Positions 1-63,983 are shown, counted from the first letter of the whole stretch. The stretch: DNA of 63,983 bases, filler included, from Tortispora ganteri (GCA_003707115.1; 17 parts of 17 records of this genome joined end to end with filler, not necessarily neighbours in it); one strand, 5' to 3'. Notes: generated from the letters alone by a model not told the origin. Numbers and translations are program-made.

Positions 1-134
1 GACGATTCAGTGCCTTATCTATTTGAACTGTCCATTTGGTTTTGTAGACTATTATCCATTCCAGAATCCCGACTACAAACAACACTAGCTGAAAATTGCA
101 ATTGCGATTTCATGCGAACCTAGCTCACCGCAAA

Positions 135-800
135 TCAGAACAGAGTCTGTAGTGAGTTCTGAAGACAATACGCGAGGATTATACAGGAAGACGATATAGT
201 GTTTGACGAGACAGTGGCGGCCACGTCGTCTCGCTGGTAGTTCCTGTAGTCACCGTTCTGGATATCGCTGGACGACAAGTCTACTGCGCCCTCGTATATA
301 GCGGCAAATGCTTGGCCTGCGCTGTAGGCAGGTGCGGTTGAGCATGCGTCTGCAGGCACAGTCGTAGGGACAGTCGTAGGAACAGTCGTAGGGACAGTCG
401 TAGGAACAGTCGTAGGAACAGTCGCGGTAGCTGTAGCGGGGTGGGTAGGCGGAGACGGAGGTACTATAGTCTCCGTGATAATGACTGGAATCTCAATAGA
501 AACGTGCACGTCAACCGACACGGACATAGACACGGACTCGTAGTATGACCAGACATAGGTGTAGTCGTCTTTGACGAGCGGCGGACTAGGAACATAGGTC
601 ACCGTAGCGGGTGTGCATTGGTTGCAGTACCAGCCTGAAACTGTAGACACATGAGGCGCGCATTGGTCGTCGTAGACAGTCACACATTTAGCACCAGACT
701 CAGAAGTGTACAACCGCCCGTAGACAGTAGAAGTTTCAACAGGTGGGCTGCAAATGAGCGTGTTCGTTTCTACAATAGTACTGTATATTGTCTGCACCAT
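135..800 (-). pseudogene. Family member (MVQT type) truncated within domain A
   Basis: N-domain, PTTV repeats and start of domain A match paralogs up to VSSNTIS (~192), then run into unrelated sequence and stop. Confidence 0.7.
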
Positions 801-1439
801 AGAGAGCGATTGACGGCAAGAAGCGGCGCACAGTGCCTCCTTTAAATGTTAGCAGAAATCATAATAAACTTATTGGCTTTCTCAGTGAAAACCTATAACT
901 AAATGTTCGGTCTGGCCTTCTTGACATTCTTCTAATCACCTTGAACATCTCATAGTGGTTAAGTTTAAAGTTGGCCTTGCTGGATTGCTAGTGATTAAAG
1001 TATTAAAGTTCACACTAACGACTTTTACTCTAGAATTCGTGCTTTCGCTTTGCTGCAGAAAGTAAGGGGCAAGAACATGCAGGTATGCACTTTTGCATGG
1101 GGCATCAAAATTTTTAACGTGTTACTACCTATCAGCTTGCCGTATTATTAATTTAAATTGTTTTAAATATAAGAAGCAAATCCATTGCAGCTCATTATGC
1201 AGTGCAAAACATTGACCAGCTATTGATGTGGGCAGTTGAGAAGTGAGATAGAGTTTTCTCTATAACTATAATTCATGTTCGCATTTGTTTTTTTTTTCAA
1301 TACCTGCATTTTTTAGTAACGGTCTTTCTAACAATTCACAAAGACAACGACTCGTCTGTTTATCTGCATTTACTCAAACATGCGTTAGTGAATATGTTCA
1401 TAAATATTTAAATATGTAAATATGTAAGTATACACTTAA

Positions 1440-1915
1440 ACACTCGCAGGAATATCATATTTACGTTGAGTGCAGTGAAATCTAAGAACATATTCCACGC
1501 GGCCAACTGGTTGCTTTGGTCAATAACAACAATAATGCAGAATAGACACCAGTACGCAGAGCCAAACGACTTAAACATGATATTAACTAATGTCGTACTC
1601 GCACTGTCCACATTCAAGCCAGCATTGTACGAGCTTGGAGCACTACTGATAATCCCGACTCATCAAGGCATTCTGTAGCAACCCATCGCTACATACATAG
1701 TAGCATTCTCAACTACTTTAACAATGTAATTCAGTGTAAATAATGCATACATTGCATCGGTTTTAGGCTTGATATAACCATCAACTGAAAGGACCAGTTG
1801 TCTCACCTTGATATACACGGCTCACCGAGCAGTCAGTATAGCTAGTATCACTCAGTTAAACAGCCTTCTCGTCGAGCTTGTACAAAGTATCAGTTATTTT
1901 GCTCTGAAATTAGTA
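1440..1915 (-). pseudogene. Decayed GLEYA/PA14-like domain homologous to the last domain of the 15096 gene
   Basis: IVVIDQSNQLAAWNMFLDFTALNV vs VVVIDQDNRLAAWSTFLDFTALNV. DNA similarity continues to ~1915 with indels and stops. Confidence 0.8.
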
Positions 1916-1987
1916 TTTCTCTACCTATCATATTATTGCCGTTCCCACACCCGGCTGAAACCAATAATTTATTACAACAAAACTAAA

Positions 1988-4324
1988 CTAGACGGGTTTG
2001 GAGAAAGAAACATCAACAAATGTAGACATTTCAGTGTAGAACACTAATCGCAAGGGCGTCCATCCCACGGTTAATGTCTTATTTTTAAGCAAATAATAAT
2101 CATTGGTGCTCATGACACCCCATCCCCCGCTTCCAATTGCCTCCATGTCCCCGCAACTCATCGCCCCTTCCCCGCCGTACACGTATCCTATGTTCAAAGG
2201 TCTCAATGCAGAGACTTCATTTATGGTAGTCGGTCCGAGAACATACATCAGAACCTCCGTCACTGCATTGACATCAAGGTCAAAACCTATGTCATCATTA
2301 AGTATTGACACAACAACCTCACCGGCATCACCTCGCCGGTACTTCCCATCGGCTACCTCCTTTTCATTGTACTGTCTAAGATCCCCCTCCCACGATCGCC
2401 CCAGCAGCGTTTGCGACGGTTCGCACTGGCAGGCGTCTGACACCACTCCGCAGCTGCTGCTACTCGACACGCTAGAACTCCACTGAGCTGAGCTGGATAC
2501 GCTCCAACCAACACTCGAACTGACACTTGAATTGCCAGACGAAGTTGGTAAGACGCTCGAGTTGCTAAAAATCGAAGTGGGTAACACACTCGAGTTACTG
2601 TAGATCAAAGTCGGAAAGACGCTTGAAGAAGGCAAGATACTCGAGTTGCTGTAAGTCGAAGATGGTAAAACGCTCGAATTGCTAAATATCGAAGTTGTCA
2701 AGGCGCTCGAGTTATTATAGATCGACGTTGGTAAGGCACTTGAGTTACTATAGATCGATGTAGGCAAGACGCTTGAGTTGCTGTAGATTGAAGAGGGTAA
2801 GACACTCGAGTTACTGTAGATCGACGTAGACAAGGCGCTTGAGTTGCTGTAGAATGAAGAGGGTATGACACTCGAGTTGCTGTAGATCGACGTCGGTAAG
2901 GCACTTGAGTTGCTGTAAATTGATGATGGCAAGGCGCTCGAGTTACTATAGATCGACGTAGGCAAGAGACTCGAGTTGCTGTAGATCGATGTCGGTAAGG
3001 CGCTTGAGTTGCTGTAAATTGATGATGGCAAGGCGCTCGAGTTGCTATATATCGACGTCGGTAAAGCACTTGAGTTGCTGTAGATCGATGATGGCAAGGC
3101 GCTCGAGTTGCTGTAGATCGACGTCGGTAAGGCACTTGAATTATTATAGATCGACGTAGGCAAGAGACTCGAGTTGCTGTAGATCGATGTCGGTAAGGCG
3201 CTCGAGTTGCTGTAAATCGACGTCAGTAAAGCACTCGAGTTACTATAGATCGAAGACGGCAAGGCGCTCGAGTTGCTGTAGATCGACGTTGGTAAGGCGC
3301 TCGAGTTGCTGTAGATCGACGTCGGTATGACACTCGAGTTGCTGTAAATCGACGTCGGTAAAGCACTTGAGTTGCTGTAGATCGACGAGGGCAAGTGACT
3401 TGAGTTGCTGTAAATCGACGTCGGTAAAGCACTTGAGTTGCTGTAAATCGACGTCGGTAAAGCACTTGAGTTACTGTAGATCGACGAGGGCAAGAGACTT
3501 GAGTTGCTGTAGATCGACGTCGGTATGACACTCGAGTTGCTGTAGATCGACGTTGGTAAGGCGCTCGAGTTACTATAGATCGACGAGGGCAAGAGACTTG
3601 AGTTGCTGTAAATTGATGATGGCAAGACACTTGAGTTGTTGTAGATCGACGTCGGCAAGGTGCTCGAGTTGCTATAAATTGATGATGGCAAGACGCTCGA
3701 GTTACTATAGATCGAAGATGGCAAGACGCTCGAGTTACTATAGATCGACGAGGGCAAGAGACTTGAGTTGCTGTAGATCGAAGTTGGCAAGACGCTCGAG
3801 TTGCTGTAAATCGACGTCGGTAAAGCACTCGAGTTACTATAGATCGAAGATGGCAAGGCGCTCGAGTTGCTGTAGATCGACGTTGGTAAGGCGCTCGAGT
3901 TGCTGTAGATCGACGTCGGTATGACACTCGAGTTGCTGTAAATCGACGTCGGTAAAGCACTTGAGTTGCTGTAGATCGACGAGGGCAAGTGACTTGAGTT
4001 GCTGTAAATCGACGTCGGTAAAGCACTTGAGTTGCTTAACACTGATGAAGAAAACAGAATGCTCGAGACGTTAGACGAAGTAACCGGTAATGCACTTGAA
4101 TTGCTGTAGGCCGAAGTCGGTAAGGCGCTCGAGTTGCTTAATACCGATGAAACTGGCACAACACTTGAATTGCTTAAAATCGTTGAAGACGCAAGAACGC
4201 TCGAGCTAGCAACTGAAGCACTTGGCAACATGCTTGAATTACCAAATGTAGAAGTTGACACGACAGCACTCGAGAAGCTTAAGAAAGAGGTCGACAGCAG
4301 ACTTGAGTTGCTGATTATTGAAGA
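1988..4324 (-). CDS. Family member, 3' part: NSS-decamer Ser stalk plus C-terminal variable GLEYA/PA14-like domain (5' partial)
   Basis: ORF open to the contig edge; LP(S/T)SIYSNSSx repeats; terminal domain CQCEPSQ...ADGKYR...EVLMYV...GEGAMSCG...GWTPLRLV. Confidence 0.88.
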   Translation of the reverse strand, partial: SSIISNSSLLSTSFLSFSSAVVSTSTFGNSSMLPSASVASSSVLASSTILSNSSVVPVSSVLSNSSALPTSAYSNSSALPVTSSNVSSILFSSSVLSNSSALPTSIYSNSSHLPSSIYSNSSALPTSIYSNSSVIPTSIYSNSSALPTSIYSNSSALPSSIYSNSSALPTSIYSNSSVLPTSIYSNSSLLPSSIYSNSSVLPSSIYSNSSVLPSSIYSNSSTLPTSIYNNSSVLPSSIYSNSSLLPSSIYSNSSALPTSIYSNSSVIPTSIYSNSSLLPSSIYSNSSALPTSIYSNSSALPTSIYSNSSHLPSSIYSNSSALPTSIYSNSSVIPTSIYSNSSALPTSIYSNSSALPSSIYSNSSALLTSIYSNSSALPTSIYSNSSLLPTSIYNNSSALPTSIYSNSSALPSSIYSNSSALPTSIYSNSSALPSSIYSNSSALPTSIYSNSSLLPTSIYSNSSALPSSIYSNSSALPTSIYSNSSVIPSSFYSNSSALSTSIYSNSSVLPSSIYSNSSVLPTSIYSNSSALPTSIYNNSSALTTSIFSNSSVLPSSTYSNSSILPSSSVFPTLIYSNSSVLPTSIFSNSSVLPTSSGNSSVSSSVGWSVSSSAQWSSSVSSSSSCGVVSDACQCEPSQTLLGRSWEGDLRQYNEKEVADGKYRRGDAGEVVVSILNDDIGFDLDVNAVTEVLMYVLGPTTINEVSALRPLNIGYVYGGEGAMSCGDMEAIGSGGWGVMSTNDYYLLKNKTLTVGWTPLRLVFYTEMSTFVDVSFSKPV
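2540..4035 (-). repeat. 30-bp coding minisatellite (LP[S/T]SIYSNSS[A/V/L]), roughly 50 units
   Basis: Directly visible tandem units such as ctcgagttgctgtagatcgacgtcggtaag. Confidence 0.95.
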
Positions 4325-4325
4325 A

Positions 4326-4425
4326 NNNNNNNNNNNNNNNNNNNNNNNNNNNNNNNNNNNNNNNNNNNNTTAATTAATTAANNNNNNNNNNNNNNNNNNN
4401 NNNNNNNNNNNNNNNNNNNNNNNNN
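4326..4425. other. Artificial contig linker N44-TTAATTAATTAA-N44 (first of 16)
   Basis: Identical 100-nt six-frame-stop linker. Other copies start at 8543, 12657, 16763, 20710, 24542, 28350, 32119, 35870, 39600, 43321, 46993, 50498, 53978, 57451 and 60913. Internal contig lengths fall monotonically from 4117 to 3362 bp. Confidence 0.98.
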
Positions 4426-5059
4426 GGTAAAACAGGTACTCGACGTAGCCTTGTTCGGAAACTGATGCCGATATAGAGTTTGACGAGACAGTGGCGGCCA
4501 CGTCGTCTCGCTGGTAGTTCCTGTAGTCACCGTTCTGGATATCGCTGGACGACAAGTCTACTGCGCCCTCGTATATAGCGGCAAATGCTTGGCCTGCGTT
4601 GTAGGCAGGTGCGGTTGAGCATGCATCTGCAGGCACAGTAGTGGGCACAGTCGTAGGGACAGTCGTAGGGACAGTCGTAGGGACAGTCGCGGTAGCTGTA
4701 GCCGGGTGAGTAGGCGGAGGCGCTATAGTCTCCGTGATAATGACTGGAATCTCAATGGAGACTTGCACGTCAACCGACACGGAAATAGACACGGACTCGT
4801 AATAAGACCAAACGTAGGTACAGTCGTCTTTGACAAGAGGCGGACTAGGTACATAGGTCACCGTAGCGGGTATGCACTGGTTGCAGTACCAGCCTGAAAC
4901 CGTAGACACGTGGGGCGCACATTGGTCGTCGTAGACGGTCGCACGTGTAGCATCAGACTCTGAAGTGTATAAGCGTCCGTAGACAGTAGAAGTTTCAACA
5001 GGTGGGCTGCAAATGAGCGTGTTCGTTTCCACGATAGTACTGTATATTGTCTGCACCAT
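4426..5059 (-). CDS. Family member 5' part (N-domain, PTTV linker, start of domain A; 3' partial)
   Basis: ATG at 5059 (MVQTIYSTIVETNTLICSPP); runs off the contig. Confidence 0.85.
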
Positions 5060-6900
5060 GGCGAGCAACTGGGGCTAAACGCTGTGCCTCACCCTTATTA
5101 TAACTGCTAGCAAAAAGCATAATAAGCTTATTGGCTTTTCCAGCAGAATTGGTCACTAATTGTCTGGTCTGGCCTTCTTGACATTCTTTAAATCATCCTG
5201 AATATCTCATAGTGGTATAAAGAAAGTTGGCCTTATTTGGTTGCTGGGCATTTAGAGTTATTAGAGTTCACGCTAAACGACTTTTTAGCCTCAAACTTGT
5301 GCGCTCATTGTACTGCAGAAAGTAACTGGCAAGAACTAAAGCTGTGCATGTACTGTTTAGTGTATTACAGTGTTAACAGTTTTCTGGTAAAATTTCAAAA
5401 AAATAAATATATTGTAGCTCGTTATATTGTAAAAATTATTGACTAATCATTGATATGTACTTGCCGCTGGGAAGTACTAGTTTCTCTATAAGTTAGATAA
5501 AGTTTCAAGTTGAGCTTAGATCAATAATATATAAGTATAATTTTATGCATGTTCAAGATTATATGATTGAATGAAACCCTGAAAACGTTCGCTTGAGGTT
5601 GCAGTAATTAAATAATTTTCAAATACCGCCTACTAAGTTTCTATTTGAGCGATTAAATATATCGAATTGAGTCGTTAATAGTCTAAAAAGCGCCTTGATT
5701 CACAGTAATTATCTAAGTAACACCTCATTGCAATTATCGCATGATTATTTATTAATGAGATTAATCGTTGAAGGGTCTCTTTTTCGTAATTCTATATATT
5801 TACGCATACTGCCTTCTTCTCACTCTTATTTCTATAGATGTTTTATATTCTTGGTCTTTTTGGAGACCAACTCTATAGCTCGCAATCTAATCGCGGTAAA
5901 CTAGCTTCACCGATATCTAGGTGTCCGGAGATTCAAGGAAATTAGCACTGCCTGTATTTCTTGGCCAATTGGTAAACTTAGCTCAAAACTTCATCAAGGG
6001 GAAAAATTGTAAAAGAAATCTGTTGCAATTGTTGTTCTCGCTTGTTCTTCAAGTAACGCATTTGCACTGCTTTGCAGTTTTCTGCTTTCGATACGCCATT
6101 GTACCCATCTTCGATTCCAAGCATATCATCCTGCATAATCCCGCGTGCTATACAGTTGCCATACTGCGAGAATATAGACAGTTAATGAAATCCTCAACTT
6201 TTTCTTAGAGCGATACGCCAATAACAAGGTGCATAGATTTCGTTGCGCGCTAGAATCTACCGAAAAGCAAAAATAAAAAACCTTATCTACCGTTTAACCA
6301 ACTGTAATGGTTTTTGTCATGTGCCACTAACTGCCTAATTTATGATACACCCTGCATTCCGTTCACTCGCTCAGCAACAAAGTATACAACCTGCCAGGCT
6401 CTGCTTCATTGATTTCTTGGTCCACGAGTATTGCTGCCATGCTGCAATTTGCAGTTTGCAGTTTGCACTACAGCTGCGGTTATCGCACTAGTCTCCTCTC
6501 GCTCATTTAATTAGATTTTAAGTTCACCTAGCATGTGTTCAGTAGGCTTTCCGGGTACCGCACTTTTAGTTTCGATAGTTTTGGCAATTCACGTAGACAA
6601 TGCCTGCTCATTTACATTCAGTCAAACATGCATCAATAGTAGGGGTGGCGGGGGTTTTATATATATTGAATTACTATTTCGGGACGTCACGTGACTAGTG
6701 CTTATTTCCCTTTCGGGAAGTCACGTGCTTATGATTATTCCCATTTCGGACTGTCCCAATCGGGAAATTTCTTAAACTCTATCTTACTTGTCTAATCTCC
6801 GCTATCGCCGAGATTAGTCTCCATTCCCCTTCAATTTTCTCTCTCTCTACTCCCGTCCACACACTCCTTGAAACGATCAATTTATAACTACAAATATAAA
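5060..6900. repeat. Intergenic spacer of the tandem array (dispersed repeat)
   Basis: Blockwise homologous to 801-1400, 9025-9660, 13388-15095, 29754-31484, 39700-40699, 54270-55865 and 61013-61328. Confidence 0.85.
6641..6762 (-). promoter_or_regulatory. Conserved cis-element cluster downstream of the stop codon (CCAAT, GACGTCACGTGA, TATATAAAA, GC box)
   Basis: Same motif order at 40487-40572 and 41236-41323. Confidence 0.4.
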
Positions 6901-8541
6901 CTAGACATTAGAGTTGAAATAAATGTTAGCACTGCCCGAGTCTCCACTGTATAACACAAGTCGCAACGGCGTCCACCCCTCCGACAATGACAGATCAATA
7001 GGCCAAAAGTCCCCTGACTCGAATGCGTGCACGAGTTTCCATCCACCGCTTCCGATTGCCTCTATGTCCCCGCATCTCATCCCACTTTCCCCAACAAACA
7101 TATACCCTAAGTAGGTAAAGGGCCCATTGACATACTCTATCTGGAAATGACTTATCACGTTTGGTCCGTGAACATATACCAGCACCTCCGACACTTCATT
7201 CGGATTATCGTAGCCGCTACGTACAAGAGGCCCCATAATATCCACGTCAACATTGCCGGAATTCCTCTCCCGGTACTTCCCATCGGCTACCTCCGTTTCA
7301 TTGTACTCCCTAAGGTCCACCGCCCACCTTCTTGCCAGCAGCCTCTGTGAAGGTTCGCACTTGCAAGCGTTTGACACCACTCCACAGCTGCTGCTACTCG
7401 AGGCGCTAGAACTCCACTGAGCTGAGCTGGATACGCTCGAACTGACACTCGAACTGGGACTTGAACTTGAACTCAAACTAGAACTAGAAATAGAACTAGA
7501 AACAGAACTAGAACTAGAACTAGAACTAGAACTAGAACTAGAACTCAGACTAGAGCTCAAACTAGAACTCAAACTAGAACTAGAACTAGAACTAGAACTA
7601 GAACTCAAACTAGAACTAAAACTAGAACTAGAACTAGAACTAGAACTAGAACTAGAACTAGAACTAGAACTAGAACTAGAACTAGAACTAGAACTAGAAC
7701 TAGAACTAGAACTAGAACTAGAACTAGAACTAGAACTAGAACTAGAACTGCTTAACACCAATGAAGATCCCACAATTCCAGACGAAGAAACTGTCAATCT
7801 GCTAGAGTTGCCCGTCGATGTCGGCAAGACGCTTGAGTTGCTGTAGATCGAAGATGGCAAAGCACTCGAGTTGCTGTACATCGATGTTGATAACACACTC
7901 GAGTTGCTGTAGATCGAAGATGGCAAGGCACTCGAGTTGCTATAGATCGATGTTGATAACACACTCGAGTTGCTGTAGATCGAAGATGGCAAGGCACTCG
8001 AGTTGCTGTAGATCGAAGAGGGTATGATACTCGAGTTGCTGTAGATCGACGTCGGTAAGGCGCTCGAGTTACTGTAAATTGATGATGGCAAGAGACTTGA
8101 GTTGCTGAAGATCGAAGAGGGTATGACACTCGAGTTGCTGTAGATCGACGATGGCAAGAGACTTGAGTTGCTATAGATCGACGAGGGCAAGACGCTCGAG
8201 TTGCTATAGATCGACGTCGGTAAAGCACTTGAGTTACTGTAGATCGACGTCGGTATGACACTCGAGTTGCTGTAGATCGACGTCGGCAAGGCGCTCGAGT
8301 TACTGTAAATTGATGATGGCAAGGTGCTCGAGTTGCTGTAAATCGAAGATGGCAAGACAGTAGAGTTGCTGAAGATCGAAGTTGGCAAGACGCTCGAGTT
8401 GCTGTAGATCGAAGAGTGTATGACACTCGAGTTGCTGTAAATCGATGATGGTAAGAGACTTGAGTTACTGTAAATTGATGATGGCAAGGTGCTCGAGTTG
8501 CTGTAAATCGAAGATGGTATGATACTCGAGTTGCTGTAGAT
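6901..8541 (-). CDS. Family member 3' part: NSS stalk, poly-Ser and C-terminal variable domain (5' partial)
   Basis: ORF open to the contig edge; terminal domain CKCEPSQRLL...GWTPLRLVLY. Confidence 0.88.
   Translation of the reverse strand: MYSNSSIIPSSIYSNSSTLPSSIYSNSSLLPSSIYSNSSVIHSSIYSNSSVLPTSIFSNSTVLPSSIYSNSSTLPSSIYSNSSALPTSIYSNSSVIPTSIYSNSSALPTSIYSNSSVLPSSIYSNSSLLPSSIYSNSSVIPSSIFSNSSLLPSSIYSNSSALPTSIYSNSSIIPSSIYSNSSALPSSIYSNSSVLSTSIYSNSSALPSSIYSNSSVLSTSMYSNSSALPSSIYSNSSVLPTSTGNSSRLTVSSSGIVGSSLVLSSSSSSSSSSSSSSSSSSSSSSSSSSSSSSSSSSSSSSSSSSSSFSSSLSSSSSSSSSSSLSSSLSSSLSSSSSSSSSSSSSSVSSSISSSSLSSSSSPSSSVSSSVSSSAQWSSSASSSSSCGVVSNACKCEPSQRLLARRWAVDLREYNETEVADGKYRERNSGNVDVDIMGPLVRSGYDNPNEVSEVLVYVHGPNVISHFQIEYVNGPFTYLGYMFVGESGMRCGDIEAIGSGGWKLVHAFESGDFWPIDLSLSEGWTPLRLVLYSGDSGSANIYFNSNV
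7470..7748 (-). repeat. (AGTTCT)n poly-serine microsatellite
   Basis: (GAACTA)n on the + strand. Confidence 0.95.
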
Positions 8542-8642
8542 CNNNNNNNNNNNNNNNNNNNNNNNNNNNNNNNNNNNNNNNNNNNNTTAATTAATTAANN
8601 NNNNNNNNNNNNNNNNNNNNNNNNNNNNNNNNNNNNNNNNNN

Positions 8643-9024
8643 CTGTAGTGGGTGGCGTAGCGGGGTGAGTAGGCGGAGGCGTAGGTGCTATAGTCTCCGT
8701 GATAATGACTGGAATCTCAATAGAGACGTGCACGTCAACCGACACGGACATGGACACGGACTCGTAGTATGACCAGACGTACGTACAGTCGTCTTTGACG
8801 AGCGGCGGACTAGGTACATAGGTCACCGTAGCGGGTGTGCATTGGTTGCAGTACCAGCCTGAAACTGTAGACACATGAGGCGCGCATTGGTCGTCGTAGA
8901 CAGTCACACGTTTAGCACCAGACTCAGAAGTGTACAACCGCCCGTAGACAGTGGAAGTTTCAATAGGTGGGCTGCAAATGAGCGTGTTCGTTTCTACAAT
9001 AGTACTGTATATTGTCTGCACCAT
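8643..9024 (-). CDS. Family member 5' part (N-domain); continues in the 41469-43320 contig
   Basis: MVQT start; 8643-8758 is identical to 43205-43320. Confidence 0.85.
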
Positions 9025-9697
9025 AGAGAGCGATTGACGGCAAGAAGCGGCGCACAGTGCCTCCTTTAAATGTTAGCAGAAATCATAATAAACTTATTGG
9101 CCTTTTCAGTGAAAACCTATAACTAAATGTTCGGTCTGGCCTTCTTGACATTCTTCTAATCACCTTGAACATCTCATAGTGGTTAAGTTTAAAGTTGGCC
9201 TTGCTGGATTGCTAGTGATTAAAGTATTAAAGTTCACACTAACGACTTTTACTCTAGAATTCGTGCTTTCGCTTTGCTGCAGAAAGTAAGGGGCAAGAAC
9301 ATGCAGGTATGTACTTTTGCATGGGGCAACAAAATTTTTAACGTGTTACTACCTATCAGCTTGCAGTATTATTAATTTAAATTGTTTTAAATATAAAGAA
9401 GCAAATCCATTGCAGCTCATTATGCAGTGCAAAACATTGACCAGCTATTGATGTGGGCAGTTGAGAAGTGAGATAGAGTTTTCTCTATTAACTATAATTC
9501 ATGTTCGCATTTGTTTTTTTTTTCAATACCTGCATTTTTTAGTAACGGTCTTTCTAACAATTCACAAAGACAACGACTCGTCTGTTTATCTGCATTTACT
9601 CAAACATGCGTTAGTGAATATGTTTATAAATATTTAAATGTGTAAATATGTAAATATGTAAATATTTAAATATGTAAATATGTAAGTATACATTTAA

Positions 9698-10173
9698 ACA
9701 CTCGCAGGAATATCATATTTACGTTGAGTGCAGTGAAATCTAAGAACATATTCCACGCGGCCAACTGGTTGCTTTGGTCAATAATAACAATAATGCAGAA
9801 TAGACACCAGTACGCAGAGCCAAACGACTTAAACATGATATTAACTAATGTCGTACTCGCACTGTCCACATTCAAGCCAGCATTGTACGAGCTTGGAGCA
9901 CTACTGATAATCCCGACTCATTAAGGCATTCTGTAGCAACCCATCGCTACATACATAGTAGCATTCTCAACTCCTTTAACAATGTTATTCAGTGTAAATA
10001 ATGCATACATTGCATCGGTTTTAGGCTTGATATAACCATCAACTGAAAGGACCAGTTGTCTCACCTTGATATACACGGCTCACCGAGCTGTCAGTATAGC
10101 TAGTATCACTCAGTTAAACAGCCTTCTCGTCGAGCTTGTACAAAGTATCAGTTATTTTGCTCTGAAATTAGTA
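9698..10173 (-). pseudogene. Decayed GLEYA/PA14-like domain (second copy)
   Basis: Near-identical to 1440-1915. Confidence 0.8.
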
Positions 10174-10245
10174 TTCCTCTACCTATCATATTATTGCCGT
10201 TCCCACACCCGGCTGAAACCAATAATTTATTACAACAAAACTAAA

Positions 10246-12654
10246 CTAGACGGGTTTGGAGAAAGAAACATCAACAAATATAGACATTTCAGTGTAGAAC
10301 ACTAATCGCAAGGGCGTCCATCCCACGGTTAATGTCTTATTTTTAAGCAAATAATCATCATTGTTGCTCATGACACCCCATCCCCCGCTTCCAATTGCCT
10401 CCATGTCCCCGCAACTCATCGCCCCTTCCCCGCCGTACACGTATCCTATGTACAAAGGTCTCAATGCAGAGACTTCATTTATGGTAATCGGTCCGAGAAC
10501 ATACATCAGAACCTCCGTCACTGCATTGACATCAAGGTCAAAACCTATGTCATCATTAAGTATTGACACAACAACCTCACCGGCATCACCTCGCCGGTAC
10601 TTCCCATCGGCTACCTCCGTTTCATTGTACTGTCTAAGATCCCCCTCCCACGATCGCCCCAGCAGCGTTTGCGACGGTTCGCACTGGCAGGCGTCTGACA
10701 CCACTCCGCAGCTGCTGCTACTCGACACGCTAGAACTCCACTGAGCTGAGCTGGATACGCTCCAACCAACACTCGAACTGATACTTGAATTGCCAGACGA
10801 AGTTGGTAAGACGCTCGAGTTGCTAAAAATCGAAGTGGGTAACACACTCGAGTTACTGTAGATCAAAGTCGGAAAGACGCTTGAAGAAGGCAAGATACTC
10901 GAGTTGCTGTAAGTCGAAGATGGTAAAACGCTCGAATTGCTAAATATCGAAGTTGTCAAGGCGCTCGAGTTATTATAGATCGACGTTGGTAAGGCGCTTG
11001 AGTTGCTGTAGATCAATGTAGGCAAGACGCTTGAGTTGCTGTAGATTGAAGAGGGTAAGACACTCGAGTTACTGTAGATCGACGTAGACAAGGCGCTTGA
11101 GTTGCTGTAGATCGACGTAGACAAGGCACTTGAGTTGCTGTAGATCGACGTTGGTAAGGCGCTCGAGTTGCTCGAGTTGCTATAAATCGACGTCGGCAAG
11201 GCGCTCGAGTTACTGTAGATTGAAGAGGGTAAGGCGCTCGAGTTGCTGTAGATCGACGTTGGTAAGGCGCTCGAGTTGCTGTAGATCGACGTTGGTAAGG
11301 CGTTCGAGTTACTATAGATCGACGAGGGCAAGAGACTTGAGTTGCTGTAAATTGATGATGGCAAGATACTTGAGTTGTTGTAGATCGACGTCGGCAAGGT
11401 GCTCGAGTTGCTATAAATTGATGATGGCAAGACGCTCGAGTTACTATAGATCGAAGATGGCAAGACAGTAGAGTTACTGTAAATTGATGATGGCAAGACG
11501 CTCGAGTTACTATAGATCGACGAGGGCAAGAGACTTGAGTTGCTGTAAATCGACGTCGGTAAAGCACTTGAGTTACTGTAGATCGACGATGGCAAGAGAC
11601 TTGAGTTGCTGTAGATCGACGTCGGTATGACACTCGAGTTGCTGTAGATCGACGTCGGTAAGGCGCTCGAGTTGCTGTAGATCGACGTTGGTAAGGCGCT
11701 CGAGTTACTATAGATCGACGTTGGTAAGGCGCTCGAGTTGCTGTAGATCGACGTTGGTAAGGCGCTCGAGTTGCTGTAGATCGAAGAGGGTATGACACTC
11801 GAGTTGCTGTAGATCGACGTCGGTAAAGCACTTGAGTTACTGTAAATCGACGTCGGTAAGGCGCTCGAGTTGCTGTAGATCGACGTTGGTAAGGCGCTCG
11901 AGTTGCTGTAGATCGACGTTGGTAAGGCGCTCGAGTTACTATAGATCGACGTTGGTAAGGCGCTCGAGTTGCTGTAGATCGAAGAGGGTATGACACTCGA
12001 GTTGCTGTAGATTGACGTCGGTAAAGCACTTGAGTTACTGTAAATTGATGATGGCAAGACGCTCGAGTTACTATAGATCGACGAGGGCAAGAGACTTGAG
12101 TTGCTGTAGATCGAAGTTGGCAAGACGCTCGAGTTGCTGTAGATCGACGTCGGCAAGACGCTCGAGTTACTGTAAATCGAGGTCGGTAAAGCACTTGAGT
12201 TACTGTAGATTGACGAGGGCAAGGCGCTCGAGTTGCTGTAAATCGACGTCGGTAAAGCACTCGAGTTACTATAGATCGAAGATGGCAAGGCGCTCGAGTT
12301 GCTGTAGATCGACGTTGGTAAGGCGCTCGAGTTGCTGTAGATCGACGTCGGTATGACACTCGAGTTGCTGTAAATCGACGTCGGTAAAGCACTTGAGTTG
12401 CTGTAGATCGACGAGGGCAAGTGACTTGAGTTGCTGTAAATCGACGTCGGTAAAGCACTTGAGTTGCTTAACACTGATGAAGAAAACAGAATGCTCGAGA
12501 CGTTAGACGAAGTAACCGGTAATGCACTTGAATTGCTGTAGGCCGAAGTCGGTAAGATGCTCGAGTTGCTTAATACCGATGAAACTGGCACAACACTTGA
12601 ATTGCTTAAAATCGTTGAAGACGCAAGAACGCTCGAGCTAGCAACTGAAGCACT
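10246..12654 (-). CDS. Family member 3' part; allele or recent paralog of 1988-4324 (5' partial)
   Basis: Same flanks and terminal domain (6 aa differences), but different stalk repeat number and order. Confidence 0.88.
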   Translation of the reverse strand, partial: SASVASSSVLASSTILSNSSVVPVSSVLSNSSILPTSAYSNSSALPVTSSNVSSILFSSSVLSNSSALPTSIYSNSSHLPSSIYSNSSALPTSIYSNSSVIPTSIYSNSSALPTSIYSNSSALPSSIYSNSSALPTSIYSNSSALPSSIYSNSSALPTSIYSNSSVLPTSIYSNSSVLPTSIYSNSSLLPSSIYSNSSVLPSSIYSNSSALPTSIYSNSSVIPSSIYSNSSALPTSIYSNSSALPTSIYSNSSALPTSIYSNSSALPTSIYSNSSALPTSIYSNSSVIPSSIYSNSSALPTSIYSNSSALPTSIYSNSSALPTSIYSNSSALPTSIYSNSSVIPTSIYSNSSLLPSSIYSNSSALPTSIYSNSSLLPSSIYSNSSVLPSSIYSNSTVLPSSIYSNSSVLPSSIYSNSSTLPTSIYNNSSILPSSIYSNSSLLPSSIYSNSNALPTSIYSNSSALPTSIYSNSSALPSSIYSNSSALPTSIYSNSSNSSALPTSIYSNSSALSTSIYSNSSALSTSIYSNSSVLPSSIYSNSSVLPTLIYSNSSALPTSIYNNSSALTTSIFSNSSVLPSSTYSNSSILPSSSVFPTLIYSNSSVLPTSIFSNSSVLPTSSGNSSISSSVGWSVSSSAQWSSSVSSSSSCGVVSDACQCEPSQTLLGRSWEGDLRQYNETEVADGKYRRGDAGEVVVSILNDDIGFDLDVNAVTEVLMYVLGPITINEVSALRPLYIGYVYGGEGAMSCGDMEAIGSGGWGVMSNNDDYLLKNKTLTVGWTPLRLVFYTEMSIFVDVSFSKPV
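10800..12470 (-). repeat. 30-bp NSS-decamer coding minisatellite
   Basis: Tandem units visible directly. Confidence 0.95.
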
Positions 12655-12756
12655 TGNNNNNNNNNNNNNNNNNNNNNNNNNNNNNNNNNNNNNNNNNNNN
12701 TTAATTAATTAANNNNNNNNNNNNNNNNNNNNNNNNNNNNNNNNNNNNNNNNNNNN

Positions 12757-13387
12757 GGTACTCGACGTAGCCTTGTTCGGAAACTGATGCCGATATAGAG
12801 TTTGACGAGACCGTGGCGGCCACGTCGTCTCGCTGATAGTTCCTGTAGTCACCGTTCTGGATATCGCTGGACGACAAGTCTACTGCGCCCTCGTATATAG
12901 CGGCAAATGCTTGGCCTGCGTTGTAGGCAGGTGCGGTTGAGCATGCGTCTGCAGGTACAGTCGTAGGAACAGTCGTAGGAACAGTCGTAGGAACAGTCGT
13001 AGGAACAGTCGCGGTAGCTGTAGCGGGGTGTGTAGGCGGAGGCGCAGGTGCTATAGTTTCCGTGATGATGACTGGAATCTCAATGGAGACGTGCACGTCA
13101 ACCGACACGGAAATAGACACAGACTCGTAATAAGACCAAACGTAGGTACAGTCGTCTTTGACGAGAGGCGGACTAGGTACATAGGTCACCGTAGCGGGTG
13201 TGCATTGGTTGCAGTACCAGCCTGAAACCGTAGACACGTGGGGCGCACATTGATCGTCGTAAACGGTCGCACGTGTAGCACCAGACTCAGAAGTGTACAA
13301 GCGCCCATAGACAGTAGAAGTCTCAACAGGTGGGCTGCAAATGAGCGTGTTCGTTTCCACGATAGTACTGTATACTGTCTGCACCAT
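12757..13387 (-). CDS. Family member 5' part (3' partial)
   Basis: MVQTVYSTIVETNTLICSPP, then PTTV repeats and the start of domain A. Confidence 0.85.
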
Positions 13388-15095
13388 GAAGAGTGATTGA
13401 GAGCAAAGAGCAGTGCCTCGCGTTTCTTTTAAGTACTAGCAGAAACCATAAAATCTCATTAGCTTTTCCACTTGAAACTTATCATTATCTTATTTGGCCT
13501 AGCATTTTTGACATTCTTCTAGTCACCTTGAGTATGTCATAGTGGTTAAGTTGAAAGAGAGTGACTTGATGGGTTGCCAGGTAATTAAAGTTTTAAAGTT
13601 CATACTAGCGACTTTTAGTCTTGAATTCGTGCTTTCGCATGGCTACAGAAACTAAATGGCAAGAACGAGAGCTGTACATGTATCGTTTAGTGTATTGCAG
13701 CGTTAACAGTTTTCTGGTAAAATTTTTAAAGAAATAAATCTATTGTAATTCGTTACATTGTAAAAATTATTGACTAATTATTGATATGTACGGGCCGCTG
13801 AGAAGTAATAGTTTCTCTATAAGTTAGATAAAGTTTCAAACGAGCTTAGATCAATATATATGTGGAGAGCTTAAGTACATATTCAAGGTTATATGATTGA
13901 ATCAAACCCTGAAAAATCTCGCTTGGGGTTGCAGTAATTAAATAATTTTTTTAAAAAACTGCCTACTAAGTTCTATTCGAGCTATTAAATCTATCTAATT
14001 GAGTCGTTAATAGTTGAAAAAAAGCGCCCTGATTCACAGTAATTATCTAAATAGCACATCATCGCAATTATCGCATGATTATTCATTTAAGAAATTAATT
14101 ATTGAAGAGGGGTTAGTAGGGGGGAAAATCTTTCATATTGCCTATTTTATTTCATTCTTATTTTATGAATATTTCTATACTTTTCCATTTATTCGACTTT
14201 TTCGGATTCGGAAACTCATCTCCGACTGCATAATTTGCAACTCGAGTTGCGGTAAAATGACCTGACCGGTTCCCCGATGTTCTGACAATTCAGAAATCTT
14301 TAATATAGGCCCGGATTTTTTACCAATCATTAAACTTAGCTCATAACTTTATTAAGAAAAAAATTACATTGAAATTGAGAATTTACTGCATATTATTTGT
14401 TCTTACTAGTTCTTCATATAATGTAATCATACAACTTTGTAGTTTTCTTGTTTTCGATAACCCACTACATTCTTCAATTTTAAACAAATTATTCTATACA
14501 TGCTTGCATCTTAAATAGCTATAGTATTGCAAGATTTTAAAGATTTAATAGATTCTTCAACGCGGTTTTTTTAGTGTGATGCGCCATTATCAAAGTTCAT
14601 AGATCTCATTTATGTTCCAGATACTCCCGATTACGAGATTTAAAAAAAAAAAACTTTATTTCTCGCTTTGCCTAATATAATGATATTTGGCATGTGCCAA
14701 TCATTGCCTATATTGAAATAAATCAGGTTTCTGTACTCTACCAAAATCAATGAAATTTGTCTAATAATTTTTGTAAAAATTATTTAGAATCTTCTAGCCT
14801 TTAATTCAATGATTTATTAGTTTTCTACTACGCGATTATTTCCATTAATACCACGATTATCGCACTAGTCCACTTTCGCACTAAGGTACTGCTGATTCAA
14901 TTTATGAAGCTAATCTCATTTAACTTTAATTCCTACTCATTTAACTTTAATTTCCACTCACACTGGTTCAACCGGCTTTTCAGATACTTGCATTTTTCAG
15001 TATTGATTTTCCTGGAAATCCACAACAACAACTACTCCCCTATTCATCTGTATTTACTCAAAAATACATAAATAAATATCTTTATAAATATACAT

Positions 15096-16760
15096 TTATA
15101 CACTCGCAGGAATATCATATCCTGCAAATGAAACTTGCACGTTGAGTGCTGTGAAATCCAAAAACGTACTCCATGCTGCCAATCGGTTGTCTTGGTCAAT
15201 AACAACAACAACACGGAATGGATACCAGTACATAGAGCTAAATGATCCCATAATAATTTGAGAGAACGCAGTACTCGGGCTGTTAACATCCAGCCCAGTG
15301 TTGTACGAGCTTTGACCACCACTGCCAATCGCCGATCCATCAAGACATTCAGCAGCAACAGACCCAATTGCTATATACATTGTAGCATTTTCAACTGCTG
15401 CAACAATATTGTTCAATGTAAATAATGCATACATCGCTTCAGTATTCGGCTTGAAATAGCCAACAACTTCAGAAGGTCCAGCGGTTTCACCTTGGAATAC
15501 CCAGCTCACCGAATAGTCAGTGTAACTAAGGTCATTCGAGTAAACAGTCCGCTCGTTAAACCTGTACGACGCATCAACAATTTCGCTCTCGCTATAGTAA
15601 TTATCCGATGTATACATCGCCGCAAATACTCCCGATAGTTCGGCATTAGAGTCGATTGCAACACAACTAGATGTCTCGATAGGTACCGGACTAGAACTAG
15701 AACCCCCAGCCATAGAGGTAACAGATGATAGGCTAGTCGGTGCGTATATGGAGCTGGAGCTCAAAACAGGAACAGCAGAAGCCGGAATATCTCGGCCTGC
15801 AAACTCTATAGACTCAGCCGTAGTGCCCGTGAAATCCAAAAATGTTCCCCATTCAACGGACAGATTGTCTTCGTCAAGAATAACAACAATTCGGAAAGCA
15901 TACCAGTACTCTGAACTAAACGGCCCCATAATTAATTGAGAAAACGCCGTGCTCGGGTTTTCAACATTAATTCCAGTATTGTAGGCACTCTTGCCTCCAG
16001 TTCCAATAGTAGGCTCATCGAGACATTCAGCTGCAACAGGTCCAACTGCTACATACATAGTCGCGTTAACAATAGGATCCACAATGTTGTTGAGCGTGAA
16101 AAGTGCATAATCAACATCTGTAGCAGGCTTAAAATAACCAACCACTTCAGATGGTCCAGTAGTAGTGCTCTGATATACCCAGCTCACAGATAAAGGTGTA
16201 TAATCAATCGCTGTAGAATATACAGTGCGTTCATTAAATCTGTAAGATCCATCAATAATCTCGCTTTCACTGTAATATTCGCTTGAAGTGTACATAGCAG
16301 CAAATACGCTATTAATAGTAGCACTATTATCAATAACAGAGCAGCCTAAAGTATCGGAGACAGCTGATAATGAAGCACTGGCTGACGGAGATACTACTTC
16401 AGAAGAAGAAGACATTTCAGATGGAGACGCGCTAGCGGAAATAGAGCCGATCTCGGAAGGCGATGCACTAGCGGAAATAGAGCTGATCTCGGAAGACGAT
16501 CCACTAGTCGACGGTGAGATACTGTCTGACAGAGACATAATATTAGAGGACAGAGAATATACAATAGACGAAGGCGTGGAAATCGAAGTGGCACCAGATG
16601 ATGATAGAACATCACTTGAAGAGGTTGGCACTAGGGATGCCGACGCCGAAGACGGCAGTGGCGAAGCCGGAATATCTCGTCCTGCAAACTCTATAGACTC
16701 AGCCGTAGTGCCCGTGAAATCCAAAAATGTTCCCCATTCAACGGACAGATTGTCTTCGTC
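15096..16760 (-). CDS. Protein with at least 3 tandem GLEYA/PA14-like domains separated by Ser-rich linkers (5' partial)
   Basis: Two full repeats FAAMY...YRFNER...EVVGYFKP...FTL...VAAEC...YWY(A/P)FR(I/V)V plus the tail of a third. GYFKP and YPxRxV recall GLEYA/Flo5-type PA14 motifs. Confidence 0.85.
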   Translation of the reverse strand, partial: DEDNLSVEWGTFLDFTGTTAESIEFAGRDIPASPLPSSASASLVPTSSSDVLSSSGATSISTPSSIVYSLSSNIMSLSDSISPSTSGSSSEISSISASASPSEIGSISASASPSEMSSSSEVVSPSASASLSAVSDTLGCSVIDNSATINSVFAAMYTSSEYYSESEIIDGSYRFNERTVYSTAIDYTPLSVSWVYQSTTTGPSEVVGYFKPATDVDYALFTLNNIVDPIVNATMYVAVGPVAAECLDEPTIGTGGKSAYNTGINVENPSTAFSQLIMGPFSSEYWYAFRIVVILDEDNLSVEWGTFLDFTGTTAESIEFAGRDIPASAVPVLSSSSIYAPTSLSSVTSMAGGSSSSPVPIETSSCVAIDSNAELSGVFAAMYTSDNYYSESEIVDASYRFNERTVYSNDLSYTDYSVSWVFQGETAGPSEVVGYFKPNTEAMYALFTLNNIVAAVENATMYIAIGSVAAECLDGSAIGSGGQSSYNTGLDVNSPSTAFSQIIMGSFSSMYWYPFRVVVVIDQDNRLAAWSTFLDFTALNVQVSFAGYDIPASV

Positions 16761-16862
16761 AANNNNNNNNNNNNNNNNNNNNNNNNNNNNNNNNNNNNNN
16801 NNNNNNTTAATTAATTAANNNNNNNNNNNNNNNNNNNNNNNNNNNNNNNNNNNNNNNNNNNN

Positions 16863-19089
16863 ATGGCTGAGATAAGCCGGATTGAACAAGTACTGTGCGG
16901 GTAGCATCAGTCATAGTTTGGATGGCCCGTTCAGCAGATCCATTCTGTTGAGGAGTATAAGGGAGCGAAGTCTGAATTATACCACCTTCGATATTCACAA
17001 ACTCACGTAGAGTGTGATTTACGATTTCAGTTCCGTTGTCGGAACGAATTATCTGAAGGGGTTGTCCGGTGAGAGCAATGCACGATTTTAACCAACCAAC
17101 CAGTTTGTCAGAAAGGTTAGCCTTAGTCGAGGATGGAAATACCGATGTAAAATGGGTATAATCATCTCGAATGAGAAGAAAATACCGTTCACCTCCACGT
17201 CCGATAGGAGTAATAGGACCACAAGTGTCAACATGGACAATACCAAGAGGTTTGGTCGCTCGATTTTCGGATGGAGTGAAAGAATGTCGAATTCGTTTGC
17301 CTTTAGAGCACGAATCACATTCAATATTGGTAACACGTGAATCGATCTGATTGTGTTTAAGAGTTCGGTTAACCGCTTCTTTGTTGAAGTGGCCATAGCG
17401 AGCATGCCAGTCTTTGCTGGACGCATTTGCTATTACCGCATAGGTACCTGGACCAATGGGTGAGCCGGGATTGCTTGATGTCGACAATTTCAGAATGGGA
17501 AGTTTTGACTCTGGGTCATAGCTCCCTCCAAATTTGAAACCATTACGATAAGTTACTTTCCAAGAGTGTTTATCGAGGTAAACTCTGGCACCATCCTGAG
17601 TCAGTCTATTGGCTGAGAGGATGTTTATATTTCCTAATTCAGGGAATATGCGTACCTTAGAGAGTTTCAGTGTTCGATTGCCTTCAAGCGAAAGCGTTGT
17701 CGAACCAATCAAGTCTGTGAATGTATTGTATCCTCCAAACTGCATATTAATGCCATTTGAACGATCAATTATCTCAAAGCATTGGCCACCACTTACGTGA
17801 GCAGAGGCACCACTGTCAAGAATCCAAACATTTCCAGAAGAAATTGTTGTAGGTTTGACCGAAGCATTGAGCGTGCTGATTGCCACGAGACATGGTTTGT
17901 TTGCGGATTCAACAGTTAACGGACCAGAATTTTGGTTTGATAGGGCCTCTTTAAGGCGACGACAATCTTGAGCAGAATGACCCTGTTTGGAGCAGTAAAT
18001 GCAGGTAATAGGACCAGCAGTGTTCCGATTGAAGCGACCACTTTTAAATCCTTTCTTCTTGTTGTTCTTGGACAATTTTTGAGAGTATTCAGATTTATGT
18101 CCATGAAGCACAAGAGGCTTGGAGATTGCTGAATTTCCGTAGTTTTGATTGAACTTCGCATATCGGAGATATTTGTCAGCGATCGACTGAACAGAAGGTA
18201 GAGGTTCATTCTTCCTGGAAGCTTCTTTCAATTCTTCAGTCATAGTAGTAACTATGCCTGACTCAGGTATGTTTGTTGGCAGGATTTGCAAGAAGTGAGC
18301 GAGAACAGCATAGTTGAGAGAAGGGTCAAGAATGTCAATTCTTTCAGCCATCCTAACGTATTTTTCCACTGCTTCATCCACCGCAATTCGAGTAGTGTTA
18401 GAGTGGTCAATCTTATAGCTTATGGCTTGATGGAGTAAGTCATCAGCAACTTGGCCACTTGAGGCATAAGCATTCAGGTATGCTCTTTCCATGATTTGGC
18501 ACAAAGTTGGAGCAGTATGCTTTCCATCTGCGCCCAGATAATCAACATATTCAGGATTGCCAGCCAGATTGTGTTGAATTTTCCTTAGAGAGTCTGGAGT
18601 GACAATTGCCAAAAGAACTAATTTGGCTTGATTATGTTCAACAAATCGCCAATGTCTTGGAAGTCTTAGGCCCGTAGTACTAAAGACTGAGTGTTCTTCC
18701 AGGTAAGGTTCCTCTTTTATCCAACGGGAAATTCTTAAAGGATGTTGGCTTGAGTTAGCACTGCCAAGTATATTTGACAGCAAAAACTTGACATCGCTAT
18801 AGGATTCAGCATCTAAGACATATTTCTTCTGAATCCCCTGAAGAGCAGTTTGAAATGTGCTTCTGATTGAGCTGGCTAACTTCTCAGCGTTGATGCTTTC
18901 AAGAATCCTTATTTCCTCGGAGTTGTTAGACAGATCATGAATTTCTTCATGAGTTAACAAGGTACGTTCAGAAGGTCGTGAGGTTTCTTCAAGAACCTCA
19001 GAGGCTTCTGGAATATTAATGTCATTGTTTGTTCCAGTTGGAACTTCACTTTGAATAGTGCGACGAGCGCGTCCTCGAGTTTCAGACAT
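16863..19089 (-). CDS. Copia Gag-Pol polyprotein, single frame (3' partial)
   Basis: Zn knuckle CIYCSKQGHSAQDC, protease WILDSGASAH, HHCC WHARYGH...CDSC, integrase core HVDTCGP / IRSDNGTE / PQQNGSAER. Confidence 0.95.
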
Positions 19090-19096
19090 TGATACT

Positions 19097-19110
19097 TTCG
19101 GCTTTTAACC
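19097..19110 (-). other. Primer-binding site complementary to a tRNA-Lys(UUU) anticodon arm
   Basis: Element strand reads ...CA|GGTTAAAAGCCGAA directly after the LTR. The + strand TTCGGCTTTTAACC matches the yeast tRNA-Lys(UUU) anticodon arm as I recall it. Confidence 0.75.
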
Positions 19111-19649
19111 TGTTGGAGAACTACCCGAATAGGGTAATGTAGCTTAGGGTTTTGAGCGCAATGAGAGAAACTACGTGTAGATACGTGAAGTATTAGAAAG
19201 AGGTAAACCTTGATCAGTAATAAGATCTGGGCTAAAAACCTCTTGTCGTACAATATTCTTGATAATGTAACTGTCTTAACAATGCAGATGTATTGCACTG
19301 CAGGGAAGCGGTCTGTGTATTATGCTTAGACTTTGGTCTGAAGCTTGTCACTATACGCTGGTTGACTGTTTAGAGACTGTTGTCTGTCTGCCTTGATCAG
19401 GGGCAGATGGACGTCTATTTATCATGTTCGTGGGATTTGTAAAATCACGTCACGTATGTTAATTACCTCGTTATTTGAGGTATATAAGCCCAATTGGGGT
19501 CTTCTATGCGTGATATGGAAGAGCTTTAGGAGAAAGCTACCGCATTTGTAATATGAGCGGTTTTATCTTTATTATGAAGGTTGGGAAAAAGAACTAGTAC
19601 TAGGTTTTACGGTTTGGGAACTTGTGCCCTTGACAACCGTCTTCCAACA
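19111..19649 (-). repeat. 5' LTR (539 bp)
   Basis: Bounded by 7-bp inverted termini TGTTGGA...TCCAACA and adjacent to the PBS. The second LTR is not in the window. Confidence 0.8.
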
Positions 19650-19931
19650 AGATCCAATGCGCGCGATCGTAGGCAGAGTTACCCGCTCTGGTCTTCCCAA
19701 AGGTAAGTGCCAGGTGAGATTTGGTCAGTTCAATCTATATCACACAATTCCTACTACATCCGCAGAACGTTGCCCCCTTCCTTACTTGATAAAACCAGAT
19801 CTTCAACCGTTTACCGTCCTATATTTAAGGACACTGTAAGTCTGGCTTCTCAAAATTTTAGGAAATCAAAACAACCGGAGCGTCAATTGAGTGAATCTCG
19901 TTCTAGGAAACGTGCACGAAACGAAGAACGG

Positions 19932-20709
19932 ATGCCTGTTGATCCAATGTCACCCACTTTACCCGTATCTAGAACGGTTTCTACTTATTGTGGACACAAT
20001 GTCACAGAAGTGACTCGCCTCATGATACAGACTCTTTCAGACATCGGATACTCTGATCTCGCAACGTCGCTAGAAAAGGCCTCCGGTTACTCCATCGAAA
20101 CTCCTGAAGTCGCTAGCTTCAGGAAAGCAGTCATCTCAGGCGACTGGGATGACGTAGAAGCAAGAATTCGCATGCTCGAACTCAAACCGGGCGTCGATGT
20201 AGAATCACTCGTGTTCAACGTTCACCGTCAAAAATTCCTTGAACTTTTACAGGCCAAAGAAGTTCAGAAGGCAATGGTCGTTTTGCGCACCCAACTGAGT
20301 ACATATCAAAGTGATCTTTCTAAGCTCCATCATCTTTCTTCACTTGTAATGTGCACTTCTACTAAAGATTTATGTGAGCGCGCTAACTGGGAAAGCTCAA
20401 GACCTAAAAGCAGGCTTGCCCTTCTGGAATCCATTCAAGAAAAAATATCTCCCTCAGTGATGATCGCTCCTCATCGTCTGGCCACTCTACTAACCCAGGC
20501 TCAAGAGTCTCAAGTTTCGAAGTGTTTGTACCACTGCTCTAATCAAGACATGACTTTATACACAGATCATTGCTGCACAAAGAGCAATTTCCCCACAGTA
20601 ACTACACACGAATTAGTCTATCACTCTAACGAAGTGTGGTATGCTCAGTTTTCACATGATGGCCAAAAACTAGCCTCAGCTTCTAAAGATGGTACAGTCG
20701 CTATTTGGG
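19932..20709 (+). CDS. GID7: WDR26/Gid7-like LisH-CTLH-WD40 subunit of the GID complex (3' partial, start uncertain)
   Basis: EVTRLMIQTLSDIGY, FRKAVISGDW, QKFLELL, IAPHRLATLL, HSNEVWYAQFSHDGQKLASASKD. Confidence 0.85.
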
Positions 20710-20809
20710 NNNNNNNNNNNNNNNNNNNNNNNNNNNNNNNNNNNNNNNNNNNNTTAATTAATTAANNNNNNNNNNNNNNNNNNNNNNNNNNNNNNNNNNN
20801 NNNNNNNNN

Positions 20810-21450
20810 CCAGATGACGCTGAGCCAGATGACGCTGAGCCAGATGACGCTGAGCCAGATGACGCTGAGCCAGACGAAGTTGAGCCAGATGACGCCGATC
20901 CAGATGATAACGATCCAGATGACAACGATCCAGATGACAACGATCCAGATGACAACGATCCAGACGACAACGATCCAGATGACAACGATCCAGATGACAA
21001 CGATCCAGATGACAACGATCCAGATGAAGCAGAGCCAGACGACGCTGAGCCAGATGACGCAGAGCCAGACGAGGCAGAGCCAGATGAGGCTGAGCCAGAC
21101 GACAACGATCCAGATGAGGCTGAGCCAGACGATAACGATCCAGACGACAACGATCCAGATGACAACGATCCAGATGAAGCAGAGCCAGACGACGCTGAGC
21201 CAGATGATGCAGAGCCAGACGAAGCTAAACCAGACGAGGCAGAGCCAGACAAGGCTGAATTAGACGACGCTGAGCCAGATAACGCAGAGCCAGACGATGA
21301 GACTGCAGACGAGGCAGAGCCAGACGACGCTGAGCCAGATGACGCTGAACCAGACGAGGCAGAGCCAGACGATGAGACTGCAGACGAGGCAAAGCCAGAC
21401 GACGCTGAGCCAGATGACGCTGAACCAGACGAGGCAGAGCCAGACGATGA
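20810..21450 (-). repeat. 15-bp coding repeat (SSGSA/SSGSL)
   Basis: cagatgacgctgagc-type units. Confidence 0.95.
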
Positions 21451-22200
21451 AATTACAGACGACACTGATCCAAAAGCAGAATTAGAACGTGTTGCAGAGC
21501 TGAAGCCAAAGCTAGACATATATTCGTCAGATAAGGAAGAACCCGACTGAGTAGGCGTAGAGTTAGCCGAAGCAGACGAAAGAGTTGTGTCAGCTGAAGT
21601 TGTAGTTATTGAAGACGAAGCAGACCTAATCTCTGACGATAAAATCGAAGTAGGCAGAGAAGTGATCGTACGTGATCCGGCTGCCGGAGGCACCAGTGTT
21701 CCGGAAGGAGGAATTGTAGTTGTTATTATCACGGGTACTTCAATAGAGATATCTATATCTATCCTTATTGATATAGATACTTCCTCATAGTAAGACCAGA
21801 CATAGGTACAGTCATTAGTGACTAGAGGAGGAGAAGGGATACAGGATATAACAGTAGGAACGCACTGATTGCAATACCAACCTGTTGGGATAGTTTGATA
21901 GGGTGAGCATGAGTGATCATAAGCAGTTACCGGTGTAGCTTCAGGGACACCGCCTGCACCACCTGCAGTACCACCAGAAAAGACATTAGTGTATGCGAAA
22001 TCATTTGGATTTCCAGAGTCAGAGGTGTATCCACGTCCATAGACTGTCGTGGTAGTGACAACAGGAGGCTCGCAGACCAGGGTCTGCCACTCGGTGACGG
22101 TGCTCCATACGACGTTCTGCTGCTCTGGAATGGCAAGAGCTGCGGGATCTGCAGCCGGATGGGCTGCGCGCGCAGCGAGTGCATTCCACAAGTGAGGCAT
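20810..22200 (-). CDS. Divergent family member: Ala/Pro-rich extension, N-domain with Gly insertion, SSGS(A/L) stalk (3' partial)
   Basis: CEPP...GWYCNQCVP...PPLVTNDCTYVWSYYE motif. Confidence 0.85.
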
Positions 22201-23389
22201 AAGTCGCAGCGTACAGAGATAACGATGAATATGTTTTCAGTATCGATTGAAGTTGTTGTTCTGCCGAGTAGAAGAGGATGCCTATATTACTGTAAACGGT
22301 TAAGTGGCATTATCCGGCGAAAGCTATTCTTAAAAGAGAGATAGATAATAAAATGACACTAGCAACTGAGAGAACTACATTGCTTCAGTAGCTCATAGCA
22401 GAACGATTAGTTCGAAACTATAATCTGTTCTATTAAAGCTTATCATGAAATAACTAGTACTAGTGGAAAGGTGCTAATGTACAAGCTGAAAATAGTAGTA
22501 GCAAAAGCTACATAGCTGGCTGTTCGCCAGAAATATTATTATAAAACAATAAATTAAGCACAGCCATTTGAAAAGTATTTATACTGTAATTGGTGTACTG
22601 ATAGTGGAGTTTAGCTGCGAAAAAACGTCATACACGTCGCCACGATGTCAAAAGGTGAATGTGGGAAAGCGTGACAGTAGTAGTGCATCCGTGGCATTGT
22701 AGCCCCATTTACCCATCCACAAAACAGATGAAAGTTGAACCTTATACATTATAAGGTTCTTACTATATGTAAGTATATTTTTTTCCAGCTGTATGATAGC
22801 TGATAGGTTTAGGTGTAAGTATAGCTGTCTGTTGCGGTTTAAAAACAGCTTTTAAACCAGTTGCAGGATTTTTCTATTATTTTTTTTGGCTCTAGTGAGC
22901 CAGAAGCAAGGTCAGGAAAATAGGGACCAACAAAGAGCAGGGTAGGTATCTTTTGTACAAGAGTGTCCGGTCAATTGCCACTAAAATTGAATATATCATG
23001 ACTCTTACTAGGCATTCGCAACCTACAAGCAGAACATGAAATCACAGTAAATAATTCGCGCACTTTGATAATCCACAAGGAGTGGAGCGACTTGCGATAT
23101 ACAGCTTAACTATTTCCGTATTAGCTGTAGGTTTTGCCGAAATCGATCTAAACTTAAATGAGAGCAGTGCTACCACATACTCATAACTGGCGACAATAGG
23201 CCTATTCTTCTTGGCAGAGTGTGACTAGTAAGTACAGAACTTAGAACTTTGCAGCTAAAACCTAAATAACAAAATATCGCTTCTTCAATCACTCGATAAC
23301 GAATAAGGTTCAAAAGTAACAATTACGGGCAAGTCAAACAAACTGTACCCACGTGCGGGCAATCTACGCGGTGGTGAACCAATTTGTGT

Positions 23390-23532
23390 TGATTGCCGAT
23401 TCTTTCTAAATGATCAGTTAACCAGTTCATAGCTAAAATCTTTGGGCACACTTAGAACCTTGTTGATGGCCGATTCTTTCTAAATGACTAGTTCGTAGCT
23501 AGAATTGTTGGACACACCTAAGAGCGTTGATG
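23390..23532. repeat. Imperfect ~70-bp tandem duplication
   Basis: gccgattctttctaaatga...agttc(a/g)tagcta occurs twice. Confidence 0.7.
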
Positions 23533-24325
23533 TAGTGTAATTGTCACAATTGCTTTCAAGGGGAACCGGGACTCAATTGTGAGAATTAGGTTACAACCTT
23601 ATGCACGTCAAATTGACTTTCCTAGCTAGAACACATTTGGAACCGCTTTGGCAGCATTTTAGTGCTATTCTCGCTTGGTATTGATATATATACTGATATT
23701 TTAATCAAAAAGGAATAACTGCAATATTAAGCTTTTATCTTAGTTGCTTTTGATGTAGTATTGCAAATTTCGACCTGAATTTCGACCTTTCCCATAGCTT
23801 TTTTACACTTAGTGCTAACGGTCTCGACCTTGTCCCTCGCCATAGGTTGATAATGAATCGGCAACTTATTTTGATTACATTGCTATTTAGCGTCATTAAT
23901 AGCCCACCTATAGTTACTATTTTGCAGAATCTATCTTGTGTATAGTTTCCTTTCTTGAACTTATCTGCGTTAAACCGGCATTCTTTGATATTTTCTATCG
24001 TGTAAAGGAGCCCCACATCTGAACCTATACATACCAGCACTCTTGGCTTAGTATATACGTTACCCTGGTTTTTCTAGATCCATACTGATCATAATAGAGG
24101 TTTTACATCATACGAACAGTGCACATGCAAATCCTCAGTCTAGCACTCTAATCTCTACTCACTGCGTCAATTGCATTTTAACGAACGGCCTTTTTCTTTC
24201 TGTTTAGCAACGAGTGACCATCCCTGCTGAATCCTCCCAACCCTCACCACTTTAGCCGCACGCTACACGCTGCATACCAGGTGGGGACCTCCCAGCTGAT
24301 TCTCTCTTACACGCGCACCGCGGCA

Positions 24326-24541
24326 ATGTTTACTGCCAGGATTTGCTGGGCTAAATCCCTGGTTCGCGCCTACTCATCACTCGTAAAACTTAGACCGTAC
24401 CAGGAAAAATGTATCGACTCTATTTTGACTGCGATAAACAACGGTACTAACCGTGTGGGTGTCAGCCTTGCCACCGGTGCTGGCAAAACAGTCATATTTA
24501 GTCACCTGATTGATCGCGTTACTGTCGATGATCCACTGAGA
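24326..24541 (+). CDS. IRC3: Mitochondrial SF2 helicase Irc3-like (3' partial)
   Basis: Presequence-like N-terminus, LRPYQEKCI Q motif, GVSLATGAGKTVIF Walker A. Confidence 0.8.
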
Positions 24542-24641
24542 NNNNNNNNNNNNNNNNNNNNNNNNNNNNNNNNNNNNNNNNNNNNTTAATTAATTAANNN
24601 NNNNNNNNNNNNNNNNNNNNNNNNNNNNNNNNNNNNNNNNN

Positions 24642-25054
24642 ACCTTCGATCGGATCGATCGTCTCTGATTGGTCGATCTAAAACTTTAACCTTCGATCGG
24701 ATCGATCGTCTCTGATTGGTCGATCTAAAACTTTAACCTTCGATCGGATCGATCGTCTCTGATTGGTCGATTTAAAAGCTTAACCTTCGATCGGATCGAT
24801 TGTCTCTGATTGGTCGATCCAAAAGCTTAACCTTCGATCGAATCGATCGCCTCTTATTGGTCGATCCAAAAGCTTAACCTTCGATCGGATCGATTGTCTC
24901 TGATTGGTCGATCCAAAAGCTTAACCTTCGATCGAATCGATCGTCTCTGATTGGTCGATCCAAAAGCTTAACCTTCGATCGGATCGATCGCCTCTGATTG
25001 GTCGATCCAAAAGCTTAACTTTCGATCGGATCGATTACCTCTGATTGGTCGATT
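24642..25054. repeat. 47-bp non-coding tandem repeat, about 9 copies, running off the contig end
   Basis: Units start at 24642, 24689, 24736, 24783, 24830, 24877, 24924, 24971 and 25018. Confidence 0.95.
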
Positions 25055-26186
25055 TATACCAAACTTTAATTGGAAATTAAAGCTTCTTATTGGCTGATTC
25101 GTTACCCTAACCTGGTTTAGGAATTAGGCCTTCTGATTGGTCAATATTGTTTCAAACTCTAATTTTTTGAATAAACTGTGCAGCTAATTGATTGGCTAAT
25201 ATAAGGTTTATACTGCCTAATCGGGATATATTGCCTCGGCTCAAAACCTTAATCGCTAAAGATCGTCAACCATTATAGTAATATATCTCTGTAATACTGT
25301 ATGGTTTCACTGCGCACTGAAGATACAGTAGTTATAGCATAAAATTAATGTCTTCGGCTAAAGTATTCGCAATACTCCATTTGGCGTAGCCTGAAGATCT
25401 ATAATATCTTCTGCTTTGTCTCACTGCATGCTCTCAACGTGAAGTGCTAGGTGCTCAGTAGGCGAAAAGATGCGCAGCTTTAAAATGCTACAAACCCAAG
25501 TAATAATGTGTTTCCAGCAATTTTATTGCCACTAAATAAAACCGATCAGTGGTGCTAGTAGTTTGAAACTATTTTCACGTTTGTGAATGTCGTTTCGCCG
25601 GCATTGGAACCGAATCAACAAAATCAACGATACATGCCCTCATGGTCGTCGGCAAGCAGTGCAGAAATTGGAATTGCATGTTAACATGCAACTTCACAGA
25701 ATAAGCTATATTCTAATAGTAGGAACATAAATAATCACAGCTTCGATTGCTTTTCGACGGTATTCACGACTGTTTTGGACAGTATTACAAGATTATCAAA
25801 CTTATCCAAAAGTGCCACGGTTGTTGGCAAGGGCCATTTCTGAGACAGCGAAATGAGTCCAGCGTTCAGTTGCACTAGCTCCCTGCAAGCACAGTATTTC
25901 TCGTTCTGTTAGTCCAGTAGACTTAAGAATATCCTCTAGTTATTTAATGCGTAATAACAGTAATTTTCCGCGTAAAATCGCGTTATCCTAGAGGAATTAC
26001 AGTTCCTTACAGAACCTCATTGATTAGTGAGACAGCCGTAGCACCTAGTCGATGCCCAAAGGAGGTCTTGTCTGGTATTCCCAACCCAGCCGCAAATCCA
26101 AGGCTTTATTAACAGCCAACCTTTCAGCCCCGAGACCTAATATCAACACTGTTTTGTTCATTTAAAGACTAAGTTATTTTTGTAGC

Positions 26187-27581
26187 ATGAGATGGATAAG
26201 AACTCTGAATAGATCTGCTATACGATCGTATTCTATGACATTTGGTCAGCCTATCTATGAAACGCATCCTCATCTTATCCAACCTGGTGAGATATCGCCT
26301 GGTATTACAGCGCAAGAATACTACGAAAGACGAATCAAACTTTCTTCCTTGTTACGACCTAAGTCTGTTGCTATATTAATAGGGAGCGAGGTTAAATATC
26401 GAGCCGGTAATGTGTTTTACGAATTTCATCAGGATCCGAACTTCTATTACCTCAGCGGTTTTGACGAGCCCGATTCCTTGATGGTTATCGAGAACATAAG
26501 CTCGAAGTGTAGTTTTCACCTTTTCGTCCGACCAAAAGATCCCAAAGCTGAGCTCTGGGATGGTTCTAGGACTGGTATTGAAGCTGCTATAGAGATATTC
26601 AATGCCGATACTTCTGGTTCTAGCGCAACAATGCCGGGACTGGAAAAACTCATTAGCTCTAGTGAAAATGTGTATCTAAATCAAACAGATACTCGCGATT
26701 CTTCCTTCTCCTTATTTACGGGTCCTTCTTCGAAAACTTTTTCTTGCGGAAAAATCTACCAAATGGTAAAAAACAAGGCGATCTACAACATTGGCCCTAT
26801 TGTCGAGTCTTTGAGAACTATAAAATCTTCTGCGGAGATTGATGTTATGCACAAGGCCTCACAAATGTCTTCCAAGGCATATAATGACGCCTACAAAACT
26901 AAATTTACAAAGGAATCGGACTTGTATGCCTTTTTAGAGTACAGGTTCAAAATGGAAGGTTGTGACAGATCTGGCTATGTGCCAGTTGTGGCAGGCGGAA
27001 CCAATGCCCTACAGATCCACTACACTAAAAATTATGACATTTTACAAGATGAAGACTTGGTATTAGTGGATGCAGGTGGGCAACTAGGATATTACTGCGC
27101 TGACATTTCTCGCACCTGGCCTGTTAGCGGAAAGTTTTCCGCTGCACAAAAAGACCTATATGAAGCTATTCTGAGCGTGAACAAGGATTGCATTAAACTA
27201 GGATCGGAGGCCTCAAATTATTCTTTGAATGAAATTCATTATTACTCCGTTGAGCTCATGGATATCGCTCTTAAGAATATTGGCATCAACGTATCCAGAT
27301 CAAGTTTAACGCGGCTTTACCCTCATCACGTTGGCCACTATCTTGGCCTCGAGGTCCACGACACGCACAGTATCAGTCGATCAAAACCACTGAAAGCTGG
27401 ACAAGTTATTACTATAGAGCCAGGTATATATGTTTCCGAGAATGACCCTGACGTTCCCTCAGCCTACCACGGCATTGGTATTCGTATTGAAGACAATGTA
27501 TGTGTCGGCGCCAAGCAACCCTTTGTTCTCACATCAACTGCCCTCAAAGAGGTAAGTGATATTGAGAGCAATCTAAATTAA
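26187..27581 (+). CDS. ICP55: Mitochondrial intermediate cleaving peptidase 55 (M24B aminopeptidase P family)
   Basis: FGQPIYETHPHLIQPGEISPGI, LVLVDAGG, DISRTWP, HHVGHYLGLEVHD, TIEPG, GIRIED. Confidence 0.93.
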   Translation: MRWIRTLNRSAIRSYSMTFGQPIYETHPHLIQPGEISPGITAQEYYERRIKLSSLLRPKSVAILIGSEVKYRAGNVFYEFHQDPNFYYLSGFDEPDSLMVIENISSKCSFHLFVRPKDPKAELWDGSRTGIEAAIEIFNADTSGSSATMPGLEKLISSSENVYLNQTDTRDSSFSLFTGPSSKTFSCGKIYQMVKNKAIYNIGPIVESLRTIKSSAEIDVMHKASQMSSKAYNDAYKTKFTKESDLYAFLEYRFKMEGCDRSGYVPVVAGGTNALQIHYTKNYDILQDEDLVLVDAGGQLGYYCADISRTWPVSGKFSAAQKDLYEAILSVNKDCIKLGSEASNYSLNEIHYYSVELMDIALKNIGINVSRSSLTRLYPHHVGHYLGLEVHDTHSISRSKPLKAGQVITIEPGIYVSENDPDVPSAYHGIGIRIEDNVCVGAKQPFVLTSTALKEVSDIESNLN

Positions 27582-28451
27582 CGCTTTTATCATCAATTCA
27601 AAACTAAATGTAATTTGTCGTTTCATAGTTGCAGTTACCATCCTCGATCGCGTATCACCATAATGGCCGCAAGTGACTTGCATGTAAATACACATACTAT
27701 TGAAACAATCGCCAGAACACCTCTTCTAGACCAATACTCTTATTAAAATGTAGTTGATTCAGACGCCAACAATACAATCTCTGACAGCTCGACCGAATCA
27801 TTGTATTTTCAAACCGATCTGATACAATGCCTTGAGTTCAGAGCTAACCATCTAGCGTAATTTGGGACATTGGGATATCTTTACTTTGACTTCTTCAAAA
27901 GGTCAACGGATCGCCATAAAACAGTAATATATTGTACCTACACTTGTCTACATATTCATGTTTTATATATATGAAGCAATTATAACTCGATATATTTTTT
28001 CAAAAGTTTCATGGAGATTGAAAAGGTGACATAGATTGGTGGAAACGCGGTGGCAAGTGTCCTTATATTCCCGCCGCTTACCGCACCACTGGTAAATAAT
28101 GGACGATCTTTAGCAAGAACAGTTTATTTACAGTGCTATCTCCTCTAAACAGCTTATAACGGGCTCTGCGACATTAACAATAAAGAAAGAAAAGCACCTG
28201 GACTATATTGCTTCACTTCAGTCTGCTGACGAAAGAACCTGGAAGCGATTCAGTCGGACAGCTAAGAGCTATGTAATGTACTTACTAAGTGGCCTTGATA
28301 TATCAAAGAGTCTTTTCGCCTGAATACGATGTTAAATCGCAATTTAGCTNNNNNNNNNNNNNNNNNNNNNNNNNNNNNNNNNNNNNNNNNNNNTTAATTA
28401 ATTAANNNNNNNNNNNNNNNNNNNNNNNNNNNNNNNNNNNNNNNNNNNNCA

Positions 28452-29753
28452 TCTTCGATCTATAGTAACTCAAGTGCTTTACCGACGTCGATCTATAGTA
28501 ACTCGAGCGTCTTGCCCTCGTCGATCTATAGCAACTCAAGTCTCTTGCCCTCGTCGATCTATAGTAACTCGAGCGTGTTACCAACATCGATCTACAGCAA
28601 CTCGAGTGTCATACCGACGTCGATCTACAGCAACTCGAGCGTCTTGCCCTCGTCAATCTACAGTAACTCAAGTGCTTTACCGACGTCGATTTATAGCAAC
28701 TCGAGCGCCTTACCGACGTCGATCTACAGCAACTCGAGTGTCATACCCTCTTCAATCTACAGCAACTCGAGCGTCTTGCCTACGTCGATTTACAGCAACT
28801 CGAGCGCCTTACCAACTTCGATCTACAGCAACTCGAGCGCCTTACCAACTTCGACTTACAGCAACTCGAGCGCCTTGCCGACGTCGATCTACAGCAATTC
28901 AAGCGCCTTACCGACGTCGATATACAGCAACTCGAGTGTCTTAGCCTCTTCAATCTACAGCAACTCAAGCGTCTTACCAACTTCGATCTCCGGCAACTCG
29001 AGTGTCTTGCCCTCTTCAATCTACAGCAACGCAAGCGTCTCACCGACTTCAATTTACAGCAACTCGAGCACCTTGCCGACTTCGTCTGGCAACTCAAGCG
29101 TCTTACCATCTTCGATCTACAGCAACTCGAGTGTCTTGCCTACGTCGCTCTATAGTACCTCAAGCGTCTTACCAAATTCGTCTGGCATCTCGAGCATTCT
29201 ATCATATTCATCGGAGTTAAGCACTTCGAGTTTCGATATCAGCACGTCCATCTCGGTTCAGTCGAGTTCGACCATCTCGAATATCCCCAGCTGTGAAGTG
29301 ACATCTGACGCCTGCCAGTGCGAACCGTCGCAGACGCTGCTGGCGCGACAGTGGCCTGTAAATCTTACGGAGTACAATGAAACTCAGGTGGCTAACGGGG
29401 AGTACCGGCGAGGGAATCCCCGCCCTGTTGAGGCGAGATATCGAACTACACTCCTAGAGTTCTACTATAATGCCGATGTAGTGACAGAGGTGCTGATTTA
29501 TGTTCACGGACCGATCGACATACTAGAAAGATCTTCTATCCCGTTCACAGGATACGCGTATGGCGGGCAAGGCGCGATGACGTGTGGGGACATAGAGACA
29601 ATTGGAAGCGGCGGATGGAGCCAAGATACGCACACTGACCCCGATGATTGGCTTACTTACAGGACATTCAAAAATGGGTGGACGCCGTTGCGATTGGTGA
29701 TCTACTCTGTGACGGATGATTTCTTTTTTATTGCTTTCGTCTATGACAATTAG
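28452..29753 (+). CDS. Family member 3' part: NSS stalk plus C-terminal variable domain (5' partial)
   Basis: Decamer repeats to ~29150; domain CQCEPSQTLL...GWTPLRLVIY. Confidence 0.88.
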   Translation, partial: SSIYSNSSALPTSIYSNSSVLPSSIYSNSSLLPSSIYSNSSVLPTSIYSNSSVIPTSIYSNSSVLPSSIYSNSSALPTSIYSNSSALPTSIYSNSSVIPSSIYSNSSVLPTSIYSNSSALPTSIYSNSSALPTSTYSNSSALPTSIYSNSSALPTSIYSNSSVLASSIYSNSSVLPTSISGNSSVLPSSIYSNASVSPTSIYSNSSTLPTSSGNSSVLPSSIYSNSSVLPTSLYSTSSVLPNSSGISSILSYSSELSTSSFDISTSISVQSSSTISNIPSCEVTSDACQCEPSQTLLARQWPVNLTEYNETQVANGEYRRGNPRPVEARYRTTLLEFYYNADVVTEVLIYVHGPIDILERSSIPFTGYAYGGQGAMTCGDIETIGSGGWSQDTHTDPDDWLTYRTFKNGWTPLRLVIYSVTDDFFFIAFVYDN

Positions 29754-31407
29754 GTTAGTTCTGTATTATAAAGTGACAGTTTGAGTCGGGTTTGGGCACT
29801 GGGGTGGATTTATAGGTAGTGTTTGTGAGATTGGGGGAGGTTATCGCGGGTTATGCGGATGGGGAGTGTGTGATGGATTAGAAGGATTAGTTTATATACT
29901 TATAGAAGTATTTATCGGTGCATATTAGATTGAATGTAGATGAACAGGTGTTTGGTTGTCGTCATGAATATCAACAAAGATCGCTACTGAGAAATGCAAG
30001 TATCTGAAAAGCCGCAAATGCCAGTTGAGATTAACGTTTGATTAAATGAGTGGGTGGGGCTAGTGCAATAATCGTATTTGTATTAAGAATTAAATATACG
30101 TTATCAGTGTTAGCAGACCAATAAACCATTTAAACAGATACTCTCAGGCTGTATATTTGTTACTAGAATGAGTGTAAAAAATGCAGGGATTGTAATGAAG
30201 CACAGGATGCTGGTGTATTCCAAAATTGGCAATGAGTGACACATGCCAATACAATTATAGTTGGCAGTGCGGGAAATAAACTTCGTTGTTTTGCTTTCGG
30301 TAGATTCTAGTGCGCAACGAAGTTGATGAACCTTGTTATTGTCATATCCCACTAAAAGAACTGTTGAGGATTTTATTAACTCTTTATAATCTCGCAGGAT
30401 AGTACGCTTGGCATTGAAGAGGCGGTACAATGACGTATCGAAAGCAGAGTATTGCAAAGCGGCGCAATTGCGTTACATGAAGAACAAGCAAGAACAACAA
30501 GTGCAACAGATTTTCTCTGACAGTCTCTACGCTTGATAGTGCTTTGAGCTAAGTTTAATAATTAGCCAAGAAATATATGCAGTGCTAATTGTCTAGAATC
30601 TCAGAACACCCGGGTATCAGTGAAGCTAGATTACCGCGATTAGATTGCGAGCTATATAGAGTTGGTCTCCAAACCGAAGATACCAAGAACATAGAGCATC
30701 TTAAAAAATAAGAGTAAGAAGGAGGTAGTATACGTAATTTCTATTATAAAAAGGAAAAAGATATTCTTCAACGATTAATCTCATTAATAAAAAAATCATG
30801 CGATAATTGCGATGATGTGCTATTTAGATAATTACTGTGAATCAGGGCGCTTTTTTTCAACTATTAACGACTCAATTAGATATATTTAATCGCTCAAATA
30901 GAAACTTAGTAGGCGGTATTTGAAAATTATTTAATTACTGCAACCTCAAGCGAACGTTTTCAGGGTTTCATTCAATCATATAATCTTGAACATGCATAAA
31001 AGTATACTTATATATTGATCTAAGCTCAATTTGAAACTTTATCTAACTTATAAAGAAACTCTTCAATACTTCCCAATAGTCACTAAACATTAATGGCTAG
31101 TCAATAATTTTCACAATATAATGAGTTACAGTAGCTTTGTTTCTTTAAAATTTACCAGAAAACTGTTAACGCTGTAATACACTAAACAGTACATGCACAG
31201 CTTTGGTTCTTGCCAGTTACTTTCTGCAGTACAATGAGCGCACAAGTTTGAGGCTAAAAAGTCGTTTAGCGTGAACTCTAATAACTCTAAATGCCCAGCA
31301 ACCAAATAAGGCCAACTTTCTTTTTACCACTATGAGATATTCAGGATAATTAGAAGAATGTCAAGAAGATCAGACCAGACAATTAGTGATCAATTCTGCT
31401 GGAAAAG

Positions 31408-31484
31408 CCAATAAGCTTATTATGCTTTTTGCTACCATATAAAAGAGGCCCTGCGCGCTGCTTTTTGCCCTCCAGTTGCTCGCC
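31408..31484 (+). promoter_or_regulatory. Putative core promoter of MVQT-type genes (CCAAT 31408, TATAAAAG 31438)
   Basis: A TATA-like motif ~40-47 nt before the ATG recurs in all MVQT copies; (C/G)CAAT lies upstream in most. Confidence 0.5.
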
Positions 31485-32118
31485 ATGGTGCAGACAATAT
31501 ACAGTACTATCGTGGAAACGAACACGCTCATTTGCAGCCCACCTGTTGAGACTTCTACTGTCTACGGACGCTTGTATACTTCTGAGTCTGCTGCTACACG
31601 TGCGACCGTCTACGACGACCAATGCGCGCCTCATGTGTCTACAGTTTCAGGCTGGTACTGCAACCAGTGCACACCCGCTACGGTGACCTATATACCTAGT
31701 CCGCCGCTCGTCAAAGACGACTGTACCTACGTCTGGTCATACTACGAGTCCGTGTCTATGTCCGTGTCGGTTGACGTGCAAGTCTCCATTGAGATTCCAG
31801 TCATTATCACGGAAACTATAGCACCTGCGCCTCCGCCTACACACCCCGCTACAGCTACCGCGACTGTTCCTACGACTGTTCCTACGACTGTGCCCACGAC
31901 TGTGCCCACGACTGTGCCCACGACTGTGCCCACTACTGTGCCTGCAGATGCATGCTCAACCGCACCTGCCTACAGCGCAGGCCAAGCATTTGCCGCTATA
32001 TACGAGGGCGCAGTAGACTTGTCGTCCAGCGATATCCAGAACGGTGACTACAGGAACTACCAGCGAGACGACGTGGCCGCCACTGTCTCGTCAAACTCTA
32101 TATCGGCATCAGTTTCCG
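31485..32118 (+). CDS. Family member 5' part (3' partial)
   Basis: MVQT start, N-domain, PTTV repeats, start of domain A. Confidence 0.85.
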
Positions 32119-33261
32119 NNNNNNNNNNNNNNNNNNNNNNNNNNNNNNNNNNNNNNNNNNNNTTAATTAATTAANNNNNNNNNNNNNNNNNNNNNNNNNN
32201 NNNNNNNNNNNNNNNNNNGGGTGGGCATGGCAACGGTACTAATTTTAGACTGCACAGATGCGACCACCATTAAGTAGAAGCGGGCTGCTTAAATTAAAAA
32301 TGCATGAATTCAAAGCCTCTATCGCGTAGAATCGGAAAAAAAAGAAAATCAAGTCCATATGATTCTAGTATAAGGACAATTTATTTTTCTGGTGATATAA
32401 TCTAAACAAACTCTTATAGTCGTGGTTAAAATGGAGACTCTTAGTGAAACCTGTGGTTACGAGCGACAAAAGTAGATATGATTGTTCTATTGTTGCATAC
32501 GTGACCTATTGTTATAATAATTTCTCAGGAATATCACCATTAAATAAAGATTAGGCGAACACGCGTTTCTTCGCATTTTTTATGCGACAATTCTCTAACA
32601 AATTGAAGCATTTTGCTAATGACATATGCCTCTCTGCAGGCTGGTTTCGATGGCCTTATACAAATTATTTCGCCTAGTAAATTGCTTTTTGACTGCGCTG
32701 AGGATGCACCGCCCCGCCACTTTGCTCTTTAAAGACGTTCCAAGTCATATATATTCGGCCTGGTCCTTAGTGTAATTAAATACTCTTCCCAGGTCACTCT
32801 CACTGATTGAGGTGCGATAATAAATGTCACCGGCGGAATAGCTGGCTCTGGAGGTTTATCTTGCTTTAGCTTTGGTTGCACTCTGGACATAACCTAACCT
32901 GTTTCCCCGTTATTTTCACAACAGTGAGCTCCTATCTACTCGTTTTTAAAAAAAATGCAGCATCAAACCATACAAGTTGCTGAATGGTTTACTTAGGAAG
33001 CCACAAACAGCACGATTTATATTTATTTTGTACAATAAATATGGAGTTCTCGTACGAATGCCTGTTCTTTTCTAACTAACACCGCGGTGAAGTTTGACTT
33101 TTACCAAACCTTTCAGTGACCGTTGCTATGCAACTCATAAAGACCAATGTTCCGAAAGAGTTGCACCGGCGATAGCGCGAACATGGCAGCGTCGGCTGCC
33201 GTGCTGCGAGTAAACCTATTAACCTACCTACAATCCTCTAATTATACGAATACGGTTATTA

Positions 33262-33266
<5 letters not shown>

Positions 33267-33292
<26 letters not shown>

Positions 33293-33293
33293 T
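33267..33293 (+). repeat. (TAA)n microsatellite
   Basis: Directly visible. Confidence 0.9.
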
Positions 33294-33492
33294 ATATAAG
33301 TATGGTACTGAAATAGTTCCCGTCACGTTGACGGGCTTTGAGAAATGGCATTCTCGTCAACGTTTCGACGCATAAACATTTAACACAGGTATTGGACATG
33401 GCGTAGCATAGAGTAAAAGACATCTTATCGTCTTAGAGATCACACAAGTAAAATTAATAATGCTGTTTCGCTCACGATCATGGCAATATTGC

Positions 33493-33511
33493 TTACAAGG
33501 ACCTCGAAGAT

Positions 33512-33572
<61 letters not shown>

Positions 33573-35868
33573 ATGAAGACGATGAAGACGATGAAGACGA
33601 TGAAGACGATGAAGACGATGAAGACGATGAAGACGATGAAGACGATGAAGACGATGAAGACGATGAAGACGATGAAGACGATGAAGACGATGAAGACGAT
33701 GAAGACGATGAAGACGAAGAAGACGATGAAGACGAAGAAGACGATGAAGACGACGACGACAATGACGAAGACAATGACGAAGACGAAGATGACAATGACA
33801 ATGACAATGACGAAGGCGAAGATGACAAAGATGAAGAAAGCAATGATGAGGACGAAGATGATGAGGGCGATAAAGATAGTAAAGAAGGCGATAATAACAA
33901 CGATGACGATAACATAGAAGGTGTCGCAGAAGGTTGCGTTGACAATGCTACAGATGTTGAATTTTGCAACATAGAGGCATTATGCGATAAACTCAAAGGA
34001 GTATCCAATAAGATACCTGCCAATGAGCTGGAAATTGCAGCAGCCTTAGGCACAAGATCAACACTTCCAGCCTCAGGGCTAATGAATCTCATAGTGTTAG
34101 ATGGAAACATGAGTGAAATTTGATCAACATCGTCAGTAATGAAAACTAGTCTCATGGGATACCACTCGTTGGCCATGAAATCATAAGAGACATTCCATTG
34201 CTTGATGAAATGTTGTGAGGTTTCATAGCCGCCCACACCAATATCACTGAAGTTTGAACATTGAACAGCACTTTCACCAATAAACAGGTATCCGTATATA
34301 TCCACATCAATAAGAAAATCAATAAAAAGACTGTCCACGTCAATGCTGCTTTGAACATAGAACATAAGCTCTATCAAAATATTTTCTGACTGAGAGGATA
34401 TATCAATAGTAATTATGCCACTAGAGGCATTAACATTCATTGCCGTTCCGGGAAGAGATCTGTAGAGTCCATTAGCCACATATTCTATATCGTGGTTAAT
34501 AGAATCGCTTGAAGTATATATCGCATAATAAACTGACCCAGCTGAGTAGTTTGGCTCCGTATTACAGAATATCTGGTCCGGATCAGGTTCTGGAATAGGG
34601 TCGACACTTCCAGCCACTGGGCCAAGGTATGTGATGTTGTTTGCTGGAAACTCAAATAAATACCCTGCAGGATTATCATTATTAATGAAAACCATTCTCA
34701 TGGGATACCACTCGTTGGCCGTAAAATTGTATGGTATCGTCCATTCCGCGTCGAAAGATTGCGAGTCGTTATAACCGCCTGTACCAATATTACTGATGTT
34801 CGAACATCGGGCAGCATTTTCTCCAATAAACACGTATCCTTGAACAGGTACAGGGTTAAAAATTCCAACAACCAAACTGTCCACGTCTATGTCGCTTTGA
34901 ACATAAAACATAACCTCCAGCAATATATTCTCCGGCTCGGAAAAGATGTCGATACTGAATATGTGAGAAATCGAGTAAAAATTCTTTTCCGTGCTAGGAA
35001 GAATTCGGTAGTGTCCATTAGCGATATATTCCATGTCTGGAGTGACCGCAGCACCTGCAGTATATATCGCGTAGAATATTGACGCCGTTGTATAGTTCGG
35101 CTCTGTTTTACAAAATGCCCAGTTTGGATAAGGATAAGGGGCTCCAGTAGAAGCAGAAAGACTAAAAACACCTGAAGCGGTGCTGTTCGCGTTCATCGAC
35201 GAGAATATGATCGTTGCGTTACTCGTTGAGAGAGTGCTATTAGGCAGCAGTGAGGTCATGGAATTGTTCCAGGAATCTGTGCTATTTGGCGAAATCGAAG
35301 TCGTTGAGTTAATCAAAGATGCAGATATCATAGAACTATTCAACGAAGCAGTGCTATTTGGCGAAATCGAAGTCGTTGAGTTGATCAAAGATGCAGATAT
35401 CATAGAACTGTTCAACGAAGCAGTGCTATTTGGCGACATCGAACTCGTTGAGTTGATCAAAGATGCAGATATCATAGAACTATTCAACGAAGCAGTGCTA
35501 TTTGGCGACATCGAAGTCGTTGAGTTGATCAAAGATGCAGATATCATAGAACTATTCAACGAAGCAGTGCTATTTGGCGACATCGAAGTCGTTGAGTTGA
35601 TCAAAGATGCAGATATCATAGAACTATTCAACGAAGCAGTGCTATTTGGCGACGTCGAAGTCGTAGAGTTGATCAAAGATACAGATATCATAGAACTATT
35701 CAACGAAGCAGTGCTATTTGGCGACGTCGAAGTCGTTGAGTTGATCAAAGATGCAGATATCATAGAACTATTCAACGAAGCAGTGCTATTTGGCGACGTC
35801 GAAGTCGTTGAGTTAATCAAAGATGCAGATATCATAGAACTATTCAACGAAGCAGTGCTATTTGGCGA
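33493..35868 (-). CDS. Related protein: 24-aa N-x-S/T repeat stalk, two tandem GLEYA/PA14-like domains, poly-Ser tail (5' partial)
   Basis: Two copies of YAIY...ANGxYR...E(V/L)MFYV...GYxFIGExAxxC...IGxGG...WYPMR. Confidence 0.85.
33506..33910 (-). repeat. TCN-codon poly-Ser microsatellite ((GATGAAGAC)n on +)
   Basis: Directly visible. Confidence 0.93.
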
Positions 35869-35869
35869 C
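35275..35869 (-). repeat. 72-bp coding repeat NSSMISASLINSTTSxSPNSTASL, about 8 copies
   Basis: Directly visible; 3 sequons per unit. Confidence 0.95.
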
Positions 35870-35969
35870 NNNNNNNNNNNNNNNNNNNNNNNNNNNNNNN
35901 NNNNNNNNNNNNNTTAATTAATTAANNNNNNNNNNNNNNNNNNNNNNNNNNNNNNNNNNNNNNNNNNNN

Positions 35970-36300
35970 GAAAGGATGATTCAACACGGGACTTATTGGG
36001 TTTGAATTTCAACCCCTTTTCTTTATGTTCTTGTTTTATGCGATCTAGTTCTGCCTGTGTTTTTGCCTTCTGCAGCCGGTCTCGCTCTCTGCTCTGCACG
36101 GCAGTTTCTCTATCACGTGCAATTTTGGATGCAATTTTTTCCTTATAATGACGTATTATGTTATCATTTTCTGAAGAGTAGTTTCTGATGTTCAATGCAA
36201 ATTCGAGATTGGTAAAACGGTGAAAGATAGAAACCGTTGATACACTGTAAGGATGCAGAGTGTTCAGTTTCTGCATTAATCGACTGTTAACTCGTAGCAT
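35970..36300 (-). CDS. Putative mitochondrial protein N-terminus (possibly Atp11-like; 3' partial)
   Basis: Presequence-like MLRVNSRL...RNYSS followed by a charged helix; conserved in the second haplotype. The Atp11 resemblance is weak. Confidence 0.5.
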
Positions 36301-37136
36301 TGTTAGTTGTTCCTGTTTAATTATTTGTATTAAAAAACAAAAGGCCACATGCAGTTGATATAGAAGAAAATTTTACAAGATAAGTCAGCGTTCAATAGAG
36401 AAAGCTGGTGGTAGGTTGAAAATCTAAGAGAGTAGTCAATTTGTTTTTGATCGTCAATATCACACGAGAACTCCCAAGGGGCTTGAATCAGGTCAATTGC
36501 CATTCTGAGGAATGTAGGCTAGGTGCATTCCTAGGATATTCAGTTTGCTGATTTACAGCAGTTTATTTCGGATTTCAAATCTTATAAACAAAAACAATAA
36601 AAAATATGCAAGGATCAATTGCAGGCCACTCGTGGCGAGAGATCGGGCTACATGCCTGGACAAACGCTTGTCGATAGCCATGCAGCTCGAATGTAGTAAT
36701 ACGAACATTAACGGAATACTAATAGCAACGCTTGTGCAAGACATATTAATGCGTATCGCTATATATTTGCTAAACTCGACGGTATAGTGGCAAGAATGGG
36801 ATCTAGAAGAAGCACCGTTGTCGTTACTGTCGTCTCGTATTAGTCAGTCAAATAGCTAATTGAATTTAATAAAGTATCTATTACAAATAGCGATCATATA
36901 GGTATGCGATAAAATTCGGTACAGGACGTAATTGTGTCTGAATTTGTGCAGACCTGCACAACTGTGCGAAAAGAGGCAAGAAAGAAGTTTCGTGCGCTTA
37001 AAGATGAGGGTGTGTCTTGGCACTATAGCAGAAGTATCAGTCTAGGTAAGCGTCACTGAAACGGGAATTGAATGCAGGTAACGCTGAATAAAAGGCGCTT
37101 TTTTTTAAATACACGCATTTTCTTCAGGCACACACG

Positions 37137-37559
37137 TTAGGCAGATCGCTCCTTGACCACAGGATTCCAAGCGGCATATTTGGGCTTGATGGTGTTGTAT
37201 GGCACATAAGCGGCAGGAGTTCCACTAGCAAATTGTTTCGTCTTTGGCACTGGATATTTGCGACGGGCAATGTTTTCAGGGGCTAGCTCTGTAGGAGCTT
37301 CCTTGAGTCCGTGAGCGAGCCACGCATGCCATGACTCTTCCAGTGTTGCAGGATCAGGATAGTACTCTTTGTATATGACCCATCGTGTACGTAAATGGAT
37401 CTCGTCTTCTTCAGCATTTTCGTAATATTTGTTTCCATATGAGTCAGTGCCGACCAATCGGCCGTACTTGATATCGCCAAGCTGGACGACTTCCTTGAAA
37501 GCTCTTACGGGGCCGATGCGAAACAGGTTTTTAACCTGTCGGATTAGCGAGGAGGACAT
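37137..37559 (-). CDS. NDUFA12: NADH:ubiquinone oxidoreductase subunit NDUFA12/N7BM
   Basis: GRLVGTDSYGNKYYEN, RTRWVIY, WHAWL, AYVPYNT...W. Confidence 0.93.
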   Translation of the reverse strand: MSSSLIRQVKNLFRIGPVRAFKEVVQLGDIKYGRLVGTDSYGNKYYENAEEDEIHLRTRWVIYKEYYPDPATLEESWHAWLAHGLKEAPTELAPENIARRKYPVPKTKQFASGTPAAYVPYNTIKPKYAAWNPVVKERSA

Positions 37560-38390
37560 TCTTTACAAACAAGAGTACTCAACTAGAACAACGTTTAGCA
37601 ATTATTCTCAGGTTTTCAGAAAACTCACTGATTGATCCTCTATTAGCAGAAGCTATGCGTTTGAAGCAGATCAGTTGGCTATTCTGGCAGGGTCGATGTC
37701 AGTTATTAAGCAAGCAGTAATGAATAGCTCTTGTTTTATTCGTAGAAGTTTTGATTGGACCAAAGGTGCTATAGCAACGAAGACATATAGTTACCACATA
37801 TGATATATTAAATTAAATTATTTATTAAAGTTGGGCACTTACTTGCCCCAAGTTATATAGTTGGCCGCAATATCTAAAATTCTAATCAAGGCTCATTATA
37901 GTTGACAATTGAACGGAAAATTTGTTAACTAGCAGGATCATAAGCATGATTGCAAGCAGGATCTTAAGTAGATTATACGGTATTGTGTGTTAGACCGATG
38001 GCTCAATACAGAAGCAGATTGGCAAGATATTACAGTTGGGCTCGACTGTTTGCTAGAGTGTGAAAATCAGCCTATATTCTTATCACCAACAAACGCTAAA
38101 ATCCTCAAAATCTTCGAAAGCTTCGTTAGAAAGTCTATTAAAGATTTCATATTTATTCTTCCGAATAGCAGCGAATGGGAAGTCAAAATGAAATCATTTA
38201 GACTGGGTTCCGATGTAAAGATAGTTTCATCTTTTGAGGTTGCTGTTACTTTAACTAGATGACACAGTCTTCTTATTGGCTCACTGCAGAGTCCTACACA
38301 AGAGATATAAGTCTACTCTGCAAGATGAGAAGATAATGGCGTCTATAAATTGTACGTTTATCAGCGCAATGGTGTGTTAGCCTAACAGTT

Positions 38391-39599
38391 ATGAAAACAG
38401 CTACATCTACAGTCACTGAAGTTGCGACAGTATTGTGTGTTCCTCCACTGGAAACCACTGTAGTGGACTATCGAGAATTCACATCCGGACAAGGAGTTGC
38501 AACAGTATACGGTGATAACTGCATTCCTGCCGTGAAGACCGTAGACGGATGGTACTGCCACAAATGTACCCCTGCGACAATCTCGTATGTACCTGCACCG
38601 CCACTTGTCAGCGATGCGCACACATACATTTGGTCGTACTACGAACAGGTATCTCTCTCTGTACATGTTGACGTCGATATCAGCTTCGAAATACCTGTCA
38701 TTGTCACTGAGACCGTCACCGAGCCTATCTCCGAAATATCCATCGCTTCCAGTGTACCAAATACGGCCAAGCCGCTTGGAGAAGGGTGTATTGCTATGCC
38801 TCCATATACGCCTTCTGTGGTATATGGAGCTCTTTACACTGAACAAGCCGACTGGTCTGCCGCAGACGTAGCTACTGGAGTGTATCGGAGTGGCAATCTC
38901 ACTACTTTTCCGTTAGGGGTTGATGAGTATAAACTTCATTTTGAATCTACAGATGTTGGACTGACAGAAATCATGATGTATGTCTTGATGGAGGAAGTAA
39001 GCGGATTCAGAGTCTCGTCTGCTGCGGACTCTGGTAATGTCCTGGCGTATGCCTTCATAGGAGAAGGCGCCATGGAATGTGGCAATATCCTCTCTATTGG
39101 CACTGGTGGCTACTCTGATCAGCAATCTTTATCTTATGACAGCGGTTACGTCGTATCTTTTGACTTCTCAGATTCAAAAGATCTCTATTATCCAGTGCGC
39201 TTTGTGTTCGTACAGGAATCGATGAACCGCAAACGTGCATTAGTTGGAGTCATTGCTGAAATCGAGCCAGTTAAACCAAATACTTGTTTGGATTGTGCGG
39301 ATGCAGTAGTCCCTTTGGTTGCCCTCGGAGCCCTAGCTGTGGCACCAGGTGGAAATTCTGTCACAAATACTGCTAGTGGTGAATCAAGATCTAGTTATAG
39401 TAGTTCTTATCCACCTATATCCTCAGATATAGAGTCGACTGCTTCTGACTCGTCTTTGGTTTCATTTGAAAGCTCGTCTTCTATTTCTTTCGGCATATCT
39501 TCTTTGTCATTGTTTTCGAACTCCTCATTGTCGCCATCGCCATCGCCATCGCCATCGCCTTCGCCTTCGCCATCGCCTTCGCCATCGCCTTCGCCATCG
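38391..39599 (+). CDS. Divergent family member (MKTAT type): N-domain, GLEYA/PA14-like domain, Ser/(SP)n (3' partial)
   Basis: GWYCHKCTP...PPLVSDAHTYIWSYYE; ATGVYR...EIMMYV...FIGEGAMECG...YYPVRFV. Confidence 0.87.
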
Positions 39600-40699
39600 N
39601 NNNNNNNNNNNNNNNNNNNNNNNNNNNNNNNNNNNNNNNNNNNTTAATTAATTAANNNNNNNNNNNNNNNNNNNNNNNNNNNNNNNNNNNNNNNNNNNNT
39701 GGTTGTTGCGTATTTAGAGTTACTGCACTTCACGCTAACGACTTTTAGCCTCAAACTCGTGCGCTCGATATGCCGCAGAATGTAACTGGAAAAATGTGCA
39801 TGTACCATCCAGCAACTTGCAGCGTAATCGATACTGGTTTATTCTGAAAAAGCAAATCCATTGTAGATCGTTATGTCATGGAAGGTATTGATCAGTCATT
39901 GATGTGCGCCGGCTGTTGGCAAGTAGGAGGAGTTTCCTCCATAACTTAAACCCTTTTTAAAACTAAGCTCTGCTCAATAAGTATGTAGGTTTTATGCACG
40001 TTCAAGATTTAGATCATTCATTTAACCTTCAGTTAACTAAATCCTCAAACTTTTTTAGTCGGATACGCCAATATCATAGTTTGTCGACTTCTTTGCGCGT
40101 TAAAATCTACCGAAAGCAATTTTGAGAACTTTTTTTTCTGCTTGGCCGACTGTGATCATATTTGGCATGTACCGGTCAATGACTATTTCGTAATACACCA
40201 AGCATTCCGTCTAGTCGTTTCAGCAACAAAGTATAATGTGCTAGGCTCTGCGTCAATGATTTACTGGTCCGCGAGCATTGCTGCCATGCTGCAATTCGCA
40301 GTTTGCAGTTTGCAATACAGCTGCGGTTATCGCACTAGTCTCCTCTCGCTCATTTAATTAAATTTTAAGTTCACCTAGCATTAGTTTAGTAGGCTTTCCA
40401 AATACCGCACTTTTAATATCGATGGTTTTGGTAATTCGCGTAGACAATGCCTGCTCATTTACATTCAGTCAAACATGTATCAATGTAGGGGTGGCGGGGG
40501 TTTTATATATACTGTATTCCATTTCGAGACATCACGTGACTTGTGCTTATTTCCATTTTATAATGTCCCAATCAGGAAGTTTAGCCAACTCTATATTATC
40601 TACTCTGTTCGCATCTAATCTCCGTTATCGCCGAGATTATTGCTCTCTCTCTCTTTCCACTCCCGTCCTAAACTATCAATACATAACTACAAGAATAAA

Positions 40700-41023
40700 C
40701 TAGACGGGGTTGGAGAAATGAATATCAAAAAATGAAAATCTCTCTCTATAGACCACAAGTCGCAACGGCGTCCATCCATTGTTCAATCCCTGATCTATAA
40801 CCCAATCACTTCCAGCGCTCTGATTGTATTCATATTTCCATCCCCCGCTTCCAATAGTCTCTTTGTCCCCGCACCTCATCGCCCCTTCACCCCCGAACAC
40901 ATATCCTATATATGGGTCTACTGCGGCCATATTTGAAAAGATGCGCAATAACTTATTTGGTCCGGAAACATACACCAGCACCTCTATCAGCGTCGCTGCT
41001 AAGTGAACAGAGTGGAAAGTCAT
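40700..41023 (-). pseudogene. Orphan 5'-truncated C-terminal variable domain with intact frame
   Basis: EVLVYVSGP...GGEGAMRCGD...GWTPLRLVVY...FSNPV*, with no stalk or first third of the domain. In-frame ATG at 41023. Confidence 0.75.
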
Positions 41024-41468
41024 GGATAGGATGTAAGTTGACACAATGTTGTTGTCATTCTTATACTTTTATAGCCCCAGCCCTGCGCCTCGTTTTTAAT
41101 ATACCGACATCAAGAGGTTTCTATAACAAATGCGCCAAGATAGCTAAAATTTGTCACTTGATAGTCAAGAGACACAGACGAGATGAATCCATCCATGTTA
41201 TTGTTTAGCGCTATCATGGACTCGATATCTAAGTAAGGGTGGCGGAGGTTTTATATATATTATATTACCATTTCGTGACGTCACGTGATATATGTTTATT
41301 CCCATCTGGTTTTGTCCCAATCAGGAGATTTGCTAAACTCTATCTTATTTATCTAATCTCCGCTATCGCCGAGATTAGGTTTCCATTTCCCCTCAATTCA
41401 CTCTCTCTCTCTTTACTCCCGTCCTCACACACAGCTGAAACTATCCATTTAATTACTAGAAAAATAAA

Positions 41469-43319
41469 CTAGAAAATTGATGTATCGAAGCCAATATAAT
41501 ACACATTCGGAATACCACTGTACGCCACGATTCGCAACGGCGTCCACACCCCGTACAAGTCCTCATGCAAATACCATATATATTGGCCAATGAACTGAAA
41601 TGCCCTTCCCCCACTTCCAATCGCCTCTATATTCCCGCACTTAATCCCACCTTCCCCGATATACACGTATCCTATGAAATCGCTTTCATCTGTATCATAA
41701 TTGACCATGATATTGAAAATGTAATTCGGTCCGTGAACATATACCAGCACCTCCGTCACTGCATTGCGATCATTGACGATTATTAGATCCTCAGAAATAT
41801 CCACGTCAACCTTGCTGGAATTCCCCATCCGGTACTTCCCTTCTGCTACTTGCATTTCAGTGTACTCCCAAAGGTCCACCGCCCATCCCCTCGCCAGCAG
41901 CTTCTGCGAAGGTTCGCACTGGCAAGCGTTAGACAACACTCCGCAGCTACTGCTACTGGACACGCTAGAACTCCACTTAGCTGAGCTGGATACGCTCCAA
42001 CCAACACTTGAACTCAAACTAGAACTCAAACTAGAACTAGAACTAGAACTAGAACTAGAACTAGAACTAGAACTAGAACTAGAACTAGAACTAGAACTAG
42101 AACTAGAACTAGAACTAGAACTCAGACTAGAACTAGAACTCAGACTAGAACTAGAACTCAGACTAGAACTGGAACTCAGACTAGAACTAGGACTGGAAGT
42201 AGAAATAGAACTAGAACTCAAACTAGAACTAGAACTAGAACTAGAACTAGAACTAGAACTAGAACTAGAACTAGAACTAGAACTAGAACTAGAACTAGAA
42301 CTAGAACTCAGACTAGAACTAGAACTCAGACTAGAACTAGAACTCAGACTAGAACTAGAACTCAGACTAGAACTGGAACTCAGACTAGAACTGGAACTCA
42401 GACTAGAACTAGGACTGGAAGTAGAAATAGAACTAGAACTCAGACTAGAACTAGAACTCAGACTAGAACTAGAACTCAGACTAGAACTAGAACTCAGACT
42501 AGAACTAGAACTCAGACTAGAACTAGAACTCAGACTAGAACTAGAACTCAGACTAGAACTATATGAGGAAATAGGATCAACTGGCTCCGGTGATCCACTT
42601 GCAGAACCATATACTGAAATAGCTATTGTCTCGCCGCTAATGGTAGTGAACATGACACTCACTGTCACAGAGACCCCGCCCTGCCGCTTGAATTGACCCG
42701 CCGATCCAAAGCCCGCAACAGGAATCACTATACGGATTGGGAACAAATACCCACCGGCAAAATCGACGGGAAAACTTGCCTTGAACCCATTCGAACTGTC
42801 TAGAGGGGCAGTGGCAGAAGAGCCAGAAGAACCAATAAGGTCCATGTTATCGCACCGCATAGCCAATTCGCCATCAAAGAGGTACGCGTAAGTATCTGCA
42901 AAGTTACTAGGATCCTGTCCCTGTACATCTACAAACGTAACGTCGGCTGATGGTTCAAGGTAGAAAAGGTACTCGACATAGCCCTGTTCGGATACCGATG
43001 CCGATATAGAGTTTGACGAGACTGTAGCGGCCACATTGTCTCGTTGGTAGTTCCTGTACTCACCGTTCTGGATATCGCTCGACGACAAGTCTACTGCGCC
43101 CTCGTATATAGCGGCAAATATTTTGCCTGCGCTGTAAGCAGCAGTAGTTGAGCATGCGTCTGCAGGCACAGTCGTGGGAGCTGTCGTTGGAACAGTTACT
43201 GTAGCTGTAGTGGGTGGCGTAGCGGGGTGAGTAGGCGGAGGCGTAGGTGCTATAGTCTCCGTGATAATGACTGGAATCTCAATAGAGACGTGCACGTCAA
43301 CCGACACGGACATGGACAC
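41469..43319 (-). CDS. Family member: end of N-domain, domain A, poly-Ser, variable domain (5' end on contig 8643-9024)
   Basis: Continuous ORF with both GLEYA/PA14-like domains. Confidence 0.9.
   Translation of the reverse strand: MSMSVSVDVHVSIEIPVIITETIAPTPPPTHPATPPTTATVTVPTTAPTTVPADACSTTAAYSAGKIFAAIYEGAVDLSSSDIQNGEYRNYQRDNVAATVSSNSISASVSEQGYVEYLFYLEPSADVTFVDVQGQDPSNFADTYAYLFDGELAMRCDNMDLIGSSGSSATAPLDSSNGFKASFPVDFAGGYLFPIRIVIPVAGFGSAGQFKRQGGVSVTVSVMFTTISGETIAISVYGSASGSPEPVDPISSYSSSLSSSSSLSSSSSLSSSSSLSSSSSLSSSSSLSSSSSLSSSSISTSSPSSSLSSSSSLSSSSSLSSSSSLSSSSSLSSSSSLSSSSSSSSSSSSSSSSSSSSSSSSSSSSSLSSSSISTSSPSSSLSSSSSLSSSSSLSSSSSLSSSSSSSSSSSSSSSSSSSSSSSSSSSSSSSLSSSLSSSVGWSVSSSAKWSSSVSSSSSCGVLSNACQCEPSQKLLARGWAVDLWEYTEMQVAEGKYRMGNSSKVDVDISEDLIIVNDRNAVTEVLVYVHGPNYIFNIMVNYDTDESDFIGYVYIGEGGIKCGNIEAIGSGGRAFQFIGQYIWYLHEDLYGVWTPLRIVAYSGIPNVYYIGFDTSIF
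42010..42560 (-). repeat. (AGTTCT)n / SSSSSL poly-Ser repeat
   Basis: Directly visible. Confidence 0.95.
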
Positions 43320-43420
43320 GNNNNNNNNNNNNNNNNNNNNNNNNNNNNNNNNNNNNNNNNNNNNTTAATTAATTAANNNNNNNNNNNNNNNNNNNNNNNN
43401 NNNNNNNNNNNNNNNNNNNN

Positions 43421-43751
43421 GAAAGGATGATTCAACACGGGACTTATTGGGTTTGAATTTCAACCCCTTTTCTTTATGTTCTTGTTTTATGCGATCTAGT
43501 TCTGCCTGTGTTTTTGCCTTCTGCAGCCGGTCTCGCTCTCTGCTCTGCACGGCAGTTTCTCTATCACGTGCAATTTTGGATGCAATTTTTTCCTTATAAT
43601 GACGTATTATGTTATCATTCTCTGAAGAGTAGTTTCTGATGTTCAATGCAAATTCGAGATTGGTAAAACGGTGAAAGATAGAAACCGTTGATACACTGTA
43701 AGGATGCAGAGTGTTCAGTTTCTGCATTAATCGACTGTCAACTCGTAGCAT
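43421..43751 (-). CDS. Second haplotype of 35970-36300
   Basis: Near-identical sequence. Confidence 0.5.
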
Positions 43752-44587
43752 TGTTAGTTGTTCCTGTTAAATTATTTGTATTAAAAAACAAAAGGCCTCA
43801 TGCAGTTGATATAGAAGAAAATTTTACAAGATAAGTCAGCGTTCAATACAGAAAGCTGGTGGTAGGTTGAAAATCTAAGAGAGTAGTCAATTTGTTTTTG
43901 ATCGTCAATATCACACGAGAACTCCCAAGGGGCTTGAATCAGGTCAATTGCCATTCTGAGGAATGTAGGCTAGGTGCATTCCTAAGATATTCAGTTTGCT
44001 GATTTACAGCAGTTTATTTCGGATTTCAAATCTTATAAACAAAAACAATAAAAAATATGCAAGGATCAATTGCAGGCCACTCGTGGCGAGAGATCGGGCT
44101 ACATGCCTGAACAAACGCTTGTCGATAGCCATGCAGCTCGAATGTAGTAATACGAACATTAACGGAATACTAATAGCAACGCTTGTGCAAGACATATTAA
44201 TGCGTATCGCTATATATTTGCTAAACTCGACGGTATAGTGGCAAGAATGGGATCTAGAAGAAGCACCGTTGTCGTTACTGTCGTCTCGTATTAGTCAGTC
44301 AAATAGCTAATTGAATTTAATAAAGTATCTATTACGAATAGCGATCATATAGGTATGCGATAAAATTCGGTACAGGACGTTATTGTGTCTGAATTTGTGC
44401 ATACCTGCACAACTGTGCGAAAAGAGGCAAGAAAGAAGTTTCGTGCGCTTAAAGATGAGGGTGTGTCTTGGCACTATAGCAGAAGTATCAGTCTAGGTAA
44501 GCGTCACTGAAACGGGAATTGAATGCAGGTAACGCTGAATAAGAGGCGCTTTTAATTTAATACACGCATTTTCTTCAGGCACACACG

Positions 44588-45010
44588 TTAGGCAGATCGC
44601 TCCTTGACCACAGGATTCCAAGCGGCATATTTGGGCTTGATGGTGTTGTATGGCACATAAGCGGCAGGAGTTCCACTAGCAAATTGTTTCGTCTTTGGCA
44701 CTGGATATTTGCGACGGGCGATGTTTTCAGGGGCTAGCTCTGTAGGAGCTTCTTTGAGTCCGTGAGCGAGCCACGCATGCCATGACTCTTCCAGTGTTGC
44801 AGGATCAGGATAGTACTCTTTGTATATGACCCATCGTGTACGTAAATGGATCTCGTCTTCTTCAGCATTTTCGTAATATTTGTTTCCATATGAGTCAGTG
44901 CCGACCAATCGGCCGTACTTGATATCGCCAAGCTGGACGACTTCCTTGAAAGCTCTTACGGGGCCGATGCGAAACAGGTTTTTAACCTGTCGGATTAGCG
45001 AGGAGGACAT
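44588..45010 (-). CDS. NDUFA12: NDUFA12/N7BM, second haplotype
   Basis: Protein identical to 37137-37559. Confidence 0.93.
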   Translation of the reverse strand: MSSSLIRQVKNLFRIGPVRAFKEVVQLGDIKYGRLVGTDSYGNKYYENAEEDEIHLRTRWVIYKEYYPDPATLEESWHAWLAHGLKEAPTELAPENIARRKYPVPKTKQFASGTPAAYVPYNTIKPKYAAWNPVVKERSA

Positions 45011-45841
45011 TCTTTACAAACAAGAGTACTCAACTAGAACAACGTTTAGCAATTATTCTCAGGTTTTCAGAAAACTCACTGATTGATCCTCTATTAGCAG
45101 AAGCTATGCGTTTGAAGCAGATCAGTTGGTTATTCTGGCAGGGTCGATGTCAGTTATTAAGCAAGCAGTAATGAATAGCTCTTGTTTTATTCGTAATAGT
45201 TTTGATTGGACCAAAGGTGCTATAGCAACGAAGACATATAGTTACCACATATGATACATTAAATTAAATTATTTATTAAAGTTGGGCACTTACTTGCCCC
45301 AAGGTATATAGTTGGCCGCAATATCTAAAATTCTAATCAAGGCTCATTATAGTTGACAATTGAACGGAAAATTTGTTAACTAGCAGGGTCATAAGCATGA
45401 TTGCAAGCAGGATCTTAAGTAGATTATACGGTATTGTGTGTTAGACCGATGGCTCAATACAGAAGCAGATTGGCAAGATATTACAGTTGGGCTCGACTGT
45501 TTGCGAGAGTGTGAAAATCAGCCTATATTCTTATCACCAACAAACGCTAAAATCCTCAAAATCTTCGAAAGCTTCGTTAGAAAGTCTATTAAAGATTTCA
45601 TATTTATTCTTCCGAATAGCAGCGAATGGGAAGTCAAAATGAAATCATTTAGACTGGGTTCCGATGTAAAGATAGTTTCATCTTTTGAGGTTGCTATTAC
45701 TTTAACTAGATGACACAGTCTTCTTATTGGCTCACTGCAGAGTCCTACACAAGAGATATAAGTCTACTCTGCAAGATGAGAAGATAATGGCGTCTATAAA
45801 TTGTACGTTTATCAGCGCAATGGTGTGTTAGCCTAACAGTT

Positions 45842-46992
45842 ATGAAAACAGCTACATCTACAGTCACTGAAGTTGCGACAGTATTGTGTGTTCCTCCACT
45901 GGAAACCACTGTAGTGGACTATCGAGAATTCACATCCGGACAAGGAGTTGCAACAGTATACGGTGATAACTGCATTCCTGCCGTGAAGACCGTAGACGGA
46001 TGGTACTGCCACAAATGTACCCCTGCGACAATCTCGTATGTACCTGCACCGCCACTTGTCAGCGATGCGCACACATACATTTGGTCGTACTACGAACAGG
46101 TATCTCTCTCTGTACATGTTGACGTCGATATCAGCTTCGAAATACCTGTCATTGTCACTGAGACCGTCACCGAGCCTATCTCCGAAACATCCATCGCTTC
46201 CAGTGTACCAAATACGGCCAAGCCGCTTGGAGAAGGGTGTATTGCTATGCCTCCATATACGCCTTCTGTGGTATATGGAGCTCTTTACACTGAACAAGCT
46301 GACTGGTCTGCCGCAGACGTAGCTACTGGAGTGTATCGGAGTGGCAATCTCACTACTTTTCCGTTAGGGGTTGATGAGTATAAACTTCATTTTGAATCTA
46401 CAGATGTTGGACTGACAGAAATCATGATGTATGTCTTGATGGAGGAAGTAAGCGGATTCAGAGTCTCGTCTGCTGCGGACTCTGGTAATGTCCTGGCGTA
46501 TGCCTTCATAGGAGAAGGCGCCATGGAATGTGGCAATATCCTCTCTATTGGCACTGGTGGCTACTCTGATCAGCAATATTTATCTTATGACAGCGGTTAC
46601 GTCGTATCTTTTGACTTCTCAGATTCAAAAGATCTCTATTATCCAGTGCGCTTTGTGTTCGTACAGGAATCGATGAACCGCAAACGTGCATTAGTTGGAG
46701 TCATTGCTGAAATCGAGCCAGTTAAACCAAATACTTGTTTGGATTGTGCGGATGCAGTAGTCCCTTTGGTTGCCCTCGGAGCCCTAGCTGTGGCACCAGG
46801 TGGAAATTCTGTCACAAATACTGCTAGTGGTGAATCAAGATCTAGTTATACTAGTTCTTATCCACCTATATCCTCAGATATAGAGTCGACTGCTTCTGAC
46901 TCGTCTTTGGTTTCATTTGAAAGCTCGTCTTCTATTTCTTTCGGCATATCTTCTTTGTCATTGTTTTCGAACTCCTCATTGTCGCCATCGCC
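45842..46992 (+). CDS. MKTAT-type family member, second haplotype (3' partial)
   Basis: Three aa differences from the 38391 copy. Confidence 0.87.
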
Positions 46993-47092
46993 NNNNNNNN
47001 NNNNNNNNNNNNNNNNNNNNNNNNNNNNNNNNNNNNTTAATTAATTAANNNNNNNNNNNNNNNNNNNNNNNNNNNNNNNNNNNNNNNNNNNN

Positions 47093-47677
47093 GCTATTGG
47101 TGCAGTATCCAAAGACGCGATTCTGCCGCGATTGGACGCTATGAAAGCCGGTGACGTTCTACTAGGTCTTGGATCGGATGGCGTACATTCTAATGGATTC
47201 TCATTAGTGCGAAAAATTGTGGAAAGATCAGGACTCTCTTACACATCGGCGGCTCCGTTTGACCCTACAAAGCTGCTGGGAGACGTGCTGTTAGCACCTA
47301 CTCGCATATATGTCAAACCAGTACTCAAAGCTGTCCAGACAGGAAAGGTTTTGGGACTTTCACATATTACAGGAGGCGGGCTTTTGGAAAACATTCCGAG
47401 AGCCTTGCCTAGCCATCTGGCCGCAGAATTAGATGCCACAAGCTGGCCACGTCTCCCTGTGTTCGACTGGTTACAAAAGACTGGTAACGTGCCTGTGGAT
47501 GATATGTGTCTTACGTTTAATAATGGCATCGGCATGGTATGCATTGTACCTGCAGAAGCAGCTGATGAGCTAAAATCAACTTTCCAATTAGAAGGCGAGA
47601 AAGTGTATACGATTGGAACACTGGTCAACAAGTGCAAGGAATCTGTGATTATCAAAAACAAGTCTATTTGGGCTTAA
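47093..47677 (+). CDS. ADE5,7: AIR synthetase (PurM) C-terminal part of bifunctional Ade5,7 (5' partial)
   Basis: GLGSDGVHSNGFSLVRKI, LLAPTRIYVK, SHITGGGLLENIPR, TFNNGIGMV. Confidence 0.93.
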   Translation, partial: AIGAVSKDAILPRLDAMKAGDVLLGLGSDGVHSNGFSLVRKIVERSGLSYTSAAPFDPTKLLGDVLLAPTRIYVKPVLKAVQTGKVLGLSHITGGGLLENIPRALPSHLAAELDATSWPRLPVFDWLQKTGNVPVDDMCLTFNNGIGMVCIVPAEAADELKSTFQLEGEKVYTIGTLVNKCKESVIIKNKSIWA

Positions 47678-47779
47678 AAACTTGGTATATTATTGTGTAT
47701 TTAAAAAACAAATATACACGGAATCGCAATTTTCGTTAATAAGTGCACAAAATAATAGACGTAAGGGATGTATCAATCA

Positions 47780-49855
47780 CTAGAAGTTTTTGGGTACAGG
47801 TTTAATATCAGAAGACCCCTGAACACTAATAGTGGTATCAAATTCCAGCAGAGTTTCAAACCGACCCAGGACAGCCAGACTATCACTAGCGTGCTCTACT
47901 GATACATAACGCAAAGGATACCATAAATTAGCTTCCACATTAATCTCAAGTTCTGCACTTCCGGAACCAACAGATAATAGAGAAATCTGGACACTAATTT
48001 TTGCCGTGGTATTTGTACCACCTTCTCCTATTGCTCTCATATCTTTGCACGACATAGCTGAACCACCTAGGTATAAGTAACTATCGTGGTAATATGTCTG
48101 CGTAAACGTGATAAGAACACTTGCTGCGCTATTCACCGTTATGATATTGCTTACGTCATTAGTTCTTATATAGAACAAAGTCTCAGATATCAGCGCTGAC
48201 ATTGCAATAAGATCATTAGAATAATATGACAGCGAAGTGGAATCAATGTCAATATTCGACCGAGTGCCATTTAATTTCCTGTATTCTCCATTAGCAAAAT
48301 ATGCATCGTCCCAGTCCCTATATGGTGTGGAATAAGTCGCAAAGAAAGCCGCGCCTTGAGTGTAGTTTAGTGAGCTGCACGTGGTCTCAGGAAGTAGAGA
48401 AGAAGACGGAATGTAGACACTCGAGCTCGAAGCTACCGAAGATGAACTGATATCACTCGTACTAACAGTAGTCGATAAAGGAGGGGCAATCGAACTAGTA
48501 CTTGATTGGACAGAAGAGCTAGGATCAAAAGATGAACTAGATTCAATAGATGAACTAGGTTCAATAGATGAACTAGGATCAAAAGATGAACTAGGTTCAA
48601 TAGATGAACTAGGTTCAATAGACGAACTAGCTTCAATAGACGAACTAGGTTCAATAGACGAACTAGGATCAATAGACGAACTAGGTTCAATAGATGAACT
48701 AGATTCAATAGATGAACTAGATTCAATAGACGAACTAGATTCAATAGACGAACTAGGTTCAATAGACGAACTAGATTCAATAGATGAACTAGATTCAATA
48801 GATGAACCAGGATCAATAGACGAACTAGGTTCAATAGACGAACTAGATTCAATAGATGAACCAGGATCAAAAGATGAACTAGATTCAATAGATGAACTAG
48901 GTTCAATAGACGAATTAGGTTCAATAGACGAACTAGGTTCAATAGACGAACTAGGATCAATAGACGAACTAGGTTCAATAGACGAACTAGATTCAATAGA
49001 TGAACTAGATTCAACAGATGAACTAGATTCAATAGATGAACTAGATTCAATAGATGAACCAGGATCAAAAGATGAACTAGGATCAATAGATGAACTAGGA
49101 TCAAAAGACGAACTAGATTCAATAGACGAACTAGGTTCAATAGACGAATTAGGTTCAATAGACGAACTAGGTTCAATAGACGAACTAGGTTCAATAGACG
49201 AACTAGGTTCAATAGACGAACTAGGTTCCAATATCGATATAGTGCTAGAGCTAGTAGAAATACTAGAAGTGATGAGAGAACTGTTCAAGTAATGATTAAT
49301 AGATGAAAATAACGCCGAAACTGAACTATCTTCAGTAGATATCTGAGTGGATGATATTGTCGATAGTGAATTCGAACTCTCTGAAGATAAACCCTGAAAT
49401 AGAGAAGAAGAAGCAAAGAAAGAAGACTGGAATATAGGAGCAATGCTGCCCGTCGCTAAAGATGTAGGTTTATTAGACAAAAGCAAAGTAGATCGATATA
49501 TTGGAGCAACATTAGCAGTAGTGGAAGGAGCAGGAACGGTAGTAGGAATAGTAACGACGATCGGTAATTGGACACTAACAGTTGCGTCTATAGAAATAGA
49601 AACATCAATTTGCTCGTAGTAGCCCCAAACATACGTGTGTTCATTGCTGACAAGTGGAGGTTTTAGTACATAAGTGACAACCGTAGGATGACACTCATAA
49701 CAGTACCAGCCATCAACGTAACTGATAGTGCTTGTACAATCATCACCGTAGACGGTAGCTAATCCCTTAGTCGAGGAGAAAGAGCGAGCATATACTGTGG
49801 TAGTATCTACCGGGGGCTCACACAGATAAGTCTCAATTGCCGTGATTGTTTTCAT
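47780..49855 (-). CDS. Complete 691-aa family member: N-domain, SSI(E/D)(P/S)S stalk, C-terminal GLEYA/PA14-like domain
   Basis: CEPP...GWYCYEC...PPLVSNEHTYVW; ANGEYR...ETLFYI...YLGGSAMSC...IGEGG...WYPLRYV. No signal peptide or GPI tail. Confidence 0.9.
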   Translation of the reverse strand: MKTITAIETYLCEPPVDTTTVYARSFSSTKGLATVYGDDCTSTISYVDGWYCYECHPTVVTYVLKPPLVSNEHTYVWGYYEQIDVSISIDATVSVQLPIVVTIPTTVPAPSTTANVAPIYRSTLLLSNKPTSLATGSIAPIFQSSFFASSSLFQGLSSESSNSLSTISSTQISTEDSSVSALFSSINHYLNSSLITSSISTSSSTISILEPSSSIEPSSSIEPSSSIEPSSSIEPNSSIEPSSSIESSSSFDPSSSIDPSSSFDPGSSIESSSSIESSSSVESSSSIESSSSIEPSSSIDPSSSIEPSSSIEPNSSIEPSSSIESSSSFDPGSSIESSSSIEPSSSIDPGSSIESSSSIESSSSIEPSSSIESSSSIESSSSIESSSSIEPSSSIDPSSSIEPSSSIEASSSIEPSSSIEPSSSFDPSSSIEPSSSIESSSSFDPSSSVQSSTSSIAPPLSTTVSTSDISSSSVASSSSVYIPSSSLLPETTCSSLNYTQGAAFFATYSTPYRDWDDAYFANGEYRKLNGTRSNIDIDSTSLSYYSNDLIAMSALISETLFYIRTNDVSNIITVNSAASVLITFTQTYYHDSYLYLGGSAMSCKDMRAIGEGGTNTTAKISVQISLLSVGSGSAELEINVEANLWYPLRYVSVEHASDSLAVLGRFETLLEFDTTISVQGSSDIKPVPKNF
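48515..49228 (-). repeat. 18-bp coding repeat (SSIEPS-type), about 40 units
   Basis: tcaatagacgaactaggt-type units. Confidence 0.95.
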
Positions 49856-50597
49856 CTTTGGAGAAGGAAAGAATTTCTAACAGGGCGAAAAGTCCCCGCA
49901 GATATAAACCATCAGTTTAGATCGACTAGATGGATTAAGGTTGTAAGAGTGTGTACTAAAAAATAAAATAACGTTATAGTACGGTCAGATAATGAAGCGA
50001 GTAGGAACGTCTTAGTGTTACTAGTATAGAGTTCGCCACTTTTGTGGGCGCCAACATTGATCGATGCATATAAGTATCACAATATACAATATGAAAAAAT
50101 TAGCATATTGATCTGTGTATTTAATGAACCCAAGATAAGATCCAAGTCGCTAGCAACAATTACAATTCGCTTTTTGGCCTAGTTTTGCAAGTTGCATAAT
50201 TTCATTACTGACATCGACAAAGGTTGATTGTACAAAGTCAAGTTGTAGCTAAATGAAAATTCATTTATTGTCCTGGCAACTAAAGGTAAAAGTTATGTGC
50301 TATGTAGCCTATCAAAACACATGCAAGGTTGACAGGATTGTGTAAGATGACCGATTATGTTCTAGATAGAAAACTTGCAGTCAAAGTGAAATGCTATTTC
50401 GCACTAGTATGCTAATGAAAATGTAGTATATGTGATATATGCAAAGAAAGAATATAACACGTACAATTCAATATTCGAAGGAGTCGATAATGATATGNNN
50501 NNNNNNNNNNNNNNNNNNNNNNNNNNNNNNNNNNNNNNNNNTTAATTAATTAANNNNNNNNNNNNNNNNNNNNNNNNNNNNNNNNNNNNNNNNNNNN

Positions 50598-50931
50598 AGA
50601 CTTTAAGCGATTTCAAGTTTCCGAGATTCGACGGTAATGTTTTGATGCGATTAAAACTGATATCAAGAATTTGAAGCTTTAACTCACAAAGAACTGGCGG
50701 AAAATTTGAGAATTTGTTACCTCTTAAGTCGAGACGTGAGAGCGGCAATGTAGACAGAAATTGGGGCAAGCGTTCAAGCAGGTTTCCTTGTAATTCAAGA
50801 CGCGTTATTTGCGGTATTTGTGCAAGTTCTACAGGCAGATCTTTTAAATCAAGACCCGAAAGACGCATTTCTGAAAGTTTATATCGTTTTTGCAATTCAG
50901 AAAGCGTTAAACGCTCATCATTTTGCGTCAT
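50598..50931 (-). CDS. Leucine-rich-repeat protein N-terminus (possibly Sog2-like; 3' partial)
   Basis: LxLxxNxL repeats: LELQGNLL, LDLRGNKF, LDISFNRI. Confidence 0.7.
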
Positions 50932-51020
50932 TGTTATCGGAAGTGATGATTTTCTTTAAACCGCCCCCACCCGTTTAGGTGTTACTACCTCTATTTCTCT
51001 ACCTACCACTACAATCCATA

Positions 51021-52823
51021 ATGTCGACTGTTATCGAGATTAATTCAGATGACGATTATTCGACGTCTACAAGTATTGATATTATTGAAATTAATGATTC
51101 TTCCGTTGAGAAGGCAGAACCGTTGACTAGTAAACAACCAAAACTACCGATCATTGATAGCTCGCATTTCTATGGGCCCTATAAACGTCGCTTCAGTTTC
51201 AGTGCCAGCGAAAATATTAGTATAGACGATTTGGAGAACTCTTCTTTTAAATTGCGTCGTTCAATTACAGATCGCAACTCTATAGTGCCAAACACGCCTT
51301 CTTCTTCGCGATCAAACCAATCAACACCATTACAAAGAACCACAAGTTCTCCGCTACCCTCTACAACTCAAAAATCACGTCCATTTCTTGAAGATTCACT
51401 ATCCAGTCTATTCTCTTCACCTTCGTCTGTAGAAAATGATAGGTTCACACACAACGCGATACGCTCTTTCCCTGATTTGACTACCGCGCCGCCTATCATG
51501 GACTATAGGTCTCTGTCAGTACGCACACCACCATCCAAAAAAATTGATTCAATGGTTGATCAGCTTCTCAGGGAAGCACATAAATCTGCTAAAAAGAAAG
51601 CAAAAGTAGCCAAATTGGCTTCTAAATCAACTGAACCCTCTGTTCGTCCAACACGTTCTTCTGTTGATCTCAACAAAATCAGTTCAACGCCTACTCGTAA
51701 TGGCAAGAAATCTATTGTATCAGCAAACTCTTCTCTTAATGCATGTCAAATGCCTCAAATTCAAAACATATCGATGGCTCAGCCTGCAGAACCCAATACC
51801 GCTCCTATCGCTCCGCGGATCATCAAAAAGTCAAAAACCAAAGACTCTTCTTCTACTGATCGAGAATATACTGCACGTATGTCTGAACTCAATAAAGCTA
51901 ACCCTACAAAGAAAGATTTTGCCAAAGAGATGATTGTAGAGTTTGAAGCATCGTTTCAAAACTCAGAATTGTTTCGCAACTTGTCAGATATTCTCACACC
52001 GCTCGGCGCCGAAGTCAGAATCGGCTCCTGGACACAACCCACTTCCTGTATAAAATGGTTCAGAGCTTTTGAAGGGGAATATAACCCTGATAAGGACCTT
52101 TATGTTCCGGGTCCAAAGAAAATCATCCAAGAGCCGCTCATCTTGCGCATAATTTCTGGCGAAGACTTCATCGATCTAGTGAAATCCAACCAGATCGCTG
52201 CTTACCTTCGCAAGTTTTCAGAAGAATTTAAAGGCTATACAATTACAATTCTGACAGTCGCGTTGAATAAAGCATGCAGAGCTGAACGCGCAGCTGTAGA
52301 GCGTGCTATCAGGAACCAGGTTAACAGAACAATTAATGGCAACACCTCTACAGACACTCTTAGCACTCAAGTGCACTTCGATGAACGGTCAATCACAGAT
52401 AGCATAATTGAAAGTATTATCAGTTACGATACACATTTCATACAAGTCAATAATCAGGACGAAGCTGCCGAAACTCTCTCGAGTTTCACGCAAGACATAG
52501 GGTACTTGCGTTACGTCAGAAATTTAACAGATCTAAAAGCAGATTTTGAAAGCTCTTCTTTGCAGATCCGATCTGCTCAAACAAGCGAAGAAAGTTTGTC
52601 GACTATGCTAAAAGAAATTCGCCGTATGACTCCTAATATTGCAGCTTCTTTATCAGAATCTTTCTCGCATTCTGTGATTTCTTTGCATTCTGAATGCATT
52701 AAAAAAGGTGCAGATTTATTGACAAACATGATGGGACCAAACGATAGAAGGATTGGCACTAGCCTGTCAGCGTCTGTCCACAAAGTTTTCACATGCACTG
52801 ACCCGAACGCTACAATATGCTAG
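51021..52823 (+). CDS. EME1: Probable Eme1/Mms4 subunit of the Mus81 endonuclease
   Basis: Disordered N-half; KEMIVEF...IKWFR ERCC4-like region; FTQDI and RRIGTSLSASVHKVFTCTDP C-terminus typical of fungal Eme1. Confidence 0.72.
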   Translation: MSTVIEINSDDDYSTSTSIDIIEINDSSVEKAEPLTSKQPKLPIIDSSHFYGPYKRRFSFSASENISIDDLENSSFKLRRSITDRNSIVPNTPSSSRSNQSTPLQRTTSSPLPSTTQKSRPFLEDSLSSLFSSPSSVENDRFTHNAIRSFPDLTTAPPIMDYRSLSVRTPPSKKIDSMVDQLLREAHKSAKKKAKVAKLASKSTEPSVRPTRSSVDLNKISSTPTRNGKKSIVSANSSLNACQMPQIQNISMAQPAEPNTAPIAPRIIKKSKTKDSSSTDREYTARMSELNKANPTKKDFAKEMIVEFEASFQNSELFRNLSDILTPLGAEVRIGSWTQPTSCIKWFRAFEGEYNPDKDLYVPGPKKIIQEPLILRIISGEDFIDLVKSNQIAAYLRKFSEEFKGYTITILTVALNKACRAERAAVERAIRNQVNRTINGNTSTDTLSTQVHFDERSITDSIIESIISYDTHFIQVNNQDEAAETLSSFTQDIGYLRYVRNLTDLKADFESSSLQIRSAQTSEESLSTMLKEIRRMTPNIAASLSESFSHSVISLHSECIKKGADLLTNMMGPNDRRIGTSLSASVHKVFTCTDPNATIC

Positions 52824-52898
52824 AGGCTACATGATTGCAGGAAACTATATTGATATTGTGTCATATTGTTGATTATCTAGCTCATATAAGCATAGATA

Positions 52899-53975
52899 TT
52901 AATTGTAATCTAATCGCGGGATTGGTTTCAAAGAATCGTTCAGAGATAACCCGGGAAGCTCTTTCTCGAGGATTGCAGAGGAAGAGGAAGATGAAATCGT
53001 GTTAGGAGACGCTTCAATTGCAGTCTCTTCTGATATATCAGTCAGCCCTTGTCTAACTGCAAGTACTGAGTCAACAATAACGGCGTCGAGCCCGTATTTC
53101 ATCTGTAAACGCGCGTACTCGGGCGTGTTGTTCATTGTACCATAAGAAAAGCATACTAGTCCTGATTCCTTTACAACGCGGATCAGTCTCGGACACATGA
53201 TTAACGGCTGACACGCAGAAACGAGACCCAAAAGGTTCCAGCGGGATGCAAATCTGATTGCCTCTTGTAAGCTGGTTGCACGAATATCAGCCATATGTTC
53301 TGTGCCTGATTCGGTCAAGTACAATATAGGAATAGACGGTTGTTTCAGCGACAACATGACGCAGATATCCGGATGAAAACTCGAAAATATAATATCTCTA
53401 CCGTTCATATTGTCGTAAACAACTTGTAAGACCTTGTCTACCCAACTGTTCATATCAATTGCCATCTCGTCCATATCCTGTGCCTCGCTCTCATCGAGCA
53501 TGGGATACTTGCATTCGATGTTGAACCCCACACTTGGAGGCAAAATCTTGAAGACATTCTCTAGAGTAGTGAAAGGTGCCTGAATACTCACTCCGCGAGT
53601 GTTTCCTTTAAACCCTTTCTGCTTGAAATCGCGCGTAAACTTCATTCGTTCGTTTATGTCATCCTCTTCGGTATAAGACTCCAGCGAATAGGAGCGCGGC
53701 CGTCTACTACTGTCTCTTTCTGGCGATATGAGTGTGCGCCGGCTCGGCGACGCGTTTCTGCTGCGACTGCGGCTCCTGTTGGAGTGTTCCGACGCATTCA
53801 AGAACTGTTCCACTGTCAACGCATGCATGGGCACATCTATACCCGTTTCACCGACGAGAAAATCATGGTAGATGACTGGCACATAATCCTTGGTAAGTTG
53901 AACGTCAAATTCGACATAGCTGGCGCCCAGGTTAGCAGCCGCAATGAAAGATTCGACTGTATTCTCTCCGAGTTG
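52899..53975 (-). CDS. GDE1: Glycerophosphocholine phosphodiesterase, GDPD domain (5' partial)
   Basis: QLGENTVESFIAAANLGASYVEFDVQLTKD, FKGNTRG, GFNIECKYP, IIFSSFHPD, DAVIVDSV. Confidence 0.93.
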   Translation of the reverse strand, partial: QLGENTVESFIAAANLGASYVEFDVQLTKDYVPVIYHDFLVGETGIDVPMHALTVEQFLNASEHSNRSRSRSRNASPSRRTLISPERDSSRRPRSYSLESYTEEDDINERMKFTRDFKQKGFKGNTRGVSIQAPFTTLENVFKILPPSVGFNIECKYPMLDESEAQDMDEMAIDMNSWVDKVLQVVYDNMNGRDIIFSSFHPDICVMLSLKQPSIPILYLTESGTEHMADIRATSLQEAIRFASRWNLLGLVSACQPLIMCPRLIRVVKESGLVCFSYGTMNNTPEYARLQMKYGLDAVIVDSVLAVRQGLTDISEETAIEASPNTISSSSSSAILEKELPGLSLNDSLKPIPRLDYN

Positions 53976-55865
53976 CANNNNNNNNNNNNNNNNNNNNNNN
54001 NNNNNNNNNNNNNNNNNNNNNTTAATTAATTAANNNNNNNNNNNNNNNNNNNNNNNNNNNNNNNNNNNNNNNNNNNNGCGAGTACGGCGTTCTTCAATAT
54101 CATATTTGGCTCAGCTCTGCGCTGGTACTCATTTTAGATTGTTTTTGTTATTGAACAGTACCATCGGCTGGCCGCGTGGAGTACGTTTTCGGCTTTACTG
54201 TACTCAGCGTAAAGGGTTCATTTTCAGGATATGATATCCATCCGGGCGTTTAGATTTACACTTATAGACATATTTAAAGATGCATGTTTGACTGAATGTG
54301 AATAAACAGGCATGCATTTGTCCATGTGAATTGCCAAAACGATCGATACTAAAATACGGTGTCTGGAAAGCCGACTGAACAAACAGTAGCTGAACTTAAA
54401 ATTTAATTAAATGAGCAAGAGGAGACTAGTGCGATAACCGCAGCTGTATTGCAAACTGCAAACTGCAAACTGCAAATTGCACCATGGCAACAATGCTCGC
54501 GGACCAGTAAATCATTGAAGCAGAGCCTAGAAGGTTGTATACTTTGTTGCTGAAACGACTGAACGGAATACAGGGTGCATCATAAATTAGGCAGTTAGTG
54601 GCACATGACAAATACCATCACAGTTGGTTTAACGGTAGATAAGGTTTTCTATTTTTGCCTTTCGGTAGATTCTACTATGAGCCTTGTTATTGGCGTATCC
54701 GACAAAAAAAAGGTTGAGGATTTAGTTAACTGTCTATAATCTCGCAGTATGGCGACTGTATAGCACGCGGGAGTATGCAGGATGATATGCTTGGAATCGA
54801 AGATGGGTACAATGACGTATCGAAAGCAGAGTATTGCAAAGCAGTGCAATTGCGTTACATGAAGAACAAGCAAGAACAAGCAAAGACAATAAGTGCAACA
54901 GAATTTCTCTAACAATATTTTCTCTTAATGAAGTTTTGAGCTAAGTTTACCAATTGGCCAAGAAATGAGTGCAGTGCTAAAATATCTTAAATCTCAGAAC
55001 ATCCAGGTATCAGTGAAGTTAGTTTACCGCAATTAGATTGCGAGCTATATCGTTGGTGTTGGTTTCCAAGACCGAAGAGACTGAAGAGATCAACAATGCA
55101 GAGCGTCTATGAAATAAGAGTGATCATATATGATCAGGAGAAAGAGTCTCCCTCAACGATTAATCTCATCAATGAACAATTATGTGATTGTGCGATTTGG
55201 AGTTACTTAGAGACTAACAGCAAAATAGGACGTGGCTTTAGAGATATTAACACTTACTTTAATAAAAATAAGCGCTCCGATAGGACCGAAGAGAGCAGTA
55301 TTTGTAAAATTACTTAATTACTGCAGCCTCAAGCATGTCCTTTTTCAGATTAAATGAATGATTTAAACCTTGAACGTGCATAAAACCTACATACTTATTG
55401 AGCAGAGCTTAGTTTGATTTTTATTTAAATTATGGAAAAAACTCATCCTTACTTGCCAACGGCCAGTGCACATCATTGACTGATCAATGATCAATGCCTT
55501 CCACGACATAACAATCTACAATGGATTTGCTTTTTCAGAATAGAACCAGTATCGACAACGCTGCAAGTTGCTGGATGGTACATGCACATTGTTTCCAGTT
55601 ACATTCTGCGGCATATCGAGCGAACGAGTTTGAGGCTGAAGTGTTTTAGCCTCAATGCTAATAACTCTAAATACGCAGCAACCAATCAAGGTCAACTTTG
55701 AATTTAGGCATTGTGACAGGATTCGGCGAGTAGAAGCATGTCAATAAGGCTAGGCCGAATAAGACAACGATAAGTTTTCATTGAAGACGGCAATAAGCTT
55801 TATATGGTTTCCGCTAAGATTTAAAAGAGGCACTGTGCGCCGCTTCTTGCCTTCAATCGCTCTCT

Positions 55866-57450
55866 ATGGTACAGACAATATACAGTACTATTGTAGAAAC
55901 GAACACGCTCATTTGCAGCCCACCTGTTGAAACTTCTACTGTCTACGGGCGCCTGTATACTTCTGAGTCTGGTACTACACGTGCGACTGTCTACGACAAC
56001 CAATGCGCGCCTTATGTGTCTACAGTTTCAGGCTGGTACTGCAACCAATGCACACCCGCTACGGTGACCTATGTACCTAGTCCGCCGCTCGTCAAAGACG
56101 ACTGCACCTATGTCTGGTCATACTACGAGTCCGTGTCTATGTCCGTGTCGGTTGACGTGCACGTTTCTATTGAGATTCCAGTTATTATCACGGAGACTAT
56201 AGTACCTCGGCGTCCGCCTACGCACCCCGCTACGCCACCCACCACAGCTACAGTAACTGTTCCAACGACAGCCCACACGACAGTGCCTGCAGACGCATGC
56301 TCAACCAGACCTGCCTACAGGGCAGGCGAAGTATTTGCCGCTATATTCGAGGGTGCGGTAGACTTGTTGTCGAGCGATATCCAGAACGGTGAGTACAGGA
56401 ACTACCAACGAGACAATGTGACCGCGAGAGTTTCGTCAAACTCTATATTGGCATCAGTATCGGAACAGGGCTATTTTGAGTACTTGTTTTACGTTGAACC
56501 ATCAGGCGACGTTGGGTTTGTAGATATACAGGCAAAGGATGCTAGTAACTTTGCAGATACTTATGCGTACGTGTACGAGGGTGAATTGGCCATGCGGTGC
56601 GATAACATGGAGCTTATTGGTACCTCTGGGACTTCTGGGACTGCCACTCTGGACAGTTCTAATGGGTTCAAGGCAAGTTTTCCGGTGGACTTTGACGGTG
56701 GATATTTGTTCCCAATTCGTATAGTGATTCCTGTTGCGGGCTTTGGATCGGCGGGTCAATTCAAGCGTCAGTCTGGAGTCTTTGTGACCGTGAGTGTGAT
56801 GTTCACTAGCATCAGTGGCGAGACAATAGCTATTTCAGTATATGGTTCTGCAAGTGGATCACCTGAGCCAGTTGAGCCTAGTTCTAGTCTGAGTCCTAGT
56901 TCTAGTTCTAGTTCTAGTTCTAGTTTGAGTTCTAGTTTGAGTTCTAGGTCTAGGTCTAGTTTGATTTCCAGTTCTAGTCTGAGTTCGAGTTTGAGTTCCA
57001 GTTCTAGTCTGAGTTCTAGTTTGAGTTCCAGTTCTAGTTTGAGTTCTAGTTCTAGTTCTAGTTTGAGTTCCAGTTCTAGTTCTAGTTTGAGTTCTAGTTT
57101 GAGTTCTAGTTTGAGTTCTAGTTTGAGTTCTAGTTTGAGTTCTAGTTTGAGTTCTAGTTTGAGTTCTAGTTTGAGTTCTAGTTCTAGTTCTAGTTTGAGT
57201 TCTAGTTCTAGTTCTAGTTTGAGTTCTAGTTTGAGTTCTAGTTTGAGTTCCAGTTCAAGTTCAAGTCCCAGTTCGAGTGTCAGTTCGAGCGTATCCAGCT
57301 CAGCTCAGTGGAGTTCTAGCGCCTCGAGTAGCAGCAGCTGTGGAGTGGTGTCAAACGCTTGCAAGTGCGAACCTTCACAGAGGCTGCTGGCAAGAAGGTG
57401 GGCGGTGAATCTTACGGAGTATACTGAAACGGAGGTAGCCGATGGGAAGT
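55866..57450 (+). CDS. Family member: N-domain, domain A, poly-Ser, start of variable domain (3' partial)
   Basis: Continuous ORF from MVQT to EVADGK. Confidence 0.9.
56878..57290 (+). repeat. AGT/TCT/TTG poly-Ser (SSSL) repeat
   Basis: Directly visible. Confidence 0.93.
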
Positions 57451-57940
57451 NNNNNNNNNNNNNNNNNNNNNNNNNNNNNNNNNNNNNNNNNNNNTTAATT
57501 AATTAANNNNNNNNNNNNNNNNNNNNNNNNNNNNNNNNNNNNNNNNNNNNATTTCAGTCGCTCTCTGCTGATACAATCATACGTATGGCAGATACATTTA
57601 GTGATAGCGTATCGAGAAAAGATGTTACTCAAAGGCGCAATATTGAGATAGCGAAACTTGAATCAGTGCATAACTAAAGGTTGCTAAAGAACAATAACGG
57701 ACATTATTTTTTTGTGCTTGACCCTTATTGATGATGACGAATTTATGAACATATATTTATTGCTGGATGAATATAATTCTAGTGCTATAGCGCTGCTATT
57801 GTTTTTCAATGCGAATACCCGTTGCCATGCAGAGATCACTATACATATAAAGCAGTTTGCGCATATGCGCGCATTGTGGGATGTAAAGAGATAAAAGCAA
57901 TATAGAATTTGATTTGATTAATACTGTGTTGTTGGACTAT

Positions 57941-58396
57941 ATGGCGGGAGGCAAAAGGCTGCGTATTCGTAGCTTTGTGGAGAGCGTGAAAGACATGATT
58001 CAAAGGGTGATTGAGCGGATCAGGGGAAGCGGGTATACGAGAGTGAATGAGACGGATTCTAGGTCGGCAAGTCATGCAGATTTAGGAAGTCAGAAAACAC
58101 ACATATTAAGAAGAAAAAGAAAGCGGACATTGAGCGAGTTTCTTTATGACAGCTGCACGGATCCTCTGAAAGCCGCTGAAGACAGCCTATGGAAGACTTA
58201 TGACAAGACTAAAACGCATATCCGCGTTCTTTCAGAAGATTTATTAGGCAAAGATTGTTCTGATAGCTTGCGCATAACTGCCAAACAAACGAAAGCTGCA
58301 GTCACAGGAATAGTAGCGGCTACTACAGCTAAACGATATTCTGCTAGGACCGATTCTTGGACCTCAGGACTGACTGAAGACTCGTATTTTGTTTAA
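57941..58396 (+). CDS. Hypothetical basic protein (151 aa)
   Basis: ATG-initiated ORF in AT-rich surroundings with an RRKRKR cluster; no family recognised. Confidence 0.35.
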   Translation: MAGGKRLRIRSFVESVKDMIQRVIERIRGSGYTRVNETDSRSASHADLGSQKTHILRRKRKRTLSEFLYDSCTDPLKAAEDSLWKTYDKTKTHIRVLSEDLLGKDCSDSLRITAKQTKAAVTGIVAATTAKRYSARTDSWTSGLTEDSYFV

Positions 58397-59362
58397 TACA
58401 TGTTAACTGATGCTATTTACGTGTATAAATGAGATTTATTGCGCTGCAGAATTACATATGATTAGTCTGTGCGTTTTTCTTCGTTTTTCTTCTTCATTCT
58501 GGCTTTGTTATAACTACAACCGGTTTAATAAAACCAGATTCACGATTTAAGTTACTAATATCCACAGATATTGAGTTTGAGTATTGTGTGTGGCATAAGA
58601 GGTTATTTTTACTTTAAATTAATATATATGATTTTTATGCAGGTCTGTTATGCATATTCGTGCTGCGAAACGCCTCAAAAGTGACATTTTACGTTGAGTT
58701 GAGAGATTCCGATTGCCTTAATTGTTTCGAAAAGTTTATTTCAATATAATTTAATACTCTTATTTTGATTCTTAGTTTTCTAGATTGGGTATTTTTTATG
58801 CAATTAAAAATATTCATTATTTTACTCCGCTTTGATCCGGCCAATCCTACCCTTTGAAAGTCATATTAGGCACTTAAAAAGATGACATAGGCAGCTTAAT
58901 TTCTTCTTATTAAAGATAACTTTTAGCTCAACCGCAGCAAACGCGGCTACTTGCATGTCCACGCGCTTCAAAGTACATCTATTTAGTAGCATAGATTATA
59001 ATATGTATTTTAAAATGCTCACTTGAATAATATTGATAGAACTGTTCAGGAGTCCCCCCCCTCCTTTCTCTACTCTCAATGTATTGCCTGTAGGACATAG
59101 CAGTATCCACTTCATAATCTTATCGGTATTAAAGTTCATAAAATCCTCATAGTTAAATGAAGATATTGTGGTTAACCATTGCATTTCCATCGGTTTACCC
59201 GCCGAAATCAGTGCAGTTACATTTCCGCAAATTAATAAGCTAATTAATTAAGAAAGTCCGATAAAATGCTATAATAGCACAAAACAGCTATTATATAGTC
59301 AAATATTAGCCACTCTCTTACATACCACTCAGTAACTATTCGGTCTTTTCTTGTTCACCAAA

Positions 59363-60912
59363 ATGTTGAGCACAGTAACTTTAACGGATACGTCTCTTTG
59401 TAAACCACCAACAACTACTACAACTGTCTATGAAAAGACTTATAGTAGCGCAAATGGTATAGTCACTGCTTATGATGATTATTGTATACCCGAGACAATA
59501 GTCGTCGATGACGTCTACTGTTGTGCCTGTACACCAACAGTTTTGACATATGTTCCTCAGGGCCCGCTAGTAAGCGAATCTCATACTTATGTATGGGATA
59601 TGTACCAAGAAATTTCGTTTTCCACATCTATTGCCTTCAATTTCACTATAGAGAAACCTTGTGCCGTTACCAAGTATGAAAATTATAATCCCAAACAGAC
59701 AACGCTAAGTTCTGTCGCAGGTATGACATATAGTCTGGTATCTAGCCATCATGCCAGTAGTATTACCAGCGAGATAAGCACTATAGTGAGCTCACCACTG
59801 GCGCATACCTTTGAGGATTTTGACATTTCAGTTAGAGAAGATTCGACGGCAGTTGAACCGACAACAGTCCCGGAAAGTCCAACTTCATACTTTTCAGGCA
59901 ATGACATTAGTACTGGAGATCCTTCCATTATTGTCGAGTCTTCCGGGATAATTACAGTACAGTCTTCTGTAGAGGTATCTTCGTCTGCGCAATTGCCATC
60001 ATATTACGCAGAATCTTCGTCAGTTTTGACTAATACTAGTAGTTCTAGCACTGTGCAAAACGACATGAGCAGCTCACATCCGACTACATCAGTGGATCTT
60101 TCATCTGATATTGAAGTAATAACGGCGATTCCCCCTGTAACAGCCACAAATGGCTTCCCTGGAGTTGTAACAGTGGTTTCTCCTGGAACGGGCCATAGCA
60201 TTAGTATCTCATCCTCGTCTTCACTATCGTCATCGCCTGGAGTTGAAACAGTGGTTTCTCCTGGAACGGGCCATAGCATTAGTATCTCATCCTCGTCTTC
60301 ACTATCGTCATCGTCTTACTCAGTATCTTTGTCAGATTCAACTGCCGGAACAAGCACAGATAGTTTCCCTGGAGTCATAACCATGATTCCTCCTTCTCCT
60401 GTCCCTCCTATCCCTACAAGCACAGATAGTTTCCCTGGAGTTATAACAATGATTCCTCCTGACCCTGTCCCTCCTATCCCTACTAGCTCGGATGGTTTCC
60501 CTGTTGTTATAACCATGATTCCTCCTTCTCCTGTCCCTCCTATCCCTACTAGCTCGGACGGTTTCCCTGGAGTTATAACAATGATTCCTCCTGCCCCTCC
60601 TGCAACAACAAGCTCGGATGGTTTCCCTGTTGTTATAACCATGATTCCTCCTTCTCCTGTCCCTCCTGTTCCTACTAGCTCGGACGGTTTCCCTGGAGTT
60701 ATAACAATGATTCCTCCTTCTCCTGTCCCTCCTATCCCTACTAGCTCGGATGGTTTCCCTGTTGTTATAACCATGATTCCTCCTTCTCCTGTCCCTCCTA
60801 TCCCTACTAGCTCGGACGGTTTCCCTGGAGTTATAACAATGATTCCTCCTTCTCCTGTCCCTCCTATCCCTACTAGCTCGGATGGTTTCCCTGTTGTTAT
60901 AACCATGATTCC
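59363..60912 (+). CDS. Most divergent family member: N-domain, Ser/Thr region, Pro-rich 22-aa repeats (3' partial)
   Basis: CKPP...YDDYCIP...YCCACTP...PLVSESHTYVW. Confidence 0.83.
60350..60912 (+). repeat. 66-bp coding repeat SSDGFP(G/V)VITMIPPSPVPPIPT
   Basis: About 8-9 units, alternating G/V variants. Confidence 0.95.
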
Positions 60913-61328
60913 NNNNNNNNNNNNNNNNNNNNNNNNNNNNNNNNNNNNNNNNNNNNTTAATTAATTAANNNNNNNNNNNNNNNNNNNNNNNNNNNNNNNN
61001 NNNNNNNNNNNNAAGTGATAACACTGCAAGCTATTGGATTGTACATGCTGGTCTTGCTAGTTTTTTTTTTTTGCAGCAAATCGAGAGCGCGAGTTCGACA
61101 CCAAAAGTCGTTAGGGTGAACTCTAAACTTTCGTTACCCAGCAATCCACCAAGGCCAACTTTAAGCTTATCCGTTATGATAGGCTCCGGTGACTAGCAGA
61201 ATGTCATAAATTCCAGGGCGAACAAGATAAGAATACTTTTCAAGTGGAAAAGCTAATGGGAGTTTTGGGGTATATGGTAGCACTTATAATAAGGGCGAGG
61301 CGCAGATTTTTGACGCCAGTTGCTCGCG

Positions 61329-63983
61329 ATGGTGCAGACAATATACAGTACTATTGTAGAAACGAACACGCTCATTTGCAGCCCACCTGTTGAGACTTCT
61401 ACTGTCTATGGGCGCTTGTACACTTCTGAGTCTGTTGCCACACGTGTGACTGTCTACGACGACCAATGCGCGCCTCATGTGTCTACAGTTTCAGGCTGGT
61501 ACTGCAACCAGTGCACACCCGCTACGGTGACATATGTACCTAGTCCGCCGCTCGTCAAAGACGACTGTACCTACGTCTGGTCATACTACGAGTCCGTGTC
61601 CATGTCGGTGTCGGTTGACGTGCACGTTTCTATTGAGATTCCAGTTATTATCACGGAGACTATAGTACCTCGGCGTCCGCCTACGCACCCCGCTACGCCA
61701 CCCACTACAGCTGCAGTAACTGTTCCAACGACAGCTCCCTCGACTGTGCCTGCAGACGCATGCTCAACTACACCTGCTTACAGCTCAGGCAAAGTATTTG
61801 CCGCTATATACGAGGGGGCAGTAGACTTGTCGTCGAGCGATATCCAGAACGGTGAATACAGGAATTACCAGCGAGACAATGTGGCCGCTACAGTCTCGTC
61901 AAACTCTATATCGGCATCAGTATCCGAACAGGGTTATGTCGAGTACCTTTTCTACCTTGAACCATCAGCTGACGTTGCGTTTGTAGATGTACAGGCACAG
62001 GATCCTAGTAACTTTGCAGATACTTACGCGTACCTCTTTGATGGCGAATTGGCTATGCGGTGCGATAACATGGACCTTATTGGTTCTTCTGGCTCTTCTG
62101 CCACTGCCCCTCTGGACAGTTCAAATGGGTTCAAAGCAAGTTTTCCCGTCGACTTTGCCGGTGGGTTCTTGTACCCAATCCGTATAGTCATTCCAGTTGC
62201 GGGCTTTGGATCGGCGGGTCAATTCAAGCGTCAAGCTGGGGTTTCCGTGATCGTGAGTATTGTGTTCACTACTACTAGTGGCGAGACAATATCCATATCT
62301 GTGTCTGCATCCACAAGTGGATCACCTGAGCCGGTTAATCCTATTTCTTCAGTTAGTTCAGCCTTATCGATTATATTGGAATCTAGTGTTTTTCCGGAGT
62401 CTTCTGTTGTTTCTAGCTCTTCAATTGCACCTAGCTCAGTTGCTGCTAGCTCATCAGTTGTTTCTAGCTCATCAGTTGTTTCTAGCTCATCAGTTGTTTC
62501 TAGCTCTCCAATTGCGCCTAGCTCAGTTGCTGCTAGCTCTCCAGTTGTTTCTAGCTCTCCAATTGCTGCTAGCTCATCAGTTGCTGCTAGCTCATCAGTT
62601 GCTGCTAGCTCATCAGTTGTTTTTAGCTCTTCAATTGTACCTAGCTCAATTGGGTCAGGATCCTCTGCTGCCTCCGGCTCATCAGTTGCTGCTAGCTCAT
62701 CAGTTGTTTCTAGCTCTTCAATTGCACCTAGCTCAGTTGCCTCAGGATCTGCTATTGTTTCCAGTTCTTTAGTTGCTGCTAGCTCAATTGCATCTAGATC
62801 CTCTATCGCTTCCGGGTCGTCTGCATCTTCCGACTCTAGCATCGGCTCGGGATCTTCAGCTTCCCCCAGCTCTTCTACCGCATTGGGCTCGAGTCTCGCC
62901 TCAAGTTCTAGCATGACTTCCGTTTCAACTACATTATCTTCTCCAGCAATTCCATCTGCCTCTAGCACTGCACTGAAATCCAGTTTTGGACGGAGCTCAT
63001 ATGGAAATTCTAGCACTAGTCAACTCTCTTCTGCCTCAAGTGCAGCAGCCGGATCCTCAGCTGCCTCTAGCTCCCCAGTTGCATCAGGATCTTCGGCTGC
63101 ACCCGGCTCTAGTGTTTTATCAGGATCTTCGACTGTATCAGGATCTTTAGCTGCGTCAGGATCTTCAGCTGCGTCAGGATCCTCAGCTGCGTCAGGATCC
63201 TCAGCTGCACTCAGCTCTAGTGTTGTATCAGGATCCTCAGCTGCGTCAGGATCCTCAGCTGTACCCAGCTCTAGTACTGTATCAGGATCTTCGGATGCGT
63301 CAGGATCCTCAGCTGCACCCAGCTCTAGTGTTGTATCAGGATCTTCGGCTGCGTCAGGATCATCAGCTGTACCCAGCTCTAGTGTTGTATCAGGATCTTC
63401 AGCTGCGTCAGGATCTTCGGCTGTACCCGGCTCTGGTGTTGTATCAGGCTCAGTTATTTCTACTGCTTCAAGTAATGCACTAAGTTCTAGTATTGGCTGG
63501 AGCTCATATGGTAATTCCAGCACTGGTCATATTGTTTCTGAATCGAGTTTTGCTCATGGATCAAGCGCCTTTTCTGATTCTAGTGTTTTCCCCTCTTCAT
63601 CGATTATAGGTTTGTCAAGCGTTCTATCTTCTTCATCAACTATAGGCAGCTCTAGTGGTTTGACGCCTTTGTCAAGTGCTGGAATATCTAGTGCCGGATC
63701 TCTGTCTTCGATATTGCCTAACTCGAGTGCCGGTCAAAGTTTGTCACCTAGTGCCTCGAGTGGTTTGGCATCTTCTGCAATAATCAGCAACTCAAGTGTG
63801 GTGTCGACCTCTTTCATAAGCTTCTCGAGTGCTGTCGTGTCAACTTCTGCATTTGGTAATTCAAGCATGTTGCCAAGTAGTTCAGTTGCTAGCTCGAGCG
63901 TTCTTGCGTCTTCGATGATCATAAGCAATTCAAGTGTTGTGCCAGCTTCATCGGTATTAAGCAACTGGAGCATCTTACCGACT
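61329..63983 (+). CDS. Long family member: N-domain, domain A, Ser/Ala/Gly stalk entering the NSS region (3' partial; absent from the ORF track because no stop is reached)
   Basis: ATG GTG CAG ACA at 61329; 885 codons to the window end. The last ~210 nt are homologous to the reverse complement of 4115-4325. Confidence 0.88.
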   Translation, partial: MVQTIYSTIVETNTLICSPPVETSTVYGRLYTSESVATRVTVYDDQCAPHVSTVSGWYCNQCTPATVTYVPSPPLVKDDCTYVWSYYESVSMSVSVDVHVSIEIPVIITETIVPRRPPTHPATPPTTAAVTVPTTAPSTVPADACSTTPAYSSGKVFAAIYEGAVDLSSSDIQNGEYRNYQRDNVAATVSSNSISASVSEQGYVEYLFYLEPSADVAFVDVQAQDPSNFADTYAYLFDGELAMRCDNMDLIGSSGSSATAPLDSSNGFKASFPVDFAGGFLYPIRIVIPVAGFGSAGQFKRQAGVSVIVSIVFTTTSGETISISVSASTSGSPEPVNPISSVSSALSIILESSVFPESSVVSSSSIAPSSVAASSSVVSSSSVVSSSSVVSSSPIAPSSVAASSPVVSSSPIAASSSVAASSSVAASSSVVFSSSIVPSSIGSGSSAASGSSVAASSSVVSSSSIAPSSVASGSAIVSSSLVAASSIASRSSIASGSSASSDSSIGSGSSASPSSSTALGSSLASSSSMTSVSTTLSSPAIPSASSTALKSSFGRSSYGNSSTSQLSSASSAAAGSSAASSSPVASGSSAAPGSSVLSGSSTVSGSLAASGSSAASGSSAASGSSAALSSSVVSGSSAASGSSAVPSSSTVSGSSDASGSSAAPSSSVVSGSSAASGSSAVPSSSVVSGSSAASGSSAVPGSGVVSGSVISTASSNALSSSIGWSSYGNSSTGHIVSESSFAHGSSAFSDSSVFPSSSIIGLSSVLSSSSTIGSSSGLTPLSSAGISSAGSLSSILPNSSAGQSLSPSASSGLASSAIISNSSVVSTSFISFSSAVVSTSAFGNSSMLPSSSVASSSVLASSMIISNSSVVPASSVLSNWSILPT

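What the first reader, a model, noticed from the sequence alone, without database searches (positions are those of the whole stretch)
47780..49855. Surface-glycoprotein architecture with no signal peptide and no GPI or TM anchor
Seen: five divergent subfamilies start MVQTIYSTIVE (800, 5059, 9024, 13387, 31485, 55866, 61329), MKTATSTVTEV (38391), MKTITAIETYL (49855), MLSTVTLTDTS (59363) and MPHLWNALAAR (22200). None has a hydrophobic h-region, most have a TATA-like box 40-70 nt upstream, and every visible C-terminus ends without a hydrophobic tail. Yet the stalks are mucin-like and some carry dense N-x-S sequons. Established: S. pombe GLEYA/DIPSY adhesins have C-terminal binding domains without GPI but do have signal peptides, while Pneumocystis msg genes are leaderless and acquire a leader by recombination at a unique expression site. 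Inference: unconventional ER entry or secretion via the N-domain, an unseen 5' exon, or a cassette/expression-site system.
Basis: partly seen in the sequence, partly recalled or inferred. Interest (0 to 1): 0.82.

Follow-up and report, generated by a model that had tools for sequence, protein, structure and literature searches.

The report
Yeast adhesin family without signal peptides
A yeast carries an old, conserved family of adhesin-shaped proteins that lost the usual export tag but kept several marks of passing through the secretory pathway, which hints at an unrecognised way of reaching the cell surface.

Summary
Confirmed. 47780-49855 (-) is an intact one-exon 691-aa gene: a Cys-rich N-domain of about 105 aa, a Ser-rich stalk and a C-terminal PA14/GLEYA-like domain. 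It has no signal peptide, TM segment or GPI tail.

It belongs to a family of 19 or more subfamilies whose only sequence-level relatives found are Tortispora caseinolytica proteins, which are leaderless at the same Met. Two GLEYA genes in the same genome carry an ordinary signal peptide before a homologous N-domain, so the family most likely lost its leader once, long ago.

A hidden exon (3/19 vs 13/58 controls) and a Pneumocystis-type cassette (no shared junction DNA) are not supported. The N-domain is under purifying selection (dN/dS about 0.11).

Secretory marks persist: invariant cysteines, a Kex2-type KR in one loop (13/18 vs 2/90 background; absent from this gene), and few acetylation-prone second residues (5/19 vs 46/70). 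Sequons are not enriched, and the Ca-binding DD motif is mostly lost. One subfamily's tip domain is hypervariable.

Best reading: surface adhesins that enter the ER without a cleavable leader. No RNA or protein data were available, so the route is inferred.

The parts
47780..49855 (-). Complete one-exon leaderless adhesin-like gene, 691 aa (subfamily SF7)
   Evidence: orthologs P0001/P0002 85-86% identical in the N-domain
49541..49855 (-). Cys-rich N-domain (residues 1-105; C12, C40, C52, C55), starting directly at Met; homologous to the domain that follows the signal peptide in two GLEYA paralogs
   Evidence: hhalign 95.9%, E 6e-9; 64%; model of long beta-hairpins, pLDDT 64
48380..49540 (-). 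Ser/Thr-rich stalk (51% S+T), with 39 [IFV][ED][PSA]xSS hexapeptides at 48512-49213
47783..48379 (-). C-terminal PA14/GLEYA-like domain (C493, C603), no DD motif, ending without a hydrophobic tail
   Evidence: fold shown for the homologous domain of the 38391 member
49899..49906 (-). TATA-like word TATATCTG, 51 nt before the ATG
49877..49879 (-). In-frame TAG with only 7 sense codons before the ATG: no room for an in-frame N-terminal extension
135..800 (-). Truncated SF3 relic (221 aa, breaks off in the first PA14-like domain)
1988..4325 (-). 3' half of an SF3-type member: NSS-repeat stalk and variable tip domain (5' end beyond the contig)
4426..5059 (-). 5' end of an SF3 member
6901..8542 (-). 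3' half of an SF3-type member with tip domain
8643..9024 (-). 5' end of an SF3 member
10246..12656 (-). 3' half of an SF3-type member, near-duplicate of 1988-4325
12757..13387 (-). 5' end of an SF3 member
15096..16762 (-). 3' part of a member with tandem PA14-like domains
20810..22200 (-). SF6 member with a 30-aa non-hydrophobic N-terminal extension rich in X-Ala/X-Pro dipeptides
28450..29753 (+). 3' part of an SF3-type member with tip domain
31485..32118 (+). 5' end of an SF3 member
33493..35869 (-). 3' part of a member: sequon-rich repeats, two GLEYA-like domains (Pfam GLEYA 36.7 bits, over the cut-off), poly-Ser tail
38391..39599 (+). SF15 member: N-domain and first PA14-like domain with KR at 39231-39236; used for the second model
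41469..43320 (-). Most of an SF3 member (5' end cut): PA14-like domain with KR, poly-Ser stalk, tip domain
45842..46992 (+). Second SF15 copy, on a contig 99.2% identical to 35970-39599
55866..57450 (+). SF3 member, KR at 56763-56768
59363..60912 (+). SF13 member: N-domain and Pro-rich repeats
61329..63983 (+). SF3 member, KR at 62226-62231, runs off the window

Best explanation
These are real, individually promoted genes for GPI-less surface adhesins with the binding domain at the C-terminus. They descend from a signal-peptide-bearing GLEYA adhesin that lost its leader once, before the subfamilies radiated and before the split from T. caseinolytica. The proteins still enter the ER lumen, most likely post-translationally through the Sec62/63 route, guided by an uncleaved weak signal in the mature N-domain and helped by an N-terminus that escapes acetylation. 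In the lumen the cysteines pair and the stalk is O-mannosylated. In the Golgi, Kex2 nicks the first PA14-like domain in the loop that binds calcium and sugar in Flo/Epa proteins, so this domain serves as a cleavable link rather than a lectin. The N-domain holds the protein non-covalently in the wall, and the stalk presents the last PA14-like domain, which is highly variable in SF3. SHOWN: gene structure, no leader or anchor, homology to leader-bearing paralogs, PA14 fold, purifying selection, position-specific KR, the second-residue bias. INFERRED: direction of the loss, expression, ER entry and its route, glycosylation, cleavage, wall anchoring, adhesion.
For: (1) Signal-peptide-bearing paralogs L050 and L051 have the same order, N-domain / stalk / C-terminal GLEYA / no GPI; they group apart from all 28 leaderless sequences in a FastTree of the N-domain. 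(2) Eight subfamilies pair with T. caseinolytica proteins in that tree; 10 of the 11 N-domain representatives from the profile search start at the same Met. (3) N-domain dN/dS median 0.11, all 130 within-subfamily pairs below 1 (not independent); 657 of 809 between-subfamily pairs saturated. (4) [KR]R in the loop after the YPxRI strand in 13 of 18 first domains vs 2 of 90 background windows and 1 of 15 later domains; an intact Kex2 gene and three PMT genes are present. (5) C56, C59, C133 and C230 invariant in 21 of 21 rows; the MxC cysteine aligns with the AFxC cysteine of the paralog and of Cea1/Flo1. (6) Acetylation-prone second residue in 5 of 19 vs 46 of 70 control genes, p=0.003, the bias reported for yeast secretory proteins (PMC3104963, passages). 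(7) Precedent: over 10% of leader-deleted carboxypeptidase Y is still glycosylated (PMC2114485, abstract). (8) SF3 tip domains have median 49% identity vs 94% for their N-domains.
Against: No h-region anywhere near the N-terminus. The one candidate internal segment (about residues 82-105) is an alternating beta-strand with acidic residues; it is weak in SF1, SF2, SF13, SF14 and SF18, and hardly more hydrophobic than in the leader-bearing paralogs. The finding's own gene has no KR site. Sequons show no selection. The methionine-cleavage version of the second-residue test was not significant (7/19 vs 43/70, p=0.07), and subfamilies are related. KR could be inherited or serve another purpose. CxxC could bind zinc in the cytosol. 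The leader-less precedent is inefficient, and it is odd for a whole family to rely on it. The root of the tree is assumed.
Confidence: 0.5

Rival explanations
1. The proteins reach the surface without passing the ER: direct export from the cytoplasm or in vesicles, as for the leaderless S. pombe spore-coat protein Isp3, with oxidation and KR cleavage outside the cell.
For: No recognisable signal; no sequon selection; invariant cysteines and variable tips only require an extracellular location; Isp3 has no signal sequence and is exported from the spore cytoplasm (PMC4019487, passages).
Against: Position-specific KR in Kex2-like contexts and the second-residue bias point to ER/Golgi passage. Long Ser stalks normally need O-mannosylation (own knowledge). 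No sporulation (MSE) motif excess upstream, 8/19 vs 30/69.
Confidence: 0.2
2. After losing the leader the family was repurposed inside the cell (cytosolic or nuclear; CxxC as a zinc site, KR clusters as import signals), or is released only on lysis.
For: No leader; four-cysteine N-domain with CxxC; DD calcium motif in only 2 of 27 domains; several KR sites lie in basic clusters such as RKR or KKR.
Against: The same four cysteines are present in the secreted paralogs. PA14 cysteine pairs are invariant. Many sites are lone KR/RR followed by D, Q or A. Stalks are poor in K/R (1.7%). Tips diversify like surface ligand binders.
Confidence: 0.12
3. A signal peptide is supplied at the RNA level: a distant upstream exon, trans-splicing, or a non-AUG start.
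For: It would explain all secretory marks at once; no transcript data exist here to exclude it; a few upstream regions contain branch-point-like words (seen).
Against: Exactly one Met, 11-16 residues before the conserved Cys in 17 of 19 subfamilies; -3 purine in 16 of 19; in-frame stop within 10 codons in 13 of 19. A splice giving a hydrophobic leader was possible in 3 of 19 vs 13 of 58 controls. The genome is intron-poor (6 short intron-like matches in 200 kb). The T. caseinolytica models start at the same Met. Only 0.6-1 kb upstream was tested.
Confidence: 0.1
4. Pneumocystis-type cassette system: silent leaderless copies recombine behind one expression site that supplies the leader.
For: Leaderless multigene family, tandem arrays, homogenised 5' halves with variable tips in SF3; the assembly is fragmented exactly at these genes, so a site could be hidden.
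Against: The longest DNA word shared between subfamilies at -60..+15 is 11 nt over 171 pairs, against an identical 33-bp CRJE in msg-I (PMC5676039, passages). Most subfamilies have their own TATA-like word. Many are single genes deep inside large contigs among housekeeping genes. None of the 58 distinct 5' ends examined, bar one divergent locus set aside, is fused to a leader. The leader-bearing paralogs are about 30% identical in protein to the N-domain, too distant for recombination.
Confidence: 0.04
5. The family consists of decayed copies or assembly artefacts.
For: Relics exist (window 135-800; L049, L055, L099); there are duplicate contigs.
Against: dN/dS about 0.11; long intact ORFs; orthologs in a second species with matching lengths, e.g. 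488 aa in both L042 and P0009.
Confidence: 0.03

Closest known systems
Fission-yeast-type GLEYA/DIPSY adhesins (Linder and Gustafsson family; Pfam PF10528), including this genome's own L050 and L051 genes
   Same: S/T-rich stalk, C-terminal PA14/GLEYA-type domain, no GPI, Cys-rich N-terminal part. The N-domain is homologous to that of L050/L051.
   Different: These are described as having an N-terminal signal peptide (PMC6308950, PMC8621652, PMC6023273, passages); this family has none. It often has a second PA14-like domain before the stalk with a KR site, and has mostly lost the DD motif.
Flo5/Flo1/Epa/Cea1 PA14 lectin adhesins
   Same: PA14 beta-sandwich: best structural match Flo5A Z 10.0, rmsd 3.7 over 156 residues; Epa6A and Cea1A Z 9.1.
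   Different: Those have a signal peptide, an N-terminal lectin domain, usually GPI, and the DD-N calcium site. Here the orientation is reversed, there is no leader or anchor, and DD is present in 2 of 27 domains.
Pneumocystis msg-I surface antigens
   Same: Large variable surface-protein family whose genes encode no signal peptide; a KR site is present.
   Different: No CRJE-like shared junction, no GPI, own TATA-like words, dispersed as well as tandem loci, unrelated fold.
Komagataella phaffii Flo100/200/300 and Chr4-1013
   Same: PA14/GLEYA proteins predicted without an N-terminal signal peptide (PMC7419694, passages).
   Different: A handful of predictions, reported to carry GPI signals, with no conserved leaderless N-domain described; sequence relation to this family not tested.
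S. pombe Isp3; P. jirovecii Int1
   Same: Leaderless fungal proteins reported at the surface (PMC4019487; PMC6023273).
   Different: No mucin stalk plus PA14 architecture, and single genes; no homology was tested or seen.

Membership tests
GLEYA/PA14 GPI-less adhesins | PA14/GLEYA domain | tested here: met
   Pfam GLEYA over the cut-off in window 33493-35869 and L040; PA14 fold for the 38391 member. The finding's own domain has no Pfam hit but matches the family domain.
GLEYA/PA14 GPI-less adhesins | S/T-rich repeat stalk with the binding domain at the C-terminus | tested here: met
   51% S+T stalk, domain at residues 493-691; a few subfamilies (SF13, SF18) have no PA14-like domain
GLEYA/PA14 GPI-less adhesins | No GPI signal | tested here: met
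   0 of 43 complete C-termini
GLEYA/PA14 GPI-less adhesins | N-terminal signal peptide | tested here: not met
   0 of 19 own subfamilies, 0 of 12 T. caseinolytica proteins; home-made measure
GLEYA/PA14 GPI-less adhesins | Surface location and adhesion activity | not testable with these tools
   No RNA run listed, no proteomics
Ca-dependent Flo/Epa PA14 lectins | DcisD motif plus CBL2 asparagine | tested here: not met
   DD in 2 of 27 domains, present in both leader-bearing paralogs; Asn at the CBL2 position in 3 of 18 first domains (read by eye)
Pneumocystis msg-I cassette system | Identical recombination junction at the start of every gene | tested here: not met
   Maximum 11 nt shared over 171 pairs
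Pneumocystis msg-I cassette system | Single leader-bearing expression site fused to a member | tested here: inconclusive
   None among the 5' ends fetched, but not all 122 matches were fetched and the assembly has 1044 contigs
Pneumocystis msg-I cassette system | Silent copies lack their own promoter | tested here: inconclusive
   TATA-like words enriched, 12/19 vs 13/74; promoter activity not measured
Aerolysin-like beta-pore-forming lectins (considered from weak fold hits) | Aerolysin fold in the N-domain | tested here: inconclusive
   Best Z 3.3, rmsd 6.6, on a pLDDT-64 model; within the noise

The most novel reading that the evidence does not exclude
The N-domain is a new, non-hydrophobic, uncleaved ER-targeting module. 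It replaced the signal peptide in an ancestral adhesin and let a whole family of Kex2-nicked, tip-variable surface proteins expand with no leader and no anchor.
Probability: 0.3. Interest if true: 0.9.

Novelty: new variant of a known kind. Interest (0 to 1): 0.68.

Why it matters
Fungal adhesins are found and defined by their signal peptide. Here an old, selected, two-species family lacks it but sits beside leader-bearing paralogs with the same N-domain, which gives a natural matched pair for asking how a yeast protein reaches the ER or the wall without a classical leader. If the proteins are secreted, secretome pipelines miss what may be this yeast's largest surface family, and the N-domain would be a new export tag testable by a reporter fusion. 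A PA14 domain whose sugar-binding loop became a protease site, and hypervariable tips in a yeast whose relatives live on cacti (PMC11449361), would be further novelties.

Tried and rejected
Expression: no RNA holder listed; this is not evidence either way.

N-domain identity: no Pfam family for the query, and only two E>0.02 hits among 17 members. One PDB sequence hit at E 3.4. No Foldseek match at E<=0.001; best VIA Z 3.3; Atlas scores 0.75-0.78, below chance level. The fold is therefore unassigned, not shown to be new. The aerolysin-like rows were rejected as generic long strands. The Hexapep and Pentapeptide Pfam hits fall on the Ser repeats and were rejected.

Trimer prediction of the N-domain: no verdict.

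Relatives elsewhere: none for the leader-bearing N-domain among 1144 candidates; only Tortispora proteins with the wider profile; none in metagenome contigs. P0013 (E 1.6e-5, a repeat protein unlike the family) was dropped as chance.

The link to a PRY/CAP protein is weak (hhalign 0.4%; pairwise E 2e-5 via the paralog), so it is not a safe outgroup.

Sequon enrichment: negative. Sporulation, pheromone and other recalled promoter motifs: no excess; none of about 525 k-mers was convincing after multiple testing. Positive selection on SF3 tips is not shown: median dN/dS 0.74, 32 of 135 pairs above 1. Hydrophobic-looking translations upstream of some SF3 starts differ in frame between copies and lack a Met, so they were rejected as UTR.

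Earlier scan notes: none on this genome or sequence; two unrelated bacterial notes.

Literature: 'Tortispora'+'adhesin' 0 papers; 30 of 39 Tortispora papers listed, none on this topic by title; searches gave no description of such a family. Subscription journals were not searched.

Full report
SETTING. The window is a string of 17 small contigs (3.0-4.3 kb) joined by artificial linkers, from a 9.6-Mb assembly in 1044 contigs. The only proteins found that resemble the family are from Tortispora caseinolytica, 59-92% identical in the N-domain to their best match here. The organism is therefore probably a related yeast (inference). The genome is intron-poor: 6 short canonical intron-like matches in 200 kb holding 81 long ORFs, and one clear 57-nt GTAAGT..CTAAC..TAG intron among 5 candidates elsewhere.

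THE OBSERVATION. 47780-49855 (-) is one open frame of 691 aa. It has an N-domain with four cysteines (12, 40, 52, 55), a stalk of 51% Ser+Thr with 39 hexapeptide repeats, and a C-terminal domain with two cysteines. An in-frame stop lies 7 sense codons upstream and a TATA-like word 51 nt upstream. The N-domain has 122 matches in the assembly; this count includes fragments and duplicate contigs. I fetched only part of them.

In the loci held, 93 ORFs had the start region; 3 were cut by contig ends, leaving 58 distinct 5' ends in 22 clusters. I merged two clusters into their neighbours and set aside one divergent locus (L074/L080), which leaves 19 subfamilies. Each has exactly one Met between the upstream stop and the conserved Cys, 11-16 residues before it in 17 of 19 (24 and 42 in the other two). 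None has an h-region, while four leader-bearing comparators do, and 5 of 75 control genes looked leader-bearing by the same measure. None of 43 complete C-termini is GPI- or TM-like.

WHAT THE DOMAINS ARE. A model of the N-domain plus the next domain of the 38391 member (pLDDT 71) matches PA14 adhesin domains best: Flo5A Z 10.0, Epa6A and Cea1A Z 9.1. Foldseek ranks KpFlo2, Cea1 and Epa with probability 0.97-0.99 but E only about 0.003-0.01, below several unrelated beta-sandwich rows. Pfam GLEYA passes its cut-off in two members. The N-domain alone gives long beta-hairpins at pLDDT 64 and no fold match. The common layout is N-domain, PA14-like 1, stalk, PA14-like 2. The finding's gene has only the terminal one, and two subfamilies have none.

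THE KEY COMPARISON. A Pfam GLEYA search of the genome gave two strong genes, L050 and L051. Both start with an ordinary signal peptide, then a homolog of the N-domain (hhalign 95.9%, E 6e-9, and 64%; the reverse search returns the leaderless family), a stalk, a canonical GLEYA domain with the DD calcium motif, and no GPI tail. The leaderless proteins begin where the paralogs read TVTETE after their leader. In a FastTree of 32 N-domains (110 columns) the paralogs group apart, and eight subfamilies pair with T. caseinolytica proteins. The simplest history is one old loss of the leader followed by expansion. The direction rests on GLEYA adhesins generally having leaders (PMC6308950, PMC8621652, PMC6023273; passages) and on an assumed root, since the PRY outgroup link is weak.

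ARE THEY LIVE GENES? N-domain dN/dS has median 0.11 in 130 within-subfamily pairs, and synonymous sites are saturated in 657 of 809 between-subfamily pairs (pairs are not independent). Ten of 11 T. caseinolytica representatives start at the same Met; the exception, P0010, looks like a merged gene model. A purine at -3 occurs in 16 of 19 (controls 47 of 75), and TATA-like words are enriched. Relics exist beside intact copies. There is no transcript evidence.

IS A LEADER HIDDEN? In 13 of 19 subfamilies an in-frame stop lies within 10 codons of the Met, which excludes a non-AUG extension long enough for a leader. With a branch point required, a few splices were possible but none gave a convincing leader. 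With no branch point required, 3 of 19 gave a hydrophobic run, against 13 of 58 control genes. For the finding's gene neither its 642-nt upstream region nor the 1-kb regions of two relatives gave one. For a cassette system a shared junction is needed (33 identical bp in Pneumocystis, PMC5676039, passages); here the longest shared word is 11 nt. Nineteen further loci held no leader-fused member. Exons beyond 1 kb and trans-splicing were not testable.

DO THEY STILL PASS THE SECRETORY PATHWAY? For:
(a) A dibasic site sits in the loop after the YPxRI strand in 13 of 18 first PA14-like domains, against 2 of 90 other windows of the same domains and 1 of 15 later domains. Three of the five exceptions have KR elsewhere in or just after the domain, and one has LVERQ. 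This loop carries N224/V226/W228 in Flo1 (PMC6308950), so a binding loop became a likely Kex2 site; an intact Kex2 gene is present.
(b) Cysteines are invariant; that the aligned Flo/Epa cysteines form disulfides is recalled, not from a call.
(c) Second residues that invite N-acetylation, which blocks post-translational ER entry in S. cerevisiae (PMC3104963, passages), occur in 5 of 19 vs 46 of 70 controls (p=0.003); the cleavage-only version gave p=0.07.
Against: no sequon selection; no consistent internal hydrophobic segment; the finding's gene lacks KR; DD is present in only 2 of 27 domains, so sugar binding by the canonical site is doubtful.

VARIABLE TIPS. In SF3, which sits in tandem arrays, 17 terminal domains have median 49% identity, against 94% for 18 N-domains and 85% for 16 first domains. 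Non-synonymous and synonymous divergence are about equal in four 15-column blocks, and whole-domain dN/dS is 0.74. This fits an outward-facing recognition domain, but positive selection is not shown.

MECHANISM AND ODDS. I put about 0.5 on ER entry without a cleavable leader, probably post-translational and guided by the mature N-domain; leader-deleted carboxypeptidase Y does this inefficiently (PMC2114485, abstract only). I put 0.2 on export that bypasses the ER (Isp3-like, PMC4019487, passages), 0.12 on an intracellular role, 0.1 on an RNA-supplied leader, 0.04 on a cassette system and 0.03 on decay. The family works like a fission-yeast-type GPI-less adhesin, but it fails the signal-peptide and calcium-site criteria, so it is filed as a derived variant rather than a member. 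Scattered leaderless PA14 predictions exist in K. phaffii (PMC7419694, passages). My searches found no description of a conserved leaderless family like this one. No supplements were read.

Noticed in passing
window 20810-22200 (-), SF6; also L067, L083: The 30-residue N-terminal extension contains a run of X-Ala/X-Pro dipeptides, like the Ste13-trimmed pro-regions of secreted yeast proteins (recalled), but no h-region: a possible relic of the lost pre-pro leader.
   Followed up: partly
L042:4178-5641 (-) and P0009: The most divergent subfamily (SF14) has the most conserved N-domain between the species (92%), lacks the first Cys and the internal hydrophobic strand, and ends in an acidic and then basic helical tail.
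   Followed up: partly
L081:2948-4225 (-), P0017: Secreted PRY/CAP protein with a Cys/Thr-rich N-terminal region weakly like the N-domain, including an SVDVEISV-type strand.
   Followed up: partly
L080:4878-5285 (-): Short (135 aa from the second Met) ORF with an N-domain homolog and a weakly leader-like start; status unresolved, left out of the counts.
   Followed up: partly
L072:1345-1900 (+): Decayed copy of the leader-bearing N-domain just downstream of the L051 gene.
   Followed up: no
window 16863-19089 (-): Ty1/copia-type retrotransposon gag-pol ORF (gag pre-integrase and integrase Pfam hits), cut by the contig end.
   Followed up: no
window 35970-39599 and 43421-46992: Two contigs 99.2% identical over 3572 nt (including a complex I NDUFA12-like gene, name recalled): alleles or an assembly duplicate.
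   Followed up: yes
P0001: The 986-aa database protein looks like two tandem family genes merged into one model (second N-domain starting at about residue 570).
   Followed up: no
window 33493-35869 (-), L052, L101: Member with very sequon-rich repeats, two GLEYA-like domains and a C-terminal poly-Ser tail; a relative has Trp-rich WPNSTAS repeats. Its 5' end was not found.
   Followed up: partly
window 38352-38390 (+): GTACGT...CTAACAG, a 37-nt intron-like stretch just before the SF15 ATG; shorter than the other intron-like matches seen (49-118 nt) and would add no leader.
   Followed up: yes
window 19707-20709, 24218-24541, 26166-27581, 47093-47677, 50598-54029: Ordinary housekeeping fragments (WD40/CTLH protein, helicase, Xaa-Pro aminopeptidase, AIR synthetase, LRR protein, Eme1-like, GDE1-like; names from recall).
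   Followed up: no

Follow-up and report, generated by a model that had tools for sequence, protein, structure and literature searches.

The locus considered here raises the question of what kind of domain opens a family of lectin-on-a-stalk proteins in the yeast Tortispora ganteri, in which the place of a signal peptide is taken by a module of about 105 residues. The window, i.e. the whole stretch of DNA that was analysed (63,983 bases), consists of 17 contigs arranged in descending size order, about 4.3 to 3.4 kb each, which are joined by 100-base spacers composed of 44 N, TTAATTAATTAA and another 44 N (e.g. 4326-4425 and 8543-8642). Because of this joining, the gene order across spacers is meaningless and no adjacency is shown for genes of different contigs, and the apparent cluster of family genes is in part an artefact. 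The short contigs are enriched for one repeat-bearing gene family because the assembly broke within the Ser-rich repeats. True tandem pairs are present on four contigs, where the 3' end of a family gene lies 1.2-1.8 kb upstream of the next start on the same strand. Two contigs, 35970-39599 and 43421-46992, share their first 20 bases and encode the same family protein with three residue differences in about 400; they may represent alleles or a very recent duplication. Elsewhere, the window holds a copia-type retrotransposon gag-pol fragment (16863-19089, minus strand, with GAG-pre-integrase, Pol beta-barrel and integrase core) that is cut by a contig end, and a 47-base tandem repeat at a contig start (24642-25053, 8.8 copies, 94% matches).

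The target open reading frame (ORF) begins at 55866 on the plus strand of the contig 54078-57450 and runs off the contig end at 57450. The existence of a conserved module at its N-terminus is confirmed, and the motifs that the initial annotation had described for a domain of about 105 residues are present within residues 1-111 (55866-56198), with position 80 of the target located within P-P-L-V-x-x-x-C80-T-Y-V-W. The elements of the module are as follows.

55866 to 56198, plus strand: N-terminal module of the target gene, residues 1-111, from the translation
55914 to 55916, plus strand: Cys17 codon, C-x-P-P motif; Cys in 16 of 17 sequences family-wide, Ser once
56004 to 56006, plus strand: Cys47 codon, invariant in 17 of 17
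56040 to 56051, plus strand: Cys59-x-x-Cys62 in a W-Y-C-x-x-C-x-P motif, both Cys in 17 of 17
56103 to 56105, plus strand: variable position 80, TGC for Cys in the target; His, Tyr, Ser, Gln or a gap elsewhere
56133 to 56177, plus strand: alternating hydrophobic/polar stretch VSMSVSVDVHVSIEI, residues 90-104, probably a beta-hairpin
56178 to 56192, plus strand: invariant Pro105 followed by an I/V-rich segment, P-V-I-I-T, as judged from the 17-sequence alignment

Congruent with the earlier claim that the module opens every family member with a visible 5' end, it was found at the N-terminus of all 12 family genes in the window whose 5' end lies inside a contig (starts at 800, 5059, 9024, 13387, 22200 and 49855 on the minus strand, and at 31485, 38391, 45842, 55866, 59351 and 61329 on the plus strand). 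A 13th copy, in the minus-strand ORF 41469-43313, is incomplete because its contig ends within the module, and the 5' side of every remaining family ORF runs off a contig end. Copies other than that of the target, including the one complete gene, are listed below.

471 to 800, minus strand: module copy of a truncated gene, Tyr at position 80
4730 to 5059, minus strand: module copy
8695 to 9024, minus strand: module copy
13058 to 13387, minus strand: module copy
21727 to 22200, minus strand: module copy extended by 26 residues at the N-terminus and with 24 residues inserted in a loop
31485 to 31814, plus strand: module copy
38391 to 38717, plus strand: module copy, His at position 80
45842 to 46168, plus strand: module copy, near-duplicate of the copy at 38391
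47780 to 49855, minus strand: the only complete family gene on one contig, 691 residues, with module, SSSIEP stalk and C-terminal GLEYA-like domain
59351 to 59683, plus strand: module copy, His at position 80; the start is either the TTG at 59351 or the ATG at 59363
61329 to 61658, plus strand: module copy

Two of these genes deviate from the others. The truncated gene at 135-800 (minus strand, 221 residues) has an additional Cys at residue 39, besides its Tyr at position 80, and displays the highest dN/dS among the pairs compared (0.36, against the target); it is probably decaying. About 780 nt upstream of it lies a small ORF that resembles the remnant of a GLEYA-like C-terminus. The paralogue 20810-22200 (minus strand) carries an Ala/Pro-rich stretch of 26 residues ahead of the module and a Gly-rich loop of 24 residues inserted after residue 36, and the module hence accepts both an N-terminal extension and an insertion at this point.

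Relatives were sought with a module profile built from seven window copies, against 1.84 billion representative proteins at E<=0.001. The search returned 14 matches, namely 11 genuine relatives (E 2e-42 to 1e-06) and three repeat proteins that are unrelated to the module. When the ten best-scoring relatives were looked up, each proved to be a hypothetical protein of Tortispora caseinolytica NRRL Y-17796, and a word-based search together with a cluster look-up contributed two further proteins of the same strain. For metagenome contigs, the pattern of the 7-sequence alignment gave 49 matches, none of which was confirmed. Thus, the databases searched contain the module in Tortispora proteins only. 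Seven recent paralogues differ by dS of 0.08-0.43 and are therefore separate genes, not duplicates created by the assembly; all 21 of their pairs have dN/dS of 0.04-0.36, and the module is under strong purifying selection in this set. Together, the T. caseinolytica matches of the profile, at E 1e-21 to 2e-42, and the dN/dS of the seven paralogues demonstrate that the module is not a product of chance.

Comparison between the species was possible for the 691-residue window protein and P0001 of T. caseinolytica, which share 75% identity over the first 196 residues, about 87% over the module as counted in the alignment, and 52% over the last 333 aligned residues, covering the end of the stalk and the GLEYA-like domain. 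As far as this alignment tells, no other part of the protein is as well conserved between the two species as the module. The 75% identity also marks the yeast behind the window as closely related to T. caseinolytica. Some T. caseinolytica gene models have features of their own. In P0016 and P0008 the module is internal, in frame after the end of a GLEYA-like domain, with Val in place of its usual first Met in P0016; these models represent either fused tandem genes or annotation read-through. P0010 and P0002 have acidic or charged C-terminal regions that are not Ser-rich in place of the stalk, and P0010 is devoid of Cys17, with Ser and Thr together reaching only 12%. By composition, both look more like intracellular proteins.

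The family alignment refines several of the features first noticed. Cys17, Cys47, Cys59 and Cys62 are indeed invariant in all 12 window copies. In the family alignment of 17 sequences the invariant positions are C47, C59, C62, W84, Y87 and P105, and C17 is found in 16 of 17, being Ser in P0010, so that the claim of four invariant Cys stands for the window and is reduced to three family-wide. The fifth position, described as Cys or His with Tyr in the truncated copy, displays all of these residues and more: across the 17 sequences position 80 is Cys in four, His in nine, Ser in two, Gln in one and a gap in one, with Tyr in the truncated window copy. The codons used in the window are TGY, TAC and CAY, and since single-base changes connect them and the intermediate Tyr does occur, the exchange between Cys and His is explicable without a metal site. 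Moreover, a site at which Ser, Gln and a gap are all tolerated makes a poor metal ligand candidate, and the proposal that the Cys/His exchange hints at metal binding is weakened on both grounds. As to the alternating stretch, most of the 17 sequences have V/I/L/M/F at even positions 90-104; the odd ones hold S/T/D/E, among which Ser93 is shared by 16 sequences and Glu/Gln103 by all 17. The alternation at the end of the module is thus real and conserved, as proposed. In two of the 17, a pair of extra residues is inserted between positions 100 and 101, which argues for a turn at this point, and a hairpin is therefore suggested rather than the single 15-residue strand that had been envisaged.

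Next, we considered whether the module corresponds to a known domain, the initial annotation having called it unrecognised. In Pfam the target module has no match at E<=1, and across 17 of 17 family members nothing was found at E<=10 except one stray DUF (E 0.13) in one of the 17; for toxin or aerolysin / ETX-MTX2 families the count is 0 of 17 at the same cut-off. The module profile against the sequences of solved structures retrieved a miniaturised rubredoxin as its best match, at a non-significant E of 2.6, where the alignment covers Y-x-x-x-C...G-x-Y-C-x-x-C. The ESM Atlas returned no usable match to the module. AlphaFold2 yielded all-beta models that are poor overall, with mean pLDDT 52.6 from seven sequences and 60.4 from 17, the sole confident part being a hairpin at 24-43/49-67 (pLDDT 82-86). 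With these low-confidence models, the Foldseek comparison that had been proposed as a check was run and recovered no known fold among solved structures at E<=0.001. VIA-align of the better model (m48cddd1ee8b0) against 48,161 representative chains placed aerolysin-fold proteins at ranks 1-7 and at rank 42, over 89-109 of 111 residues, with Z 2.1-4.2 (3.2-4.2 for ranks 1-7) and rmsd 4.2-5.1 A, where unrelated models typically reach Z 7-8. The first model (m0bcdda787b21) gave no match at Z>=2, and the apparent likeness to aerolysin is a lead only. Prediction of a complex of two module copies ended with a score of 0.00, an uncertain fold and the alignment unused, and has no bearing on oligomerisation. 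Aggregated, the absence of a Pfam match, the E of 2.6 for the best solved-structure sequence and the lack of a usable fold match agree with the view of the domain as unrecognised.

Downstream of the module, the family follows a layout in which the module is often followed by a GLEYA-like domain, then by a variable Ser/Pro-rich repeat stalk, and finally by a C-terminal GLEYA-like lectin domain. In the target this corresponds to the following elements.

56283 to 56870, plus strand: first GLEYA-like lectin domain of the target, BLASTP E 8e-16 to ORF 33493-35835
56880 to 57266, plus strand: Ser-rich stalk of the target, a 12-base tandem repeat in 32.8 copies
57330 to 57450, plus strand: start of the C-terminal GLEYA-like domain of the target, cut by the contig end

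Complete homologues of the C-terminal domain of the target are found in ORFs 41469-43313 and 6901-7881. Six stalk types were counted behind the module (SSSSL-type, irregular S/A/V, SPSP, the SSSIEP hexamer, a 22-residue Pro-rich unit and the SGSAS pentamer), in line with the reported fusion to at least five unrelated stalks. The assignment to GLEYA builds on ORF 33493-35835, which matches the Pfam family (PF10528) at E 5e-09 with 36.8 bits against a cut-off of 26.2; when isolated domains were searched, three of nine matched at E<=1 and the best reached 26.0 bits, just below the cut-off. The GLEYA-like domains of the target are tied to GLEYA solely via the BLASTP match to this ORF (E 8e-16), and a second BLASTP link for the downstream domains has E 2e-13. 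A weak profile match connects the lectin domain to the PA14 domain of Cea1 (E 0.21). With the lectin domain alone, the word-based protein search found only two T. caseinolytica proteins, and a protein search with a 9-sequence lectin profile found nothing, leaving no relatives from outside Tortispora to show what the module replaced. A hydrophobic GPI-type tail was detected at none of the complete C-termini, which end inside or just after the lectin domain, in line with the earlier proposal of an anchor in place of a GPI. Because the lectin domain is C-terminal and no hydrophobic tail follows, the N-terminal end is the only constant non-lectin part of these proteins. The total number of Cys is even in nine of 13 proteins (the 12 T. 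caseinolytica models and the one complete window gene); these counts would fit disulfide pairing, and are not proof of it.

Does a leader precede the module? A crude Kyte-Doolittle scan of the first 30 residues detected no hydrophobic core of a signal peptide in 11 of 11 copies, the 9-residue maximum being 0.88-1.87. Every ATG in the 11 copies is preceded by an in-frame stop 18-51 nt upstream, and none has an upstream ATG with a hydrophobic peptide and a splice donor within up to 1500 nt. A branch-point-like motif near the ATG is absent in 10 of the 11. Immediately upstream of the ATG the paralogues differ by 1-nt indels, and this stretch is therefore non-coding. An upstream in-frame peptide of the target, A-L-C-A-A-S-C-L-Q-S-L-S, was considered as a leader with a non-AUG start and rejected in view of the 1-nt indels and an overlap with the following TATA-like motif.

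55820 to 55827, plus strand: TATA-like motif about 45 nt ahead of the start codon, position kept in six paralogues

This motif would act as a promoter. Among six paralogues (55366-55865 in the target and its equivalents in five others), about 300 nt before the ATG are roughly 70% conserved and contain short conserved upstream ORFs as well as the TATA-like motif, a similarity that suggests a shared promoter and co-regulation of the six. In nine of the 12 T. caseinolytica gene models the module likewise lies within the first few residues; the exceptions are P0010, with a non-hydrophobic extension of 21 residues, and P0008 and P0016, which are read through from the upstream gene. Since GLEYA adhesins have a typical signal peptide according to the available part of PMC8621652, and none was found here, a location of the Tortispora proteins at the surface is unproven. 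For the same lack of a signal peptide, metal binding by the four conserved Cys becomes somewhat more plausible.

The module is thus real, conserved and under purifying selection, has no detectable known relative, and is carried by proteins in which neither a signal peptide nor a GPI-type tail was detected. What we tentatively favor, at a little under an even chance, is that it is a genus-restricted, all-beta domain, about 105 residues long and with Cys conserved at three to four positions, forming the constant N-terminal end of the lectin-on-a-stalk family and serving as a structural foot for anchoring or assembly. A foot of this sort, putatively at the cell surface, would be in keeping with the position of the module, with its many stalk partners, with its being better conserved than the lectin domain and with Cys counts that are even in most proteins, and the architecture as a whole would also suit an anchor. 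Its cysteines would stabilise a compact beta domain, behind which an amphipathic beta-hairpin and then the invariant Pro with its I/V-rich segment would follow; the whole would keep the molecule in place, or assemble it, at the end that lies opposite to the C-terminal lectin head. The main difficulty for a foot of this kind is that no signal peptide was found; the charged tails of P0002 and P0010 and the mean pLDDT of 60.4 of the model also count against it. That the module is in addition a self-sufficient device, taking care of both export and anchoring so that the lectin-stalk proteins reach and stay at the surface without signal peptide or GPI anchor by means of this conserved beta/Cys module, we consider quite improbable.

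Many fungal lectins are leaderless and cytoplasmic, and the proteins could alternatively be of this type, with C17, C47 and C59-x-x-C62 holding a zinc ion instead of forming disulfides. Signal peptide, candidate 5' exon and hydrophobic tail were all not found, one CxxC and two single Cys are all highly conserved, the only solved-structure sequence matched, at the non-significant E of 2.6, is a rubredoxin, and the tails of P0010 and P0002 are charged rather than stalk-like. We nevertheless regard such a zinc site in the cytoplasm as unlikely, as there is a single CxxC knuckle, the residue aligned to the missing Cys being Asp in 12 and Gly in five of 17 sequences, and as C17 is replaced by Ser in P0010. 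In the low-confidence AlphaFold2 model C47 is predicted at the tip of the hairpin, about 12 residues along the strand from C59/C62, the total Cys is even in most proteins (nine of 13), and paired-Cys lectin domains of the GLEYA/PA14 type with long Ser-rich stalks are typical of extracellular proteins, judging from the accessible text of PMC8621652. The opposite scenario, in which a signal peptide was overlooked, encoded by a distant or unusual 5' exon or read from a non-AUG start, would make these proteins ordinary secreted adhesins whose first mature domain is the module. In several copies the ATG is indeed immediately preceded or overlapped by pyrimidine-rich tracts that end in AG, and the remaining architecture is that of a secreted GLEYA adhesin; yet no ATG with hydrophobic peptide and donor exists within up to 1500 nt, 10 of 11 copies are without a branch-point-like motif, the 1-nt indels between paralogues make the stretch before the ATG non-coding, a TATA-like motif occupies a position about 45 nt before the ATG in six paralogues, and the module lies within the first few residues in nine of 12 T. 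caseinolytica models. An overlooked leader is distinctly unlikely on these grounds.

Two further proposals assign an active function to the module. As a second binding or self-association head, it would not anchor the protein but mediate contacts, e.g. homotypic ones between cells or head-to-tail ones to the lectin domains. This would be supported by its rank as the most conserved part of the protein and by the I/V/T-rich beta segment after Pro105, which is reminiscent of aggregation-prone segments in Als and Flo adhesins. The binding heads of adhesins would, however, usually be expected to diverge faster than this module does, and we judge the proposal very unlikely. A small aerolysin-like, beta-pore-forming or otherwise membrane-inserting element, with the alternating stretch as a membrane hairpin and the GLEYA-like domains aiming it at a target, would account for the aerolysin-fold proteins at VIA-align ranks 1-7 and 42 over 89-109 of 111 residues, for the conserved amphipathic alternation and for the leader not being found. 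Known aerolysin-type modules are, though, about twice the size of the present one, the arms of a hairpin would be about 7-8 residues and thereby short for a membrane span, and no Pfam toxin family appears at E<=10. Moreover, Z is only 2.1-4.2 at rmsd 4.2-5.1 A, in a range where unrelated models typically reach Z 7-8, and neither the other model (at Z>=2) nor Foldseek (at E<=0.001) provided a match, rendering a pore-forming role extremely unlikely.

How does the family relate to known systems? The textbook yeast adhesin has a signal peptide, a binding head, a stalk and a GPI anchor. For Flo/Epa proteins this order is signal peptide, N-terminal lectin, stalk and GPI anchor, as set out in the available part of PMC8621652. 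The Tortispora family has in common with these PA14-GLEYA adhesins a lectin domain, a Ser/Thr-rich stalk and an organisation in multigene families with tandem copies; on the other hand its order is reversed relative to that described in the portion of PMC8621652 at hand, and signal peptide and GPI tail were not found. The closer counterparts are GLEYA adhesins of the fission-yeast type, with a C-terminal lectin domain (Pfam PF10528; Linder and Gustafsson 2008, as cited in the accessible part of PMC8621652), for which that part of the source reports a typical signal peptide and a lack of GPI signals. The two groups share the GLEYA-like lectin at the C-terminal end, a Ser-rich tandem-repeat stalk and the absence of a GPI-type tail, as far as this source extends, and the Ser/Thr-rich tandem-repeat stalk of GLEYA-type adhesins is present in the Tortispora family. 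Unlike the GLEYA adhesins as portrayed there, the Tortispora proteins start with the 105-residue module and have no detected signal peptide, and many members carry an extra GLEYA-like domain directly after the module. The module itself recalls zinc-ribbon and rubredoxin knuckles, having C-x-x-C beside aromatics and two further conserved Cys, but those have two CxxC knuckles and the module has one, with Asp or Gly as the first ligand of the second knuckle. Similarly, an elongated beta-hairpin in the predicted models, a Ser-rich alternating stretch and the logic of lectin plus module would resemble aerolysin-fold modules, e.g. the pore module of the Laetiporus sulphureus lectin (1w3a); in contrast to these, the module is much smaller, with Z 4.2 at best that was not repeated with the other model, and carries no sequence signal.

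In the literature searched, no paper links Tortispora with adhesins, with the proviso that supplementary tables, which lie outside the search, might list the genes among orthogroups. In the available text of PMC11449361, "adhes" and "flocculin" each occur 0 times and no such family is mentioned. Thus, the family is of a known kind, the GLEYA-type lectin-stalk proteins, and what is new is that a genus-restricted N-terminal module, so far undescribed, stands where the signal peptide would be. The rule of a GPI anchor is already broken by fission-yeast-type GLEYA adhesins, whose retention in the wall is left unexplained in the accessible portion of PMC8621652. The reach of the finding is limited, as the module is so far confined to one little-studied genus of cactus-associated yeasts. 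Under either reading of where the proteins reside, the module is a small defined domain that is open to expression and testing. Should the proteins be at the surface, it would be a candidate for a novel route of wall protein export or anchoring; otherwise, the genus would harbor an unnoticed family of cytoplasmic lectin-like proteins.
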